Shown here: one piece after another, positions 1 to 64,000 of the stretch | Layout of the letters: the number at the start of each line of letters is the position of its first letter | Numbering within the stretch: position 1 is the stretch's first letter | From: an archaeon | Lineage (GTDB): Archaea; Nanobdellota; Nanobdellia; Pacearchaeales; UBA284 | Direction of reading: 5' to 3' | DNA length: 64,000 bases | NCBI GenBank assembly: GCA_020343435.1 | Contig: CP070794.1 | Span: 126,413 to 190,412, forward strand | Position numbers and translations under genes: made by a program | Notes under the pieces: model-generated | What the model saw: only the letters and a program-made list of their open reading frames with translations | Database searches by the model: none | What the model was told of the DNA's origin: nothing

Positions 1-70
1 TTAACCACTCTTTTCTTAATGGAATTGTGTAAACTTTCTCTATTTTGGGTTCTTGTTTTTTCTTTGCCAT
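1..70 (-). CDS. rpl31e: Ribosomal protein L31e, N-terminal fragment (gene runs off the window start)
   Basis: Reverse-strand ATG at 70 gives MAKKKQEPKIEKVYTIPLRKEW..; the VYTIPLR motif is typical of the L31e N-terminus. It lies immediately downstream of L39e, as in the conserved archaeal cluster. Confidence 0.5.
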   Translation of the reverse strand, partial: MAKKKQEPKIEKVYTIPLRKEWL

Positions 71-71
71 T

Positions 72-314
72 TTAATGTTTCTTTCTTATTCTTCCTGAAA
101 TAAACTCTTTTCCAGCTCTTCTCTTAGCTGTTTTTTTAATTCTTCTCTTGATCTTGGTTCTTCTCCAGTGTCTTTTAACTCTTGTTAGAGCGGAAGGGTG
201 AGCTCTTCTTCCTTTGCCTTTAGCTTTAGGAATAACCCAAAAAGGAGTCCATTTAGTTCTCCTTTTCAATTTAGTTAATCTTGTTTTTTTAGTGTGACTT
301 TTTCTACTTGCCAT
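72..314 (-). CDS. rpl39e: Ribosomal protein L39e
   Basis: Very basic 80-aa protein with ..KTRLTKLKRRTKWTPFWVI.. and ..KRHWRRTKIKRR.., matching the L39e signature (HWRRTKL). It has a C-terminal basic extension. Confidence 0.75.
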   Translation of the reverse strand: MASRKSHTKKTRLTKLKRRTKWTPFWVIPKAKGKGRRAHPSALTRVKRHWRRTKIKRRIKKTAKRRAGKEFISGRIRKKH

Positions 315-316
315 TT

Positions 317-577
317 TTATCTTCTGAAATTAAAAGTTCGTTTACCTCTCTGAATTTCTAATAATATTGCTTTAAAATCTTGATCAGATAATGTTTGGTT
401 TATTTGGCCCATCTGAGCTGCTTGAGCAATTACAGTTATCGCTTTAATTGCTGTTTCAGGATGTGCTAATTTTACATTACCGTATCTCTGAATTGCTTCT
501 TTGCTCATAACTTTTTTTGCCATTTTTTCTAAGACAGCTAATTGTTGAGTTAATTGATTTATTTCTTGATCATTCAT
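317..577 (-). CDS. PDCD5/TFAR19-like dsDNA-binding protein (COG2118 family)
   Basis: 86 aa, helical, starting MNDQEINQLTQQLAVLEKMAKK, typical of the archaeal PDCD5-like family. It lies in the conserved S19e / DNA-binding protein / L39e / L31e cluster. Confidence 0.55.
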   Translation of the reverse strand: MNDQEINQLTQQLAVLEKMAKKVMSKEAIQRYGNVKLAHPETAIKAITVIAQAAQMGQINQTLSDQDFKAILLEIQRGKRTFNFRR

Positions 578-1002
578 TTTAATTCTTTAGCAAAGTTTTC
601 TAAAAATTCCTTACCTTTTTTATTTAATCTTCTTCCAGCATTTTTTTCTTTAATATGTTCTACTAATCCTGCTAATGTTGCTTGTTGTAATATTGTTCTT
701 ATGATTTTTCCAGAAGCTTTTTCAAATTTCTCTGGTTTCATTCCCCTATCTTTTTTAGATCCATATTTTATTCTTAATCTTGAAACTCCAACAACTCCTT
801 TAACATATAATGATCTTAAAATGCTTGCAGCTCTGATATACCACCAATCTTCATGTTCTGGTGGTCTTTCTCTTGAAGCACCTGTTTTTACAAAAACTGC
901 CCATTCAGGCATTTTAAATTCAGGAATTGTTTTTAATTTAGAGGCTAAAGCTGAAATAAACTTCTGTGGCTCAATCTCGTGAACTAAGTTTTTTTCCGCC
1001 AT
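574..1002 (-). CDS. rps19e: Ribosomal protein S19e
   Basis: 142 aa; motifs ..KMPEWAVFVKTGASRERPPE..DWWYIRAASILR..GVSRLR..YG.. are characteristic of eS19. It overlaps the next gene by 4 nt. Confidence 0.85.
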   Translation of the reverse strand: MAEKNLVHEIEPQKFISALASKLKTIPEFKMPEWAVFVKTGASRERPPEHEDWWYIRAASILRSLYVKGVVGVSRLRIKYGSKKDRGMKPEKFEKASGKIIRTILQQATLAGLVEHIKEKNAGRRLNKKGKEFLENFAKELK

Positions 1003-1241
1003 TTCTTAATAAAAACTGTGTAACCTAAGATTCTAGAAACGAATCTTTTTTCGTAGAGATTGCTTAATTTTTGACATATTTCATCACTTAATTTCTTAAG
1101 TTCTTTTTTATCTCTACAACAGCTTCTCAATATAGAAATCTTAACAAGATCGTGCTTTTTAAATGTTTTTGAGATAGTTTCTATAAAATTCTCTGTTAAA
1201 CCATTCTTACCTAATTGAAACAGTGGAATTGCTCCTTTCAT
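984..1241 (-). CDS. YhbY/CRS1-type (CRM domain) RNA-binding protein
   Basis: 85 aa; LFQLGKNGLTENFIETISKTFKKHDLVKISIL matches the YhbY/CRM fold signature (GKxGlt..). The size is typical of archaeal CRM proteins. Confidence 0.65.
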   Translation of the reverse strand: MKGAIPLFQLGKNGLTENFIETISKTFKKHDLVKISILRSCCRDKKELKKLSDEICQKLSNLYEKRFVSRILGYTVFIKKWRKKT

Positions 1242-1249
1242 AATTCTAA

Positions 1250-1648
1250 TAAGGGGTATTAGCTTTTAAACCTAATTAGATTTATAAATAAAGAGCCAAT
1301 ATCTTAAGCATGGATGATAGTTATACAAATCAGCAAGTAGCTCAGTGGTATTATACTTGTACTTGTTTTAATTCAAAACGCTCTGATGGAGCGGTTTGTA
1401 GGGGCATTCGTGAGTCTGAAAAGAGTATCCATGAAGAATATCAAAGTAATGGAAATTTAAATGGGTTATCTCTTCCTGGAATTACGAGAGTTCCAATAAG
1501 AGCTATTAAAATTCTGGAGAAAATCCTTTCAGCAGCAGATCCTATATTATTTGTGGAAGAAGAAGCAAGTAGATGTAGTCAAACAATATCTCATAGATTT
1601 GAACAGCATAGGGGCGGGCAGGTTAGATCAAGAAGGAATTTAGATCAC
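1250..1648. ncRNA. Candidate structured non-coding RNA (possibly RNase P RNA or SRP RNA); identity unresolved
   Basis: A roughly 400-bp gap between convergent/divergent genes is visibly GC-richer than the flanking DNA (runs such as ggggcgggcagg, cccccgcaggg). The only ORF in it (1310..1654, +) encodes an implausible protein (MDDSYTNQQVAQWYYTCTCF..). I could not fold it into a tRNA. Confidence 0.2.
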
Positions 1649-2173
1649 TCATAGCTTAAAACCCCCCGCAGGGATTGCTTGAAGAACTTCTTGTTTCTTA
1701 ACTTTTAATTTCTCGGCAATAATTTCAGCTACTTTTTCTTTAGGAATCCTTCCAGGCAGAATTCTGTGTTTTGTAACAAAGGGAACTGCTCTTAAAACTC
1801 CTTTTTGTTTTTTAAGATATAAAACTAGTGGGACTTTTTTCTTTTGAACTTTCCCAAGAACTCCAAAAGTCCCTTTTTTCATCTTCTTGTCCTTGTAAAC
1901 CTGATTTCCCCTGAAAATATGAACTTCAGCTGTTTTCTTTTTCTTCTTCCATTGTTGGGAAAAACAAGTACAGAATATTGAAACTTCTTTTAGATCTTTA
2001 GAACTAGGATTCTTAATTATACAAAAAGGAGATCCGGGTGTAGAAGTATGAACTATTACATCGGTAGGTTTAATTTCTTTCATTAGCCTTTCATTCTGAT
2101 CAGAATTCTTTCCACAAATAACTAACTTCTTAGAAGAAGTATAAAACCACCTATAATTAATCTTCTTCATCAT
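1649..2173 (-). CDS. NFACT-R (DUF814) domain RNA-binding protein
   Basis: VICGKNSDQNERLMKEIKPTDVIVHTSTPGSPFCII matches the DUF814/NFACT-R core (GKN..QNE....D.w.Ha....GS). Lys-rich linker. Confidence 0.5.
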   Translation of the reverse strand: MMKKINYRWFYTSSKKLVICGKNSDQNERLMKEIKPTDVIVHTSTPGSPFCIIKNPSSKDLKEVSIFCTCFSQQWKKKKKTAEVHIFRGNQVYKDKKMKKGTFGVLGKVQKKKVPLVLYLKKQKGVLRAVPFVTKHRILPGRIPKEKVAEIIAEKLKVKKQEVLQAIPAGGFKL

Positions 2174-2369
2174 TTTCTTCAGCTTCCTGTATTTCTTCTA
2201 ACTCTCCTTCACTAAACCCTTTCCTAAACCCAGTTATACATGCTGTTCGAGAACCAAGTGCCCTGTGATATTGTAAGCACTCACAACAAATCCCGTGCCT
2301 CCTACACTCTGTAAATGGACAAGGGCAATCCTGTTCATTATCTTTTTTATTCGGACATTTTTTTCTCAT
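2157..2369 (-). CDS. Small cysteine-rich (probable metal-binding) protein with acidic C-terminal tail
   Basis: 70 aa with 7 Cys, CPCPFTECRRHGICCECLQYH..C, then EEIQEAEENDEED. It overlaps cysS by 4 nt, so it is probably co-transcribed. Confidence 0.3.
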   Translation of the reverse strand: MRKKCPNKKDNEQDCPCPFTECRRHGICCECLQYHRALGSRTACITGFRKGFSEGELEEIQEAEENDEED

Positions 2370-3730
2370 TTTATCCTCCTTATTTTAGTTCCTTTTCCAG
2401 TATCATCTAAACTATATCCAAATTTTTTTAATTGTTCTCTTAATTTATCTGCTTTTTTGAAATTCTTTTCTTTTCTTGCTTTTTCTCTTTCTTTAATTAA
2501 ATCTAAAACTTTTTTTGGAATAGCAAATCTCTCTTGTTTAAACAGATCTAAACCAAAAACTTCATCTATTTTCTTAATAGTTCTTACTTTTCCTGGTGCT
2601 TTTTTATCTCTAACTAGTTTCCATAAAACTTGTAAAGCTTTTGGGGTATCTAGATCATTATTTATTGCTTTTTGGAATTCTTTTAAGTATCTTTCATTAA
2701 GTTTCTTATCATCTTTTAATTCTGAGATTATATTTTTTAATCTAAAGTAAGTTTTCTGTGCATTATCTAAATTCTTGAAAGTAAAATTCAACTGAGTTCT
2801 GTAATGTCCTGTTAAACAAAAATAACGATAAGATAGGGGATTGTAACCTTTTTTTTCTAAAGCAGTAATTGTGTACATAATTCCTTTGCTTTTTGACATC
2901 TTTTCTCCTGAAAATAAGAGCCACCTCAGATGTAACCAATAATTAACAAACTTTTTTCCTGTTGCTGCTTCAGATTGAGCAATTTCATTCTGATGATGAA
3001 TTGGGATATGTTCTTCTCCACCAGTATGAATATCAAAATGTTCTCCAAGATATTTCATAGACATTGCTGAACACTCTAAATGCCATCCTGGAAATCCAAT
3101 TCCCCAAGGAGATCTCCACTCTTGTTGCCTTAATCCTGGCTTATGAGAAAACTTCCATAATGCAAAATCTGTTTTATTTTTCTTTTCTTTTAATGTAATC
3201 CTTTTTCCTGCTTGTAAAGTTTCTTTTTTTATCTTTCCTAATTTGCCATATTGTTTAAATTTAGAAGTATCAAAATAAATTCCATCTGAAGTTCTGTAAG
3301 TTAATCCTTTTTTCTCTAGTTTTTTTATTAAATCTATTTGTTCTGAGATATGTTTTGTAGCCCAAGCCCAGATTTCTGGATTTAAGAGATTTAATTTTGA
3401 AAAATCTCTGCTAAAAACATCAAAATAATAATGGGTAATTTCAGAAGCACTTTTCCCTTCTTTTTTAGCTGCTTTCTCTACCTTATCCTCTCCTTCATCT
3501 TGATCTGAAGTTAAATGACCAACATCAGTTACATTCATCACATGTTTAACTTTATATCCATCATATTTTAGAACTCTTTTTAGAATATCCCAAGCAACAT
3601 AAGCTCTTAAGTTTCCAATATGTTGAAACCAATAAACTGTTGGCCCACAACTATAAATTCCTGCAAATCCTTTTCTAATTGGTTTAAATTCCTCTTTTTT
3701 TCTTGTTAATGTATTGTATAGCTTTAACAT
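2366..3730 (-). CDS. cysS: Cysteinyl-tRNA synthetase
   Basis: Begins MLKLYNTLTRKKEEFKP..IYSCGPTVY..HIGN (HIGH motif), has KMSKSKG (KMSKS motif) and a full-length class I CysRS architecture. Confidence 0.95.
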   Translation of the reverse strand: MLKLYNTLTRKKEEFKPIRKGFAGIYSCGPTVYWFQHIGNLRAYVAWDILKRVLKYDGYKVKHVMNVTDVGHLTSDQDEGEDKVEKAAKKEGKSASEITHYYFDVFSRDFSKLNLLNPEIWAWATKHISEQIDLIKKLEKKGLTYRTSDGIYFDTSKFKQYGKLGKIKKETLQAGKRITLKEKKNKTDFALWKFSHKPGLRQQEWRSPWGIGFPGWHLECSAMSMKYLGEHFDIHTGGEEHIPIHHQNEIAQSEAATGKKFVNYWLHLRWLLFSGEKMSKSKGIMYTITALEKKGYNPLSYRYFCLTGHYRTQLNFTFKNLDNAQKTYFRLKNIISELKDDKKLNERYLKEFQKAINNDLDTPKALQVLWKLVRDKKAPGKVRTIKKIDEVFGLDLFKQERFAIPKKVLDLIKEREKARKEKNFKKADKLREQLKKFGYSLDDTGKGTKIRRIK

Positions 3731-3765
3731 GGGAATATCAAGAAAAAGAAGTTTAAAAATTTAGC

Positions 3766-4353
3766 TTACTTAGCTTTTATCCTCACATCAAATCCAAAAG
3801 TATCGTAAGGGGTTTGGGCTGGCCCTTTTGTAACATCCACCCTAAATCTAACAAGACATAGTGGTGCATCTAAATCTGGTTCAAATCTAATAACTGTATA
3901 ATAAGTATCTCCAGGTCCTAAAGGAATGTTTCTTTCTGATTCTCCAGCAACAATCCAGTATTCTGCATCTGAAGCAGAGATCCCACATTTTTCCATTATC
4001 CTACTATCACTTACCTTTACAGTATAACCATAATCACTCTGTCTTGAACCTATATTCCTTATAGCAAACGCCACACCAAATGCCTCTCCTTGTTTTATTT
4101 CTGCCAATCTATCTGATAAATAAAGTGCTGTTCCTTGGTTATCCTCTGAAAATAATTTATTGATTTCTGCCTTTACTTTTTCGTTCATTGAAAGAACATT
4201 TTCTGTAGCTCCTCCAAAGATTTGTCTTACAAAAACTAATCCTAGAACTAATAAAACAACAGCTATTACTATAATGACCATTGTACTTACAGACATTTCA
4301 AATGCTGCTTTTTTGTTAAGTGATCTTAACTTCATTTTAACATCCAGACACAT
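3766..4353 (-). CDS. Secreted/pilin-like protein with an N-terminal class-III-like signal sequence (start probably internal, MKLRSLNKKA..)
   Basis: ..NKKAAFEMSVSTMVIIVIAVVLLVLGLVFV.. is a basic residue followed by a small residue, a hydrophobic helix and an early Glu. The globular beta-rich remainder resembles minor pilins. Confidence 0.35.
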   Translation of the reverse strand: MCLDVKMKLRSLNKKAAFEMSVSTMVIIVIAVVLLVLGLVFVRQIFGGATENVLSMNEKVKAEINKLFSEDNQGTALYLSDRLAEIKQGEAFGVAFAIRNIGSRQSDYGYTVKVSDSRIMEKCGISASDAEYWIVAGESERNIPLGPGDTYYTVIRFEPDLDAPLCLVRFRVDVTKGPAQTPYDTFGFDVRIKAK

Positions 4354-4392
4354 CTAATCTCATTTTATGGTCCTCCATCAATATCTCCTATT

Positions 4393-4599
4393 TTATTTCT
4401 TTCTTTTTGGTTTGGTTTCACAAGTGCAATAATCTTTACATCTCATAGCACATATTCCTGCAAAAATCAAGATTAGCCCCCAGAAAATTGGGTGAGCTAA
4501 AACAGGCTTAATCATATTATTAATTAAACCTTTAGAAAGTAACCAAATACCAATAACTAAAATTATATGCCCAACAATTATTGGTCCTGTTTTACACAT
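4393..4599 (-). CDS. Small two-TM membrane protein with a Cys-rich basic tail
   Basis: 68 aa with two hydrophobic helices followed by CAMRCKDYCTCETKPKRKK. No homolog recognised. Confidence 0.25.
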   Translation of the reverse strand: MCKTGPIIVGHIILVIGIWLLSKGLINNMIKPVLAHPIFWGLILIFAGICAMRCKDYCTCETKPKRKK

Positions 4600-4652
4600 T
4601 TTGCCTCTTTTTATATTGTATAAATGAATCTCGGTTTTTTAAATGTTACGAG

Positions 4653-4726
4653 TGGGAAGACGGGGATTTGAACCCCGGACTCCATGGTCTTCAGCCATGT
4701 GCTCTCCCAGGCTGAGCTACCTTCCC
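4653..4726 (-). tRNA. tRNA-Phe (GAA)
   Basis: Reverse complement GGGAAGGTAGCTCAGCCTGGGAGAGCACATGGCTGAAGACCATGGAGTCCGGGGTTCAAATCCCCGTCTTCCCA. It has a 7-bp acceptor stem, anticodon loop CTGAAGA and a GTTCAAATC T-loop. No CCA is encoded. Confidence 0.9.
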
Positions 4727-4805
4727 ATAAAAACAATAACCTAAAAGTCGTTTTAAAACTTTCTGTTTTGAGAGATTTTAAAAACCTAATTTTCTTTAAA
4801 AAACT

Positions 4806-6143
4806 ATGATTAAGTTTCATACAGTTGGTGGTTATAGTGAAGTTGGAAAAAACATGTCTATACTGGAAATTGACGATGATGCTATAATCCTTGACATGGG
4901 ATTATTCTTACCACCAATAGTAGAATTAGAGAATAAAAAAGGTGAAGTTTACACAGAGAGAAGTCTCAGAACTATTGAAGCTTTACCAGATGATAAAAAG
5001 ATTTCTAAAGATCTAAGGAAAAAAATAAGAGCTATTTTAATCGGACACGCACATCTGGACCATGTTGGAGCAGTTCCTTATATGGAGTATAATTACAAAG
5101 CTCCGATTGTAGGAACTCCATTTACAATGGAATTCTTAAAAGCAATTGCAGAAGATGGAAATTTTGTTTTGAAAAATCAAACAAGAACTGTTCATCCTAA
5201 TTCTTCTATAACAATTAAAGGTAAAAAAGACATTAAAGTTGAATTCATAAACATGACTCATTCTACATTACAAACAGCAATGGTAGTTATTCATACACCA
5301 AAAGGAGCAATTGTTTATGCTAATGACTTTAAATTTGATAATTATCCAATTATAGGTAAAAAACCTAATTATCAAAGATTAAAAGAACTAGGAAAACAAG
5401 GAGTTTTAGCATTAATTGTAGATTCTATTTATGCAAATGTAGAGAAAAAAACTCCTTCTGAGAAAATAGCTAGAGGATTATTAGAAGATGTTTTATTTAC
5501 AACAGATAATCAAAAATCAGGATTATTTGTAACAACTTTTTCTTCCCATATTGCTAGATTAAAGAGTATTGTTGATTGTGGGGTAAAACTAAATAGAAAA
5601 ATTGTTTTTGTAGGAAGATCGTTACATAGGTATGTTTCTGTAGCTTCAAAAGTTAATTTAGCTCCTTTTACAAATAAAATAAAATTAGTTCGTTATAGAA
5701 ACCAAGTTGAAAGAGCTCTGAAAAAAGTTTCAAGAGATCCTACTGAATGGATGGTTGTTTGTACAGGACATCAAGGAGAACCAGGATCTATTCTAGATAG
5801 ATTAACAAGAGGAGTTTTGCCTTACAAATTCTCAAGCAAAGATCATGTTGTATTTTCAAGTGCTGTTATTCCTTCTGTTTGGAGTATAGCAAATAGACAA
5901 AAATTAGAGAAAAAGATGAAAGCTGCTGGAACAAGGATTTTCACAGATGTACATGTCTCTGGACACTGTATGAGAGAAGATTTAAGAGACCTTGTAGGAA
6001 TGTTACAACCACAACATATTATTCCAGCACATGCAGGAATAGATAAAACAACTGCAATGGCTGAATTAGCTTCAGAATTAGGATATAAGTTAGGAAAAAC
6101 AGTTCACTTGATGCAAAACGGAAACAAATTAAGTCTGGGATAA
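4806..6143 (+). CDS. rnj: Archaeal RNase J (metallo-beta-lactamase / beta-CASP ribonuclease)
   Basis: HxHxDH motif GHAHLDHVGAVPY plus beta-CASP region motifs (..VDSIYAN.., ..HVSGHCMRED..). Length of 445 aa is typical. Confidence 0.9.
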   Translation: MIKFHTVGGYSEVGKNMSILEIDDDAIILDMGLFLPPIVELENKKGEVYTERSLRTIEALPDDKKISKDLRKKIRAILIGHAHLDHVGAVPYMEYNYKAPIVGTPFTMEFLKAIAEDGNFVLKNQTRTVHPNSSITIKGKKDIKVEFINMTHSTLQTAMVVIHTPKGAIVYANDFKFDNYPIIGKKPNYQRLKELGKQGVLALIVDSIYANVEKKTPSEKIARGLLEDVLFTTDNQKSGLFVTTFSSHIARLKSIVDCGVKLNRKIVFVGRSLHRYVSVASKVNLAPFTNKIKLVRYRNQVERALKKVSRDPTEWMVVCTGHQGEPGSILDRLTRGVLPYKFSSKDHVVFSSAVIPSVWSIANRQKLEKKMKAAGTRIFTDVHVSGHCMREDLRDLVGMLQPQHIIPAHAGIDKTTAMAELASELGYKLGKTVHLMQNGNKLSLG

Positions 6144-6147
6144 AAAG

Positions 6148-6897
6148 ATGGTGAGACAAGATATTGTAGCAATATTAAGAAATGCTCTTGAAAGAGGGGA
6201 ATCTATTCAACAAGCTAGAAAAAGCTTGGTTAATTCTGGATATAACTTTCAAGAAGTTGAAGAAGCAATTAGATATTTAAATCGCAGTAAGCTTCCTAAA
6301 GCTCCACATGCTAGAACTAAGTTTATTCCTGAATTACCCAGAGCTGGAATGAGACATTCTCCTAAAAAGTTTCCATTTTGGATAATAATTGTGATTGCTG
6401 TTGTGATCTTACTTTACTTTTTTGTTTTTTCAGGTACTGTAAGTTCTTCAGATTGTGGATCTAATGTTAATTGTTTTCTAAATAATGCTGAAAATTGCAA
6501 AGCATCTAAACTAAGCTTTTCTGGATCTGAAGATTTTTTTGGTATGGTTATTACTAGTTCCATAGATTATGAAGTTCTTGCAGGTTGTGATTTTGCATAT
6601 ACTGTTAAAGAATTTTCTTTAAGGTATAATTCAACAATTAGAGAGCAATTAATGACTTCAGGAGTTACAAGAGAAGAGATAGATCAATTAGAACAAGAAA
6701 CTAATGTTGAAATGGATAAACTTGAAGGAAAAAGAATTAGTTGTTCTGTTGAATCTAGTGAGGATCTATATTATGTTTTAAATAAGCTCTTAGTTGAAGG
6801 AGAATCTCAAGTTACTGCTTCATTAGTTCCTCAAAATGACTCAAATGCTATAGCTCCTTTCACCTTACATGGAAGAGCTGAATGTAGGGAAGGATGA
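6148..6897 (+). CDS. Hypothetical single-TM membrane protein with a cytoplasmic N-domain and a Cys-containing extracytoplasmic C-domain
   Basis: TM helix at WIIIVIAVVILLYFFVF. It overlaps the downstream GGR gene via ATGA, implying an operon. No family recognised. Confidence 0.4.
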   Translation: MVRQDIVAILRNALERGESIQQARKSLVNSGYNFQEVEEAIRYLNRSKLPKAPHARTKFIPELPRAGMRHSPKKFPFWIIIVIAVVILLYFFVFSGTVSSSDCGSNVNCFLNNAENCKASKLSFSGSEDFFGMVITSSIDYEVLAGCDFAYTVKEFSLRYNSTIREQLMTSGVTREEIDQLEQETNVEMDKLEGKRISCSVESSEDLYYVLNKLLVEGESQVTASLVPQNDSNAIAPFTLHGRAECREG

Positions 6898-8105
6898 AAA
6901 CTTATGATGTAGTTATTGTTGGTGCTGGGCCTGCAGGAGGCCAATTAGCTAGAGAACTTTCTGCAAGGGGGCATTCTATTCTTGTTATTGATAAAGAGAT
7001 GGAAATTGGAGAACCAGTTTATAGTACTGCTGGAACTTTCCCTACAATCTTTGAAGAGTTCAAATTACCTTTAAAGTTGGGTTCTTCAGGAACAAATTTT
7101 ATATTATTTAAGGGCCCAAAAAAAGAAGTTGAGTTGAGGTATAATAAACCTGAATTGCTAACTCTCAATTTTAAGGGATTAAAACAGTTTTTATTAAGAG
7201 AGGCTATAAAAAAAGGTGCAGAAAGCCTTATTGGAACAAGAGCAACCCACCCAATTTTAAAAGGTAATAAGATAATTGGTGTGAAATATACAGGAATAGG
7301 AGGATCTGGAGAAGTATACGGAAAAGTAGTTGTAGATGCATCTGGTCCAGAAGGGGTATTGGCTTCTCAATTGGGTTTACGAAAAAAAAGAGAGAAATTT
7401 CTAACCATCGGAGCAGAATTTTTGATGGAAAATCTAAATTTAGACAGAAATGGAAAAAGATTTGATTTTTGTATTGGGAAGTATATCGCTCCTGCGGGAT
7501 ATGCTTGGATTTTCCCAACAAACAAAAATGAAGCGAAGGTTGGTGTTGGTTTTGGAGTGGACCACTTAGGAAAAAATAAAAAAAGCAATCCAATCTATTA
7601 TTTACATAAATTTATCAAATCAAACAATCAACTAAAAGAAGGACAAGCCTTAGAATTTCATTCTGGTATCATATATGCAAACGGAGGGATAAAAAAATAT
7701 AGTTTAAACAATTTTTTAGTGATTGGGGAATCCGCATGCCAAACTAGTCCTCTATTTGGGGAAGGCATAAGACATTGTATGTGGTCAGGGAGATTCGCTT
7801 CTGAAGTAATTTCAAATTCTTTGAAATTAAATAATTTTTCTCAAAAAAAATTGGAGGAATATGACAAAAAGTGGAAGAAGTACATAGGATATCGGTGGAA
7901 ATATTCAGTAAAAATTAGGGAGATTGCTTCAAGATTGTCTGATGCTGAATTGGATCGTATAGTGGATGCTATAAAGGATATGGATCCTATGAGATTCCTT
8001 CATAGTTTAAGAACAGAGTTTACTAAAGAAGAAGTAATAAAGGGAGGTCTACATGTATGTGGAAAAAGATTTCTTCGTCTTTTTCAACCACACAAATCTA
8101 TTTAA
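6894..8105 (+). CDS. Geranylgeranyl reductase family FAD-dependent oxidoreductase (digeranylgeranylglycerophospholipid reductase-like)
   Basis: N-terminal Rossmann motif YDVVIVGAGPAGGQLARELSARGHSILVIDKE and GGR-family length and motifs (..GYAWIFP..). Confidence 0.85.
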   Translation: MKTYDVVIVGAGPAGGQLARELSARGHSILVIDKEMEIGEPVYSTAGTFPTIFEEFKLPLKLGSSGTNFILFKGPKKEVELRYNKPELLTLNFKGLKQFLLREAIKKGAESLIGTRATHPILKGNKIIGVKYTGIGGSGEVYGKVVVDASGPEGVLASQLGLRKKREKFLTIGAEFLMENLNLDRNGKRFDFCIGKYIAPAGYAWIFPTNKNEAKVGVGFGVDHLGKNKKSNPIYYLHKFIKSNNQLKEGQALEFHSGIIYANGGIKKYSLNNFLVIGESACQTSPLFGEGIRHCMWSGRFASEVISNSLKLNNFSQKKLEEYDKKWKKYIGYRWKYSVKIREIASRLSDAELDRIVDAIKDMDPMRFLHSLRTEFTKEEVIKGGLHVCGKRFLRLFQPHKSI

Positions 8106-8142
8106 AAACTAAGTAATTCTAATTCTTGGCTAAGGTAAAAAA

Positions 8143-9366
8143 ATGGTGAAATTCGCACATTTGGCAGATGTACATCTAGGATCCTGGAGATATCCAGAAA
8201 TGCGAGACTTAAATCTCAGAGCATTTAAACAAGCAATAGATACATGCATCCAAGAACAAGTACAATTTGTGATAATAGCAGGAGATTTATTTGATATAGC
8301 AATGCCTTCTGTGGATATCTTAAAAGAAACAGTAGCAGAACTAAGAAGATTAAAAGAAAATAACATCAATTGTTACATCATAGCAGGATCTCATGATTAT
8401 AGTGTAACAGGAAAAACCTTCATAGATGTCCTAGAAAAAGGAGGGTTCTGTAAAAACATAGCAAATGTTGATGAAGAATCCCAATTCTTAAGACTAATAC
8501 AAGAAAACAATATTTTACTAGCAGGTATTCCAGGGAGAAAAACAAGTCTAGAACTAGAACATTTTAAAAAACTAAGGTTAGAATCTCTAGAAAACTATCA
8601 AAATTTATTAAAAATATTTGTTTTTCACACAACCTTAACAGAATCTAAACCAGCTGAGATGATGCAAAGCCTAGATATCAATAATCTTCCTTCTGGATTT
8701 GATTATTATGCTGCAGGACATTTACATATCGTAGATGTAAGAAAGAAAGATAATAAACCAGTTGTTTATCCTGGTCCAATCTTTCCAAATAACTCAGAAG
8801 AATTAGAAGAGTTAAGACAAGGTTCTTTTTTTATAGTAGATTATAATAAACAAACAAAACAATGTAACTTAGAAAAGAAAGATATAAGATTCAATGATGT
8901 TCTTCTCGTTGATTTAGATGTAAATAATCTTCCAATAGAAGAAACTAATAAAAAGGTATTAGATGAATTAGAGAATAAAGATATAAAAGATAAGATCCTG
9001 ATCCTAAAAATAAGAGGTTGTTTAGCATCAGGAAAAACTCATCAGATAGATCAAGAAAAAATAAGGGAAAAGACAAAAGATGCCTACTTCTTACTAAAAA
9101 ACTTCTCAAAATTAACAACAAAAGAACTAGAAATAGATGTTGAAATAAAGAATAGAACTATAGAATCTATAGAAAATGAATTCATTGAAACTTACAAAGT
9201 TCAAGTTAATGAAGAGTTCAAAGCGCTATCAGGGTTTATACATTCTCTAATTAATAATCTAGAGTTTGAAAAGGATGAAGGAGAAAAGAAAGATGATTTC
9301 AATCAGAGAGTTTTTGAAACTGTCTCAAAAATCATACCAATAGAAAATGAAATTAAAGAAAATTAG
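8143..9366 (+). CDS. mre11: DNA double-strand-break repair nuclease Mre11
   Basis: Phosphoesterase motifs FAHLADVHLG, IIAGDLFD, GSHD and GHLH. Its end overlaps the Rad50 start. Confidence 0.9.
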   Translation: MVKFAHLADVHLGSWRYPEMRDLNLRAFKQAIDTCIQEQVQFVIIAGDLFDIAMPSVDILKETVAELRRLKENNINCYIIAGSHDYSVTGKTFIDVLEKGGFCKNIANVDEESQFLRLIQENNILLAGIPGRKTSLELEHFKKLRLESLENYQNLLKIFVFHTTLTESKPAEMMQSLDINNLPSGFDYYAAGHLHIVDVRKKDNKPVVYPGPIFPNNSEELEELRQGSFFIVDYNKQTKQCNLEKKDIRFNDVLLVDLDVNNLPIEETNKKVLDELENKDIKDKILILKIRGCLASGKTHQIDQEKIREKTKDAYFLLKNFSKLTTKELEIDVEIKNRTIESIENEFIETYKVQVNEEFKALSGFIHSLINNLEFEKDEGEKKDDFNQRVFETVSKIIPIENEIKEN

Positions 9367-11377
9367 ATTAAAAAACATAAGAAGTTTTGAAGAACAAGAA
9401 TTCAGATTTCCGGAAGGAAGAGTCCTTTTATCAGGGGATATTGGATCAGGAAAATCCACAGTTCTTCTAGGATTAGAATTTGCATTATTTGGATTACAAA
9501 CAGGATTTATAGCAGGAAATGATCTTTTAAGAAAAGGTAAAGATTATGGAGAAGTAGAAGCAGAGTTTGAAATTGATGGAAAACCCATATTTATACAAAG
9601 AAGTCTAAAAAGGAAAAAGAGATCAGTTACTCAAGATAAAGGATTTCTACAAATAGAAGATAAAAAAGAACAATTAAGTCCAGAAGAAATCAAAGCAAGA
9701 GTATTAGAATTAATGAAATATCCAGCCAGTTTACTGAAATCTAAAAGTAATTTGCTGTACAGATTCACATTATATACCCCACAAGAACAAATGAGGTTTA
9801 TTTTACAAGGAAAATCTGATGAGAGACTAAATACATTAAGAAGAATTTTTGGAATTGATAAATATAAGAACATTCTAACAAATTTAGATGTTTTCTCCTC
9901 GAAAATAAAAGAAAAAATAAAACTATTAGATTTACAAATAGAATATTTAGAAAAAGATAAGGAAAAACTAAAAGAAAATCAAGAGAAAATAGATCAAGAG
10001 AAACTAAAAATAGAAAAAATCAAACCATTAATAGAGTTAGTTAATAGAGATATAAAAAGAAAAGAAGAATTATCAGAACAAATAGAAGAAAAAATAAAGA
10101 AAATCAACCAATTAAAAACAGAAAATGCTTCTTTCAAAGCTGAACAATCCTCAACATTAAGACATTTAGAAGATATTAAGAAACAGATAGAAAATATTCA
10201 AGATCAAGAAGAAATAAAAATAGAAGATAAGAACTACCAACAAGAATTAGAAAAAATAAGTAAGGAACTAGAAGCATTATCTCAAAAATCAAAAGAATTA
10301 TTACTAAAAAAAGTTGAGAATAAAACTAAAAGAGAAGATTTCAAAGAAACTCATGAAAAAATCTCTTCTTTAAACATATGCCCAACATGTAAACAGCAAG
10401 TATCTGAAGATTATAAACAAAGATTTGGAGAGGATATCAAATTAAAAATAGAGGCTATAGCAAAAAACATTCAAAACCTAGATTCTCAAGAATTTGAAAT
10501 AAACACTAAAATAGAAAATATGAAATTAGATTTAAATAAATTAAGAGAAGAGGAAAAGAAAAATGCTGTAATAAAAGAAAAAGCTAAGTTCATAGAGGAA
10601 CAAAGGAAAAGAAAAACTAAACTTTTAGAAAATATGAATGAAATAACAAAAAGACAAGAGGATATTCTAAAGAACTTAAAAGAAAATGAAGAACAACTAA
10701 ACAAATTCTCAGATGTAGAACAAGCATATGAAGTTCTAAAACAAGAATTATCATCGTTAAAACAACAAGAAAGAGATTTTGCAATAGAAAAAGGAAGAGT
10801 TGAAAAAGAAATAGAATCTCTAACTAAAAGAATTGAAGAAATTAATAAAGAAATAATAAAAAAAGAAAAAATATACGATAGATCTAAAGAATTAAGAAAA
10901 ACAAATGAATGGATTTTAGATCATTTAACTCCTTTAATCTTAAAAATTGAAAAAAATGTTATGTTAGCAGTAAATATAGAGTTCAATAAGATGTTTAGTT
11001 CATGGTTCTCAATGTTAGCAGAGAACTTAACAGCTAGAATCAGTGAAGATTTTACACCAATAATAGAACAACAGGGTTATGAGATAAGTTATGAGGCATT
11101 AAGTGGAGGAGAAAGAACTGCAGCAGCACTAGCTTATAGATTAGCTCTAAATCAAATAATAAACAGTTTAATGTCCAAATTATCAACAAAAGGAATTCTT
11201 ATATTGGATGAACCAACAGATGGATTCTCGTCAGAACAGTTAGATAAAATGAAAGATATTCTTAACCAAATTGAAGTAAATCAATTATTATTAGTAAGCC
11301 ATGAAACTAAGATAGAGGATTTTGTTGAAAATATAATAAAATTCAGAAAAGAAAACGGAACTAGTTATATAAATTGA
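9347..11377 (+). CDS. rad50: DNA repair ATPase Rad50 (SMC-like)
   Basis: Walker A LSGDIGSGKST; long coiled coil; zinc-hook CPTC at nt 10379-10390; C-terminal signature LSGGERTAAALAYRLAL and Walker B ILILDEPT. Confidence 0.9.
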   Translation: MKLKKIRLKNIRSFEEQEFRFPEGRVLLSGDIGSGKSTVLLGLEFALFGLQTGFIAGNDLLRKGKDYGEVEAEFEIDGKPIFIQRSLKRKKRSVTQDKGFLQIEDKKEQLSPEEIKARVLELMKYPASLLKSKSNLLYRFTLYTPQEQMRFILQGKSDERLNTLRRIFGIDKYKNILTNLDVFSSKIKEKIKLLDLQIEYLEKDKEKLKENQEKIDQEKLKIEKIKPLIELVNRDIKRKEELSEQIEEKIKKINQLKTENASFKAEQSSTLRHLEDIKKQIENIQDQEEIKIEDKNYQQELEKISKELEALSQKSKELLLKKVENKTKREDFKETHEKISSLNICPTCKQQVSEDYKQRFGEDIKLKIEAIAKNIQNLDSQEFEINTKIENMKLDLNKLREEEKKNAVIKEKAKFIEEQRKRKTKLLENMNEITKRQEDILKNLKENEEQLNKFSDVEQAYEVLKQELSSLKQQERDFAIEKGRVEKEIESLTKRIEEINKEIIKKEKIYDRSKELRKTNEWILDHLTPLILKIEKNVMLAVNIEFNKMFSSWFSMLAENLTARISEDFTPIIEQQGYEISYEALSGGERTAAALAYRLALNQIINSLMSKLSTKGILILDEPTDGFSSEQLDKMKDILNQIEVNQLLLVSHETKIEDFVENIIKFRKENGTSYIN

Positions 11378-12444
11378 AGACAAGCTCCAGATGCTGGGGG
11401 AATATGATAAGTTTCATTAGCTTCTACAAAAGTCATCTCAAGCCAAGAAGGAACTTTATTTGTTGCATCTACAATTTTAACCTCCGAATCCTCAGAACTA
11501 AAGTAAGAATGATCAACAAGACTTTTACCAGGCATTAAAGTACGCCCAACTTTAACCCCATGTATTATGCTCTCAATACCAGATTCTGTATCTTGAGCAT
11601 CAAACTGGCCTTTTAATCTACTTAGATAATTTGGGGCATTGGGACTATATGCATAAAATGAACTAGTATAATCAGGTTCCTGAGCACCATCTGCCCATGT
11701 TCTTTCTAAATGCATGCTTAAATTAGTTCCATTACAAGTTCCAGTACTATTATTAACAAAAGATGTATATGGTGTTCTTTTGATTAAACTAACAACATCT
11801 CTTCCAAATTCTCTGGTATAGAAAGGATCTTCTAAATTATATAATGGAATTTTTCCTTCTACAACAGCATATCTGTCCCATACAGCATTAAGTTCATCAT
11901 CTTCAATAACATAGTGAAGAGTAACATTCATATCAATTGCCCATGGAGTAGATTGACCTATGCTCACCCCAATATCATCTATATCTAAATCCCGGAATTC
12001 TAAATTAATCCCTTGTTTACTTGCTCTATCTATGATACTCCCCTGCCAATCCGCTAGAGTCATCCCTTCTAGAAATCTGGAGCCATCATAACCTTCAATA
12101 ATAAGTTCTCCATTGATAAAAGCATCTTTAAAAACCACATCATAGTCCACACTCAAAGGGATATAATCCTCTGCTGAAGAAATATAATCTAATAATCCTA
12201 AAACAGTCCTATATCCTGAAATATAAATTGCTCTTTCAGCATCTTTTTCTACAGACTCTACAAAACTATTTGTGGTTAGAACTCTGGTTCTAATTGATTC
12301 TTTAGTATACTCTCTTCTGTAAGAAAAAGAAACTAATAATAATAGAGTTATAAGAAAAAGAACTGTTAAAGTAAAGAAAAATGCTTTTTTATTTTTCATA
12401 AATTTTTTATTTTTCATTTTATCTCCAAGCCATTGTTTTTGCAA
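11365..12444 (-). CDS. Pilin-like protein with class III signal peptide (KKA|FFFTLTVLFLITLLLL), 359 aa
   Basis: The N-terminus resembles the FFTLDALFA motif of the upstream adhesin. It overlaps the 1239-aa gene, so it is the last gene of the pilin operon. Confidence 0.5.
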   Translation of the reverse strand: MQKQWLGDKMKNKKFMKNKKAFFFTLTVLFLITLLLLVSFSYRREYTKESIRTRVLTTNSFVESVEKDAERAIYISGYRTVLGLLDYISSAEDYIPLSVDYDVVFKDAFINGELIIEGYDGSRFLEGMTLADWQGSIIDRASKQGINLEFRDLDIDDIGVSIGQSTPWAIDMNVTLHYVIEDDELNAVWDRYAVVEGKIPLYNLEDPFYTREFGRDVVSLIKRTPYTSFVNNSTGTCNGTNLSMHLERTWADGAQEPDYTSSFYAYSPNAPNYLSRLKGQFDAQDTESGIESIIHGVKVGRTLMPGKSLVDHSYFSSEDSEVKIVDATNKVPSWLEMTFVEANETYHIPPASGACLQFI

Positions 12445-15400
12445 TGGTGAAATGTAAAAAAGGAATTCCTGGAACTAAAACAGCATTAATTCCTAACTCT
12501 GTATTGAATTGGATGTCAGACATATTATTCTTAGGATTCTGATCAAGAATGTCATTTAAAAGGTTAAAAACTGCGACATCATAAGCTTCATCTTCATCAT
12601 ATTTTATGTTTGGAGGCCCCAAAGTTTTTGAAAAAGTACAGGTCTCTGTAGGATTTGTACCTGCAGGAACTGCTAATTCAAAAGTTCCTCCAGGAAGATC
12701 AGGATTTGAAGGATCTTGATATTGGATAGTCCATATACAACCCTCTCCAACCTTATTTACAGCCCCGCTATATGAAAAAGTTGGAGGAATAAATAATGTA
12801 TAAATTATCTTACTTGAATCATCTGGAGGAGTTTCATTATATGAACTATTTGTTCCAAAAACTAAACCAACTTCATTTACAGTGGGCCCTTTTGAAATTC
12901 TTTCTACAGGAATATTAATTGTGAAAGGATCTCCTAATGTGATATATGTTTCATTCCATTTAGTTAAATTAAAGAAAGTTAAGTTATGTGTTGTGTTTTG
13001 TATAAAAGATTCTCTGCTCCATAAGTCTCCAGAATAGGAGATAACTGATGCTTCAAAAGGATCTCCAGTTGCAAAAGTAAAACTATCCATCCCTCCTGAG
13101 AAACCATCTGTTTCATAACTTATAAGATCCCCAAAAAGAGAGTTTCCATCAGTATCCCAACCATTATCCTCAAAATCATAACCAAAAGTTACTGTACCAT
13201 TACTAAGATTAGATTTTGCACTTCCTATTACAATGATAACTGATTGATTAGCATAAGTAAGTCTCAAGATTTCTTGTGCCCACTCTCTAAAAATTATCCT
13301 TAGTTCTGAAGCATTATTACTCAAGAAATAATCTCCCTCTCCTTCTTCAGCAATTCTCATCATTAAATCTTGAGCAATAGGACAGAAGGCTATTGGACCA
13401 AATCCAACAGCATATATTGTTGCATTAGCTGTGTTATGGCCCCTAGTTGCTTCACTTATAGATTGATCTATTGACTTTTGATTTACCCAGTCCCCACATA
13501 TCATTAACCAAGAAGAAGCTGAAGAAGAGTAATAATGACTATAAAATCCTTGGGTGTGAGAATTTGTAATTCCTGAAATAATGTACCATTTATTCTCTAT
13601 TAAATTATAAGCTAAATCTGGTGAAGGCCCTTGTCCTCCAGGAGCATCACTTAAATCTAAACCAAAAGCAATAGTATCAGTTCTTGTCCAACCTGTTCCA
13701 TTCCAGAAGAAACCATAATAATCACTACCACTAGATCCAGTAACTAATTCCCATTCTCCTGTACCAGTAATATTAAATCCAGTTGTTGGAGCACTATTAG
13801 TTCCAATATCTCCTGGAGGGGCTAAAGAATCGTCTCTTTCCCAACCTGTTCCATTCCAGAAGAAACTAGCAAAAGAACCATCATCCATCCCAGAAATAAG
13901 CACCCATTTTCCATTACCTGTAAGATTAAAAACAACAGTGGGATCAGCTTGAGTCCTTGAGGCTATAGTTAAACCACCAACCAAGGTAGAATTTGAAACC
14001 CAACTATCACCATCCCAAGAAAATCCTGCAAAACTACCGTTATACAAACCAAAGATCAAATCATGTTTATTAGTCCCAGAAAATTCATATAATAATTCTG
14101 GGGCAGGGTAAGTATTTGAACCTAAGTTAGACAAACCACTTATAACAGATGGTGTAAGGACCCATCTTAATCCATTCCACTCATGACCATAAACATTACC
14201 TGCTTTATCTCCTACAACCAGATTCCACTTTCCATTTCCTCTTAAGTCATAAGTAACAGCAACTTTTGCAGATTGGCCACTTGTTATCTGAGCAACACGA
14301 TCATGACAACCAACACCACAATCAACCCCCTCACAAAAATCATCATCGGGACATCTCTCAGAAATACATCCTGGATCAACACGATCAATATCTGTTTCAT
14401 TACAATGAACATTTGTTAAACCATCTGCTAAAACTAAAATAAAACTTGGTCTATCTTGTTCTTCAGGAGGTCTTGCTTCCAACATCAATCTTGCTTTTCT
14501 CAAACCTGCACAAACAGGAGTATCCCCACCAGTTGCATAACCATTAAGATCACTTACAAGAGTTACATTATTATTAGTGAGTCCTGTAGAATACTGGATA
14601 ACGTTTGGAGTTGTTGCTCCCCCTGGAGTTGAACCAGGTCTTGCGCTATATCCAACCAGTCCAACTCTATTCTCAGAATGTTCTAAAAGTATATTTAAGA
14701 ACTCTATAGCCAAACATTTTGCAACATTTAATCTCCTTCTTCCTGGAAGAAAGATTGGATTATCAGGATCTGAAAGATTGCCACACGCTATATTTTGATC
14801 TCCATTTTTATAGTCTTTGTCCATCCTCCATATCATACTACCAGAAACATCCATAACAACAATTACGTCTGCTGGTCCCCTGCCCCCAATTTGTGCTTCT
14901 ATTTCTTCTATTCCCACTCTAAAAGGAACATTTTCTTTGCTAATATCTAAATAAGTTATACCTTGTTCTGATAAAAGTTTACTTGAGATAGTAGAATTAG
15001 TTATTTGTACAGAATTATATCCTTTTTTATTTCCCCTTTCATCTCTCCATACAGTAACATTTCCTATCTTTACAAAAGGAGTTGTATTCTCTTCCTGCTC
15101 ATATTCTAAATTAATAACCACGTTTGTTAAATTCCCAGGAATGTAGAAAGAATCATAGATATTCATAGATCCATTAATAAATGGAAGATATTTTGTTTCT
15201 GGTAACAAGTATGAAACGCTTCCAGTAGTATATTTTATTTTTAAGAAACCTCCAGCAATGTAAAGAGATCTATTATACGTTGTTGTATTAAATTTGATTT
15301 CATTAATCCCCCCATTAAAATAAGGGTCAATAGGATCTGGAAATTGCCCCCCATCTAAAGAGATAGGACAATGTTTACATGTAGATGGAGAAAAGGTTTC

Positions 15401-16138
15401 AGGGAACAAACGATCATTTACAGATATTTGAAAAGTGTCTCCCATGATCACTCCCTCAAAAGATAAAGAAGTTACATTGATATCCAAAGGTAAATCAAAT
15501 CTTTGAGTTATGTTTCCATCTCCAACATATCCCCCAAAATAAACATATTTTGTTTTCTCTGGTCTATAAAGATAAGCTCTTGAAGAATAACCTTTAACAG
15601 GTTGTTCATAAGCAATCCCACTCATATGTTTTTTAGCAGCAACTACATCTCTTGAATTTGCAAAAGGAATATTGCTTTTAGACCATATTTCAATTAAAAC
15701 AGTTCCAGAAGGGTCTGGAGCTTCAAAATAAAGACCAATATTGTCTTCTTCTGTTGTTATGCTATCAAAAAAACTTTCAGTGATCTCTCCACTAATATTA
15801 TTTGCAGGGGTTTGACCATAATGGGTCGCCCAAATTTTACCAATTGTATCTATTAGATTATCTTTATCTTCCAAAATCTCTATTCGAACAGAATTATTTA
15901 ATTGAGAAATGTTTCCATTTATTAAAGAATTGTTTATACTTACTGTATTGAGATTTGAGAGAAGAGTCAACATATCTTCTTGTAAATAAGAGGTTCTATG
16001 TTTTTCAGGAACATCTCCAACATATGCAAAAGGAACTAAGATAATCACAGATAACAAGATTACCAAAGCAAAAAGAGCATCCAGAGTAAAAAAATACCCC
16101 CTCTTTTGTTTTAGTTTTTTCATTTTAAGCTTTTTCAA
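12419..16138 (-). CDS. Giant pilin-anchored adhesin with class III signal peptide, a vWA domain carrying a complete MIDAS, and FG-GAP-like beta-propeller repeats (integrin-like)
   Basis: N-terminus KRG|YFFTLDALFALVILLSVIIL. vWA: ADVIVVMDVSGSM (DxSxS), ..GGDT.., ..LVLADGLTN... Four repeats of G(N/D)GKW.L..G...G.F..F.WNGTGW (aa about 630-830). Many N-x-S/T sequons. Confidence 0.7.
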   Translation of the reverse strand: MKKLKMKKLKQKRGYFFTLDALFALVILLSVIILVPFAYVGDVPEKHRTSYLQEDMLTLLSNLNTVSINNSLINGNISQLNNSVRIEILEDKDNLIDTIGKIWATHYGQTPANNISGEITESFFDSITTEEDNIGLYFEAPDPSGTVLIEIWSKSNIPFANSRDVVAAKKHMSGIAYEQPVKGYSSRAYLYRPEKTKYVYFGGYVGDGNITQRFDLPLDINVTSLSFEGVIMGDTFQISVNDRLFPETFSPSTCKHCPISLDGGQFPDPIDPYFNGGINEIKFNTTTYNRSLYIAGGFLKIKYTTGSVSYLLPETKYLPFINGSMNIYDSFYIPGNLTNVVINLEYEQEENTTPFVKIGNVTVWRDERGNKKGYNSVQITNSTISSKLLSEQGITYLDISKENVPFRVGIEEIEAQIGGRGPADVIVVMDVSGSMIWRMDKDYKNGDQNIACGNLSDPDNPIFLPGRRRLNVAKCLAIEFLNILLEHSENRVGLVGYSARPGSTPGGATTPNVIQYSTGLTNNNVTLVSDLNGYATGGDTPVCAGLRKARLMLEARPPEEQDRPSFILVLADGLTNVHCNETDIDRVDPGCISERCPDDDFCEGVDCGVGCHDRVAQITSGQSAKVAVTYDLRGNGKWNLVVGDKAGNVYGHEWNGLRWVLTPSVISGLSNLGSNTYPAPELLYEFSGTNKHDLIFGLYNGSFAGFSWDGDSWVSNSTLVGGLTIASRTQADPTVVFNLTGNGKWVLISGMDDGSFASFFWNGTGWERDDSLAPPGDIGTNSAPTTGFNITGTGEWELVTGSSGSDYYGFFWNGTGWTRTDTIAFGLDLSDAPGGQGPSPDLAYNLIENKWYIISGITNSHTQGFYSHYYSSSASSWLMICGDWVNQKSIDQSISEATRGHNTANATIYAVGFGPIAFCPIAQDLMMRIAEEGEGDYFLSNNASELRIIFREWAQEILRLTYANQSVIIVIGSAKSNLSNGTVTFGYDFEDNGWDTDGNSLFGDLISYETDGFSGGMDSFTFATGDPFEASVISYSGDLWSRESFIQNTTHNLTFFNLTKWNETYITLGDPFTINIPVERISKGPTVNEVGLVFGTNSSYNETPPDDSSKIIYTLFIPPTFSYSGAVNKVGEGCIWTIQYQDPSNPDLPGGTFELAVPAGTNPTETCTFSKTLGPPNIKYDEDEAYDVAVFNLLNDILDQNPKNNMSDIQFNTELGINAVLVPGIPFLHFTIAKTMAWR

Positions 16139-16718
16139 AAGACCATAAATAAATAACCATCCTTAAAGGAATGGTAATGTTACTTTCATTCTTATAAGCA
16201 ACTAAACGTTCTATTTTAACAAGTTGTGTTGGATTCTTACCTTGTATTGTATTTCCTGCTCCAGAACAACCCCCAGGATCTGGAATTAATCTTGGAACCG
16301 GGGGGTCACTATAAAAATCCTCCATATTATCAAAAAATTGTATGAAAAAAGATGATTGGGTTCCAAACTTTTCTTTAACACCTGAATAATAGTTTTCGCT
16401 CCAATCACAAAATTTTGTCCATTTCGCTGGATCCAATGTATTATCAGTAATTAATCCAAATTGATAAATATCTTCAAGGTTCTCTGGACTAAGCGTAATT
16501 TCTTCCCATCCTGGAGGGGTCCCATTAATTAATAGAGAATTTGATATATATCTTCCTTCTCTCACCATCCTACTAACAATGTTTTGTTCAGGAACAAAAC
16601 TTACAGAATAACGATAGAAAAGAAAAATAATCATAACAAAAACCATTAGACCAATAGCTAAGTCAAGAGCCCAAACTTGAGCTTTTTTATTTTTTCTTGA
16701 GAGATTTAAGTTTGGCAA
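16125..16718 (-). CDS. Pilin-like protein (class III signal peptide KKA|QVWALDLAIGLMVFVMIIF)
   Basis: 197 aa; basic N-terminus, small residue, then Q and a hydrophobic helix. It overlaps neighbours on both sides. Confidence 0.5.
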   Translation of the reverse strand: MPNLNLSRKNKKAQVWALDLAIGLMVFVMIIFLFYRYSVSFVPEQNIVSRMVREGRYISNSLLINGTPPGWEEITLSPENLEDIYQFGLITDNTLDPAKWTKFCDWSENYYSGVKEKFGTQSSFFIQFFDNMEDFYSDPPVPRLIPDPGGCSGAGNTIQGKNPTQLVKIERLVAYKNESNITIPLRMVIYLWSFEKA

Positions 16719-17140
16719 TCTAATTTTAATTCCTCCTGTTCTCCAGCTTCTCTAATCTTTTCTATAGTAACTGTTCCCCCTGGAATAAGAGGTTCCACAT
16801 CATTAATATAAGGTGTTCCTCTCGACGCTGTGAATTTAGTTTCACTCCCTCTTAAAGTTTTAACTACAAAACCATATCCAGAATCAGACATTAAGATAGA
16901 ATACTCTTTTCCAGTAATTTTTTTAGGTAATGTAAACTCTCTAGAATAATTTGGAGGGGATCCCGAAGCTAAAGTTATTTCTTGTTGTAGAAAATTTGCA
17001 AAATCATTTAAAGATTCTTGTTCATTTTTCTCTCTTGCTAAAGAAGTATTAAAATTAGCTGAAGCAATCATTATTACTACTAAAAAAATAACTGCTGAGA
17101 CTAATAATGTGAATTCAATTGTTACTTGTCCTTTTTTCAT
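16706..17140 (-). CDS. Type IV pilin (archaeal, Q-x-S/T-x-E-F class; KKG|QVTIEFTLLVSAVIFLVV)
   Basis: The QxTxEF motif after KG is characteristic of EppA/PibD-processed archaeal pilins (DUF361-like). 144 aa. Confidence 0.65.
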   Translation of the reverse strand: MKKGQVTIEFTLLVSAVIFLVVIMIASANFNTSLAREKNEQESLNDFANFLQQEITLASGSPPNYSREFTLPKKITGKEYSILMSDSGYGFVVKTLRGSETKFTASRGTPYINDVEPLIPGGTVTIEKIREAGEQEELKLDCQT

Positions 17141-17141
17141 T

Positions 17142-17600
17142 TTATTGATTTGTTTTGGTTACCTCAACATAAATCCCATTAGAATCATTCTTTGCTTCCA
17201 AAGTCAGAGTCTTAAAACCTGCCTTAGATAAACTGGTTTGGACACCCCCTCCATCCTCTATTCTTCCTTGAGTATCATAAATCATATCTGATCTCGCTGT
17301 TCCTTTGATAGTAACTTTAAAATGGATGCCAAAAGGGGAAGTATCTAGAAACTCTACACTATAAACGCTCTCAGGAATAGTTACTTGAATTGTTGCCTTA
17401 GAAGGAGGACCTAAAAAGTAAATTGAATCGGCAGCTTCAGCAATTTTTTTTCCAGCTTTATCAACAGTATTGACTTTTATTTGAGTTTTTGCTGTTCCAG
17501 AATAATAGTAAGCGATACCTATTATGGCTATTAAAAGGAAAGTAATAAAACCAATAAGTAAAGCGAACTCTACACTTACCTGACCTCTTTTTTTTCTCAT
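17142..17600 (-). CDS. Type IV pilin (archaeal; RG|QVSVEFALLIGFITFLLIAII), probable major pilin
   Basis: Canonical class III signal peptide with Q+1, S+3, E+5, F+6. It is the first gene of the operon and 152 aa long. Confidence 0.7.
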   Translation of the reverse strand: MRKKRGQVSVEFALLIGFITFLLIAIIGIAYYYSGTAKTQIKVNTVDKAGKKIAEAADSIYFLGPPSKATIQVTIPESVYSVEFLDTSPFGIHFKVTIKGTARSDMIYDTQGRIEDGGGVQTSLSKAGFKTLTLEAKNDSNGIYVEVTKTNQ

Positions 17601-17682
17601 AATTTCAAAGTAAGGTTTATAAAATACCTTTTCTTTTTAAACTGTGTAAAAAAAGAGGCTGTGATTTATAAATCTTACTAGA
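17601..17682. promoter_or_regulatory. Divergent promoter region between the pilin operon (-) and the pilus-assembly operon (+), with TATA-like boxes
   Basis: ggtttataaaa (about 17615-17626) and gatttataaatc (about 17655-17666), each about 25-30 bp from the respective start codon. These are AT-rich BRE/TATA-like elements. Confidence 0.35.
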
Positions 17683-19293
17683 ATGGATTACCAAAAGAAA
17701 CTGAAAAAAAAGTATGGTGAAACATATCTTCGGGAAGTATTCAATGAGAGAGTCACAAAAATTTTAATTTTAGAAACATATAGGGGAACTATTTTTATTG
17801 AACTTTTCCATAAAGATATCCCTTTGATTAAAGATGTTATCTCTAGTGTTCTTTTGGGGGAACTTGATGGGATGGTATTTTACAATTGTAATCCTTACTT
17901 CTTACAATTAAGAAAAAGTGCTGAAGAAAAAAAGATGTCTGATAGGATTCTTAGACCCTACTTACAAAACATAAAGGGAACTGTTGGTTTGGTAAGTTCG
18001 AAAAGAAATGCACAGAAATCTTTACTAGATCATTTTTACATTTGTTTATCTGATGTTCCTGAAATCGATGGAGAATATACTATAATTGGAAAGGTGGTTC
18101 GTGGTTTTGATATTTTAACTAAGGTATGGAATGGTAATACTATAAGAAGAGCATACATAGAAAAAGGATTTGTTGGAAAAGAACCAACAATTAAGAGGTT
18201 GGGAGCACTATACTGGGTTGGTTTAGCAACAATTTTATTTTATGCGTTCTGGTTATTATCAAGAAATCTTGTTTCATTACAAAATTTCCAAAAATCTATT
18301 TTTGGAAGTGTTTTTACAGAAACGCTATCCAAAGGAAACGCGATATTTATTCTGATAGTGGGAATAATTCTGATAATCTTTGCTTTAACAGTAAGTGGAT
18401 TAAGTGCGAGAGTGAAAGTTGGAGAAACACCAACAGCCCTAAAAGAGAGAGACGAAGAGAAAAAGATGTTGATGAAAGTTAGAGAAAAGAGATTAAAGAT
18501 GATGGAGACGTTGAGAAAGAAAGAAAAAAGTAAAACCCCGGTTTTTAAGAAAGAAGTTAGAGAGGAAGATAAAGGAGGAAAAAGACTGGAAAAAGAGAAA
18601 AGAGAGATTGAAGAACTTAGAAAGAAGTTAGAGAGAGAAAAGAAAGAATTTGAGGAGCGTCTTAGAAAACAAAAAGTTCCTTCAAAAGCAGAATTAAGAG
18701 AATTAAGTAAAGGAAAGGAGGAAAAAGAGAGATTAAAGAAGGAGAGATTAAGACTAAGAGAAATAAAAGCTAAAAGAAAAGCTAAGGAAGAAGAGAAAAA
18801 GAGGAGAGAAGAAGAAAAGATTAAGATAAGAGAGGCTAAGATAAGAGAAAAGAAAGCTAGAGAAAAGGCAAGAGAAGACGCTAAGAAAAAAGCAGAGGAA
18901 GAAAGACAGAAGATTAAAGAGGCTAAGATAAGAGAAAAGAAAGAAAGGATTAAGAAGACTGTGAAAGAAAAGAATAAAGAAGAACAGAAAGAGAGGAAAA
19001 AGATGGTACAAGTAATGGAAAAACACATAGATACTAAAAAAGAGATTAAAAAGAAACTAAAAGAAGAAATTAAAAGAGAAGTATTACCAAGAATTGCTCA
19101 AAAAACTGAGACACAATTAGATATTTTATATGATCTTTTAGAAAAATATAAAACACTAAAATTAGATTATATTATGAAAACATTTGAGATTAGTAAAGAA
19201 GAAGCAATAGAGTGGTGTAATATTCTTGTTGAAAATGGTCTTGCTGAATTAAAATATCCTGCATTTGGAGAGCCCCTTTTAATTAAAAAATGA
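17683..19293 (+). CDS. Fusion protein: N-terminal cyclophilin-type PPIase-like domain, 2 TM helices, about 220-aa E/R/K-rich predicted single alpha-helix/coiled-coil region, and a C-terminal winged-helix-like domain
   Basis: TYRGTIFIELFHKDIPL.. and ..GEYTIIGKVVRGFDILTKV resemble cyclophilin motifs (..HvVFGkV.eGmdVv.ki). TM helices at aa about 172-195 and 220-240. Highly charged repeats (EKKAREKAREDAKKKAEEERQKIKEAKIREKK) from nt about 18430 to 19090. C-terminus ..LDILYDLLEKYKTLKLDYIMKTFEISKEEAIEWCNILVENGLAEL. Confidence 0.5.
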   Translation: MDYQKKLKKKYGETYLREVFNERVTKILILETYRGTIFIELFHKDIPLIKDVISSVLLGELDGMVFYNCNPYFLQLRKSAEEKKMSDRILRPYLQNIKGTVGLVSSKRNAQKSLLDHFYICLSDVPEIDGEYTIIGKVVRGFDILTKVWNGNTIRRAYIEKGFVGKEPTIKRLGALYWVGLATILFYAFWLLSRNLVSLQNFQKSIFGSVFTETLSKGNAIFILIVGIILIIFALTVSGLSARVKVGETPTALKERDEEKKMLMKVREKRLKMMETLRKKEKSKTPVFKKEVREEDKGGKRLEKEKREIEELRKKLEREKKEFEERLRKQKVPSKAELRELSKGKEEKERLKKERLRLREIKAKRKAKEEEKKRREEEKIKIREAKIREKKAREKAREDAKKKAEEERQKIKEAKIREKKERIKKTVKEKNKEEQKERKKMVQVMEKHIDTKKEIKKKLKEEIKREVLPRIAQKTETQLDILYDLLEKYKTLKLDYIMKTFEISKEEAIEWCNILVENGLAELKYPAFGEPLLIKK

Positions 19294-21083
19294 AAAAAAG
19301 AAAGATAAAATCAAGGACCAAGAAAAAAAAAGTGAAGAAAAGAAAAAAGTCTTTCCATGCTCTCTCTGTTCCAAAACCAACTTGGAAAAAACCAATAAAA
19401 GAAACACATGATAAACTTGGTTTTCCAAGTAAAACTGTAGAAATAAAAAAAGTGGGTTCTGTAGTGACAACCCCACAGACAGAAAAAGACAAAAAATTGG
19501 GTTTACCAACAAAGACAGATAAAGAAGAGATACAAGAAATAAAAACCAAGATCAAGGAAAGAATTCAAGTTCATGGAAAGATCATAAAAACATATGATAT
19601 TGATTCTAATAATGTTAAGGTAAAGATATCTATATTAGATACAGAAAAAGGACTATTCTACCAAATAAAAATTCCAGAAATATCTCGTCCAACTCGGGCA
19701 CTTTTAGAGAACATAAAACAAAAATTAATAGGCACTATTGAAATGGGGGCTTCTGAGATAACAGATATTAATGCTATAGAAAAACTAAAACAAAAATTAA
19801 TATCTCGTTCAAAAGACTTATTACAAAGATTCAAATCATCTAGGGATAACATAACTCTTTTAACAAGTATTCTAATTAATGAGATGTTGGGGTTAGGCAA
19901 TATAGAACTTTTAGTTGCAGATCCCCATTTAGAAGAAATAGTTATAGCATCTGCACAAGAACCTGTAAGAGTTTATCATAAAGAATTTGGTTGGTTGCCA
20001 ACGAACATTTATTTAGAAAACGAAAAACAAACTGAAAATTACTCTGCTATAATTGCAAGGCGTGTTGGAAGACAAATTACAACCCTAACTCCAATGTTGG
20101 ATGCTCACCTTGTAACTGGTGATCGTGTAAATGCTGTTTTATATCCTATATGTACAAGAGGGAATACAATAACAATTAGGAAATTTGCAAGAGAACCATG
20201 GACCATTGTGGATTTCATTAATAATAAGACTTGCAGTGCAGACGTTTTTGCGATGATATGGATGGCAATACAATATGAAATGAACATTCTATTTTCTGGT
20301 GGAACAGCCTCTGGAAAAACAACTATGTTGAACGTCTGCACTCCTTTCTTCCCAGCAAATCATAGAATTCTAAGTATTGAAGATACTAGAGAGTTGCAGT
20401 TACCAGAACACTTGTATTGGTCTCCATTAACAACAAGGTTACCAAATCCTGAAGGAAAGGGAGCAGTTACAATGTTGGATCTATTGGTTAATAGTTTAAG
20501 AATGAGGCCAGATAGGATAATTCTTGGAGAGGTAAGAAAACACGAAACAGCAGAAGTACTTTTTGAGGCAATGCATACTGGTCATAGTGTTTATTCTACA
20601 GTTCACGCAAATACATCTTCAGAAACAGTTGCTAGATTAGTAAATCCCCCAATTAGCATTCCTCCAAACTTGTTGAAAGCAGTAGACCTTAATGTTGTAA
20701 TGTTTAGAGAGAGGAGAAGAGGAATAAGAAGAGTCTTTCAATTAACAGAACTAATTCCAGATGAAACTGATAAAAACGGAGTAAAGCCAAATATCCTTTA
20801 TAGATGGGAACCAAGTTCAGATAAGATTATATCTCATGCTTCAACTTTAAGATTCTTTGAAGATATGTCAAGACATACTGGAATGAGTTTTTCTCAGATT
20901 AATAAAGATCTAAAAGAAAAAAAAGAATTTATAGAACATCTTGTGAAAAACAACATCAGAGAGATGAATAGTATAGGAAAAATGATTCAGGATTTCTATC
21001 TTAAAAAAGGAATAAAAGATATAAAAACCAAAAAACCTTCTAAAATTAAGAAAATTAAAAAGAAAAAGAGAAAAAAGAGGTAA
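19290..21083 (+). CDS. Type IV pilus / archaellum-type assembly ATPase (FlaI/ArlI-PilB-GspE-VirB11 superfamily)
   Basis: Walker A FSGGTASGKTTMLN, Asp/Glu boxes (..ILSIEDTRELQL..), His box (..ILGEVRKHE..) and a Lys-rich N-terminal extension. Its start overlaps the upstream gene. Confidence 0.85.
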   Translation: MKKRKIKSRTKKKKVKKRKKSFHALSVPKPTWKKPIKETHDKLGFPSKTVEIKKVGSVVTTPQTEKDKKLGLPTKTDKEEIQEIKTKIKERIQVHGKIIKTYDIDSNNVKVKISILDTEKGLFYQIKIPEISRPTRALLENIKQKLIGTIEMGASEITDINAIEKLKQKLISRSKDLLQRFKSSRDNITLLTSILINEMLGLGNIELLVADPHLEEIVIASAQEPVRVYHKEFGWLPTNIYLENEKQTENYSAIIARRVGRQITTLTPMLDAHLVTGDRVNAVLYPICTRGNTITIRKFAREPWTIVDFINNKTCSADVFAMIWMAIQYEMNILFSGGTASGKTTMLNVCTPFFPANHRILSIEDTRELQLPEHLYWSPLTTRLPNPEGKGAVTMLDLLVNSLRMRPDRIILGEVRKHETAEVLFEAMHTGHSVYSTVHANTSSETVARLVNPPISIPPNLLKAVDLNVVMFRERRRGIRRVFQLTELIPDETDKNGVKPNILYRWEPSSDKIISHASTLRFFEDMSRHTGMSFSQINKDLKEKKEFIEHLVKNNIREMNSIGKMIQDFYLKKGIKDIKTKKPSKIKKIKKKKRKKR

Positions 21084-21085
21084 AA

Positions 21086-21967
21086 ATGAAGTTAAGAATT
21101 CCATTTTCTTTTTATCCGCCAAAATTTTTGTATAGGTTCTCAAATGCTTTTCTATCAGTTGGTAAAAAGATGGTTTCTAAAAATAAGAATATGGAGCTAT
21201 ACTTCTCACAATCAGATTTCCCAATAAAACCTGAAAGATATATTGCTGCTTCTATTGCATCAACAATTCTTAATTTAATTATTTTCAGTTTAATCTTTAT
21301 AATAATTTTCAGAGCAGGAGGATCAAATCCTCTTTTTGGATTGCTTATCGGCATAGTAGTTGCAGGGTTCATGTATATGCAGCAATTAAATTATCCTAAG
21401 ATGATAATTTCTAAACGTATAAGAAACATTAATGTTAATATTCTTCCAGCAATCAGAGCTTTAATGATTCAATTAAATGCTGGAATTACATTCTTTAATG
21501 CTTTAAAAAATATAGCAAAAGGAAATTATGGAGTAATTTCAGAAGAATTCCAAAAAGCAATAAACTCTATGGAAGCTGGAGTTCCTGCAGTTGAAGCTCT
21601 TGAAAAAATTTCTAGAAACAATCCTTCGCTCTTCTTCAGAAGAGCTATTTGGCAGATAATAACTGGAATCCAAGTTGGAGCAGATATTTCAATAGTTCTT
21701 AAGGAAATTGTTCATTCATTAGTACAAGAACAAATGACAGAGATACAAGCATATGGAGGGAGGTTGTCTCCATTAGCTATGTTTTATATGGTTATCTCAA
21801 TTATATTCCCAGCATTAGGGATAACATTTTTGATGATATTATCTACATTTATACAAGGTCTTGGACAAAATTACCAGTTGATACTTTTCGGAATATTAGC
21901 ATTAGTTATTTTATTCCAGTTTATATTTTTGGGAATGATAAAATCAAGGAGGCCGCCACTGATATAA
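21086..21967 (+). CDS. Pilus assembly polytopic membrane protein, TadB/TadC (T2SS-F/FlaJ-like) half 1
   Basis: 293 aa with multiple TM segments and a cytoplasmic helical domain (..ALMIQLNAGITFFNALKNIAKG..) typical of the GspF/TadC repeat. It lies directly downstream of the ATPase. Confidence 0.65.
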   Translation: MKLRIPFSFYPPKFLYRFSNAFLSVGKKMVSKNKNMELYFSQSDFPIKPERYIAASIASTILNLIIFSLIFIIIFRAGGSNPLFGLLIGIVVAGFMYMQQLNYPKMIISKRIRNINVNILPAIRALMIQLNAGITFFNALKNIAKGNYGVISEEFQKAINSMEAGVPAVEALEKISRNNPSLFFRRAIWQIITGIQVGADISIVLKEIVHSLVQEQMTEIQAYGGRLSPLAMFYMVISIIFPALGITFLMILSTFIQGLGQNYQLILFGILALVILFQFIFLGMIKSRRPPLI

Positions 21968-21968
21968 A

Positions 21969-22934
21969 ATGAGATTATTTGCAAGATTTTCACCAAAGTT
22001 CACAGAAAAGATAGAAAAGCTAGTAGAATATGCTAATGTTAAAAAGAATCCTAGAGAACTTGCAGGGATGATTATTTTCATAAGTCTAGTAATTGCTGTA
22101 GTTGCGTTTGTAGCATTATTCTTGTTTGTTGGGTGGATATACTCCATTCCAGTAGCAGTTGTAATTTATTTTGTGGTTCCATTAATCTTCCAGTTAATGC
22201 TTGTTCTAAAAGCAGATAAAAGAGCTTCCCAAGCAGAAGAAGCACTACCAGATGCTTTGCAATTAATGGCAACAAACTTGAGAGCAGGATTAACAACAGA
22301 TAAAGCACTTTTAGTTTCAGCAAGAGAAGAGTTTGGGGTACTTAATGAAGAATTTAAGCGGGTTGCAAAAGAGATTGCTGTGGGAAAAGAGATAACAGAG
22401 TCATTAAAAAGAATGTCAGAAAGAATACATTCAGATCTTGTAGAAAGAACTTTAAGTCTAATAATTTTTGGAATAATTTCTGGAGGAGAATTAGCATCAT
22501 TACTCGAAGAATCTGCTGCAAGCCTAAGACAACAAAGTCTAACAAGAAAACAAATTCATGCAAGTGTCTTAATGTATACTATTTTCATAATTGTTGCAGT
22601 GGCAGCTATTTCTCCTCTACTCTTTGGATTAAGTTCTGTTCTTACAGAAACTATGCAAGAAACTATTGGATCTATAGAAGCTCCGCCTCCAGAAGTTACT
22701 TCTCAGGTTCCATTATCCATCTCGCCAGTAGACATAGATGTTGGTTTGATAAGGATATTTATAATAATACTATTAGTAGTAAGTGCTATCCTAAGTTCTC
22801 TGGTTTTAGGACTAATATCTAAAGGTAATGAAAAAGCGGGATTAAAATATATACCAATATTAATGATAATCTCTTTAGTGGTGTTCTTTGTAGTAAGAAC
22901 TGGAATTGTAAAACTTCTGGAGATGTTTTTCTAG
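21969..22934 (+). CDS. Pilus assembly polytopic membrane protein, TadC/FlaJ-like half 2
   Basis: 321 aa; a second GspF-like repeat (..LQLMATNLRAGLTTDKALLVSAREEFGVLNEEFKRVAKEIAVGKEITESLKRMSER..). Together with the previous gene it equals a split FlaJ. Confidence 0.65.
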   Translation: MRLFARFSPKFTEKIEKLVEYANVKKNPRELAGMIIFISLVIAVVAFVALFLFVGWIYSIPVAVVIYFVVPLIFQLMLVLKADKRASQAEEALPDALQLMATNLRAGLTTDKALLVSAREEFGVLNEEFKRVAKEIAVGKEITESLKRMSERIHSDLVERTLSLIIFGIISGGELASLLEESAASLRQQSLTRKQIHASVLMYTIFIIVAVAAISPLLFGLSSVLTETMQETIGSIEAPPPEVTSQVPLSISPVDIDVGLIRIFIIILLVVSAILSSLVLGLISKGNEKAGLKYIPILMIISLVVFFVVRTGIVKLLEMFF

Positions 22935-22973
22935 GACAGAAAAGAATTTAAATCTTAAAATAGAAAGAATAAC

Positions 22974-23732
22974 ATGGTAAAAAAGAAAAAAGGGGTAAAG
23001 AAGAAAGTTAAGAAGATAATTAAAAAAAATGAAAAGATAGAAACAGGGATCCCGGCTTTTGATAAGATTAGTAAGGGGGGATTTAATGAAGAATCTGTTA
23101 ATTTAATTGTTGGTGGAGCTGGAGCTGGTAAAACTATTTTTTCTATAAAATTCTTAATGGAAGGAATGATCAAAGGAGAAACTTGTCTGTACATTACTTT
23201 TGAGGAAAAGAAAGATGAATTATATAAGAACATGCTGTCTTTTGGATGGGATTTAGCAGATTATGAAAAAAAAGGTAAGTTTATCTTTGTGGAATATACT
23301 CCTGAGAAAGTTAGAAAAATGCTTCAAGAAGGTGGGGGGGCTTTAGAAAGTCTTATGTACAGTAAAAAAATAAGTAGGCTTGTGATAGATAGTGTAACTT
23401 CCTTTACCCTACTTTTTGAAGGGGAATTGGCAAAAAGAGAGGCAGCTCTTTCATTATTTGATATGACTAGAAGATGGAAAACAACTGTATTACTAACGTC
23501 AGAAAGAGAATTAACAAAAAAAGATTTAACATCTGGGACAAGTTCAGCTCTAGAATTCGAAGCAGATTCTATAATATTACTTTATTTCTTAAGAGAGGGC
23601 GGGGAAAGAAAGAGGTTGATAGAAGTCCTTAAAATGAGAGGAACCCAACACTCTAAAAGCCTTTATCCTTTTCAAATAACTAGTAAGGGTGTTGAGATAA
23701 GTAGTAAAGCTAAGAAAATAAATCTAAAATAA
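22974..23732 (+). CDS. KaiC/RecA-superfamily ATPase, FlaH(ArlH)-like
   Basis: GIPAFDKISKGGFNEESVNLIVGGAGAGKT (Walker A) and ..LYITFEE.. match the KaiC-like domain. The 252-aa single domain and position next to the pilus ATPase and membrane genes mirror FlaH. Confidence 0.7.
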   Translation: MVKKKKGVKKKVKKIIKKNEKIETGIPAFDKISKGGFNEESVNLIVGGAGAGKTIFSIKFLMEGMIKGETCLYITFEEKKDELYKNMLSFGWDLADYEKKGKFIFVEYTPEKVRKMLQEGGGALESLMYSKKISRLVIDSVTSFTLLFEGELAKREAALSLFDMTRRWKTTVLLTSERELTKKDLTSGTSSALEFEADSIILLYFLREGGERKRLIEVLKMRGTQHSKSLYPFQITSKGVEISSKAKKINLK

Positions 23733-24137
23733 TCAAACATCAACCACACATTCTACAATCCAACTCTTTTTTTTGTAAATTTTTAACCCAGAATAAGTTG
23801 CTGCCTTAACTTCTGTTCTTAATTGATGTTCTTTTTTTATTTTTTCTCCAAAAGCAAAACCTTGTAATTTGTTTTTATCTAATCTAGTTATCTTAAATTT
23901 TGAGAACAACATATTTTTCAAAGAGGATTGGCTTAGTAAGGCATTTAACCATTCAATAAAGAGTTCTTCCTTATTTTCTGCTTTACAAGAAATCTTAATT
24001 TTTTTGGAAGCTTTAATTTTTTTTATGTTTGCTTGAACAGAAAACATAGCTTTCGCAGCTTCTGTAAAAGCTTCTTTTACAGTTTTTCCCTTACCTCTAA
24101 TTCCAATGTCTGCTTTATGTTCAAAAGTTTCATGCAT
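23733..24137 (-). CDS. Archease (RtcB tRNA-ligase cofactor)
   Basis: Begins MHETFEHKADIGIRGKGKTVKEAFTEAAKAMF.., the archease signature (FxHTADxGxxxxGxxxEE.F..AA). Size 134 aa. Confidence 0.8.
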   Translation of the reverse strand: MHETFEHKADIGIRGKGKTVKEAFTEAAKAMFSVQANIKKIKASKKIKISCKAENKEELFIEWLNALLSQSSLKNMLFSKFKITRLDKNKLQGFAFGEKIKKEHQLRTEVKAATYSGLKIYKKKSWIVECVVDV

Positions 24138-24138
24138 T

Positions 24139-24507
24139 TTAATCTCTTAACCAAACATATGCTATAAATTTTTGGGTGTTTCCACTTTCCCAAACAAAAA
24201 AAGTTGAAGAACCAATTTCTTTTTCTAAGTTGGGAGGACTACATTTAGGATCACATTTTCTTATAGAGACGTCAAACCTTGTATGATTTATTTTTTCTTT
24301 TAATTTGGAATTTAAATCTTCAACATTTGTTAATAAAGATCCTCTCTCAGTAGTTGTCGCTTCTTCAACAACATAATCTAAAACAGAACTTGTATCTATA
24401 GATGTACTCCCTGGTTGTCTTGACATAGATATGAATAAAAAACTAAACATGATTAGAACTGCTATAACAACTTCTATAACTAAAAGCCAACCTTTTTTAT
24501 TCACCAT
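24139..24507 (-). CDS. Pilin-like small protein (KKG|WLLVIEVVIAVLIMF), 122 aa
   Basis: The N-terminus closely resembles the bacterial/archaeal type IV pilin G|FTLIEVVIA consensus. It overlaps the upstream gene and is downstream of the DUF87 ATPase. Confidence 0.45.
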   Translation of the reverse strand: MVNKKGWLLVIEVVIAVLIMFSFLFISMSRQPGSTSIDTSSVLDYVVEEATTTERGSLLTNVEDLNSKLKEKINHTRFDVSIRKCDPKCSPPNLEKEIGSSTFFVWESGNTQKFIAYVWLRD

Positions 24508-25190
24508 ATTCTCATATTCACCAATGCTTCCTGAACATTGGCATTTTCATCTATTATTTTAATTTTGAATTCTTTAGCATAAACTCTAACATCAAATGGC
24601 TCAAATTCTGTAATATTAAACAAAATTTCTTCTCCTTGTTTGATTATAATTGAAAAATCTCTATCAAAACCAAGTTGTTTTCTGAATTCTCTGTAATCTT
24701 TGGAATAATTCTCCCTAAACTCTTCTAATTTATCATAAAAAACAAATTCTTCTTCTTTGATAAAGGAATAGCTGTAATCTTCAGTTGGATCACATGTTGG
24801 TCCTGAAGAAACACTCTCAAAGTATTCTGAAAAGAATAAACTATATTTACCAGAACCATGGCTCCCTACATGAATATTATTGCTTGAATCAAAATTAAAA
24901 TCAATAACAGAACCCCCTTCTTTGATAATCAAATTATCCGGAGAACCCTGAAAATTAGTATTAAAAGGAACATTAAAACAAGTTTTAGTAGTGGTAATTG
25001 TAAGATTAGCTATTTTAACTGGAATCTCTGTTCTTTCTCTAAATTCTTTTTCTAGAAGAAGAAAAGAATTACCTTCATTAGATCTTAAAGAAAAATGTGA
25101 GATATATAAAACAGCCAAAACACATATAATAAATATACTTACAGCAATTACATATTCTACATGATGAACACCTTTTTTATTTTTCATCAT
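24501..25190 (-). CDS. Pilin-like protein (NKKG|VHHVEYVIAVSIFIICVLAV), 229 aa
   Basis: Class-III-like N-terminus, then a beta-rich extracellular domain. It overlaps the DUF87 ATPase gene (25187). Confidence 0.45.
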   Translation of the reverse strand: MMKNKKGVHHVEYVIAVSIFIICVLAVLYISHFSLRSNEGNSFLLLEKEFRERTEIPVKIANLTITTTKTCFNVPFNTNFQGSPDNLIIKEGGSVIDFNFDSSNNIHVGSHGSGKYSLFFSEYFESVSSGPTCDPTEDYSYSFIKEEEFVFYDKLEEFRENYSKDYREFRKQLGFDRDFSIIIKQGEEILFNITEFEPFDVRVYAKEFKIKIIDENANVQEALVNMRIW

Positions 25191-26515
25191 AATCTTTTTT
25201 TGATTTTTATAGCAGTAGGAGCTTCACCACCATGCCATGTAAATCTTGGCCTAACTCTCATAGGATAAATTCTTTCAGAATTATCATCTAAAATTATTGC
25301 TGATCCTTTAAGTCTTGGTAAATTATCAATATATGTTTTAATATCTGCAGCCAGATAGCTCTGCATAATGTAATTCAAAGCATCAACATCTGGTTTAGCT
25401 GTAACTCTGTGAGATATGACTACATCAGATTGAGTCATAACATCTTTATGAATCTGTCCTGGTTGTTGGGTTGCTAAGACCAAGGAAATACCTGGTTGTC
25501 TTCCTTCTCTTAAAATTTGAATTAAAGCGTCTGTTGCAGCTGTTTTTCCTTCAACTGGTAAGAATTCGTGAGCTTCATCTATAGCCATCCAAACTAATGG
25601 CATCTCTCTTTTCTCTTTATAATGTAAGTAATCTAAACCATGTCTTACTCCTTCAACTTCCTCATGTTTTCTTGCTTCCATTCTTTGATTAAATATTTTT
25701 TTAGAAACTAATCCTATTACTAAAGCCCTAACATTGAAAGATCCAATACTGCTATAACAACTTAAATCTAAAATTGTTGTACTCCCTGCCTTAACTAACT
25801 CTTCAACTTTGGTCCCTTCTTCTTTTTTTGGTGCAAAAACTCCCCAAGTATCTGCTCCTTCAAATAAGTTTATAGCAGCATCTTTTTCATGTTTAGCAGC
25901 ACGAGTATCTTTTTGTATAGCTTTAACAATATCTTTTATATCAAAATCTCTAATTCTATTGTTTTCTAGTTCATCTAACAATAATTGAACATTTCTTTCA
26001 ACAACAAGTGCAACAGGATCTATGAATTCCAATCCAAAAGTAATAATCCAATCATCTATACTAATATCAGAGACTTTTAATGCAAATGGTTTGGTTGCAA
26101 CAATTCCTTTTTCTTTGTATTTTTTAAAATAACCAAAAGGGACATAAACTTTAACAGGCAATTTTTTAGAGTCTATCCCCCATTGTTTTAACAATGCAGC
26201 TTCTTTTTCATTTTTATGAGACATTGTCCAGAAGATTCCCATAGTATCAAAAATTAAGAAAGATAAATTTTGTGAGATTTCTTTATCTAAATCTGCTAAT
26301 TCTTCTGCAATAACCCCAATTGAATAAGATTTTCCTGAACCTCTTTTACCAGCTATTAGGATTACATGACTTCTGGCAATATCCACAAGAACCCGATTAC
26401 TTAAACTAGTAACATGCCCCATTTTAACATAATGTTTTCCTAAATAGATCAAAGCTTCTTTACCAAATCTCTTTTTATCTGCCTCATCTCTACCAATAAC
26501 AATATCTTCTGGCAT
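25187..26515 (-). CDS. DUF87 / HerA-FtsK-VirB4-like P-loop ATPase
   Basis: Walker A ILIAGKRGSGKSYSIG, Walker B WMAIDEAHEFL and a ..LVLATQQPGQI.. motif (the TQRP-like motif of HerA/FtsK/TraG families). 442 aa. First gene of a three-gene operon with two pilin-like proteins. Confidence 0.7.
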   Translation of the reverse strand: MPEDIVIGRDEADKKRFGKEALIYLGKHYVKMGHVTSLSNRVLVDIARSHVILIAGKRGSGKSYSIGVIAEELADLDKEISQNLSFLIFDTMGIFWTMSHKNEKEAALLKQWGIDSKKLPVKVYVPFGYFKKYKEKGIVATKPFALKVSDISIDDWIITFGLEFIDPVALVVERNVQLLLDELENNRIRDFDIKDIVKAIQKDTRAAKHEKDAAINLFEGADTWGVFAPKKEEGTKVEELVKAGSTTILDLSCYSSIGSFNVRALVIGLVSKKIFNQRMEARKHEEVEGVRHGLDYLHYKEKREMPLVWMAIDEAHEFLPVEGKTAATDALIQILREGRQPGISLVLATQQPGQIHKDVMTQSDVVISHRVTAKPDVDALNYIMQSYLAADIKTYIDNLPRLKGSAIILDDNSERIYPMRVRPRFTWHGGEAPTAIKIKKRL

Positions 26516-26606
26516 TTCATACCTCTTTTTACCTCTATAAAAAACACAACTAACTTATAAATCTTGCGAACAAAAGATTTATAAGCCAGGAGTTCCTGAA
26601 GTAAAA

Positions 26607-28082
26607 ATGGCTGAGGAGACTGAGAAAAAAGAAGTAAAAACTACTAAAAAAGTTAAGAGAAAGAGAATTAATTGGACAAAGTTAGGGATAGTTATTGTAA
26701 TTGTAGCTTTTATCTTAATATTCTTATGGCCAGGAGGAATTCTTTTATCTGAGCCAGGACAAGCTACAAGATATGTTAACACATCTTATGATGTTTTTGT
26801 TGGAGATCAAATAATAGATACAGGTTCTGGAAATATAAGAGAGGGGACATTATCTGGATCCATAGGATTTATTTCTGATAAATTAGATCAAGAAATAACA
26901 AATATGCAACCTGGTGAAGATAAGAATATTACCTTAACAGCAACAGAAGCTTTTGGAACTTGTGATTCCTCTAATAATTTTGAATATGATAGAAAACAAG
27001 AAATAGAAAGAGAGCAAGATATAAACAGAACAAGAAATGTAACATTAGCTATCTTTACACAAATGTTTGAAGAAGAACCAGAAGTTGGAGAAGTTTATGA
27101 AACTCCCTTAGCAGAATGGAAGTACAAGGTCTTAGAAATTTTTGATAATGAATTAACTCTAAGCATTGAAACTGAACTTGGAAAGGAGTTTCCAGCAGGT
27201 TATTATGGGGTCCTAAAAGTTAAAACAATAACTGATGATAAGATTACTCTAAGATTGGAAGGGGAAGATTCTATAGTTCCTAGTGAAGTAGGGAATATTG
27301 AAATTGAATTTAAAGAAGACGTTGTTGTTAGCACATTAACTCCAGAAATTGGAGCAGAAATTCAATTACCTAACTTACCTAAAGCAAGAGTAATAGAATT
27401 AACTGAAGACACTATAAAATTAACAACAAATCATCAGTACTGTGATCAGGAAGTTATAGTTTCAATTAAAGTTTTAGGAAGATCAACTCAGACCACCTCT
27501 ACAGGAGGACCCATACAACATATTGAAGGAGCTCCAACATTAGAATTCTATATCATGAGCTACTGTCCTTATGGATTACAAATGTTAAAGGGAGTGTTGC
27601 CAGTTTGGAAACAATTCCAAAGTCATGCAAATATAGAATTAAGATTTGTTAATTATATTTTACACGGTCAAGAAGAACAAGATGAAAATGCAAGAATGAC
27701 TTGTATAAGAGAAGAACAATCTGATAAATTAATAGATTACTTAACTTGTTTTGTTGAGAATGGAGATTATGAGAGATGCATGGTGCAAACAGGAGTTGAT
27801 TCAGCTGAAGTAGAATCTTGTATAGATGAAAGATATGATACTTACTTTGTAGAAGATAATGCTAGAAATGAACAATATGGAGTAAAGGGATCTCCAACAG
27901 TGGTATTAAATGGTGAAGTAATTGAATTATGGCCAAGAAGCCCATCAAATGTAGCTAAAGCAATATGTGATGCTTTTGATTCAAAACCAGATGTTTGTGA
28001 TTTAACATTTAGTGAAGAAAATCCAACAGCAGGGTTTGGGGGGAGTACTGGAGGATCTGGTGGTTCTGGTGGAAGCTGTTAA
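26607..28082 (+). CDS. Membrane-anchored extracytoplasmic thioredoxin-fold (DsbA-like) thiol:disulfide oxidoreductase with a Gly-rich C-terminal tail
   Basis: N-terminal TM anchor (WTKLGIVIVIVAFILIFLW). CxxC active site ..FYIMSYCPYGLQML.. followed by a DsbA-like helical insert (..LIDYLTCFVENGDYERC..). C-terminus GFGGSTGGSGGSGGSC. Confidence 0.55.
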   Translation: MAEETEKKEVKTTKKVKRKRINWTKLGIVIVIVAFILIFLWPGGILLSEPGQATRYVNTSYDVFVGDQIIDTGSGNIREGTLSGSIGFISDKLDQEITNMQPGEDKNITLTATEAFGTCDSSNNFEYDRKQEIEREQDINRTRNVTLAIFTQMFEEEPEVGEVYETPLAEWKYKVLEIFDNELTLSIETELGKEFPAGYYGVLKVKTITDDKITLRLEGEDSIVPSEVGNIEIEFKEDVVVSTLTPEIGAEIQLPNLPKARVIELTEDTIKLTTNHQYCDQEVIVSIKVLGRSTQTTSTGGPIQHIEGAPTLEFYIMSYCPYGLQMLKGVLPVWKQFQSHANIELRFVNYILHGQEEQDENARMTCIREEQSDKLIDYLTCFVENGDYERCMVQTGVDSAEVESCIDERYDTYFVEDNARNEQYGVKGSPTVVLNGEVIELWPRSPSNVAKAICDAFDSKPDVCDLTFSEENPTAGFGGSTGGSGGSGGSC

Positions 28083-28085
28083 TAT

Positions 28086-28535
28086 CTAACGATATTCTTT
28101 CTTTAGGATTGTTACTCCATTTTTCTCGTTAATAAAGGCTTCTTTATTAAACAGCTTTGAAAATTCTAAAAACTTTTCTATTAAACTATCACCAAATTCC
28201 TTTTTTTGTTCTTTGATAAATTCTATTTGTTTTTTCTCTTGAATTTTTAAGTTTTTATCACTTGTTTTTCTGAGAAATTCAAAGGTAAGCATGATAAAAA
28301 AACGTTTTTTAAAATGATCATATTTTTTTAAACCAGGAACTTTATTAGCTATTTTTAAAAGATAGTTTATAGCTTCTTCATCATAATTATAGATATCTTT
28401 ATCCACTCTCATAGATAGGACTACTTCTTTTCCCTCCTTAAGATTACCTTCTTTAACTACGCTAGAAGGAACCCTTATACATAAAGAGTTACCTTGTTTA
28501 ACCAATCTATTTGTAAAATCTATCTGAATTTTCAT
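28086..28535 (-). CDS. Hypothetical protein with an N-terminal AbrB/SpoVT-type swapped-hairpin DNA-binding domain
   Basis: ..LVKQGNSLCIRVPSSVVKEGNLKEGKEVVL.. fits the AbrB/MazE-like motif. The rest is Lys-rich and helical. Confidence 0.4.
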   Translation of the reverse strand: MKIQIDFTNRLVKQGNSLCIRVPSSVVKEGNLKEGKEVVLSMRVDKDIYNYDEEAINYLLKIANKVPGLKKYDHFKKRFFIMLTFEFLRKTSDKNLKIQEKKQIEFIKEQKKEFGDSLIEKFLEFSKLFNKEAFINEKNGVTILKKEYR

Positions 28536-28576
28536 TGTAATTACATGTAATTACTATTTAAAAAGCTTTCGATTAA

Positions 28577-29311
28577 TCACATTTGTTCTAATTTCTTAAT
28601 TCTATCTTTTATAGAAGGATGTGTAGATAATATATTTGGAGCAAATAACAAATGAGAAACTGCTCTATTAATTTCCAATTTCTTTTCTTTTCCCATTTCA
28701 TTTCCTATTTTTTTCAAAGCTCCAACTAATCCAGGAGGATATCTTGTAAATGAAACAGATCCAGCATCAGCCATGAACTCTCTCTTTCTTGAAATAGATA
28801 ATTGGACTAACATAACAATTATTGGAGCAAGAATAGCTAAAGCAATAGCAATTATCATTAAAATTGCTCCGCCCTCTCCAGAACTTCTCCTTCCTCCAGA
28901 AAACCATAAACTTCTTAAGAATATTTGTGAAAAAATAGCAATAGCTCCAACAACAATTGCAACTAAAGTCATAAATCTCATATCATAATTAGCTATGTGT
29001 GCCATCTCATGTCCTACAACTCCTTCTAATTCTTGTTTGCTTAATTTTTTTAAAGCTCCTTCAGTAACACATATAATTGCTCTATTTGGATCTCTTCCAG
29101 CTGTAAATGCATTTATTCTTGAGCCAGGCATAACATATGCTTTAGGTTTAGGCATTCCAGAAGCTATAGACATATTATCTATAGCATTAATGAATCCTCT
29201 GTGTCTAATTGGATCAGCAGGTTTAGCTTTTGCACTTGAGATAGCTATCTTCTCAGAATTATTATAAGTAGCTAAAACATAAATTATAGCTATGATAGTT
29301 GCTATAATCAT
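28577..29311 (-). CDS. htpX: HtpX-family zinc metalloprotease (peptidase M48); the annotated ATG start probably truncates the true N-terminus
   Basis: HEXXH motif VVGHEMAHIANYD, downstream Glu and TM helices. The upstream in-frame extension (29312-29458) encodes a further TM helix (..RSVVLLITVFVVIVVIGYFISF..) but contains no ATG/GTG/TTG. Confidence 0.8.
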   Translation of the reverse strand: MIIATIIAIIYVLATYNNSEKIAISSAKAKPADPIRHRGFINAIDNMSIASGMPKPKAYVMPGSRINAFTAGRDPNRAIICVTEGALKKLSKQELEGVVGHEMAHIANYDMRFMTLVAIVVGAIAIFSQIFLRSLWFSGGRRSSGEGGAILMIIAIALAILAPIIVMLVQLSISRKREFMADAGSVSFTRYPPGLVGALKKIGNEMGKEKKLEINRAVSHLLFAPNILSTHPSIKDRIKKLEQM

Positions 29312-29439
29312 TATAGTAAAGAATTGTCCTGGACCAAAAGCAAAACTAATAAAATAACCTATAACAACTATAACTACAAAAACTGTGATTAGTAAAACAA
29401 CTGATCTTGTTTTATTTCTAGAAATTTGATCTCTAAAAT

Positions 29440-30393
29440 CTATTTTTCCAATTTTGTTTTAATTTCCTCCAAGATTCTCTTAAATTTTTCTTGAGCATCT
29501 TTTTTAGATTCACGTGATGAAGATGCAACATAATCATGTCCACCGCCCCCATATCTTTTAAATATCTCTCCTAATTTTATTTTTCTCATTAAAGGCATTA
29601 CATTTTTCCAAGGATTTTGTGATGCCTTAACATAATATCTTCCCCTTTTTTTTGACTTAGCAATCCCTACAGCTAAACTACTCTCTGGAAAAAAATGAAA
29701 TGGGGCAAATCTGTACCATCTGATATTTGATGTATTGTAAATCACTATTCTTTTATCATGTTTTTTAATTACTTTTTTTAAGTTTCTAAGATCAGAATCT
29801 GCTTTTTTAAGATAATCTTTTATTTCTTTTTGGATTCTGGGTATTTTTGAGATTTCTTCAAAAGAAGAGCCATTAATTAATCTCTGCAGAATAACTGGAA
29901 TGTTTTTCCTATTTAAAATCAAGGCTAATTGTATCACAGGATTTTTTGGTTTTATAGTTTCTATGGGGGGAAGACCATATTTATAGTATAATGCCCCATC
30001 GATTAGTTTTGCCCATTTTTCAACTTCTCTTAAGTTTTTTAGATCTATTTTAATTTTCTTTTTCTTAGCAAAATTCAAAATTACTTCAAAACAACTTTGC
30101 TTAGAGGGATCATGATAAAATATTTTTGTTGTTTTGGATTTTTTCCCCTTAGGATTTGAATGATGATCAAAATAAATTTCTAAATCTGGTCTGTACTCTG
30201 AAAAATCAACAACACAAGCGGGTTTCTTAATTGGTACTCTTCCTTTTCTCCAAGCCCCCATATCGCACATGCCATAATGAACTTCCCCGGCGATCTCTGG
30301 GTGATATCCTATTTTTTTCAACACATGAAACATTAGATATGCTGATGCGATTCCATCAAAATCTCCATGATAATATAAATAAATCTTTTTCAT
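29440..30393 (-). CDS. DHH-family phosphoesterase (NrnA/RecJ-like catalytic core)
   Basis: Motifs YYHGDFDGIASA (DHH motif I-like), ..IYFDHHSNP.. (DHH motif) and ..GGGGHDYVASS.. (GGGH motif). Confidence 0.6.
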   Translation of the reverse strand: MKKIYLYYHGDFDGIASAYLMFHVLKKIGYHPEIAGEVHYGMCDMGAWRKGRVPIKKPACVVDFSEYRPDLEIYFDHHSNPKGKKSKTTKIFYHDPSKQSCFEVILNFAKKKKIKIDLKNLREVEKWAKLIDGALYYKYGLPPIETIKPKNPVIQLALILNRKNIPVILQRLINGSSFEEISKIPRIQKEIKDYLKKADSDLRNLKKVIKKHDKRIVIYNTSNIRWYRFAPFHFFPESSLAVGIAKSKKRGRYYVKASQNPWKNVMPLMRKIKLGEIFKRYGGGGHDYVASSSRESKKDAQEKFKRILEEIKTKLEK

Positions 30394-30416
30394 AATAATT
30401 AGAATTAAGGGAGGTA

Positions 30417-30983
30417 TTAAAACTTAACTTTAACTGGTTTTCTTTCAGCTTCTGGGATCTTCATAAATTCTTTTGCTTTCTTACTCAAAATTCCTGCAAA
30501 TAAACTACCAGGGAACATTTTGATAGAGTTCTCATAAGCTAAAATAGAATCATTATAAAATTGTCTAGCATAAGCAACTTTATCTTCAATAGCAGATAAT
30601 TCTTGTTGTAAGTGTAAAAAGTTTTCATTAGCTCTTAATTTAGGGTAGTTTTCAGCTATTGCAAAAATACTTTTTAGAGCATTTTGTAGCATATCTCCTG
30701 CTTTAATTCTTTTAGCCATATCTTTAGTATTATTTGCTGAGACTAATGCTTTCCTTGCTTCTGTAACTTCCCTAATCATTTTCTGCTCATGTTTCATATA
30801 ACCTTTAACAGACTCCATTAAATTAGGGACTAAATCAGCTCTCTTTTTCAACTGAACATCAATCTGGGCAAAAGAATTTCTAATTCTGTTATCTAAAACT
30901 ACAAACCGATTATTATATCCCCACAATAAAAGTAAGAAAATAACTACTATGATTATTATAACAATTAAAAACACCGGTATCAT
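30417..30983 (-). CDS. lemA: LemA family membrane protein
   Basis: N-terminal TM helix, then ..YNNRFVVLDNRIRNSFAQIDVQLKKRADLVPNLMESVKGYMKHEQ.. and ..ENYPKLRANENFLHLQQELSAIEDKVAYARQFYN.., the LemA signature. Confidence 0.85.
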   Translation of the reverse strand: MIPVFLIVIIIIVVIFLLLLWGYNNRFVVLDNRIRNSFAQIDVQLKKRADLVPNLMESVKGYMKHEQKMIREVTEARKALVSANNTKDMAKRIKAGDMLQNALKSIFAIAENYPKLRANENFLHLQQELSAIEDKVAYARQFYNDSILAYENSIKMFPGSLFAGILSKKAKEFMKIPEAERKPVKVKF

Positions 30984-31056
30984 GAAAATAAAAATAAGTT
31001 CTAGTATTTAAACCTTATTAAGAAAGTTATTTAAACTTATTTTCAGTTTTAATTCT

Positions 31057-33219
31057 ATGTCTAGAGAGGATCAAATAATAAAAGAGCGTTTAAGAAAAAT
31101 AGAAGAGTTAAGAAAACAAGGGATTAATCCTTATCCTTACAAATTTGATAAGAAAAACTACTGTGAAGAGCTACAAAAAAAGCACTCTAAACTAAAAAAA
31201 GAACAAGAAGCTAAAGGAACGGTAAAAATAGCTGGAAGAATCTTGGTTATAAGGAATATGGGAAAAATTTGTTTCGGTAAATTACAAGATAATACTGGAC
31301 AAATACAAGTTGTCTTACAAAATCAAAAAACTCCTGAAAAAGAAATTAAATTTTTCAAAAAATACATTGACTCTGGAGATATTTTAGGAGTAGAAGGTTC
31401 TATATTTAAGACAAAGAGAGGAGAATTATCTGTTTTAGCTAAAAAAATAACCCTCTTAACTAAATCTATAAAACCTTTACCTGAAAAATGGCATGGATTA
31501 CAAGATAAGGAAGAAAGATACAGAAAAAGGTATCTAGATTTAATTATGAATCCCAAAGTTAAGGAATTATTCTTAAATAGACAAAAGATTGTTAATGCTA
31601 TTAGAGAATTTATGGAGATTAAGGGATTTACAGAAGTAGAAACACCAATTTTACAATCAATTTATGGTGGGGCATCAGCAAATCCCTTTGAATCTAATCT
31701 AAATGCTTTAAATATGAAAGTCTACATGAGAATTTCTAATGAACTTTACTTGAAAAGATTAATAGTTGGCGGATTTGAAAAAATATTTGAATTTTCAAGA
31801 GACTTCAGAAACGAAGGTATTGATAGATTACATAATCCTGAATTCACACAAGTTGAAACCATGTGGGCTTATGCGGATTATGAAGATAACATGAAATTCT
31901 GTGAAGAAATGGTTAGTTTCATAACTAAAAAAATTCATGGAAAAACAAAGATAAAATTCCAAGATAAGGAAATTGATTTTAAAACACCATGGAAAAGAAT
32001 AAAATTCTTAGATGTTATTAAAAAACACACAAAAGCAGATTTCTCTAAAGTAAAAAAAGTAGATGAAGCTAAGAAGATAGCTAATAAATTAAACGTAGAC
32101 ATAACTAATTGTGAAAGTGTTGGTGAAATAATAATAAATGTTTTTGAAGAACTAGTGCAAGATAAAATAATACAACCAACAATTGTTTATGATTATCCTT
32201 ATGAAGCAGTAGGATTAGCAAAATCTGGAGAAAATAAGAAATTTGTAAAATCTTTTGAACCAATTGTCAATGGTTGGGAACTTGGATTATCTTACTGTGA
32301 ACAGAATGATCCTCAAGCATTAAAGGAATACTGGAAAGAGGCTGAAGAAAAATACAAAAGAGGAGATATCGAAGCACAACCAACAGATCCTGATTTCATC
32401 AATGCCTTAGAAATAGGAATGCCCCCAACATCTGGCATGGGAATGGGAATAGATAGATTAACTATGTTAATGACAGATCAAACTTCAATAAGAGATGTTT
32501 TATTTTTCCCATTTATGCGACCAGAAAAACCATTAAAAGTTCCTTCTCAAAAAGAAAAAAGAACAGATATGAAAAGAATAAAAGAAGTTTTTATTTCTCC
32601 TGAAGCTAGAAAAATTGGATTAAAAACAGGATATGCTATCATTTCTGGAGTTAAGATATATAAAAAAAATCCTGGACTTGAAAAATTAAAAAAATCATTA
32701 AAAGCTAAAAGAGATAAGAAAAAAATTGAATGCATGCAAAAAGCTTTCAGAGCTTTTGGAGTAGATCCTACTAAAAGAGCTCCAAGTGCAGAAGCTCTAA
32801 TCAAAAGAGTAGAATCTGGAAAAGACATCTATAACATCAATACGTTAGTTGATGCTTATAATTTATCTTCTGTAAAAGAAAATTTACCAATGGCAGCATA
32901 TGATTTAGAAAAAGTTGATTTCCCAATAACCTTAAAAGAAGCAAAAGGAGAGGAGATAACCTTCATTGGTGGAGAAAAAAAGAAAACTCAACCAGGAGAA
33001 ATAGTTTACGCAGATGAATTCGAAATATTATGTTTAGATTTTAATTATAGAGATTGTAATAAAACAAAGATAACTGAAAAAACAAAAGAAGTTATCATCT
33101 TTGTTGATGGTTGTGAAGGAATAAGCAATAAAGAAATTTTATCTGCATTGAATAATACTTGTGACTTAATAATCAAGTTCAATGGTGGAAAAGTTATGGA
33201 AAAAAAGGTTGTAGAATAA
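31057..33219 (+). CDS. lysS: Class II lysyl-tRNA synthetase fused to a C-terminal B3/B4 (PheT-like) tRNA-binding domain
   Basis: N-terminal OB-fold (..IAGRILVIRNMGKICFGKLQDNTGQIQVV..). Class II motifs (..FEFSRDFRNEG.., ..GMPPTSGMGMGIDRLTMLMTD..). Residues about 540-720 (..KAFRAFGVDPTKRAPSAEALIKRV..INTLVDAYNLSSVKENLPMAAYDLEKV..) resemble the B3/4 domain. Confidence 0.85.
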   Translation: MSREDQIIKERLRKIEELRKQGINPYPYKFDKKNYCEELQKKHSKLKKEQEAKGTVKIAGRILVIRNMGKICFGKLQDNTGQIQVVLQNQKTPEKEIKFFKKYIDSGDILGVEGSIFKTKRGELSVLAKKITLLTKSIKPLPEKWHGLQDKEERYRKRYLDLIMNPKVKELFLNRQKIVNAIREFMEIKGFTEVETPILQSIYGGASANPFESNLNALNMKVYMRISNELYLKRLIVGGFEKIFEFSRDFRNEGIDRLHNPEFTQVETMWAYADYEDNMKFCEEMVSFITKKIHGKTKIKFQDKEIDFKTPWKRIKFLDVIKKHTKADFSKVKKVDEAKKIANKLNVDITNCESVGEIIINVFEELVQDKIIQPTIVYDYPYEAVGLAKSGENKKFVKSFEPIVNGWELGLSYCEQNDPQALKEYWKEAEEKYKRGDIEAQPTDPDFINALEIGMPPTSGMGMGIDRLTMLMTDQTSIRDVLFFPFMRPEKPLKVPSQKEKRTDMKRIKEVFISPEARKIGLKTGYAIISGVKIYKKNPGLEKLKKSLKAKRDKKKIECMQKAFRAFGVDPTKRAPSAEALIKRVESGKDIYNINTLVDAYNLSSVKENLPMAAYDLEKVDFPITLKEAKGEEITFIGGEKKKTQPGEIVYADEFEILCLDFNYRDCNKTKITEKTKEVIIFVDGCEGISNKEILSALNNTCDLIIKFNGGKVMEKKVVE

Positions 33220-33286
33220 AAACCAATATATTTATAAACCAAAAATTCTTTTTATCGTCGTTATAATAAATATTTAAGGAGGTAAA

Positions 33287-33484
33287 ATGGTAGAAGGATA
33301 TTGCGTTGTATGCAAAGAAAAAGGCGTTAAAATAGACAATCCTGTCATCAGTCAGACAAAACGTGGAGGATTTATTGCTAAAGGAAAGTGCAGTAAATGT
33401 AAAAAAACAACTGTATGTGCTATGATATCTAAAGAAAACGCAGAAAAAGCAATAACTAACGGTGAAGCAAAAAAAGGATATTAA
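33287..33484 (+). CDS. Small zinc-ribbon protein (4 Cys: CxxC...CxxC)
   Basis: 65 aa, CVVCKEK...CSKCKK. Strong RBS aaggaggtaaaATG and an upstream AT-rich TATA-like tttataaa. Confidence 0.4.
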   Translation: MVEGYCVVCKEKGVKIDNPVISQTKRGGFIAKGKCSKCKKTTVCAMISKENAEKAITNGEAKKGY

Positions 33485-33486
33485 AG

Positions 33487-33651
33487 ATGGTTGAAATCAT
33501 CGTTAAAAGTAAATTAAAAGAAGTTGTAAAACTAAGGGTGGCTGCAAATCTAGCATCAGAACTTAACAAAAAAGTTGAAGAAATTCTAAAAAAAGCTGAA
33601 GAAAGAGCTAAAGCAAATAAAAGAACTACTGTTATGCCTCAAGACTTGTAA
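33487..33651 (+). CDS. Small DUF1931-like (histone-fold-like) protein, 54 aa
   Basis: MVEIIVKSKLKEVVKLRVAANLASELNKKVEEILKKAEERAKANKRTTVMPQDL; the ..AeeRAkaNkRtTVmpqDl ending is typical of DUF1931. Not in the ORF track (under 60 aa). It overlaps the hjc start (taATGg). Confidence 0.4.
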   Translation: MVEIIVKSKLKEVVKLRVAANLASELNKKVEEILKKAEERAKANKRTTVMPQDL

Positions 33652-34025
33652 TGGGAAATAAAAAAAGGGGCATTGCTGCTGAAAGAGAATTACTACATAA
33701 ACTTTGGGATAAAGGGTTTGCTTGTTGTCGTGTAGCTGGTTCAGGATCTATTCCAGAACCCTCTTGTGATCTTTTAGCAGGTAATGGGAAGAAAAAGTAT
33801 ATCATAGAGGTAAAGATATCTAAAAAAGAAAAAAAATATATTTCTGCAGATCAAATAAGAGAATTCACAAAATTTGCTGAAAAGTTTGGGTTACAACCAA
33901 TAGTTGCTGTTAAATTTATAAGACAAGGTTGGTTTTTTGTCAAGCCAGAAAAATTAAACAAAACAGAAAAAGGTCGTTCTATTTCTTTAGAACAAGCTAG
34001 AAGATTCAATCTAAAAATATTATAA
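33651..34025 (+). CDS. hjc: Holliday junction resolvase Hjc
   Basis: ..GIAAERELLHKLWDKGFACCRVAGSGS....CDLLAGNGKKKYIIEVKIS.. matches the Hjc catalytic core (E..D..EVK). Confidence 0.8.
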   Translation: MGNKKRGIAAERELLHKLWDKGFACCRVAGSGSIPEPSCDLLAGNGKKKYIIEVKISKKEKKYISADQIREFTKFAEKFGLQPIVAVKFIRQGWFFVKPEKLNKTEKGRSISLEQARRFNLKIL

Positions 34026-34619
34026 AATTTTGAGTTTTTTTAGATCTCTTATTAATTGAGTATTGTTTTTAAAAAGAATTATTCTCATGCCTAGCTTCCT
34101 TGCAGGAGGAAGGTTTTTTGGTGCATTATCTATAAAAAGAATTTCTTCTGGAGAGAGTTTTATCTTTTTAATAATTAATTTGTAGATTCTTGGGTCTGCT
34201 TTTTTCATCCCAACTTTATTAGAACGCATAACAAATTTAAAATGTTTATAGTAATTTCCCTTTTTCCTAGAAATATCTTTGGTTTTAGTTACATTTGTTA
34301 GGGCAGCAATTAAATACTTCTTTTTTAATTTTAAAAGTAATCTATCAACTTGTTTATTCTTCTTGAGGTATTTTATATTATCTTTAATCCAATCCTTGTA
34401 GAAATTATTGAAATCTTTAATACCCAATGACTTAGCGACAATTCGGGGGAATCCTCTTTTAGAGAGTTTACCTAATTTAGCTAAACGACCATAATGATTA
34501 TAAAATTTTTTGAAATCTTTATATTTAATCTTATATTTCCTACAAAAAGCATGATATCTTTTTTTAGACTGAGAATATAAAATTCCACCCACATCAAAAA
34601 CTATTGTTTTGATTACCAT
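34020..34619 (-). CDS. HAD-superfamily hydrolase
   Basis: Motif I VFDVGGIL (DxG) and C-terminal ..LFIDNAPKN.. (motif IV-like). 199 aa. Confidence 0.55.
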   Translation of the reverse strand: MVIKTIVFDVGGILYSQSKKRYHAFCRKYKIKYKDFKKFYNHYGRLAKLGKLSKRGFPRIVAKSLGIKDFNNFYKDWIKDNIKYLKKNKQVDRLLLKLKKKYLIAALTNVTKTKDISRKKGNYYKHFKFVMRSNKVGMKKADPRIYKLIIKKIKLSPEEILFIDNAPKNLPPARKLGMRIILFKNNTQLIRDLKKLKIL

Positions 34620-34627
34620 AATAAAAA

Positions 34628-34698
34628 TGGGGACGGAGAGAATCGAACTCCCATCAGCCGGTCTGGAGCCGGCAGTTCTACCTTTGAACTACATCCCC
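34628..34698 (-). tRNA. tRNA-Trp (CCA)
   Basis: Reverse complement GGGGATGTAGTTCAAAGGTAGAACTGCCGGCTCCAGACCGGCTGATGGGAGTTCGATTCTCTCCGTCCCCA. Anticodon loop CTCCAGA; cloverleaf pairs throughout. Confidence 0.85.
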
Positions 34699-34733
34699 TA
34701 AAAATTCTAAGTTAGAACTGTTTTAAAACCTTA

Positions 34734-37514
34734 CTAAAGAATGAATTCTGGCACTTCATAAGGATAAACTATTATAGCACAAGTATCATTCCCATTATCC
34801 CATTTATCCTTACATTTAATATAATAAGGATCACTAATCTGCCATGGTGCTGAGTGTTTAAACTTATCTGCTGAGGACATTGGAGTCCCATCACTAAAAT
34901 TATATGCACAGGATCCCGATCTTAAACTGTAAACACAACTTGCTTCATCATCTGTTTCTATTACTAAACTATTTCCAAAAGCTCCAAATGCAGGATCATT
35001 CATATGATACATTCTAATAACTTCTGGAGGAGTAATATCTTTAACAATAGAGAAAGAAGTTGTAAAGTGATTAACTTCTAAATTACCAGCATCTCTACAT
35101 CTTACAAATAAATAATGTGGTTTTCCTTCATCGGGGGTTGCATTTAATTCTTCAGATACAATTCCAATATGTGTTTGTGTAAATACTTCATCTAAGAAAT
35201 TCATCTCATCCCATAAGATATTATTAACTGCTCCTTGAGTCCATTGCCTTGTATTAATCAAATACTTACAATAAGTATTGTGAGAAGTATTAACAACTAA
35301 CTCTGGTTGTCTTTCATAAGTTTCATAACTATCATTCCATGGAGGTTGAATAATCTCAATATCATAAGGTGGCATTGCAAGTAATGAATAAGGAACTGGA
35401 GGCATTTCATTATCTTCTTCATCTCTGCAAACAAACATTAATCTGTATAAACCAATGCTCTCATTTACATACTCAAACTGTTGCATTAGATCAAGTATGT
35501 GACTAATATCTTCTGAAGTTAGATTATTTCCATACTTTTCTCTTAAAGTTTCTTCATCCATACTTAAATCAATTTGTTCTCCACCATGTGTTAAATCAAG
35601 AGTTAAGTTAGCATGAGTACATTCTCCGCTAGTTACTAAACATCTTCCAGATTCATAAGGAGAAGGATTTGCTTTAACAAATTCAAATTCTTGTCCAAAA
35701 CTTGTCATATTATCCCAATCTACTGATAAAGGAACTGTATGTAATGGAGTACTATACCTGCACCTAACTTCATCTTCATCAAACCATAATTCAATTTCTT
35801 TTTCAGGAAGATTTGCTGGAATAAAACTCTGCCAAGGATCTATATAACATCTTCCAGCATCATGAGCTGTGATTAGATCGGGATAACAAGGATATCTCCA
35901 ATCTGGTTCATCTTCTAATTCAAACTTAACTTGATAAGGATTATCTTCTGGTTGATGAACTGCACCACAAACATCTTGACATTTTATAAAGATAGTATAA
36001 CTTTCTCCAGGGACCAAACCATCTGTAGGAGCATAGACATAATGTTCTGATGAGAATAAATCAGGATCAAATGTAGACATGTTTTCAAATGCTTGGTCTT
36101 TCTTAAAGCTCCATCTACATTTTGTAAACTCTGAATAAGGATTTGCTTCAGCAGAAGTATCTACATATAGTTCTATATATGCTGTATCCCAAGCAATTTT
36201 TCCTAGATCAACTCCCCCACTACTTCCTCCAGTCCAATCTTTATCTCTAACAACAGTTCCATTAATATCATATGCTATTGCATTTAGATAGATTATCTTT
36301 GGACTTCCTCTTTCAGGACAATCTCCAGAGATACATATAACTCTTCCAGGATCCTCTGTTTCAGCAGTAATACAATTAGGTCCTAAAATTGCGCATCTTT
36401 CTTCTGTACAAAAGAATCCTTCTTCATTACAAGATTCACATTGGCTTTCTGTTAAAGGTTGTTCAGGTGCGCAAGTTCCAACATGTGAAGCTAGTCTTAT
36501 TGAAGTTGCTATTCCATAAGTTAATGAAAAGATATCTACAACATACTCCCAAGCGCACCATCCATATCCAATATGTTCTCTATCACTACAATTGATTATT
36601 CTTTCCCAGAAAGATTTCTTTTCTTTTTTTCCTTCTTCAATCTCTTTTTGGATGTTATCTTTAATTTCATTGGCATTTTTATCATAATCGGTCCATGCTT
36701 CCCAAAACTCATTTATTTCTTCTTCTGTGAGTTCAACAGGTTTGCCTGCTACTTTTCTTTTAAGTCTTTCTCTTGTGCTTGTTGAAAGGCCAAGTTTATC
36801 TAAAAGAGCATTCTCTCCTCCTTCTTTTTCTGTTCCAAGTTTAAAAGCCTCTTCAATTTGTCCACTGATTTTATCAAAAACTCCCTCTTTTAATTGTGTT
36901 TCAAATGGGGATAAAATAGAATCTATTAACATTGAGACTAAAGGATTTCTAACAACATTTCCAGCACTACCAACTCCTGTTGCTGCTGGATTTGGATTTA
37001 ATGCTGAACCTTGATTATTGGTGGTTCCAGTAACAGTAAAATCTATCCTTTCTGGAACTGCTGTAGCATAAGAAACTTCATGTATCGGTAAGGTACCATG
37101 CATCTTATCTTTGTATACTTTAAGATTTTTTAATTCTACATAAAAAGTATCACCAACAGATTGACTTGCTTTTATCTTAAAACTAAAAGAATATTCTCTC
37201 CCCTCTCCTTTTTGTAATCTTATTACCTGGGGAGTTTTGGCTCCATTATGAACAATTAATTCTCCTCCTTCTAGACCATCATAATCTCCAGGAACTGTCA
37301 AAGAAATGATAATAGCATTATCTTGGCCCCTTTGGATTGTTTGTGGGGAAGCAGTAAAACTAACTTCTACATCTTCAGCAAATGAAAATGGTGGGATAAC
37401 CAGAGTTATTAAAAAAACTATCATAGCTAATGCTATTATTTTTTCAGCTGTTTTTTTATTTTTTAATTTCATGTTATGCATTCTCCCCACATTGTGTTTG
37501 GAGGGTGTACGCAT
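34734..37514 (-). CDS. Large secreted protein (926 aa) with N-terminal signal/TM anchor and many Cys; unknown function
   Basis: MKLKNKKTAEKIIALAMIVFLITLVIPPFSFA signal-like N-terminus. Numerous Cys pairs (..CSDREHIGYGWCAWEY.., ..CESCNEEGFFCTEERCAILGPNC..). It overlaps the upstream Cys-rich gene (37469). Confidence 0.5.
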   Translation of the reverse strand: MRTPSKHNVGRMHNMKLKNKKTAEKIIALAMIVFLITLVIPPFSFAEDVEVSFTASPQTIQRGQDNAIIISLTVPGDYDGLEGGELIVHNGAKTPQVIRLQKGEGREYSFSFKIKASQSVGDTFYVELKNLKVYKDKMHGTLPIHEVSYATAVPERIDFTVTGTTNNQGSALNPNPAATGVGSAGNVVRNPLVSMLIDSILSPFETQLKEGVFDKISGQIEEAFKLGTEKEGGENALLDKLGLSTSTRERLKRKVAGKPVELTEEEINEFWEAWTDYDKNANEIKDNIQKEIEEGKKEKKSFWERIINCSDREHIGYGWCAWEYVVDIFSLTYGIATSIRLASHVGTCAPEQPLTESQCESCNEEGFFCTEERCAILGPNCITAETEDPGRVICISGDCPERGSPKIIYLNAIAYDINGTVVRDKDWTGGSSGGVDLGKIAWDTAYIELYVDTSAEANPYSEFTKCRWSFKKDQAFENMSTFDPDLFSSEHYVYAPTDGLVPGESYTIFIKCQDVCGAVHQPEDNPYQVKFELEDEPDWRYPCYPDLITAHDAGRCYIDPWQSFIPANLPEKEIELWFDEDEVRCRYSTPLHTVPLSVDWDNMTSFGQEFEFVKANPSPYESGRCLVTSGECTHANLTLDLTHGGEQIDLSMDEETLREKYGNNLTSEDISHILDLMQQFEYVNESIGLYRLMFVCRDEEDNEMPPVPYSLLAMPPYDIEIIQPPWNDSYETYERQPELVVNTSHNTYCKYLINTRQWTQGAVNNILWDEMNFLDEVFTQTHIGIVSEELNATPDEGKPHYLFVRCRDAGNLEVNHFTTSFSIVKDITPPEVIRMYHMNDPAFGAFGNSLVIETDDEASCVYSLRSGSCAYNFSDGTPMSSADKFKHSAPWQISDPYYIKCKDKWDNGNDTCAIIVYPYEVPEFIL

Positions 37515-39607
37515 CTTAATCCTTCACGGCATTCTGAATCAGCAGGGCCCTTTATAGATATACAAGAATCTCCTCTTGATACAGAATTAAGTTCTACACA
37601 AACATCTTGATCAACTCTATTGACTACTGTAGTTCTACACTGGCCAGATTTACAATCACCATCACTAGAGCAAGGATCTGATCGCTCTTTCTTCTCTTCG
37701 GTTTGTTCCTCTTCTTTTTGTCTATTTCCATATCGTGGATTTTTTGAATAAAAAGGATTGTCAATATATCCAATTAAATCTACTAAAGCTAATGGGCTTG
37801 CTTTCCACATAAATTCTAAAGTTAATGGACCATACTTACTATATTTCTTGGTGAAACATCTTCCGTATTCTGCTAAGTATCCTCCAGGAATAGCAGTGGA
37901 ATGTAATGCTTGGACAGCACATTCTACTGGGATTAAGTTTAATCTCTCGAGTACTGTTGTTGGATAAAATGTTAAAACCCCTGTTCCAGCACTTAGCCAG
38001 AAGTTTTTCTGGAATTGATAATTTCCAAGACTATAACACTCTCCAGCATCACAAACATTCCATAGATCATCTCCTCCTTCTCCACATTTTCCTGCCTCCC
38101 AATTGGTGACTCCAGGAGGATAAACAGGAACACAGTTTCCATATTCTGTTCCAGGGAATACTCCATGCCAATCAACAACATACATACAATCTCCTGCTTC
38201 CATACATGTATCTCTATTACATCTATCAGAGATCAAAGAACCTAAACTTATGCTTAATAGATAACCTGTTGGCCAAAATGGTCTAAACACATCTCCTATC
38301 CACTCAATAACTAAAGAATTTTGTCTCCCACACGAAGTACAATTTTGCCAAACATTAGCTTTTTCCTTAGCATAACCATATCCACTCTCACTAACAGCAG
38401 GTTGGCATAATGTGTTTCTATCTAAACCCATTCCAAAAACTTTTAATTCCCCCTCTTCACATTCTAGATATTGATTTTGCAATCCTGTACTTCTATCACC
38501 CATCCTTGCAATATCTTCTTTTCCTTCTCCTCTCTCAAAAGAACCATAATAATTATAACACTTTTGTTCTCCATGCCTTAAACTAAAAGGTTCATCATTT
38601 ACTTTGGTGACAATTCTTTTATTGGTTTCAAATCCCCAGAATTTTGCATCAATAACTTCAATTTCTTGACTACCTTCTAAATCTATATTATTACAAGAAA
38701 CTTGTTTACAATAAGGATAAGTTTTTGCTACTTCATCTGAAGTATCATCATCTGAAAGAAGATTGCAACTTTCTTCTTTACAAATTTTACAAATATATCC
38801 TTCAGCAAAATTACAACTATTATAATTTATTTCATCTCCCAAACCATTTGTAAAATTTATTCCCAACCCAGATTCAGGAGCACATCTTTCTTGTTGCCCT
38901 CTATTATCATATAAACATATTTTATTTTCATCTCCTAATTCATATTGACCACAAGAAATTCTTTGTTCACCAACATTATCACAACCAACAACTTCTGAAC
39001 ATTGTACTCCTTTAAAGAAATCTTCTACAGTTCCCCCCATATCTGCACATTGTTCAAAATTAACATAATAACATCCATCTGAAACTTTACAACATCCTTT
39101 TGATTTGCTTCTACAGTTAGCATATGTCTCTGTTTGACATCTAGCTCTACAAGAAGTATAACTTTCTCCTTCTTTGCATTCACATTCTGTAAATTCAAAT
39201 TCATTTCCTGCTGCTAACTCTTCACAAATTTTATATTGTTCAGCTTGACAATTAACACTACATCCTCCTAACTTACATGCTGGAACCTCTTGTAAATCTG
39301 TTACTCTAGCAACATGTCTACCATAAACCTCACATTCTGCTTTATATTTTCCTAATTCACACTGTCCTTCTCTTGGAACACAAGCACCAAGTTGACAAAA
39401 ACTAACTTTAGAACAATCTGTCTCTAAAAAACTTGGAAAACTTTGTTTTCTTGCTCCAGGAGCACACAAATCATCTGTTGTTTCAACACAATATCTCCCA
39501 GCATTGTCTTTTTCACAACAAACAGGTGCAGGAACAGAACTAACATTAACTGTAAGTATGATTACAAATATAATACCTATCAATAAAAAAATTCCTGCTT
39601 TTTTCAT
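37469..39607 (-). CDS. Giant cysteine-rich secreted protein (712 aa; about 9-10% Cys by eye)
   Basis: Signal peptide MKKAGIFLLIGIIFVIILTVNVSS, then a dense Cys pattern throughout (..PVCCEKDNAGRYCVETTDDLCAPG.., ..CKICKEESCNLL..). Confidence 0.5.
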   Translation of the reverse strand: MKKAGIFLLIGIIFVIILTVNVSSVPAPVCCEKDNAGRYCVETTDDLCAPGARKQSFPSFLETDCSKVSFCQLGACVPREGQCELGKYKAECEVYGRHVARVTDLQEVPACKLGGCSVNCQAEQYKICEELAAGNEFEFTECECKEGESYTSCRARCQTETYANCRSKSKGCCKVSDGCYYVNFEQCADMGGTVEDFFKGVQCSEVVGCDNVGEQRISCGQYELGDENKICLYDNRGQQERCAPESGLGINFTNGLGDEINYNSCNFAEGYICKICKEESCNLLSDDDTSDEVAKTYPYCKQVSCNNIDLEGSQEIEVIDAKFWGFETNKRIVTKVNDEPFSLRHGEQKCYNYYGSFERGEGKEDIARMGDRSTGLQNQYLECEEGELKVFGMGLDRNTLCQPAVSESGYGYAKEKANVWQNCTSCGRQNSLVIEWIGDVFRPFWPTGYLLSISLGSLISDRCNRDTCMEAGDCMYVVDWHGVFPGTEYGNCVPVYPPGVTNWEAGKCGEGGDDLWNVCDAGECYSLGNYQFQKNFWLSAGTGVLTFYPTTVLERLNLIPVECAVQALHSTAIPGGYLAEYGRCFTKKYSKYGPLTLEFMWKASPLALVDLIGYIDNPFYSKNPRYGNRQKEEEQTEEKKERSDPCSSDGDCKSGQCRTTVVNRVDQDVCVELNSVSRGDSCISIKGPADSECREGLRCVHPPNTMWGECIT

Positions 39608-40431
39608 TCTCTACTTATAGCAAACTGAAATTTAAATGGGTTTTCTCCATCTCTTGTTGGTTCTGATTCTAATATAACAACTCCAACATTAAATGAACTT
39701 GGGTGATGTATTCCATTAATCTTGATATTTCTATGTTGTTCATATAAAGCAGTTTGGTAATGTTGCTTTACTAATCCTTCAAATTTCTCTCCTGCAATTT
39801 CTGAATTAACAATATCTTGAGCAACTTCTAAAAGATCCTTGAATGGAATGGATAATATAACATCTTTTTGATTAATTTTTTGAGTTGTAGTTCCAGTAGC
39901 ATATTTTTTTGAAACAGTTATTGGCCAATCAACACTTATAACAATTTTATCATTAGTAATCTCTGCTTCAAAATCTTTTTCTTCAGGTTCTACTCCAATT
40001 TGTCTTTTAAAAGAAGAGAAATCGTTTAAACAACTCTCAATTTCTTCGTATCCTTCTTCTTCTAAGGCTAACTGGAATTCTTGTTCTATCATCTCCAAAG
40101 AAGGTAATCTATTAACTAATTTATTTCCACCAAATTTATCCATTACAACAACATATTGGTCTTCCCCCCACAAAAACGCATAAACATGGCTCCATCTGTA
40201 ATAACCAGCTTGTTTTCCTAATGTAATAAAAATATTTTCACTAGTTTCAGAAACACAATCATAAATAGCATCTCTTAATGGTTCAATTTGGCTTGCCAAA
40301 AGTTCTCCTGCTTTTTCTTCACTTGTAAATCTGTCTCTAATAGAAGGCCATAAGAATATAGCAATTAATGCCACAGCAACAATGATCACTGCGATGATTA
40401 TGAATAAAGTAGTTTGTCCTCTTTTATACAT
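39604..40431 (-). CDS. Pilin-like protein with class III signal peptide (KRG|QTTLFIIIAVIIVAVALIAIF), 275 aa
   Basis: Canonical basic residue, G, then Q+1 and a hydrophobic helix. First gene of the operon with the two Cys-rich secreted proteins. Confidence 0.5.
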   Translation of the reverse strand: MYKRGQTTLFIIIAVIIVAVALIAIFLWPSIRDRFTSEEKAGELLASQIEPLRDAIYDCVSETSENIFITLGKQAGYYRWSHVYAFLWGEDQYVVVMDKFGGNKLVNRLPSLEMIEQEFQLALEEEGYEEIESCLNDFSSFKRQIGVEPEEKDFEAEITNDKIVISVDWPITVSKKYATGTTTQKINQKDVILSIPFKDLLEVAQDIVNSEIAGEKFEGLVKQHYQTALYEQHRNIKINGIHHPSSFNVGVVILESEPTRDGENPFKFQFAISRE

Positions 40432-40481
40432 GGTATTCTTAACATCTGAGCGTTTATAAAATTTTCTTCAGTCAAATATAC

Positions 40482-41213
40482 CTAATCCTCTTCTCCACGT
40501 GGAGCAAGAATAAAACTCAATTCAAAATTATCTGTTTTAAATTCAAATCTTGCAGGATACTCGTTAGAATAAAGGACATTAACTCTATCTGCAAGTTTGG
40601 ATGCTTTAGCAAATTTAACAAGATAATCTAAACTATATTTTGCTTTTGAAACTTTTTCTGTTTGTATTTTAACTTCGTCTGAACTAAACTCTGTTTTTGA
40701 AGAATGCAGTGTTCCTTTAGCTTCAATAACAAAAGTGTTTGGATCTACATTAAAACTGCAAGAATCTGCAACAATGGCAGCATCATTAACTATATCTAAA
40801 AAGTTTAAAGAATCTATGCCAACCAAAGAATCAAAATTAAAGTTAGAAACTTTCTTCTCTTCACCCTCAACATTGATTAAAGCTAATCTGAAAGTTCTCT
40901 TAGCCTTATCTTCTATATGAACCTTTAATGAATTATCTTCTCTTTCTAAAGATAAAGAAGCGCTAATAGGAACTCTTCTTAATACTTGTTTAAAATCTTC
41001 TAGATTTAATCCTAAAACCTCCTCCTTATCAACCTCAAACTTAGAAAAAGTTTTTGTTGGAATCTTTAAACTAACCAAAGCAACATTAGCAGGATCAACA
41101 GCAGAGATATAAAACCCATCTTTAGTAATCTTGGCATTTACCTCTAAAACTAGTTCTGAGATTAGAGAGACAATATCTGTCAGAATCTTGGGAGTATCTA
41201 ATTTTAATAACAT
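40482..41213 (-). CDS. pcn: DNA polymerase sliding clamp PCNA
   Basis: 243 aa; ..FKQVLRRV.. and the overall two-domain pattern typical of archaeal PCNA. Confidence 0.85.
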   Translation of the reverse strand: MLLKLDTPKILTDIVSLISELVLEVNAKITKDGFYISAVDPANVALVSLKIPTKTFSKFEVDKEEVLGLNLEDFKQVLRRVPISASLSLEREDNSLKVHIEDKAKRTFRLALINVEGEEKKVSNFNFDSLVGIDSLNFLDIVNDAAIVADSCSFNVDPNTFVIEAKGTLHSSKTEFSSDEVKIQTEKVSKAKYSLDYLVKFAKASKLADRVNVLYSNEYPARFEFKTDNFELSFILAPRGEED

Positions 41214-41312
41214 GCTTAAGAGATATCGCTGGAATTTTTAAAGTTTGTTATACTGTAAAATTCACATTCTACCCTCAAAAAACTATTTAAAAAATAACTC
41301 CTGATCTCAAAC

Positions 41313-42653
41313 ATGGAAGTTGAGAAGATAAAACGAATTGCAAGAAAGTATTATTCAAGGAAAGATATCCAAAAAGTACTGTTTGAACAAGCTAAGAATA
41401 GAGAAATAATCCCAAGATATGTTAAAAGAGATGAAAAAATGGTGACTAAAGACACAATTCTTATGGGAAAAAGACCAGATACATTAGAATATCTTGGGGA
41501 TTTGATAGGATATGTGGAAAGAGGAGCTACAAGTTTTCATGTTTCTGAAGAATTTTGGCAAGACCCTCTACAATTAAAAACAGCATTAACACAACAGGCA
41601 CTTAACAAATTAAGACTAGGTTGGGATTTGATACTAGATATAGACTGTCCCTATTTAGAATATAGTAAGATAGCAGCTTTTCTGTTGATAGAAGCTTTAT
41701 ATTTCCATGGGATTAAAAAAGTGGGATTAAAATTCTCTGGAAAAAAAGGGTGGCATATTGGAGTTCCCTTTGAAGCATTTCCTAAGAGAGTCCAAAACAT
41801 AGATGTTAAAGGATTCTTTCCAGAAGGACCAAGGATTATAGCAGCTTATTTGAAAGATATGATAAAAAAAGGTCTTGCTGAAAGAATGTTGGAGATGTCT
41901 AGTCTAAAAGAGATATCAAGATCAATGGGAAAACCAGAGAAAGATCTTTTGGATGATAAAAATCAGTTTAATCCTTATTCTGTTTTAGAAGTAGATACTG
42001 TTTTGATCTCCTCAAGACATCTTTATAGGATGGCTTATTCATTACATGAAGTTTCAGGATTATCTAGTATAGTTATTAGACCAGAGCAATTAAGATCCTT
42101 CCATATTGGGTGGGCAAAACCTGAAAGAGTTTTACCAAAGCCATTTTTACCTGTTCCAGAAAAAGAAGAAGCAAAAGAATTATTAATCCAGGCTTTAGAT
42201 TGGGTAGCTAGACAAGAACAAAGAAAAACTTTTGTTAAAAAAGAAAAATTTTCTCCAGTAAAAACTATTAAAATAAAAGAACTTAAACCAGAACTTTATC
42301 CTCCTTGTATTCAAAATATTTTACCAGGAATAAAAAAAGATGGTAGAAAAAGAGCATTATTTGTTTTAATAAATTATTTCCGTTCATTAGGAATGGAATT
42401 CAATGATATAGAAAAAATATTAACAGACTGGAATAAGAAAAATTATAATCCATTAAGAGGGGGATATGTGAAAACTCAATTAAACTGGTTCAAGAGACAA
42501 TCTGTAAAATTACCTCCAAACTGTAAAAATTATTATCAAGACTTAGGAATTTGTTTTCCAGATAGTTTATGTAACAAAATAAAAAATCCTGTAACTTATG
42601 TTGTAAGAAAAGCTAGATTTTCTAAAGTGAGAGGAAAAAAGGCTAAAAAATGA
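41313..42653 (+). CDS. Single-chain DNA primase: PriS catalytic core fused to a PriL-type Cys-rich (Fe-S) C-terminal domain
   Basis: PriS motifs ..WDLILDIDCPY.. (DxD) and ..FSGKKGWHIGVPF.. (SGxRGxH). C-terminal 4 Cys (..PPCIQN..PPNCKNYYQDLGICFPDSLC..) and a ..RKRALFVLINYFRSLG.. helix resembling the PriL-CTD. Confidence 0.65.
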   Translation: MEVEKIKRIARKYYSRKDIQKVLFEQAKNREIIPRYVKRDEKMVTKDTILMGKRPDTLEYLGDLIGYVERGATSFHVSEEFWQDPLQLKTALTQQALNKLRLGWDLILDIDCPYLEYSKIAAFLLIEALYFHGIKKVGLKFSGKKGWHIGVPFEAFPKRVQNIDVKGFFPEGPRIIAAYLKDMIKKGLAERMLEMSSLKEISRSMGKPEKDLLDDKNQFNPYSVLEVDTVLISSRHLYRMAYSLHEVSGLSSIVIRPEQLRSFHIGWAKPERVLPKPFLPVPEKEEAKELLIQALDWVARQEQRKTFVKKEKFSPVKTIKIKELKPELYPPCIQNILPGIKKDGRKRALFVLINYFRSLGMEFNDIEKILTDWNKKNYNPLRGGYVKTQLNWFKRQSVKLPPNCKNYYQDLGICFPDSLCNKIKNPVTYVVRKARFSKVRGKKAKK

Positions 42654-42707
42654 AAATATCTGTTTTTTAACCGAAAACATTTTAAAGCTCTCAAGCTTAA
42701 AAGACAC

Positions 42708-45053
42708 ATGAAAAAAGAGTTGATAGTATGTATATTAGTTGTATTATTACTTTTATCACCAGTCCTTATTCATGCTGAAACAGAACAAGAACAAGTTGAT
42801 AAAGCATATTCTTGGTTAGTTAACAACACTGTTAATAAATGGGATGGATTAAACACAAGACAAAATGCCTTTTCTTTGTTGGCTTTAGGATGTAACACAA
42901 CATATAAAATTCAAGGCAATGATTCTTTATGGGAAAGAAGTTATAGTTCTGGAGGAAGAATATGTTGGGCAGAGAATACAAGTTCTCCAAACTGTGAGTT
43001 GGTTGAAACTTCTTTGGCTATCATGGCTTTAGATGAGATTGATGAGAATTACACAGATGCAAAGAATTGGCTTGTAGAAAGAAATAAAACACAAACTGAT
43101 CTTTATTGGTATTTACAATTAGATGTTGAAAGAGATTACAATGCAACATGTGAAGTTTATTATTTGGGAAGAAATGACTCTGTACAAATTAACGAAGATA
43201 AAACTGTTGCTTTGATCAGTGGTTCTGAATGCTTAAATGTTTATCAGCCAAATCAAGATTATTATTTTGAGTTTACAAGAAATGAAAGATGCCTTGGTGC
43301 AACTTATGAAATAAAATGTTTTAGTAGTTCTCCTTACTTTACTGCAACCATGCTTTACAAAAACACATCTGCTGGAAGACAATGGTATGTTTCTTCAGAA
43401 ACTGGTGTAGGAATCCCTGGAACAAGAGGAGAAAGAGGAGAAGAATCTGATGTTATTGAATTACAAGTTCCAAGTTATTGTCTAACTGAATTAGGGAGTA
43501 ACTCATGTAGTTATGAAGGAACTGCTTGGGGAGCTTATGTTCTTTCAAGAATAGGAGATACAGATTCAGCAAACATGTTCATACCTTATCTTGTGATTAA
43601 TGCTGAAAGAAATCCAGAATTATTCCCTTCAGCATTTTTAGCAGCATTGATTGATGGAAGGTTTACAGATGAAGCAGCAAATTTACAAAGAAATGATGGA
43701 TTCTGGATTATACAAAATGCTGGAGGTGGGGTTTTATATGGAAGATTATATACCACAGCTCTAGCAAAATTAATGTTAGGTTCTTCAGCTGATTTTACAA
43801 AAGCTAAAGAATGGGTATTAAGTAAACAAAAAGATCCAGGTTATTTTTCAGATGCTGATGTTGTTGGAGGAGAAGATAGACTTAGAGATAATGCTTTTGT
43901 GTTGTGGACATTCTGGCCAGATCAATGCCCAGGATATGGTGGGGGTATAGGAAACGAATCTCAATGCGAAAGAAGAGGTGGAATCTGTAGGCTTTCTTGT
44001 GATTCAAGAGATGAAGAAAGAACATGGGATTGTGATTCAGGATTAACATGTTGTGTTCCACCAGGAGGAGGATTAGAAAATTGTACAATGGCTGGAGGAG
44101 CATGTAGGATAGATGAATGTGAATCTGGAGAATTTTTCTGGGAAACTGGTTTCTGTGTAGAGGAAGACAGAATTTGTTGTAGAGATTATTTTGATTTCAG
44201 ATGTGAACAGCTTGAAGGGGAATTCTGTAATTCAACTCAAACATGTAGTGGAGAGAGAGTAGAAACTGTTGATTCATATGTTGGTGGTTCTGGATTATGT
44301 TGTTTGGGAGATTGTTTGGGAGATGATCCTAGCAACAAATACTGTTATGAAATTGGAGAAGAATGTGATCCTGGTGAGACCTGTATTAATGATGCAAGAA
44401 TAGAAATAGGATTTACACAAACCCTGGATGGAGATTGTTGTACTGGAAAATGTGTAAAAGATGATTATTGTAGTAGTATTGGAGAAGAATGTTCTTCTGG
44501 AGAGTGTAGGGGAAGTATTATCAAAACAATAGATACTGATGAGTGTTGTGATGGATCTTGTTTACAAACTTGTGATGACCTTGGAGGAGAACTCTGTTTA
44601 ACTGGCCAAGGATGTACTGGAAGATTTAGAACTGCTTCAAATGGGAGATGTTGTATTGATGGAACATGCACAACAAGTCCAGGAGAAGAAGGAGGATTCT
44701 CATTAATATGGATAATAATCATAATAATAATTGTAATTGTAGCATTATATTTCTTTGTTTTCAAAAAGAAACCAACTAAAAAAGAAGAAGGAGAAGATCT
44801 GTTTTCATTTACTAAACCAAAAAGACCACCAACACAACCACCAGCATTAAAACTACCACAACAAAGACCATTCCCCCAAACAAGACCACTACCAAGAATG
44901 CCAATGATGCCAAGACCAACTTTAAAACCAGCAACATTACCTAAACCAAAAACAACTACAACTAGAAAAACAACAACAAGGAGAAAAAGAACAACAAGTA
45001 AAACAGATCTTGAAAAGACATTAGCAAAGTTAAAGAAATTAACAAAAAAGTAA
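42708..45053 (+). CDS. Secreted, C-terminally membrane-anchored surface protein: prenyltransferase/squalene-cyclase-like alpha/alpha-toroid repeats + Cys-rich CC-G-C repeats + TM + basic Pro/Thr-rich tail
   Basis: Signal peptide; ..LQRNDGFWIIQNAGGG.. (QxxDGxW repeat motif); repeated ..GLCCLGDCLGDD.., ..GDCCTGKCVKDD.., ..DECCDGSCLQTC.., ..GRCCIDGTCTTS..; TM IWIIIIIIIVIVALYFFVF; tail PKRPPTQPPALKLPQQRP..TTTTRKTTTRRKR. Confidence 0.55.
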   Translation: MKKELIVCILVVLLLLSPVLIHAETEQEQVDKAYSWLVNNTVNKWDGLNTRQNAFSLLALGCNTTYKIQGNDSLWERSYSSGGRICWAENTSSPNCELVETSLAIMALDEIDENYTDAKNWLVERNKTQTDLYWYLQLDVERDYNATCEVYYLGRNDSVQINEDKTVALISGSECLNVYQPNQDYYFEFTRNERCLGATYEIKCFSSSPYFTATMLYKNTSAGRQWYVSSETGVGIPGTRGERGEESDVIELQVPSYCLTELGSNSCSYEGTAWGAYVLSRIGDTDSANMFIPYLVINAERNPELFPSAFLAALIDGRFTDEAANLQRNDGFWIIQNAGGGVLYGRLYTTALAKLMLGSSADFTKAKEWVLSKQKDPGYFSDADVVGGEDRLRDNAFVLWTFWPDQCPGYGGGIGNESQCERRGGICRLSCDSRDEERTWDCDSGLTCCVPPGGGLENCTMAGGACRIDECESGEFFWETGFCVEEDRICCRDYFDFRCEQLEGEFCNSTQTCSGERVETVDSYVGGSGLCCLGDCLGDDPSNKYCYEIGEECDPGETCINDARIEIGFTQTLDGDCCTGKCVKDDYCSSIGEECSSGECRGSIIKTIDTDECCDGSCLQTCDDLGGELCLTGQGCTGRFRTASNGRCCIDGTCTTSPGEEGGFSLIWIIIIIIIVIVALYFFVFKKKPTKKEEGEDLFSFTKPKRPPTQPPALKLPQQRPFPQTRPLPRMPMMPRPTLKPATLPKPKTTTTRKTTTRRKRTTSKTDLEKTLAKLKKLTKK

Positions 45054-45105
45054 ATATGTTTCTATAATTGAAAAAGTTTATTAATACTATAGATCTAAAA
45101 ATAAG

Positions 45106-47454
45106 ATGGGAAAAAGAGTTAATTCAAAAATATTAATATTTGTTTTTGCAATAATCTTTACGATAGCAATCACAAGTTTTGTTTCTGCAAGCTGTATAGA
45201 TATGAAATTAGCAAGAGAATCTTATTTGCCCCAAGAAACACTCCAGTTAGAGATAGATGCTGAATTAACAAGAGATTTAACAACAAATGATTTATTTTTG
45301 TATAGGGGTTCTTCTTTATTACCAAATGTTTTTTTTATGACTAAACTAACAGAAACAAAATATTTTGTATGGACAGATTTACCAGGCACAGAAGGAGATT
45401 ATAAGTTAATGGTAAGAGGAGTTTGTGAGGGAGGTTTATCTTTTGCTGAAAAAGAGTTTCCAGTAGTTAAACCAATATCAACTCTTTATGAGTCTCTTCC
45501 TACAGAAAACTTCAACACACTAACATTAAATGAACATATAATTACTGCAGCAGCTCTTTCATTTAGGCCAGAAGCAATAAGCAATGCACAGAATGATTTT
45601 CTTGTTAGGGGAAATTCTTGTTTTAACCAGGAATGCACAACAAAACAATATGCTTTATCTGCACTTGCTTTCCCAACCATAAGAAATGATATGTTGGATA
45701 GATTAACTGCAGCACAAAATTCAAGATTAGGAAATTGGTCTTTAGTTGTAAATTCAGGATCAGATCAACAATGTGATCTGACAATAGGAGAACAAACAGA
45801 GCAAGTTGATATTAATACTGGAGAACAAACACTTGATCTTGATTTAAATTCAACATCAGAACAAATAAATGTTATTCTTAATTGTTCTAGTAGTACAATA
45901 ACTTCATTAAACTACCAATATAAAGAAACAGAAAAAGAGATTGGAATAGAAAATGGAGAATTAGTATCTTTTACAATTAATAATCAAAAATGTTGGGGGT
46001 CTGGGATAAAAACAACCTGTGATGAAGAATCCACAACTTTTGCAATAGTAGCTTTGAAGTATCTTGGAAAGACTCTTGAAAATGGAACTTCAGTATGGCT
46101 TAGCAATAATAATGATTTGATTATGGCAAAAGCCGCTCATTACTTATTAACTAAAAACAATGAAACAGCAACTGTTCTTTTAACAAGTCAGATGTTTAGT
46201 GGGGGATGGCCAAATCAATTAGGAAGTTATGTTACAGATATGATTACAACAAGCATAGTCTACTTCTCATTACAACAAGATTATCCAGAAGAACTAGAGA
46301 AAACAGAAGATAGATTAAAATCATTGTTCCCTTCCTCAAACCTGGAAGAAAAAGCTTATACTTTATTTTTTGTTTTCCCTTCAAACAAAATAGAACCAAT
46401 TAGCAGAGTTTGGCCAGGAATGGTGAAAACAGAGAGTAGGGGCAGTTTTTATCTTATCTTAGAAAATAAAGGAACAGAGAATATAACTGTTAATGGTTAT
46501 TTCATGAATTCTACAATTGAGATAAATCTTCCAATAAACTCTCTTAAAAGTTTAACCATATCCATCCCAAGAGTTGCAACCCCTGATGAAAGAGCTGTGA
46601 ATTATGATCTTGATCTGATCCAAAGAACGGAGTTTGGAGGAAGGAGAGACTACAAAATTCCGGTAGTTATTTTTACAGAACTTGGAGATGGGATTTCTGG
46701 ACAAACAAACACAAGTGAACAAGAGATAAATGAAACTCAACAACAAAATATAATTAATCAAACACAGAATGGTAGTTTAAATAATCAAACAACCAATATA
46801 ACTGAACCACTTTTACAAGATAAGTTTAGTTTTGTTGAAGAAGAAATAGAAGAAAATATTTCTGAGAGAACTAATTTCACAATAACTTTACACCTAGCTA
46901 ACCTATATAATGAAGCTGTAGAAGATATAAGAATAATTTCAAGTATAGGTTTGTTGGGAATTCTTAATATAAATCCTTCTTCATTAGAAAGAATGGAACC
47001 TAAAACAAGAGAAGAGATTAATCTATCAATAACCCCTCAATTTGGAGGAAGTTATATTGGAACAATAACTGCTGAAGGAAAATTGAATAATCAAAGAATT
47101 TTATCAAATATTTCTGTTTCTTTAATAGTAAACCTTGAAGGTAATGTAACTTGTGCTGAAATGAATGGTACAGATTGTAGTGAAGAGGGGTTTACATGTA
47201 AGGGGGATAGAGAAGTAATGGCTTCTGATACCTTTCATTGTTGTTTGGGCAAATGTGAAAAGGAGGGAGGATCTAACACATTAGCTATAATTATCATCAT
47301 AATAGTTATAATTATCTTATTACTAGTTGTGTTTGTTCTAAAAAAGAAACCTAAAAAAGATATGGGCGATGTTTTGGATGAAGTACAAAACAAATATCAA
47401 AGAAGATTTAAACCATCTCCAGAAATAGGTCCAAGAGGCACTGGAAGACTCTAG
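45106..47454 (+). CDS. Paralog of the preceding surface protein (alpha/alpha-toroid repeat ..QMFSGGWPNQLGSY.., C-terminal Cys cluster, TM anchor, basic tail)
   Basis: Same architecture and similar length (782 vs 781 aa); ..CAEMNGTDCSEEGFTCKGD..FHCCLGKCEKEGG.. then AIIIIIIVIIILLLVVFVLKKKPKK. Confidence 0.55.
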   Translation: MGKRVNSKILIFVFAIIFTIAITSFVSASCIDMKLARESYLPQETLQLEIDAELTRDLTTNDLFLYRGSSLLPNVFFMTKLTETKYFVWTDLPGTEGDYKLMVRGVCEGGLSFAEKEFPVVKPISTLYESLPTENFNTLTLNEHIITAAALSFRPEAISNAQNDFLVRGNSCFNQECTTKQYALSALAFPTIRNDMLDRLTAAQNSRLGNWSLVVNSGSDQQCDLTIGEQTEQVDINTGEQTLDLDLNSTSEQINVILNCSSSTITSLNYQYKETEKEIGIENGELVSFTINNQKCWGSGIKTTCDEESTTFAIVALKYLGKTLENGTSVWLSNNNDLIMAKAAHYLLTKNNETATVLLTSQMFSGGWPNQLGSYVTDMITTSIVYFSLQQDYPEELEKTEDRLKSLFPSSNLEEKAYTLFFVFPSNKIEPISRVWPGMVKTESRGSFYLILENKGTENITVNGYFMNSTIEINLPINSLKSLTISIPRVATPDERAVNYDLDLIQRTEFGGRRDYKIPVVIFTELGDGISGQTNTSEQEINETQQQNIINQTQNGSLNNQTTNITEPLLQDKFSFVEEEIEENISERTNFTITLHLANLYNEAVEDIRIISSIGLLGILNINPSSLERMEPKTREEINLSITPQFGGSYIGTITAEGKLNNQRILSNISVSLIVNLEGNVTCAEMNGTDCSEEGFTCKGDREVMASDTFHCCLGKCEKEGGSNTLAIIIIIIVIIILLLVVFVLKKKPKKDMGDVLDEVQNKYQRRFKPSPEIGPRGTGRL

Positions 47455-47903
47455 GATTTCTTATCCTGTGTTTCTTTTATTTTGTTCTTTAATGCTTCTC
47501 TTTGAGCAATCAAAGTTCTTGTTAACATATTAAGTTTATGTAATCTCATAGAAAGATCATTGAGAAGACCATTGGCATCACTTAAATTAAATTTTAGATT
47601 TTTGGGGTGTAAGATCTCTACAGAAGAAGGCATATAATCAAATATTATTTCCATAACCCTGGCCATATTAACAGTTACAACTTCTACTTCTGCGAAACTT
47701 GAAAACATTTCCTCAGAGTCTTTTGCTGGTTTTGCTTCATGAGATTTAGATTTTACAATATTAACATTCTTTTCTTCACCTAATTTTTTTATTATTGTAT
47801 TCAAGACATCTGTGATATGTTCTTTAGGTTTACCAATTATCTCAAACAACATGTAAACATGTAACCATCCTTTTGCTAACTTATCTTTCAATTCATCTTC
47901 CAT
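47451..47903 (-). CDS. Hypothetical cytoplasmic protein (150 aa)
   Basis: No signal peptide or TM helix; acidic and helical. No family recognised. Confidence 0.35.
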   Translation of the reverse strand: MEDELKDKLAKGWLHVYMLFEIIGKPKEHITDVLNTIIKKLGEEKNVNIVKSKSHEAKPAKDSEEMFSSFAEVEVVTVNMARVMEIIFDYMPSSVEILHPKNLKFNLSDANGLLNDLSMRLHKLNMLTRTLIAQREALKNKIKETQDKKS

Positions 47904-47927
47904 TTTGATCTTACAGATTAAGGTTAT

Positions 47928-49346
47928 TTAAATTTTTTTGATGATTAAATATATAGTTAAAAGTAAACAAATAGTTACAAAAAAATAGGGTAGTATGTTA
48001 AGAACTCCTGAACTTTTATCAGAAACGGCAGATCCTGTGATTGGAGACCGGTACTCTTCATTTTGAGTTTGGGGATTTGTAGAGATAGACTCTTGTTCTT
48101 CTTCATTAAACAATTCTTGAGAGTCTCCCTTTATTTCCTCCACGGTTTGTTCATGACATGAATCAAGATTTATTGAATCTTTGTCTTTTTCCCCAAGTCC
48201 TTCCACAATAATATAATATTTTCCGCTTTCTTCTTTACATTTAAGGTTTATCAAAAAAGATCCTTCATATTCAACATACTTTGACCTAAGATGTATTTTT
48301 GATTCATCACTAACTTTCTTTTCATCAGCATCTTCTACATAAGCTTTAATAGAATATTTTGATGTATCTCCTTTATAGATTTCAACTTCTATTTCAATGG
48401 TCTCCCCAAACTTGGCTGAATTGGGAGATTTGCTAATTTTAATTGTAGACTCTCCTTCCCTTTCTTCTTCAGAAGCAGAATCACAAATAACAGAGATATA
48501 TTCTGCATCAAAATCTGTATAACTAGTGGTGTTTGTTTTTCTTAGTCTTGGCATTAATATTGCTTCTCCTGAAAAGTTTTCTATTTTAAAAGTTAGGGTA
48601 GATTCTCCATAATTCATTGAAGAATTCAAAGCATTTAGAACATAAGACATAGTAGATAACCATTTAGAACCATCCCAAACTCTACCAACACGCTTATCTT
48701 CATCTAAAGATTTTATATCCACCTTAACATCAAACAAGGAATCTTGAAGATTAAATGTTTTAAAAGTTATTTGAAAACTTTCTCCACAATTAACTTCTGA
48801 AGGATAAGTTAATTCTATTCTTTCTGGTTCTGGAACATAAATAGAACAATTATTCCAAGACCCAGGAGTTGGAGAACATTCTTTCCATGAAGAATTATAA
48901 AAACTCCAAGAATCCCCAGAACTTTTGATTGAAGAATTCCAAGAAAAATCACTAATTAAGATATCTTGATCATCAAAAAGAAAAATAGATTCTTCAGAAT
49001 CTTTTAACCCATTCCCAATAGTTGTAAGTTCAAAACAAGAGACATTAATTTCAGAACATCCTGTCTCATTGTTTACATTTGAATCCACAATTAAAATAAA
49101 TGAATTTGGTAGGATTGTTAAGTTAAAAGAATCGTTACTATTAAGATCTCCCACTTTCCAATTTGTTAAATTAACTGTGAAACTTCCAGAATTATAGATT
49201 TCTACCCACTCGTCTTCCATACTGTTGTTTGAATGAGGCATAATTTCATTAAGATAAATCTCTGCAGAAACAAGGTTACAAAACAAGAATAAAAATATCA
49301 GAATTAATGTTAGTTTACCTCCAGACCCCAGGAATTTTTTCACCAC
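47928..49346 (-). CDS. Secreted lamin-tail-domain (LTD) protein with C-terminal TM anchor
   Basis: Signal peptide; ..EIYLNEIMPHSNNSMEDEWVEIYNSGSFTVNLTNWKV.. is the LTD signature (yINEimpnp...EwiElyN...L.gW.l). C-terminal TM LNILPYFFVTICLLLTIYLII. Confidence 0.6.
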   Translation of the reverse strand: MVKKFLGSGGKLTLILIFLFLFCNLVSAEIYLNEIMPHSNNSMEDEWVEIYNSGSFTVNLTNWKVGDLNSNDSFNLTILPNSFILIVDSNVNNETGCSEINVSCFELTTIGNGLKDSEESIFLFDDQDILISDFSWNSSIKSSGDSWSFYNSSWKECSPTPGSWNNCSIYVPEPERIELTYPSEVNCGESFQITFKTFNLQDSLFDVKVDIKSLDEDKRVGRVWDGSKWLSTMSYVLNALNSSMNYGESTLTFKIENFSGEAILMPRLRKTNTTSYTDFDAEYISVICDSASEEEREGESTIKISKSPNSAKFGETIEIEVEIYKGDTSKYSIKAYVEDADEKKVSDESKIHLRSKYVEYEGSFLINLKCKEESGKYYIIVEGLGEKDKDSINLDSCHEQTVEEIKGDSQELFNEEEQESISTNPQTQNEEYRSPITGSAVSDKSSGVLNILPYFFVTICLLLTIYLIIKKI

Positions 49347-50319
49347 ACTTACATCCTCCTTTTTTCAATTTCTTTTTAATAAGATTAAAAGTTTGTCTTA
49401 CTAATAATGCTTCATTACATCTTGGACAAAAAGTTGTTGAACCTTGAACATCTCTAACATTTCCTGTATAAACATACTTTAATCCTTTAGATTTTGCAAT
49501 AATTCTTGCTTTTGTTAAGATTGCTGGATCTGTTGATTGGATATTGGTTAGTTTGTAACATGGATAAAAAGCAGAAAAATGTAATGGAACATCCTCCCCC
49601 AAATTATTTTTTACCCATTCTATTCTTTTTTTAATTTCTTCATCAGAATCATTATATCCTGGGATAATCAAGTTAGTTATCTCTAACCAAACTTTAGATT
49701 CATGTAAAAGTTTTATGGTCTTAAGAACAGAATCCAAATTCCCACCACAAACTTCTTCATAAAATTTTGCATTACCTTTTAGATCTATGTTTGCTGCTTT
49801 AATATGTGAAATTAATTTTTTTAAAGGTTTTTTATTTATGAAACCATTACTAACAATTGTACATTTTATTCTTGCTTTTTTAGCTAACTTAGCAATGTCT
49901 AACATATATTCATAAAAAACAGTTGGTTCTGTGTATGTAAAGGATATTATTCTAATCTTTTTCTTTTTACAAGTTTCAATAACCTCTTCAGGAGTTAAAG
50001 TTAGTGTATTAATTTTCTCAGGATCAACTTGACTTATAGTATAATTCTGACAATGTAGACAGGATAGATTACATCCTGCTGTTGCGATGCTTAATGCTTC
50101 TTTTCCAGGTAAAAAATGATAAAAAGGTTTCTTTTCAATAGGATCTGTTGCAACAGAACAAGGCTTATTATAAACTAAAGATATTAATTTTCCTTTTTTA
50201 TTTAACCTAACTCTGCACTTACCTTTCTCTCCAGAATTAATTGTACAGAAATGGGGACATAGTTGACACTGGACAGAATTATTCTTTAATTTTTTGTAAA
50301 ATAATGCCTCTTTTTCCAT
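49315..50319 (-). CDS. Radical SAM enzyme, AmmeMemoRadiSam-system / PFL-activase-like family
   Basis: ..CQLCPHFCTINSGEKGKCRVRLNKKGKLISLVYNKPCSVATDPIEKKPFYHFLPG.. N-terminal signature and radical-SAM CxxxCxxC (ATAGCNLSCLHCQN). Confidence 0.75.
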   Translation of the reverse strand: MEKEALFYKKLKNNSVQCQLCPHFCTINSGEKGKCRVRLNKKGKLISLVYNKPCSVATDPIEKKPFYHFLPGKEALSIATAGCNLSCLHCQNYTISQVDPEKINTLTLTPEEVIETCKKKKIRIISFTYTEPTVFYEYMLDIAKLAKKARIKCTIVSNGFINKKPLKKLISHIKAANIDLKGNAKFYEEVCGGNLDSVLKTIKLLHESKVWLEITNLIIPGYNDSDEEIKKRIEWVKNNLGEDVPLHFSAFYPCYKLTNIQSTDPAILTKARIIAKSKGLKYVYTGNVRDVQGSTTFCPRCNEALLVRQTFNLIKKKLKKGGCKCGEKIPGVWR

Positions 50320-50395
50320 GATGTTTTAATAGATATGAAAGTTATAAATTTTCCTAATCATAAGCTTTTTATAGGGTTATTTTCTAGATAAACCT

Positions 50396-50704
50396 ATGGC
50401 ACACACAAGGATTAAGCTTGCCAGCATAAACATAGGTAAGCTTAACGAGATAATAGAAGCAGTTAAAGATATAGCTTCTAAAAGCGGAGTAGTTATACGT
50501 GGACCTATACCTCTTCCAACAAAAAAGTTGAAAGTAACTACAAGAAAAAGTCCTTGTGGTGATGGAAAAGCTTCTTTTGATAGATATGAAATGAGAGTTC
50601 ATAAAAGGTTAATAGATTTACCAGCAGATGAAAGAGTTCTACATAGTATTATGAGATTACCAATACCTAAAGAAGTTAATGTAGAAATAGAGATGCTTGA
50701 GTAA
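50396..50704 (+). CDS. rps10: Ribosomal protein S10 (uS10)
   Basis: ..GPIPLPTKKLKVTTRKSPCGDGKASFDRYEMRVHKRLIDL.ADER.. matches uS10 almost position-for-position. Confidence 0.9.
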   Translation: MAHTRIKLASINIGKLNEIIEAVKDIASKSGVVIRGPIPLPTKKLKVTTRKSPCGDGKASFDRYEMRVHKRLIDLPADERVLHSIMRLPIPKEVNVEIEMLE

Positions 50705-51616
50705 TTAAGGTAAAAGAGTCATAGTCTTTGTTGTACTTTCTTTATATTTGTAACTTAAAACAATTTCTATAGGAGAAATATGTGTACTTTCTCCAGTAGC
50801 TAATGTTTTCTCACAACTTACAAGATATCCCAATTGTACACTCCCTTCTAAACCAGCAATAGAATTATATGGTTCCTCTCCTGATTGAATATTACATGCA
50901 AATCCTTGATCTGTTCTGATGAGAATATTAACTCTGTTTCTCTTTAATTGTTCATTAATATCTTCTTGTTCTATTTTATCACAATCTGAATTTAATAGAT
51001 AAACTTCTCCGGTACCCAAGTTAGATATCTTAAAAGAAACAGTAAGTTTATTTCCAACCAATTGCTCTGTTAATTCTTCTATTTGGATTGGTGCTGCAGT
51101 GTTACTATCAGAATCTATTTTATTTCCTTCTAAGGAACATACACTTCCACTTTCACCAACACAAATACTTGTTTGGGTAAAGCTAGCATAATCATAACAA
51201 GAAGTTAATTTCATAGTTAAGTTAAAAGGTTGTGGTAACTGTTGAGCTGCTTGAGCTTCTCTTGCAAAAGTTAAAACTTCAGATCCTCCAAGTTGGGTCT
51301 CTGTTTTTTTAACTAGAACATTTGTATTAATTAATTTGCTTTGAACACCAATTAAATTTTGACCTATTCCTGTTAAATAAAAAGTTGCTGCTCCTGCAGG
51401 GATATCATATCCTCCCAAATTCTGAGCTTCAACATAAATTGGAAAACTTATCCCATAATTAATTTCTGAAGGAGGAGCATTATCTATAAACATAGTCAAC
51501 AACCCAGAACTATCAAAAGTTGTTTCTCCATCTCCACAACTTGTAATTGCTCCCATCACAAATAATCCGAGAGTGACAAGTACTATTAACATAAAGATAC
51601 TTATTTTATCTTTCAT
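50705..51616 (-). CDS. Secreted hypothetical protein (signal peptide, Cys after the signal)
   Basis: MKDKISIFMLIVLVTLGLFVMGAITSCGDG..; beta-rich. Last gene of a three-gene secretory operon. Confidence 0.4.
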   Translation of the reverse strand: MKDKISIFMLIVLVTLGLFVMGAITSCGDGETTFDSSGLLTMFIDNAPPSEINYGISFPIYVEAQNLGGYDIPAGAATFYLTGIGQNLIGVQSKLINTNVLVKKTETQLGGSEVLTFAREAQAAQQLPQPFNLTMKLTSCYDYASFTQTSICVGESGSVCSLEGNKIDSDSNTAAPIQIEELTEQLVGNKLTVSFKISNLGTGEVYLLNSDCDKIEQEDINEQLKRNRVNILIRTDQGFACNIQSGEEPYNSIAGLEGSVQLGYLVSCEKTLATGESTHISPIEIVLSYKYKESTTKTMTLLP

Positions 51617-51709
51617 TGTTACCTCTTTATTTCTTCCTCTTTTTTCTCTTTTTCTTTTTACAAGCCATTTTATACATTAATTTAGTTTTTTGTCTTTTTA
51701 AAAGTTTCT

Positions 51710-52621
51710 TTAATCTCGTTCTGTTTTTATATTAAATCCAAATTTTTTCTCAAGTTGAACTCCATAAGCTAAACTAACTACTAAAGGAAAACTTTGTTCC
51801 TGTCTATTAAAGATTGTTGTGGAACATTTTACTTTTCTAATATCTTCTAATTCTATTACTCCTCCTTCAATAGGATCTCCTGAAACAGTACACTGTAAAG
51901 TCAAAGGAATTAAACTTATATGAAATTGTGTGAAGTTTCCTCTTGAAAAATCGGGTAAAAATATTTGTCCTACAGTTTGTTTAATTAAATCAATATCTAA
52001 ATCAAGTTTATATCCATCAGTTCTTGGATGTATTGTTTTTGTTGCACTAACTCTAACTGCTGCAGGATCTTGTCCCATAACTGGTTGCTCTGTTCCAGGA
52101 CTTGTTACAGTTGCTGTTGCTTGAGTCATTTCATTATATTGTAAAGAAACAAAGAGATTTGCAGTATATGGCCTTGCCATCTCAGGCATTCCATTGTAGA
52201 AATATTCTGTTTGTTGTGGAAAGAAAATCTCAACAGTTCCAGGACTTATTCCTCCTGAAGAACCTGTTAACCCCAAAAATCCTCCACTGCTCTCCTCCCT
52301 TTCACCAGCCCTAACCACAAAAGGTTGACACTCTCCAAAACCACTTGAACGTATTCCTGCAAAACTATCATCTATGTCATCCCTTATACAAATGGTCCCA
52401 GTTCTTTCCTCCAAATCATAGTTCTCTATCTTTACACCAACATAAAAAATATCTCCTTGTTGTAATAAACTTCCCATGTTCAAGAAATTGGGTCTAGAAA
52501 TTAAAACAAAATCTATTCCTGTTCTTGAAGCATCGCTAGTTCCACATCCAGCTTCTTGTGCTGATGAGAACACAAATAATGCAAGTAATGCAATGATAAT
52601 TAAAATCTTTTCAATTTTCAT
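51710..52621 (-). CDS. Secreted hypothetical protein
   Basis: MKIEKILIIIALLALFVFSSAQEAGCG..; same size (303 aa) and similar N-terminal layout as the downstream gene. Confidence 0.4.
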   Translation of the reverse strand: MKIEKILIIIALLALFVFSSAQEAGCGTSDASRTGIDFVLISRPNFLNMGSLLQQGDIFYVGVKIENYDLEERTGTICIRDDIDDSFAGIRSSGFGECQPFVVRAGEREESSGGFLGLTGSSGGISPGTVEIFFPQQTEYFYNGMPEMARPYTANLFVSLQYNEMTQATATVTSPGTEQPVMGQDPAAVRVSATKTIHPRTDGYKLDLDIDLIKQTVGQIFLPDFSRGNFTQFHISLIPLTLQCTVSGDPIEGGVIELEDIRKVKCSTTIFNRQEQSFPLVVSLAYGVQLEKKFGFNIKTERD

Positions 52622-54090
52622 TGTCCTGGAGTAAGGAAGTCTGGTGTTGTCTCTCCAGGTTGTGGAAGAGAGATCTCCTCACCAGGATATCCTTCAGAGT
52701 GTGGTTTAAGTATTGGAGCATCATATTTTGAAACAACATCATAATATGCTTCTATATTTATTGGAGCAAGAGTTGCTTGCACTGGTGCTGACCTCACATA
52801 AATAGAACAAGGGAAGGTATATATTTCTTCCTCATCATTACTATAATATCTGCTTGAATTTTTTAGAACTCCTGCATCAACATTAAACATGTTTAAGGTT
52901 TGTCCAACAGCATCAAAAGCTTCTCCGCAACCTGCAAGAATCGAATCTGGAAACTCTATTCTAATTTCTTTAATAAACTTTAATTCAGTATCTTCATCTA
53001 TTCTTTTTATAGCTAATGAAGCATCATAGGTGTGGCCTTCTTCAAAAGGCATATCATTAAAGGAGTATAAAGCAATAGAGTATGGGGCATTATAAGCTAA
53101 AATTGTTTTTGTTCTTCCCATATTTGGTTCTGAGCCAATATAAACTGGCCAATTTCCAGTTAATCTCACAGGTCTCTCAAATTCCACAAGTACTTTATCA
53201 AAATAAGTATTATGTTGTCCCTCCAGATGAGAGATATCCCCAAAACATCTAAAGCTAGTGTGCATATCCTCTCCACTTAGTGGGAATATGAATTTGTCTC
53301 CTGAAGCATATTTTCCCATGTGTTTTACTTTTAAGGTCTCCTTCTTTTTCTCTCCCAGATAACATTTCGGTGTTATCTCTAATTCTGTTAATTCTGGATT
53401 TTTTACTGTAACTGAAACTAAAACATTGACTTCATCTCGCAGGATGCGCTGATCCGAAAATTCCACATCAATATTCAGCAGTTCTAGAGGATTAATTCTT
53501 TCAGCTTCATCCCATTGTATGAAAAATGGACAACGCGCATCAGCATAGAAACAATACTTGAACTTTTCTAATTCATCAAAAACATCATCAATTTTTTCTC
53601 TTATCGGAGCAAAAGCGAAATTAGCATACTCTCCAACAGGGCCAGTTGTTGCAATAAAAACCATCCAAAGAGTAAAACCTATTGCTACCCCAATAATTCC
53701 AAAGATAATCATTTGTTTTAGTCTTATTGGAATATTGATGAAATAATAAGCAAAACCTCCAACAAAGAACGCCCCAAATCCCAATCCTGCAAAAACTACA
53801 AAAAATAAGAAACTTCCATAAAGTCCTGCAAATCCAAAAGTAAATACAGGATATAAACTCAAAAGAAAAGCTAAAACCAGACCGATAATAAGACCTAATA
53901 AACCAGATTTCCAAGCCTGGCCTAAAGAATCTTTGAAAGTTAATCCTTTTTCATACTCCCATTTAGAACCCAAACCAAAAGCTGCAAGAACTGCTCCAAA
54001 ACCACCTACTAAAATTATCAACCAGATTATAGGGTCAATACCCCAGTAATATGCCATCTTATCTCTTTTTATAAAAAAGGGATTTAACAA
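52618..54090 (-). CDS. Polytopic membrane protein with a large extracytoplasmic C-terminal domain
   Basis: At least 6 hydrophobic helices in the first 150 aa, then a soluble domain. It overlaps the next gene by 4 nt. Confidence 0.4.
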   Translation of the reverse strand: MLNPFFIKRDKMAYYWGIDPIIWLIILVGGFGAVLAAFGLGSKWEYEKGLTFKDSLGQAWKSGLLGLIIGLVLAFLLSLYPVFTFGFAGLYGSFLFFVVFAGLGFGAFFVGGFAYYFINIPIRLKQMIIFGIIGVAIGFTLWMVFIATTGPVGEYANFAFAPIREKIDDVFDELEKFKYCFYADARCPFFIQWDEAERINPLELLNIDVEFSDQRILRDEVNVLVSVTVKNPELTELEITPKCYLGEKKKETLKVKHMGKYASGDKFIFPLSGEDMHTSFRCFGDISHLEGQHNTYFDKVLVEFERPVRLTGNWPVYIGSEPNMGRTKTILAYNAPYSIALYSFNDMPFEEGHTYDASLAIKRIDEDTELKFIKEIRIEFPDSILAGCGEAFDAVGQTLNMFNVDAGVLKNSSRYYSNDEEEIYTFPCSIYVRSAPVQATLAPINIEAYYDVVSKYDAPILKPHSEGYPGEEISLPQPGETTPDFLTPGQ

Positions 54091-54247
54091 TATATAAAAC
54101 TTTTTAAAAAACGATGTTTTAAATAAAGAATGGAATATGCCTGTTCATCTCAGAGAAAATCAAAAAAACAAGTAAGAAAGAAAAGAAAATATAATCCTTA
54201 TAGAAGGGGCGGTCCTCAAAGAACTAAAAAAATAAAAAAGAAGTGAA

Positions 54248-55114
54248 ATGTTAGATATTTTAACAGCAGATATTATTCTTACAGTAATAGCAATAGTCTG
54301 GTTAATAGCTGCATCAGTAACAGATATTAAAAAAAGAGAGGTAGCAGATTGGATAAGTTACAGTTTAATTGCTATTGCATTGGCAACTAAAATTATGGTT
54401 TCTGTATTATCTTCAGATTTTTCATATCTATATTATAGTTTGATTGGTTTGGGGATATTTTTTGGATTAGCAATGGCGCTTTACTACTCAAGAATTTTTG
54501 GAGGAGGAGATGCTAAATTATTGATGGCATTGGGTGCTTGCTTTGCTGTAAAACCAGTTTTTGCAAAAGTGATGAGTTTTGGTTTTATTTATAATGAACC
54601 ATTCTTACTAACTTTAATAATTAATATGTTATTTATTGGGGCAATTTATGGAATAGTGTTCTCAATTATTAACGGATTAAGAAACAAAAAAGGTTTCTCA
54701 AGAACTTATAAAGAAAATTCAAAGAAGAATTATAAAATATTTTATTTTGCTTTAGCAATAATTTTGTTTGTATTTGCTTTGATAACAAAGACTTATAACT
54801 TGATTATTTTGGCAGTAATATTTGCAGTTCTTCCTTATATTTTCACAGCAGTAAAATCTTCTGAACAATTAATGATCAAATTAAAATCTGGAAAAGATCT
54901 GAGTGAAGGAGATTGGTTGGCTAAACCCATTAAAATAAAAAATAAAAATCTTAAAATAACTGCTGATGGTTTAAGTAAGGAAGATATAAAACTAATAACA
55001 AAATCAAAAAAGAAAGTTTATATCAAAGATGGGATTCCTTTTGTTCCAGCGATATTAGTAGCATTAATAATTAGTTTATTTGTAGGAAATATTTTACTGT
55101 TACTCATAGCTTAA
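54248..55114 (+). CDS. Type IV prepilin / preflagellin peptidase (A24 family; PibD/FlaK/EppA-like)
   Basis: Catalytic Asp motifs ..SVTDIKKREVADWIS.. and ..IFGGGDAKLLMALG.. (the GGGD motif) in a polytopic membrane protein. Confidence 0.75.
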   Translation: MLDILTADIILTVIAIVWLIAASVTDIKKREVADWISYSLIAIALATKIMVSVLSSDFSYLYYSLIGLGIFFGLAMALYYSRIFGGGDAKLLMALGACFAVKPVFAKVMSFGFIYNEPFLLTLIINMLFIGAIYGIVFSIINGLRNKKGFSRTYKENSKKNYKIFYFALAIILFVFALITKTYNLIILAVIFAVLPYIFTAVKSSEQLMIKLKSGKDLSEGDWLAKPIKIKNKNLKITADGLSKEDIKLITKSKKKVYIKDGIPFVPAILVALIISLFVGNILLLLIA

Positions 55115-55794
55115 GGTCTTCTTTTCTTAACATGTTTGTAGATCTGCTCAGCTTCTGAAGCTTCTTGGATCTTCTGATGTTTTAACAACTTCTTTTTTTC
55201 TTCTTCAAGTTGACCAACAACAGTATTTGTTGCTGCTTTTTTAACTAACTTAGCAACCTTATCTAATTCTTTTTTATCTGCTTTTTTTCTTTCCCAACCT
55301 ATTGCAACATTGTCTCCTTCATATCTTGGGATTACATTAATAAAAAAATGATCAACATTTTGTCCTGCTAACTGTCCTTGTGGTAAATAAATACTCAAAC
55401 CCTTTGCCTTCAAAACATCAACTAAAGCAGGACTAAGAACTTTGACAAAATTCATAATTTTATTTAACAAAGGATTATCTACTTCTTGGATAAAATGAAT
55501 ATGTTTTTTTGGAAAAACAATAATATGTCCTCTAGAAGCAGGCATGATATCTAGAATTGCTAAGATATCCTTATCTTCAAATATCTTTATAGTATCTATT
55601 TCTCCTTTTACAATCTTACAAAAAATACATTCTCCTCCTTGACCTTGCATTTGTTGAAGAAAAGATTCTAATTCTTTTGGAGAAGCTTTCTTAACTTGTT
55701 CCTTCAAATTTCCTATTTTATCTTTAGGTAAACTCTTTAATTGTTCCAAAATTTGTTCTCTTACTTGTTCGGCTTGTTCTTTTGTTAACGTCAT
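55111..55794 (-). CDS. HIT-family (histidine triad-like) nucleotide hydrolase/transferase with an N-terminal helical extension
   Basis: ..CIFCKIVKGEIDTIKIFEDKDILAILDIMPASRGHIIVFPKKH.. is a HIT N-terminal signature. The ..VDHFFINVIPR.. triad is degenerate. Confidence 0.55.
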   Translation of the reverse strand: MTLTKEQAEQVREQILEQLKSLPKDKIGNLKEQVKKASPKELESFLQQMQGQGGECIFCKIVKGEIDTIKIFEDKDILAILDIMPASRGHIIVFPKKHIHFIQEVDNPLLNKIMNFVKVLSPALVDVLKAKGLSIYLPQGQLAGQNVDHFFINVIPRYEGDNVAIGWERKKADKKELDKVAKLVKKAATNTVVGQLEEEKKKLLKHQKIQEASEAEQIYKHVKKRRP

Positions 55795-55865
55795 ATCCGA
55801 ATATGGTGTGGGATTTTAAATATCTTTTTGTTTACAATAATCCTTAAGTAATATTCTTATTTAAG

Positions 55866-56699
55866 GTGGGGATGAAGTATGAAAGGATTCTCTGGGTTGA
55901 TGATAATCCTGCAGACTGGGCTGGTTCTGTATTAAGAACCCTTTCAAAAAACCAAGAACTTATTAATAAATTTAGGTGGGAGGATTTAGAATCAAGAGTA
56001 ACTTGGGTTTATGACCCAGAAATGGCTGGAAGTTTAAACGCCACAGATTATGATCTAATTATTTTAGATGTGGATATGCCAGCAGATCATCCTGAGGGAG
56101 GAAAGGAACAACTAGATTGGTTAACCAAAGAAATGGGAAAAATTTTCTGTTCAACAGATTTAAGAGATCGGGATGCTGTTTGGAAAGTAATCTGTGGCAA
56201 AATTCATGAGGAATTTGGAAGAACTCTACAAATGTACCCCAACTGGGAAAACGGGGGCTCATTTTCTTATTATCTTGAGCACTTGGTGGGACATAAAGGA
56301 GATGTGGTATTCTTTTCTAACAATGACCTTGGAGGAGCAAGAGATGCATATGTAGTGGGAAGACCATTTTACTTCAAATGGCCAGAAGATACAGAGACAC
56401 TAAGAGGGAAAAAAGAAAAAGTGGAAAAAAGTTTACATGGACTAGAAAAGAGTGTGAAAGCAAATCGGTATTTGGTTTTAGATATCCTAAGAGCATTTCC
56501 AGATGTTAAACTAGTAAATGGAGAATGGGATTGGGGAGAATATCTTGAAGAGAGCAAAAGAAAAAAATCTCTTTCAGGAGATGAATGGGATGAGAGGGAT
56601 AGAAAAGCTCATGAACTAGCAGAAGCGATTCCAGTAAGAAAAGATTGGACATATGCTGGGAGTACAGAATTTGTTAGAGATCTCTTGTTAGCTGCCTAA
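55866..56699 (+). CDS. Receiver(CheY)-like domain protein with a Trp-rich C-terminal domain; compositionally atypical
   Basis: ..RILWVDDNP..(15 aa)..YDLIILDVDMP.. resembles the REC domain (DD...D). It is visibly GC-richer than its neighbours and Trp-rich. C-terminal domain unknown. Confidence 0.4.
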   Translation: MGMKYERILWVDDNPADWAGSVLRTLSKNQELINKFRWEDLESRVTWVYDPEMAGSLNATDYDLIILDVDMPADHPEGGKEQLDWLTKEMGKIFCSTDLRDRDAVWKVICGKIHEEFGRTLQMYPNWENGGSFSYYLEHLVGHKGDVVFFSNNDLGGARDAYVVGRPFYFKWPEDTETLRGKKEKVEKSLHGLEKSVKANRYLVLDILRAFPDVKLVNGEWDWGEYLEESKRKKSLSGDEWDERDRKAHELAEAIPVRKDWTYAGSTEFVRDLLLAA

Positions 56700-56701
56700 A
56701 A

Positions 56702-56974
56702 TTATCCTATTGCTCTCCTAAAATCAGTTACTTCTACAGATTCAACATGTTCTATTTCTCTTAAAGGAGCTTCTATTTTTTCCTGTTCCATCTCTTCAGG
56801 CCATGCAAAAAGAACCTCCAAGGATTTCAAACCAAAAGCAACAGGTTGAATATCATAAGAATGTATCTTTACATTTAAACCAGAAGCAATTTCTTCAACT
56901 TTTTTCTTAATTGCTTCCAAATCAACTTCAGGAGACTCAGGCATTATCTTTATCTTTAAAGCAGCAATTGCCAT
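56702..56974 (-). CDS. ef1b: Translation elongation factor aEF-1beta
   Basis: MAIAALKIKIMPESPEVDLEAIKKKVEE..YDIQPVAFGLKSLEV..VESVEVTDFRR matches aEF-1beta end to end. Start chosen at the internal ATG (56974), not the GTG at 57001. Confidence 0.85.
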   Translation of the reverse strand: MAIAALKIKIMPESPEVDLEAIKKKVEEIASGLNVKIHSYDIQPVAFGLKSLEVLFAWPEEMEQEKIEAPLREIEHVESVEVTDFRRAIG

Positions 56975-56975
56975 T

Positions 56976-57128
56976 TTATGGACCTTCAAAACCACAAGCA
57001 CAAGTATACTTAATATTTAATTTTCTACATTTGTTACATCTTGCTATTTTCTTATTACATTTAGGGCATTCAAAAATAACACTTTTATCATCTAAATCTG
57101 CTCCACAACTTGCACATTTTATCTTCAT
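56976..57128 (-). CDS. Zn-ribbon protein, COG2888-like (8 Cys; two zinc fingers), 50 aa
   Basis: MKIKCASCGADLDDKSVIFECPKCNKKIARCNKCRKLNIKYTCACGFEGP; the ..C.CGFEGP ending and EF-1beta adjacency are typical of COG2888. Not in the ORF track (under 60 aa). ATGA overlap with aIF2-alpha. Confidence 0.55.
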   Translation of the reverse strand: MKIKCASCGADLDDKSVIFECPKCNKKIARCNKCRKLNIKYTCACGFEGP

Positions 57129-57862
57129 TTTAAAACATTAAACTCACAATTGTTTTGTTTGGCTTTTTTTTGTAGTTCTTGGATTAAATTTTCAGTTTTT
57201 TTATTCCCTGATTTGTAATCTAAAGATTCTACAGTAAGAGTGTAATTTGGGGCACTTTTATAGCTTATGATTCCTTCTTTCACACTTAACACTTTTTTAA
57301 TCCTCTCCATTCCATCTGACTCAAAACACTTTAAACTTAGTTTAGTTTTAACATAGATCTTCTTAGTTTTTACTTTCTCTTTTATTTTTCCAATTAAAAC
57401 TATAGATTCTTTCTCAGTTAAACCTACTTCTTTTAGTAATTTTAAAGATTCTTTTTCTTTTTTAACAACTTCTTCAAAGAAATCAGAGATTCCATACTCT
57501 TTCAAACCTTCCATTATTTTTCCTATTTTATCTTGATCTTGGGTAGTAAGAGATAATAAAACACTTAATTCTTTTTCTTTTTTCTCAGATTCCATTGCTT
57601 GTTTCTTTTCTTTCTGAGAAACTCTTCTTAATGATAAGTCAACATGGCCTTTAACTGTATCTACTCTTAAAACTTTAACAGCTATTTTTTGTCCTGGTTT
57701 AACATAATTCCTAATATTCCTAATTCTTCCAGGAGCAATCTCACTAAAAGTAATTACCCCACTTAATGGAAAATCTTTCAATTTTATGAAAACACTAGCT
57801 ATCTTAATCTTGTCTACTGTTCCTAAAATGATCTTATTAACTTTTGGAAATTCTTTACTCAT
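57125..57862 (-). CDS. eif2a: Translation initiation factor aIF-2 alpha subunit
   Basis: N-terminal S1 domain (..GTVDKIKIASVFIKLKDF.LSGVITFSEIAPGRIRNIRNYVKPGQKIAVKVLRVD...HVDLSLRRV..), then helical and alpha-beta domains. 245 aa. Confidence 0.9.
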   Translation of the reverse strand: MSKEFPKVNKIILGTVDKIKIASVFIKLKDFPLSGVITFSEIAPGRIRNIRNYVKPGQKIAVKVLRVDTVKGHVDLSLRRVSQKEKKQAMESEKKEKELSVLLSLTTQDQDKIGKIMEGLKEYGISDFFEEVVKKEKESLKLLKEVGLTEKESIVLIGKIKEKVKTKKIYVKTKLSLKCFESDGMERIKKVLSVKEGIISYKSAPNYTLTVESLDYKSGNKKTENLIQELQKKAKQNNCEFNVLK

Positions 57863-58047
57863 TTCAAAACCTCCAGAACTTTTGCTCTTAACCTAGATTT
57901 GCCTCCTGTTGGTCTAGTTAAGGGGGCCTTACATTTTAAACAACTAACTTTGGTAGTTGCTTTTCCGAAAATCACTTGATCTTCTTCACATTTAGGACAT
58001 CTAACTCTAACAAATTTGCTCTTAGTTATTCTAATTTGTTTTGGCAT
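57859..58047 (-). CDS. rps27e: Ribosomal protein S27e
   Basis: ..FVRVRCPKCEEDQVIFGKATTKVSCLKCKAPLTRPTGGKSRL.. carries the eS27 C4 zinc-finger signature. It overlaps eif2a by 4 nt. Confidence 0.85.
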   Translation of the reverse strand: MPKQIRITKSKFVRVRCPKCEEDQVIFGKATTKVSCLKCKAPLTRPTGGKSRLRAKVLEVLK

Positions 58048-58088
58048 TTTATGATAAAAAGATCTTGCTTTTTAAAGCTTTTTAAGAC

Positions 58089-59489
58089 CTATATTTTGAT
58101 CTTAATTTCCTCTATTTGTAAGGCTTTTTGTAAAGAAGTTATAAATGTTTGTTCTTTGTTTTTAGAGATTAAAGCACCAGCAGCATTGACATGGCCTCCT
58201 GCTTCTCCATCTCCAATTTGTTTTACAACAGAATCTAGTAATTTATGCAGATTAACATTATTTATATTTCTTCCAGCAATTCTTGAAGAGACTTTTATTT
58301 TATCCCCTCTATAAGCCATGCCAACTAAGATTGTTCCATCAGGATTAACAGAAGAAGAGGCTAAAATACTTATCACAGTTCCTATTATTGTATCTTTAAT
58401 ATTGTCTTGAGCATTTACAATCATAAATCCTTCACTCTCTATTTTTTTAGTAGAATTAACAAAATTCAATCCACTAACTAGATGATGTTTATATTTATTA
58501 TAAACCATCTCAACTTTTTCTTTAGCAGTTCCTGAATTTAATAAAAAAGATAAAGCAATACTTGCATGTCCTAATCTTCCACAAGCATTCATCATTGCAC
58601 TAGCTTCTCTTGCATCATATAATCTTCCATATAATTTTAATAAATAAATAGTGCCAATAATATCTTTATCATCTTTATTTCTCCTTCTAAGCATAATCCC
58701 TGTGATTAATCTTGAAATTTCTTCTTTATTCAGATCTAATAATGTTCTAAATCCTCCCCTATTCTTATCCCTAATAGAAATATCTAATTCTCTTAAAAAA
58801 GCTAAAGCTCCTTGAGAAGAACCAGTCACTCCTGGAATAAAAATTGAAGATCCAAATTCTAAAGCTTTATTTAAGGCCCGAGTTGTAGAAAAGATATCTA
58901 ATCCTCTTTTAGCTTGCATTCCATGTTTTTTAGCATCTGCAATAACAGAATTATTAATCTTACTTATACTCTTATTCATAACATCTCCAACCATTCCTAA
59001 AACTGCTAATTGAGCAAGTTCTTCATTTTTTTTATCTAACTCTTTAACAAATTGATAAACAACTGTTGAAGCATTCACATTTTCCTCTTTACCTTCACTT
59101 ACTGGATTTACAAAGATAAAATTCTCACTCTGGACATCTTCTATGGCTCTTCCAACAATAAACTTCTCCTGTAATTCGTGGTGATCTAAGATTATGGTTT
59201 TTATATGCTCTGAGAATTTTGAGAGTTTTGCTAATTTTGTAGAGCCTAGATCTAAAAAGAATATGGCTTTCCATTTTTTAGTTTCAACTTCTTCATAAAG
59301 TTGATCGATATTATGATCCTCTAATTGTTTTAAACAGACAACGCAGAATTGTTGATCTAATTTTTTTAAAGCTTTAATTAAAACAGCTGCTGAAGTTAAG
59401 CCATCTGTATCTATATGGGTTACAACCTTTATCATACCCTCTCTTTCTAAGACTTCTTTGAATCTAGAAACTGCCTCCTTTATCTTCAT
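58089..59489 (-). CDS. RecJ-like DHH/DHHA1 phosphoesterase (archaeal GAN/RecJ/Cdc45-like)
   Basis: ..VVTHIDTDGLTSAAVL.. (motif I), ..IILDHHE.. (DHH), ..GGGHVNAAG.. (GGGH, DHHA1). 466 aa. Confidence 0.75.
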   Translation of the reverse strand: MKIKEAVSRFKEVLEREGMIKVVTHIDTDGLTSAAVLIKALKKLDQQFCVVCLKQLEDHNIDQLYEEVETKKWKAIFFLDLGSTKLAKLSKFSEHIKTIILDHHELQEKFIVGRAIEDVQSENFIFVNPVSEGKEENVNASTVVYQFVKELDKKNEELAQLAVLGMVGDVMNKSISKINNSVIADAKKHGMQAKRGLDIFSTTRALNKALEFGSSIFIPGVTGSSQGALAFLRELDISIRDKNRGGFRTLLDLNKEEISRLITGIMLRRRNKDDKDIIGTIYLLKLYGRLYDAREASAMMNACGRLGHASIALSFLLNSGTAKEKVEMVYNKYKHHLVSGLNFVNSTKKIESEGFMIVNAQDNIKDTIIGTVISILASSSVNPDGTILVGMAYRGDKIKVSSRIAGRNINNVNLHKLLDSVVKQIGDGEAGGHVNAAGALISKNKEQTFITSLQKALQIEEIKIKI

Positions 59490-59504
59490 TTTAAAAATAA
59501 AAGA

Positions 59505-59906
59505 CTATTTTTTATGATAGTCCCTGAGCCTTTTTATCTTAGCTTTAGTAAACTGAAATCCACGTTTTGCTGTTCTATCTTTCTTGTTCTTTTCTAAGTG
59601 TTTTCCTAATTTCTTTTCTCTTTCTTCTAGAATCTGTAAATCTTGTTGTTTAGCATTAATCTTATTTTCTTCTAAAATCTTAGTTATTTTCTTTCCTGTA
59701 AAGATTTTAATGTTGGGAATTCCATAATTGTCTCTTAACATTAATCCGATCTTAGCTGTAGTCTTTCCTTCTTTAGCTAAATTAACTATGATTGTTTCAG
59801 CTTCTTTAGGTTTCAACTTGGTCCAGTAAGGCTTTTCCTGTTTAGGAGGATGACTTCCTGATTTTCCTTTTCCATGTCCATATAATGTTGCCATTGTAGA
59901 GCTCAA
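59505..59906 (-). CDS. rps15: Ribosomal protein S15 (uS15; S13e type)
   Basis: ..YGHGKGKSGSHPP..WTKLKPKEAETIIVNLAKEG.T.AKIGLMLRDNYGIP.. and C-terminal ..LEKNKKDRTAKRGFQ...KIKRLRDYH. The true start is possibly the internal ATG (MATLYGHGKGKS). Confidence 0.85.
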   Translation of the reverse strand: MSSTMATLYGHGKGKSGSHPPKQEKPYWTKLKPKEAETIIVNLAKEGKTTAKIGLMLRDNYGIPNIKIFTGKKITKILEENKINAKQQDLQILEEREKKLGKHLEKNKKDRTAKRGFQFTKAKIKRLRDYHKK

Positions 59907-59943
59907 TCAAATTTTGTTTTTAAACATTTCGCAACAGAATTAA

Positions 59944-61020
59944 TCATATTTTCCAGGCCCCTTTATCCTGGACTACTTTCCTATCCAGAACTATCTTAGC
60001 TTTCTTCATATCTTTAACAATATCCCAATGAATAGCAGAATCATTACCTCCACCGTTTTCTTTGTAAGCCATTCCCAAAGCTAGGTGTATTGTTCCACCA
60101 ATTTTTTCGTCAAATAGTAAGTTTTTTGTGAATTTGTTTACTTTTGGATTGCAGCCTATTCCAAATTCTCCAACATAAGATGAATTTTTATCTGTTTTTA
60201 GCATTTCATGTAAGAAATCTTCATTTTTTGTTGATTTAGCTTCAATTACTTTACCATCTTTGAACTTTAATTCAATATCTGTTACTTCTTTTCCTGCTTT
60301 AATTGCAGGATAATCAAACTTAATCCAACCATTTAGGGATGTTCTTATGGGGGCCATGAAAACTTCTCCACCAGGCATGTTTTCTTCTCCTTTATCTGCT
60401 ACTGCATTTTTACCCTTAATTGAGAATTTTAAATCAACATTCTCCCCAATTAAATGAACTTGTTTTCCTTTCTCAAATTTGTTTTTAATCTTATCTAATT
60501 GCTTTCCTAGTTTTTTCCAATCTTGTAAACATGAAGAATAAACAAAATGTTCATACTCTAATAAAGACATTTCAGCTTCTTGTGCTAAAGCAATGCAGGG
60601 AAACCCAACAGTGCATCTTAAGATTTTATCTTTTTCATTTACAACATAATCTGAGATTGGTTGTGTTACTTTCTGTCTTATTGCAATTTTTTTAGGATTT
60701 GCACTTGATAATTCTCTTGTATTACTTTCAGTATCTATTCCAATGTATTTTTGAGCTTTTTTAACTGTGAAATCAAAAGTTTCTGGGAATTTTTTTAATT
60801 GATGTTCTTGAGCATATTTGTAATAAAATGGCGCTAAACCAGGGATACTAACTCTTAGAATTGGATGTGCTCCTTTAAGAATAATTTCCTTGTATAATGC
60901 TTCAACAAATTCTTTAGCTTCTGTACTTCCTGAAATAATAACATTTTCTCCTTTTTTGACCATAACAGAATAATTAACTACAAGTTTTGCAAGTCTTTGT
61001 GTTCTCAAATCTACTGGCAT
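59944..61020 (-). CDS. M29-family aminopeptidase (AmpS/aminopeptidase T-like)
   Basis: ..NMPGGEVFMAPI.., ..VGEFGIGCNPK.., ..LFDEKIGGTIHLALGMAY..GGGNDSAIHWDIV.. match the M29 signature blocks. Confidence 0.8.
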   Translation of the reverse strand: MPVDLRTQRLAKLVVNYSVMVKKGENVIISGSTEAKEFVEALYKEIILKGAHPILRVSIPGLAPFYYKYAQEHQLKKFPETFDFTVKKAQKYIGIDTESNTRELSSANPKKIAIRQKVTQPISDYVVNEKDKILRCTVGFPCIALAQEAEMSLLEYEHFVYSSCLQDWKKLGKQLDKIKNKFEKGKQVHLIGENVDLKFSIKGKNAVADKGEENMPGGEVFMAPIRTSLNGWIKFDYPAIKAGKEVTDIELKFKDGKVIEAKSTKNEDFLHEMLKTDKNSSYVGEFGIGCNPKVNKFTKNLLFDEKIGGTIHLALGMAYKENGGGNDSAIHWDIVKDMKKAKIVLDRKVVQDKGAWKI

Positions 61021-61095
61021 TTTTAATTTTCTCAGAAACAGTCTGAGGTCTGACCACCTCTTATTATAATCAGAAAAACTAATTTAAATAATTAA

Positions 61096-61843
61096 CTATC
61101 TTTTAGAACATACAAAGATAACAGAATATAAATCAAAAGTTGTTGGTCCATTGCCAAAACGTTTTTTTAAGTAATCATCCATTTGGTCTTTTATTTTTTT
61201 ACTAATTTTATTTTGATCTATATCAAAGATAAGTTCTACCATAGACAAAAATCCTTTTTTATTGGGAGTCCTGATATGGGTTTTTAATTTGAGTTTCTTG
61301 AATTTAAACCCAGATCTCCTAAGAAATCCTGGAAAAGTATTATAAACGCAGGGGTCTAATTTATCAAAAAGCATTTTTTTGAACTTGATATAAAATTTTC
61401 CATAACTACCCTTATCAGGCATATTAGATATGAGTAATAATTTCCCTCCCGGTTTTAACATAGATTTTATACGTTTCAATTGAAAAACTGGATTCTTAAA
61501 ATAATGGATAACATAAGAGGCTAAAACAAAATCAAATTTTTTAGGGGTGTTAAAATTCTCAAAATTTTTGTTTATTAACGAAAATTTCTTACCAGAACAC
61601 TTACTATTGATCTTATCAAAGAGTTTTTTAGATGGCTCTACAGCAACTATGTTTTTAAAAAAACCCTGAAAACTTTTTAGTGAAAACCCCATCTCCAGCA
61701 CCCACATCCAATAAAGATTCCCTGGGGGTAGAAAAAATTCTTTTAATTTTCTTTTCCAATAACCTTTTTTCATTAGACCATCTCAGAAAGTTTTCAAACG
61801 CTCTACTCTTAGAACTATAACTTACTTGATCTCTTTTCCTCAT
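61096..61843 (-). pseudogene. Class I SAM-dependent methyltransferase interrupted by a +1/-1 frameshift in an A7/T7 homopolymer (61657-61663)
   Basis: ORF 61655..61843 ends ..LLDVGAGDGVFTKKFSGFF* (motif I). ORF 61096..61773 continues in another frame with ..SFQGFFKNIVAVEPSKKL..(post-I)..DFVLASYVIHYF..LKPGGKLLL. Deleting one T from GGGTTTTTTTAAAAAC joins them into one roughly 249-aa MTase. Confidence 0.6.
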
Positions 61844-61853
61844 TTTTTAACTA

Positions 61854-61926
61854 TAGCCCCGCCAGGATTCGAACCTGGGTCCCTAGCTCCAAAGGCTAGT
61901 ATACTTGACCACTGTACTACGGGGCT
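61854..61926 (-). tRNA. tRNA-Gln (TTG)
   Basis: Reverse complement AGCCCCGTAGTACAGTGGTCAAGTATACTAGCCTTTGGAGCTAGGGACCCAGGTTCGAATCCTGGCGGGGCTA. Anticodon stem CTAGC/GCTAG, loop CTTTGGA, T-loop TTCGAAT. Confidence 0.85.
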
Positions 61927-61980
61927 ATGAAAATATTATGTCAATAACGTTTTTAAAACCTTTTTGTCTAGAATATTCAT

Positions 61981-62054
61981 GCCTGCGTAGCTCAGCTGGC
62001 TAGAGCGGCTGCCTTGTAAGCAGTAGGTCGGGAGTTCGAATCTCTCCGCAGGCT
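61981..62054 (+). tRNA. tRNA-Thr (TGT)
   Basis: GCCTGCGTAGCTCAGCTGGCTAGAGCGGCTGCCTTGTAAGCAGTAGGTCGGGAGTTCGAATCTCTCCGCAGGCT. Acceptor GCCTGCG/CGCAGGC, D-arm GCTC..GAGC, anticodon loop CTTGTAA. Confidence 0.85.
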
Positions 62055-62059
62055 TTTTT

Positions 62060-62497
62060 ATGATGAAAGTTCTATATCATGGGAGCCCAAGGAAATTGGT
62101 TGGAAATAAACTTATACCCAAGAAAGCGAAAGATATGGATAAGAGAAGAAAACACAATCTTCTCAAAGGAATCTATGCTTCAAGTTTTAGATATGTTGCA
62201 ATTGCAATGGCTATAATTTCTTGTAGTGGGGTGAATGCTTCTTCATTAAATCCGATTAAAGGAAAATCTATAGGAGTGATCTATAAAGGATGGCCAAAAA
62301 ACAAGTATGTTTATCTACACACTCTACCTAAAAAAACTTTTAAGAATATCCCAAAAGGAACAGCACAATTTGTTTCATTTAAACCAGTAAAACCAATTAA
62401 AACAGAAAGAATAAAGATCTCGGACTATCTTCATTTAGTAAGAAAGGCTACAAAAGAAGAAAAAAAGAAATGGAGACAAAAATACGGTAAAATTTAA
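62060..62497 (+). CDS. Hypothetical basic protein with PARP-like ADP-ribosyltransferase motifs at its N-terminus (LYHGS ... KGIYAS)
   Basis: MMKVLYHGSPRKL..(25 aa)..LLKGIYASSF resembles the H-G-S and G-I-Y-[FA] motifs of PARP-type ART folds. The rest is Lys-rich. No catalytic Glu assigned. Starts 6 nt after tRNA-Thr. Confidence 0.3.
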   Translation: MMKVLYHGSPRKLVGNKLIPKKAKDMDKRRKHNLLKGIYASSFRYVAIAMAIISCSGVNASSLNPIKGKSIGVIYKGWPKNKYVYLHTLPKKTFKNIPKGTAQFVSFKPVKPIKTERIKISDYLHLVRKATKEEKKKWRQKYGKI

Positions 62498-62521
62498 AAG
62501 ATTCTTCCTCTTAGAAAAAAC

Positions 62522-62905
62522 ATGATAAACATATATGAAATTCCAAAAGATAAGCTTCAAACAGTAAAGAAAATCTTAGAAGCTCAAGATCAAGCAGGAG
62601 AAGATCTAGATTTTGAAATAGAAAAAGAAGCTGGAAAAGGAAAGATGGCTAAAGCTAAATCCTGGAATATTAATGAATTTAGAAAGCAAGGATATGCTCT
62701 ACGAGATTCTAAAGCTCTCAATTTAGAAGGAGATTCTTCTTATCTTTATATAAAAGGAGATGAATCCTTTTTTGAAAGAAATGAAAAGAAATTAACTGAA
62801 GCTGGAGCTAAGAAAATAGAAGGGGAGACTTATGAAAAAGTTAAAGAAAAAGTAGAAGAACAAGAGAATTCAGCAGCTTCAGGATTTGGTTCTATTTTTA
62901 GTTAA
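62522..62905 (+). CDS. Hypothetical acidic cytoplasmic protein (127 aa)
   Basis: ORF with a plausible RBS context; no recognisable family. Confidence 0.3.
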   Translation: MINIYEIPKDKLQTVKKILEAQDQAGEDLDFEIEKEAGKGKMAKAKSWNINEFRKQGYALRDSKALNLEGDSSYLYIKGDESFFERNEKKLTEAGAKKIEGETYEKVKEKVEEQENSAASGFGSIFS

Positions 62906-62945
62906 TTAGTAAAGAATAAAAACCTTGCATAATTCCTAGAATTAA

Positions 62946-63018
62946 GGGCCTGTGGTCTAGTGGTTATGACGTCCGCTTGACGTGCGGGAGGTCCCAGGTT
63001 CGAGCCCTGGCAGGCCCA
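62946..63018 (+). tRNA. tRNA-Val (GAC)
   Basis: GGGCCTGTGGTCTAGTGGTTATGACGTCCGCTTGACGTGCGGGAGGTCCCAGGTTCGAGCCCTGGCAGGCCCA. Acceptor GGGCCTG/CAGGCCC, anticodon stem TCCGC/GCGGG, loop TTGACGT, T-loop TTCGAGC. Confidence 0.85.
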
Positions 63019-63064
63019 TTTCTTCTAAAACAAAATCTTTTTAAATGGTATTAACTACTTTAAA

Positions 63065-63808
63065 ATGACTAAAATGGCTGAGGAGAAAGGACTTGAAGGA
63101 ATAGTCAATGCAGCAGTTGTATTCAAAGGACATAAAAGAAGAGAGAGTATAGAAGAAGCTGCAGAACTATACAAAGAAGGAACAGTTAATAGAATTGTTA
63201 TAGTAGGACCAGGATATGAAACTCTTGGAGATGGATTAAAATTAAGAAAAGAATATCAAGATATATTTAAGAAATATGATCTTGATCCTGAAAGTGTAGA
63301 TTATTATATTGTCAGAGACAGAAATGATCTCAAAGATAAAGCTCCTGATGCTGATGTTGAAGGATCAAGTAAAGGATTAAGAAAAATAGAAGATCAAGCT
63401 TATGCAGCAAGAGTTCTTGCAAGACAGGAAAAATGGGGTAAAACTTTTGTTGTGGCCCCAGATACTTATATTTATACCAAAGAGGGAGGAGATGAAGAAA
63501 GAGTTCCTGACGGAAGAGTTCCATTAGTATTTGATAGATTCTTTTCAGACTACAAAGGAGATGTAAACTATAATCATATTACAGAAAAAAGTAAGGGATT
63601 CCTTAGTAGGAGAGGTTGGTTTGAACCAATTAGAAGATGGTGTTATGAAGGAATGTTAAGTAATGTTGCAAAAAGAGAAGAATTAGAAAAAGATAAGGAT
63701 TATGAAGACAAACCTTACAAACAAGACAAACAAATATGGAAAGGATTTAAGAGAAAAAGAAATTGGTTCTGGAGATTTTTAAAGTGGTGTTTTGGTTGGG
63801 GAGGATAA
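63065..63808 (+). CDS. Hypothetical protein, possibly DUF218/YdcF-like N-domain, with a Trp-rich basic C-terminus; compositionally atypical
   Basis: ..GHKRRESIEEAAELYKEGTVNRIVIVGPGYE.. loosely resembles DUF218. C-terminus ..KRNWFWRFLKWCFGWGG. GC-richer than the surrounding DNA. Confidence 0.3.
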   Translation: MTKMAEEKGLEGIVNAAVVFKGHKRRESIEEAAELYKEGTVNRIVIVGPGYETLGDGLKLRKEYQDIFKKYDLDPESVDYYIVRDRNDLKDKAPDADVEGSSKGLRKIEDQAYAARVLARQEKWGKTFVVAPDTYIYTKEGGDEERVPDGRVPLVFDRFFSDYKGDVNYNHITEKSKGFLSRRGWFEPIRRWCYEGMLSNVAKREELEKDKDYEDKPYKQDKQIWKGFKRKRNWFWRFLKWCFGWGG

Positions 63809-63870
63809 GAACTTCTTCATAAGATTTATATATCAAATTTTCTTAATTTCTAGAAGAAAAGAGGAGAAAA

Positions 63871-64000
63871 ATGCTTAGTACCAACTCTAAAAAAGCACAG
63901 ATGACACTTTTTATAATAATAGCTATAATAATTGTTGCTGTTGTTTTACTAGTTTTTGTTGTAGGAAAGGTTTCTTTTACACAAGTTCAAGAAGCAAGTG
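63871..64000 (+). CDS. Pilin-like protein, N-terminal fragment (class III signal peptide KKA|QMTLFIIIAIIIVAVVLLVFVV); continues beyond the window
   Basis: MLSTNSKKAQMTLFIIIAIIIVAVVLLVFVVGKVSFTQVQEAS. It is near-identical in layout to the 39604..40431 N-terminus (KRGQTTLFIIIAVIIVAVAL). Confidence 0.4.
   Translation, partial: MLSTNSKKAQMTLFIIIAIIIVAVVLLVFVVGKVSFTQVQEAS

Follow-up and report, generated by a model that had tools for sequence, protein, structure and literature searches.

The window analysed here is a stretch of 64,000 nucleotides from an archaeon of the Pacearchaeales. It contains two co-directional open reading frames (ORFs), A and B, lying exactly where the first-pass annotation had placed two genes for proteins of roughly 780 aa, each with a signal peptide. 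Both statements hold, as the ORFs encode 781 and 782 aa, and each product starts with a hydrophobic segment and an AxA-type cleavage site.

42708..45053, + strand: gene A, 781 aa; UCD21099.1, 'hypothetical protein JSW08_00945'; 100% identical to P0001; AlphaFold2 (AF2) model with mean pLDDT 81.5
45106..47454, + strand: gene B, 782 aa; UCD21100.1, 'hypothetical protein JSW08_00950'; the same as P0040; AF2 model with mean pLDDT 89.0

The product of gene A is predicted to be a type-I membrane glycoprotein with a toroid head, a Cys-rich stalk, a transmembrane (TM) helix and a Pro-rich, basic tail. The product of gene B is likewise a predicted type-I membrane glycoprotein, in which a toroid head is embedded in an Ig-like array. 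TATA-like elements are present about 25 nt upstream of the ATG of both A and B, which carries little weight at a genome GC of 31%. Along protein A, the following parts can be distinguished.

42708..42776, + strand: signal peptide of A, aa 1-23, ...SPVLIHA/ETEQ; hydrophobic segment, with the AxA-type cleavage motif read from the sequence
42777..43082, + strand: toroid head of A, N-terminal helical half, aa 24-125; helices H26-124, pLDDT >90
43083..43487, + strand: beta-rich domain within the toroid of A, aa 126-260; strands E126-260, pLDDT >90; conserved C148, C204 and C258
43488..43922, + strand: toroid head of A, C-terminal helical half, aa 261-405; from the family alignment, AF2, and profile and Foldseek matches
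43965..44180, + strand: two 6-Cys units of A with beta-defensin-like spacing, aa 420-449 and 459-491; C-x6-C-x3/4-C-x10/11-C-x5/6-CC; small beta units, pLDDT 61-88
44202..44669, + strand: four tandem 6-Cys units of A, DUF7107-like type, aa 499-536, 546-582, 588-618 and 622-654; C-x6/7-C-x4/5-C-x11-17-CC-x3/4-C; pLDDT 73-95
44697..44765, + strand: TM helix of A, about aa 664-686, oligo-Ile, WIIIIIIIVIVALYFFVF, then KKKP
44766..45050, + strand: cytoplasmic tail of A, aa 687-781; Pro-rich and disordered, pLDDT <50 except for H767-780
45006..45050, + strand: terminal amphipathic helix of A, aa 767-781, DLEKTLAKLKKLTKK

The heads had been called alpha/alpha-toroids from sequence alone. This call is now upheld by the AF2 models (pLDDT >90 over both heads), by Foldseek and by a search with the head profile. 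The top Foldseek matches of A, at a probability of ~0.9-1.0, are drimenyl-PP synthase, MstE, squalene-hopene cyclase and C4Adg, with values of 1.00 to 7xr7, 8zg1 and 7xq4, 0.97-0.99 to 6sbe and 8pak, and 0.92 to 1hzf (C4Adg). The Foldseek matches of B are to Ig-like/ASH arrays, transglutaminase C-terminal domains and proteins of the A2M/TEP/C3 kind, including A2M, TEP1, ECAM, C3b and C5. Positions 261-340 of the head profile match four repeats of squalene-hopene cyclase (1GSZ; whole-sequence E 1.1e-5), the only significant PDB match; a PDB sequence search with full-length A gave no match and one with full-length B a single non-significant match (E 1.6). In Pfam, SQHop_cyclase_C and SQHop_cyclase_N (PF13243/PF13249) are found below threshold in 5 and 3 of 37 family members (best E 0.02-0.03) and TED_complement, also below threshold, in 2 of the 37. 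In A and B, the Pfam scan gave no match to PF13243/PF13249, and PF00432 had no match at E<=1; nor is PF00432 among the matches listed (25 of 53 families) for the 37 members.

The C-terminal helical half of the A head holds the motifs C267-x-Y-E270-G-T-x-W, PYL, FPSAFL, QRNDGFW, YTTALA, KEWVLSKQKDPGYF (a second QW-like repeat) and LRDNAF. The QW-like signature reported earlier is indeed present, as QRNDGFW at 327-333 of A and QMFSGGW at 362-368 of B, and its Trp (W333 in A, W368 in B) is invariant across both families. Six Cys are also invariant in the heads of the A and B families and, like this Trp, stand in register between the two; in the N-terminal half of the A head, C86 and C96 form a conserved pair of such invariant residues. 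Y269, E270, W274, Y294, W333 and Y348 are among the many aromatic and acidic residues conserved in the head. Their conservation would also be compatible with an unrecognised active site.

The catalytic signatures of the related folds are missing. DxDD occurs in no more than 22 of 182 heads, where its position varies and is not conserved. At the place equivalent to the cyclase DxDDTA, the family consensus reads YDTALA and A has YTTALA; thus, even the single Asp is not kept. The remark that no thioester motif is visible also stands, CxEQ being absent from both proteins. Within the family, CxEQ has 31 matches in 30 proteins, nearly all in stalk units and none at a conserved head position. The heads carry at a helix start an invariant C-x-x-E (C267...E270 in A, C305...E308 in B).

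Class II terpenoid cyclases are likewise toroids of helical hairpins with QW-type repeats (Q-x3-G-x-W after [AK]xxWLL). However, these enzymes are cytoplasmic or monotopic and have the DxDD acid motif and a beta-gamma didomain, whereas A and B lack DxDD, are probably exported, glycosylated and disulfide-bonded, and contain just one toroid, into which a beta-rich domain is inserted. The thioester-containing domain (TED) of A2M, complement C3 and C4, insect TEP and bacterial A2M (ECAM) is also an extracellular toroid shown alongside beta-sandwich domains. In contrast to it, A and B have neither CGEQ nor a bait region, and they end in a C-terminal TM anchor. The nesting is reversed as well: TED sits in a CUB domain, while in A and B the beta domain sits inside the toroid. 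A role of the heads as the beta-subunit of a protein prenyltransferase is unlikely, judging from their predicted extracellular location.

Protein B is built differently around its head, as listed below.

45106..45189, + strand: signal peptide of B, aa 1-28, ...TSFVSA/SCID; model helix H6-26
45190..45465, + strand: beta-sandwich 1 of B, aa 29-120; strands E31-120, pLDDT >90
45466..46401, + strand: toroid head of B with beta insertion, aa 121-432; the insertion, aa 210-292 (45733-45981), is equivalent to that of A; from hhalign to the A head and the AF2 model
46402..47130, + strand: beta-sandwich 2 of B (aa 433-540), N/Q/T-rich helical linker (aa 541-573) and beta-sandwich 3 (aa 574-675)
47152..47256, + strand: single 6-Cys unit of B, aa 683-717; C-x7-C-x6-C-x13-CC-x3-C, CCLGKC; of the type of A's four repeats
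47275..47451, + strand: TM helix of B, aa 724-746 (oligo-Ile), and short cytoplasmic tail, aa 747-782, with KKKPKK and a helix, DVLDEVQNKY

A and B had been described as tandem paralogues. This is true at the level of domains, for the head and one Cys unit, but not for the whole genes, as the best BLASTP match between A and B is not significant (E 0.21) and falls in the Cys unit. By hhalign, residues 40-409 of A align with 131-442 of B at a probability of 99.25% (E 6e-20) and ~17-18% identity. The three beta-sandwich domains of B have no counterpart in A, which is without a beta-sandwich array. By sequence comparison, A and B are two different architectures with one domain and one membrane-proximal 6-Cys unit in common. 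In the 80 best-matching loci (57 slot ORFs), the gene at the B position encodes about 420 aa without a toroid; these short B orthologues keep beta-sandwich 1 (B-profile positions 5-120) as well as beta-sandwiches 2 and 3. Whole-gene tandem duplication was rejected on the BLASTP result, on the restriction of the likeness to the head and one Cys unit, and on the short B being without a head. A recent duplication of the head within the clade was not supported either, since the mean distance of B heads from the co-resident A heads of the long clade is 0.91, no smaller than the 0.87 that separates them from the other A heads. The toroid head is also found in P0038 and P0039, and the B head groups with P0039, which is another long-B protein. 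A profile search for further B homologues returned nothing new. The pair clearly illustrates how two partner proteins can share a single head domain at the surface.

The first-pass annotation had counted four CC-x-G-x-C repeats in A. These are the four units of ~36-46 aa at aa 499-654, with the cores CCLGDC, CCTGKC, CCDGSC and CCIDGTC, but the CC-containing units number six in total. The two extra ones (aa 420-449 and 459-491) differ in spacing, which resembles the C-x6-C-x4-C-x9-C-x6-CC of beta-defensins. This likeness may be convergent; Defensin_beta_2 of Pfam is matched below threshold in 4 family members. The CC-x3/4-C units are similar to DUF7107 (PF23416), a domain without known function, which is found above its gathering threshold (24.6 bits) in the distant members P0035, P0036 and P0037 (26.0-28.6 bits). 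A and B stay below that threshold, with no DUF7107 match reported, though their units carry the same Cys pattern. A literature search on DUF7107 found nothing relevant, and a PDB sequence search with the A stalk alone gave no match. The module formed by a 6-Cys unit and the TM helix is common to A and B, the single unit of B being of the four-repeat type, and a CC-x-C unit stands directly before the TM helix in 51 of 54 short B orthologues.

In both proteins, the hydrophobic N-terminal segment is matched at the other end by one oligo-Ile TM helix, which is followed by KKKP, a positive-inside signal. Across the family, the N-terminal segment is found in 174 of 182 members and the C-terminal TM helix in 173. 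N-glycosylation sequons are enriched in the ectodomains, with 12 in A against 4.7+/-2.0 in composition-matched shuffles and 19 in B against 10.1+/-2.8, and none occurs in either tail. The arrangement first suggested, in which a Cys-rich stalk carries the head outside the cell and a C-terminal anchor leads to a tail in the cytoplasm, agrees with these hydrophobic segments and sequons. A and B both have the signal peptide, sequon-rich ectodomain and C-terminal TM anchor by which TM-anchored (S-layer-type) surface glycoproteins of archaea are recognised, and their ectodomains would be glycosylated and disulfide-bonded.

An oligo-Ile TM helix with a strongly basic tail had been ascribed to both proteins. 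The helix is there in both, and the tail of A, rich in Pro and Thr, has a net charge of +20 over about 86 aa. For B, the description is wrong because its tail is short (about 32 aa) and carries only +2. Among the 182 family members, the tail has a median length of 78 aa, a charge of +14 and 18% Pro. In the A family, it ends in the consensus E-L-[DE]-[DE]-[VT]-L-K-K-L-K-[ED]-M-[GS]-K, an amphipathic helix with a hydrophobic moment of 0.54-0.64. The nucleic-acid tether considered earlier found no support; this conserved helix is better suited to attachment at the membrane surface or to the docking of a partner protein. A cytoplasmic motif that the two tails would have in common, L-[DE]-[DE]-V-[LQ]-K-K-[LY], was tried and dropped, as none of the 54 short-B tails contains it. 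Sorting signals for a sortase or archaeosortase, of the PGF-CTERM or LPXTG type, were rejected as well: the NCBIfam sorting signals gave no match above cut-off in A or B (LPXTG E 0.31), and the tails, at about 32-86 aa in A and B and with a terminal helix conserved in the family, are long rather than very short and basic.

The family marked by this head has no annotation; it comprises 1066 clusters at 50% identity and is present in at least 242 species genomes. All but two of the 80 genomes listed are labelled as Pace-, Woese- or Nanoarchaeota or as unclassified archaeon, and the two exceptions look mislabelled. Sequence identity across the class is 25-50%, with invariant motifs. The gene order PCNA-primase-A-B-MJ0538 is fixed across the sampled genomes. 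In 57 of 57 cases, the gene after A is a B homologue in the same orientation, at a median distance of 45 nt, and the pair is found in every sampled genome of the group, apparently in single copy and vertically inherited. The literature search turned up no relevant account of the family or of archaeal toroid proteins outside the cell; as far as could be found, the head fold of terpene cyclases and complement TED has no description on archaeal cell surfaces.

A large, unnamed family spread over hundreds of related archaea and free of catalytic motifs is probably a binding or envelope module and not a set of enzymes. We lean, by a modest degree, towards such a non-enzymatic surface module for A and B, the architecture suggesting that the toroid heads recognise a ligand or partner. 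The direct results are the gene structure, the topology signals and the fold, the missing catalytic motifs, the size and taxonomic limits of the family, and the conserved pairing with its synteny; extracellular glycosylation and disulfides, the association of A with B, binding in place of catalysis, and the nature of the ligand are what we infer. The two genes would form a conserved, co-oriented cell-envelope module of the Pacearchaeota/Woesearchaeota/Nanoarchaeota group of DPANN, coding for Sec-exported, N-glycosylated and disulfide-rich type-I membrane proteins. A would present a non-catalytic toroid head of the terpenoid-cyclase/complement-TED superfamily, with its inserted beta domain. This head would crown a rigid stalk made of small 6-Cys knots, and a single TM helix would fix the protein in the membrane. 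Inside the cell, its long Pro/Arg-rich linker may lead to an amphipathic helix that rests against the inner leaflet or serves as a docking site for a partner in the cytoplasm. B would be an Ig-like stalk array with a membrane-proximal 6-Cys unit of the A type and a TM helix, which in the lineage of the source organism additionally carries a strongly diverged toroid head of its own. Acting together, A and B may serve as an adhesin or receptor, with heads that recognise a ligand or partner at the cell surface, either on a host cell or in an envelope component. Terpene cyclisation, prenyl transfer and thioester-based trapping of proteases would not be among the activities of these heads.

Another way to read the pair is as the S-layer or main envelope lattice, similar to SlaA/SlaB, with B as the membrane stalk and A (here along with the B head) as the outer canopy. 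Two-protein S-layers are common in archaea. The universal conservation of the pair across the group, as an apparently single-copy and vertically inherited unit, and the prediction of two glycoproteins with a C-terminal TM helix would suit this reading, as would the Ig-like make-up of B, which recalls the proposed SlaB-like anchors of Nanobdella. In cultivated DPANN, the candidate surface proteins are built as Ig-like arrays, which are N-glycosylated and have a TM helix at the C-terminus (bioRxiv 10.1101/2023.10.27.564410). SlaB-like anchors and the candidates from Nanobdella aerobiophila combine a signal peptide, many sequons, tandem beta-sandwiches and a C-terminal TM helix, which is the architecture of the short B and of the non-toroid part of B. 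A differs from them in not being an Ig-like array, the comparison being one of described architectures, and the toroid head, the stalk of 6-Cys knots and the conserved tail helix are not described for surface proteins of the Nanobdella type (bioRxiv 10.1101/2023.10.27.564410). Moreover, A and B are each anchored in the membrane, the long conserved cytoplasmic tail of A is atypical of canopy subunits, and 25-50% identity with invariant motifs exceeds the conservation usual for S-layer proteins. In Woesearchaeota, genes with an S-layer annotation of their own are reported to rank among the top transcripts (PMC11606122), which weakens the lattice reading slightly. Taken together, we regard an S-layer as rather unlikely and the binding module as the preferred reading.

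The remaining alternatives turn on what the cavity of the toroid does. The head could be a non-catalytic module that captures isoprenoids, lipids or another hydrophobic metabolite or cofactor, the terpene-cyclase cavity being reused to draw lipids or cofactors out of a host membrane for a cell unable to produce them itself. Transcobalamin-type carriers also have a toroid plus an adjoining beta domain. The closest folds belong to enzymes whose toroid cavity is the binding site for C15-C30 isoprenoids, the QW/YDTA framework with its many aromatic residues persists while the catalytic acid motif is lost, and the family is limited to genome-reduced DPANN described as host-dependent (PMC8204110). 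However, complement TED is an equally good structural match and no lipid binder, transcobalamin-like structures are not among the top 50 Foldseek matches of A, and the family occurs in Woesearchaeota, some of which encode isoprenoid pathways (PMC8204110). This leaves lipid capture improbable, and we give the same low standing to the extended idea that a dead cavity of the cyclase/TED type acts as an outward receptor for host lipids or metabolites, with the tail helix coupling capture to the cell interior. An extracellular enzyme acting on the host envelope, be it a class II terpenoid cyclase that has diverged or else a glycoside hydrolase or lyase of the (alpha/alpha)6-barrel type, is still harder to favour. 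The toroid is common to cyclases, Y269-E270 is invariant within a set of nearly invariant acidic and aromatic head residues, and large lytic enzymes that act outside the cell have been reported in DPANN (PMC8204110); against this stand the absence of DxDD, with the YTTALA of A replacing the family YDTALA, the absence of any Pfam or NCBIfam enzyme family above threshold, and the absence of glycoside hydrolases from the top fold matches of A. A protease trap of the A2M/TEP kind, or a covalent adhesin with a thioester domain, is the faintest prospect. It would draw on the C4Adg match of A, the A2M, TEP1, ECAM, C3b and C5 matches of B, the sub-threshold TED_complement matches and the joining of beta-sandwiches to a TED-like toroid in B. 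The invariant C-x-x-E superficially recalls C-G-E-Q, but it was rejected as a thioester because it has no Gln, and a Glu cannot form a thioester of the Gln type. As the number of invariant Cys is even, C267, one of the six, is most simply read as disulfide-bonded. A also has no MG array, and neither a bait region nor a CUB-embedded TED is found. For the toroid heads, ligand or partner recognition remains the preferred reading.

To our knowledge, no Pacearchaeota or Woesearchaeota has been cultivated. Both are described as occurring widely in groundwater, in lakes and in marine systems (PMC8204110, PMC11606122), and their lineage-specific protein families, mostly membrane-bound or extracellular, are without functional prediction (PMC8204110). 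One such surface family now has a structural footing, as a conserved pair at a fixed genomic position, and the pair is a concrete target for studying host recognition or nutrient capture. A new biological principle would follow only if the lipid-capture or the receptor reading proves true. If the lipid-capture receptor is real, it would be a lineage-defining device of Pacearchaeota and Woesearchaeota for exploiting their hosts, and would offer a first molecular way into the question of where these uncultivated archaea obtain their membrane material. The order PCNA-primase-A-B-MJ0538 is, in addition, a strong synteny and phylogenetic marker for the group, and it already flags the two apparently mislabelled bins.

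Two neighbouring surface-protein genes, A and B, are co-directional and separated by 52 nt, in a window with a G+C content of around 31%:

42708-45053, + strand: ORF A, 781 aa; identical to UCD21099.1, 'hypothetical protein' JSW08_00945 of an uncultivated 'archaeon' MAG
45106-47454, + strand: ORF B, 782 aa; identical to UCD21100.1, 'hypothetical protein' JSW08_00950 of an uncultivated 'archaeon' MAG; both entries lie on a contig of 647,887 bp

In each of the proteins, a hydrophobic N-terminal segment with an AxA-type cleavage site is present, along with one C-terminal oligo-Ile transmembrane (TM) helix that is immediately followed by KKKP. N-glycosylation sequons are enriched in the ectodomains (12 in A against 4.7+/-2.0 expected from shuffles; 19 in B against 10.1+/-2.8). 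None occurs in the cytoplasmic tails, which also contain 0 of the 47 Cys of A and the 14 of B. These signals indicate that A and B are type-I (N-out, C-in) surface proteins; given the sequons and the location of the Cys, both are probably glycosylated and disulfide-bonded. Each ATG is preceded, at a distance of ~25 nt, by a TATA-like element: TTTTAAAG (42679-42687, +) for A and TTTATTAA (45076-45083, +) for B. These elements would fit independent promoters and leaderless mRNAs, but carry little weight in a 31% GC genome.

An alpha/alpha-toroid, referred to here as the head, had been predicted in both proteins, and structure comparison agrees with this. The AlphaFold2 model of A, built from a 37-sequence alignment, has a mean pLDDT of 81.5 (>90 across aa 30-400) and shows the following order:

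aa 26-124: helices
aa 126-260: beta-rich insertion
aa 269-402: helices
Cys-rich region: small beta units chained along it, then the TM helix
Tail: disordered, with a terminal helix at aa 767-780

When the whole model was compared with the PDB by Foldseek, only the terpenoid-cyclase/TED toroid superfamily was matched at a probability of ~0.9 or higher. The matches include drimenyl-diphosphate synthase 7xr7 (E 1.9e-3, probability 1.00) and complement C4Adg 1hzf (probability 0.92), and also MstE and squalene-hopene cyclase 8pak. Similarly, a head-only profile of 17 A-type and B-type sequences, searched against PDB sequences, found squalene-hopene cyclase 1GSZ (E 1.1e-5) via four QW-repeat matches and, more weakly, other class II cyclases, TEP1 and C4A. 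Outside the TM region, neither A nor B has a match in Pfam or NCBIfam; among 37 A-family members scanned, recurrent sub-threshold Pfam matches were seen to SQHop_cyclase_C (in 5), SQHop_cyclase_N (in 3) and TED_complement (in 2). The model of B (pLDDT 89.0) is arranged as follows:

aa 31-120: beta-sandwich
aa 124-422: toroid with a beta insertion, same as that of A
aa 433-540 and 574-675: beta-sandwiches, with an N/Q/T-rich helical linker between them
C-terminal part: Cys unit, TM helix and short helix

The first-pass annotation described A and B as tandem paralogues. BLASTP of A against B gives nothing significant, while profile-profile alignment of the two families pairs A 40-409 with B 131-442 (probability 99.25%, E 5.9e-20, 17% identity), and in the joint alignment, six Cys and the Trp of the QW motif are in register. 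Thus, A and B are distant paralogues in the head domain and in a membrane-proximal Cys unit, but not over their whole length. The QW motif is present as had been described (QRNDGFW at A 327-333, QMFSGGW at B 362-368). Its Trp is among the few columns invariant across both families, and a second copy, AKxYLLxxQxxxGxW, is found in the A-family consensus.

Below the head, A continues into a Cys-rich stalk. The four CC-x-G-x-C repeats noticed earlier (aa 499-536, 546-582, 588-618 and 622-654) do exist, with the pattern C-x6/7-C-x4/5-C-x11-17-CC-x3/4-C, but they belong to a total of six CC units of two types. The two extra units (aa 420-449 and 459-491) are N-terminal to the four:

43965-44180, + strand: beta-defensin-like 6-Cys units of A, aa 420-491, spacing C-x6-C-x3/4-C-x10/11-C-x5/6-CC

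This likeness to beta-defensins, here in an archaeal surface protein, may reflect either homology or convergence; Pfam Defensin_beta_2 gives sub-threshold matches in 4 A-family members (best E 2.5e-4). A single unit of the four-repeat type occurs at B aa 683-717, and Pfam DUF7107 matches this type above threshold in distant family members. As for the tails, both had been called strongly basic. This is true of A (+20 net over 86 aa, Pro/Thr-rich) and wrong for B, whose tail of 32 aa has a net charge of only +2. The earlier observation was largely right and its fold prediction good, while the interpretation needs three corrections, concerning paralogy, Cys units and tail.

An exhaustive HMM search with the head profile across 1.84 billion representatives, clustered at 50% identity, matched 1066 clusters at E<=1e-3, with 548 of these at E<=1e-30. 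The members are mostly 580-650 aa long, and every named one is annotated as 'hypothetical protein'. In a set of 182 A-type sequences, 174 have an N-terminal hydrophobic segment and 173 a C-terminal TM helix; the median tail measures 78 aa, with a net charge of +14 and 18% Pro, and the tails share a conserved end, E-L-[DE]-[DE]-[VT]-L-K-K-L-K-[ED]-M-[GS]-K. This terminal motif is amphipathic, its hydrophobic moment of 0.54-0.64 being in the top 0.4-2% of shuffles. The main variable in the family is the stalk length, with proteins ranging from 307 to 1210 aa and from 9 to 106 Cys. The A-head family is an unannotated, lineage-wide family, in which a known fold is combined with an architecture and a cellular location that are new for it.

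Relatives are encoded at at least 242 loci in GTDB species-representative genomes. Out of 80 listed loci, 78 are labelled Pacearchaeota, Woesearchaeota, Nanoarchaeota/Nanoarchaeia or unclassified archaeon. The other two, L073 (DAOTCN010000002.1, 'Candidatus Paceibacterota bacterium') and L069 (DYHK01000033.1, 'Candidatus Aenigmarchaeum sp.'), carry the archaeal PCNA-primase-A synteny typical of Pace/Woesearchaeota, and these bins are probably mislabelled or contaminated. The neighbourhood is strongly conserved and consists of a pilin-like gene ('up275'), PCNA, primase, A, one gene and an MJ0538-like gene (PF27325); beyond the latter, an LTD-domain surface protein and a radical-SAM enzyme are often present in relatives. 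Primase is found at 65/80 loci, PCNA at 56/80, and MJ0538, downstream of the A-B pair, at 62/80. In the window, the gene content around A and B is archaeal, as seen from PCNA and primase; the flanking genes are:

40482-41213, - strand: PCNA
41313-42653, + strand: primase, a single compact protein of 446 aa; weak Pfam matches to the small subunit (aa 133-253) and large subunit (aa 284-373)
47451-47903, - strand: 150-aa cytoplasmic protein, PF27325 (MJ0538) in orthologues; convergent with B, with a 4-nt overlap with the B stop codon
47928-49346, - strand: 472-aa protein with a signal-like N-terminus and C-terminal TM helix; lamin-tail PF00932 (E 1e-11), weak A2M MG-like PF00207 (E 4e-3)

The primase is of a compact fused PriS-PriL type; a fused primase is also known from Nanoarchaeum. 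The 472-aa lamin-tail protein is a putative third anchored surface protein at the locus, and an LTD gene recurs in relatives at the matching relative position.

The slot between A and MJ0538 was surveyed in relatives' loci (57 ORFs). It was always occupied by a B homologue of ~416 aa on A's strand; the median distance between the two genes is 45 nt. This short B matches the B profile at ~5-120, ~433-530 and ~560-775, skipping the toroid region (121-432), and in 51 of the 54 with a detectable TM helix, a CC-x-C unit directly precedes it. The module common to the sampled loci thus pairs an A that has a toroid head on a Cys-knot stalk, a TM helix and a long tail with a B that has three Ig-like domains, one Cys unit, a TM helix and a short tail. 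The long, toroid-bearing B is found in a 7-member clade that includes the window's and in no fewer than two remoter proteins, P0038 and P0039. Neighbour-joining recovers the B heads as a monophyletic group whose sister is P0039. They are about equidistant to all A heads (0.87-0.92), so the B head copy is either old or fast-evolving; long B may have gained it, or short B may have lost it.

We lean, by a modest measure, towards A and B being a conserved two-protein surface module. Rigid stalks, disulfide-knotted or Ig-like, would keep the toroid heads off the membrane; the heads would act in recognition and binding, without catalysis; and on the inside, the tail of A would turn its conserved amphipathic helix towards the inner leaflet or towards a cytoplasmic partner. 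The DPANN surface proteins in print are Ig-like arrays, lectin-like and pectin-lyase-like proteins, and giants with murein-transglycosylase domains (PMC8204110; bioRxiv 10.1101/2023.10.27.564410), and a literature search found no description resembling the toroid-headed A. Foremost among the alternatives is an S-layer or SlaA/SlaB-like lattice. It is unlikely, as A and B are each anchored individually, the sequence conservation is relatively high, and separately annotated S-layer genes are expressed in Woesearchaeota (PMC11606122). In a further proposal, the head would be a receptor that captures an isoprenoid, a lipid or a cofactor. Its appeal is that isoprenoids are ligands of the nearest folds and that these archaea depend on hosts (PMC8204110), but we consider it more doubtful still.

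An unrecognised extracellular enzyme ranks just behind the capture receptor. DxDD is found in 22/182 A-type sequences at scattered positions, and at the helix start that aligns to cyclase DxDDTA, the family has YDTALA and A itself YTTALA. The recurrences of ETALA, YEGTLWA, YDTALA and RDTAF look like toroid helix-capping repeats rather than a catalytic site. An A2M-like thioester trap comes last and is very improbable. CxEQ is in neither A nor B, as was recognised earlier; the 182 A-type sequences contain 31 copies of it, spread over 30 proteins. Nearly all of these copies are found where a stalk Cys unit begins (TC-x-EQGG-xx-C), and no copy is at a conserved head position. The invariant C-x-x-E of the heads (A C267...E270, B C305...E308) superficially resembles the thioester CGEQ, but was rejected as such: Glu replaces the required Gln, and its Cys is one of the six invariant head Cys, most simply read as three disulfides. 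By these motifs, the heads appear to be neither enzymes of known kinds nor thioester proteins.

Elsewhere in the window, further loci were observed:

34734-40431, - strand: overlapping gene string upstream of PCNA, encoding 275-aa, 712-aa and 926-aa proteins
12419-16138, - strand: 1239-aa protein with a VWA_2 domain and a pilin-like N-terminus, KRGYFFTLDALFALVILL
31057-33219, + strand: class II aminoacyl-tRNA synthetase with OB fold and tRNA-synt_2 (E 5e-79) and a C-terminal B3/4 domain (E 1e-21)

The gene string possibly represents an operon for a pilus or for secreted proteins. The N-terminus of its 275-aa protein, KRGQTTLFIIIAVIIV, is class-III (type IV pilin-like), and the gene is syntenic in 34/80 relatives; the 712-aa protein has a signal peptide and 7.7% Cys, and none of the three has a Pfam match. 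The VWA_2 protein, in which sequons are denser than in any other protein of the window (2.74 per 100 aa), is followed by three small same-strand ORFs (16125-17600), and may mark a type IV pilus-like adhesin locus. The synthetase fusion is unusual, since the B3/4 domain normally resides in the PheRS beta subunit. Apart from tRNA, no Rfam family reached the gathering score within the window; the five tRNA genes are:

4652-4726: Phe-GAA
34628-34698: Trp-CCA
61853-61927: Gln-TTG
61981-62054: Thr-TGT
62946-63018: Val-GAC
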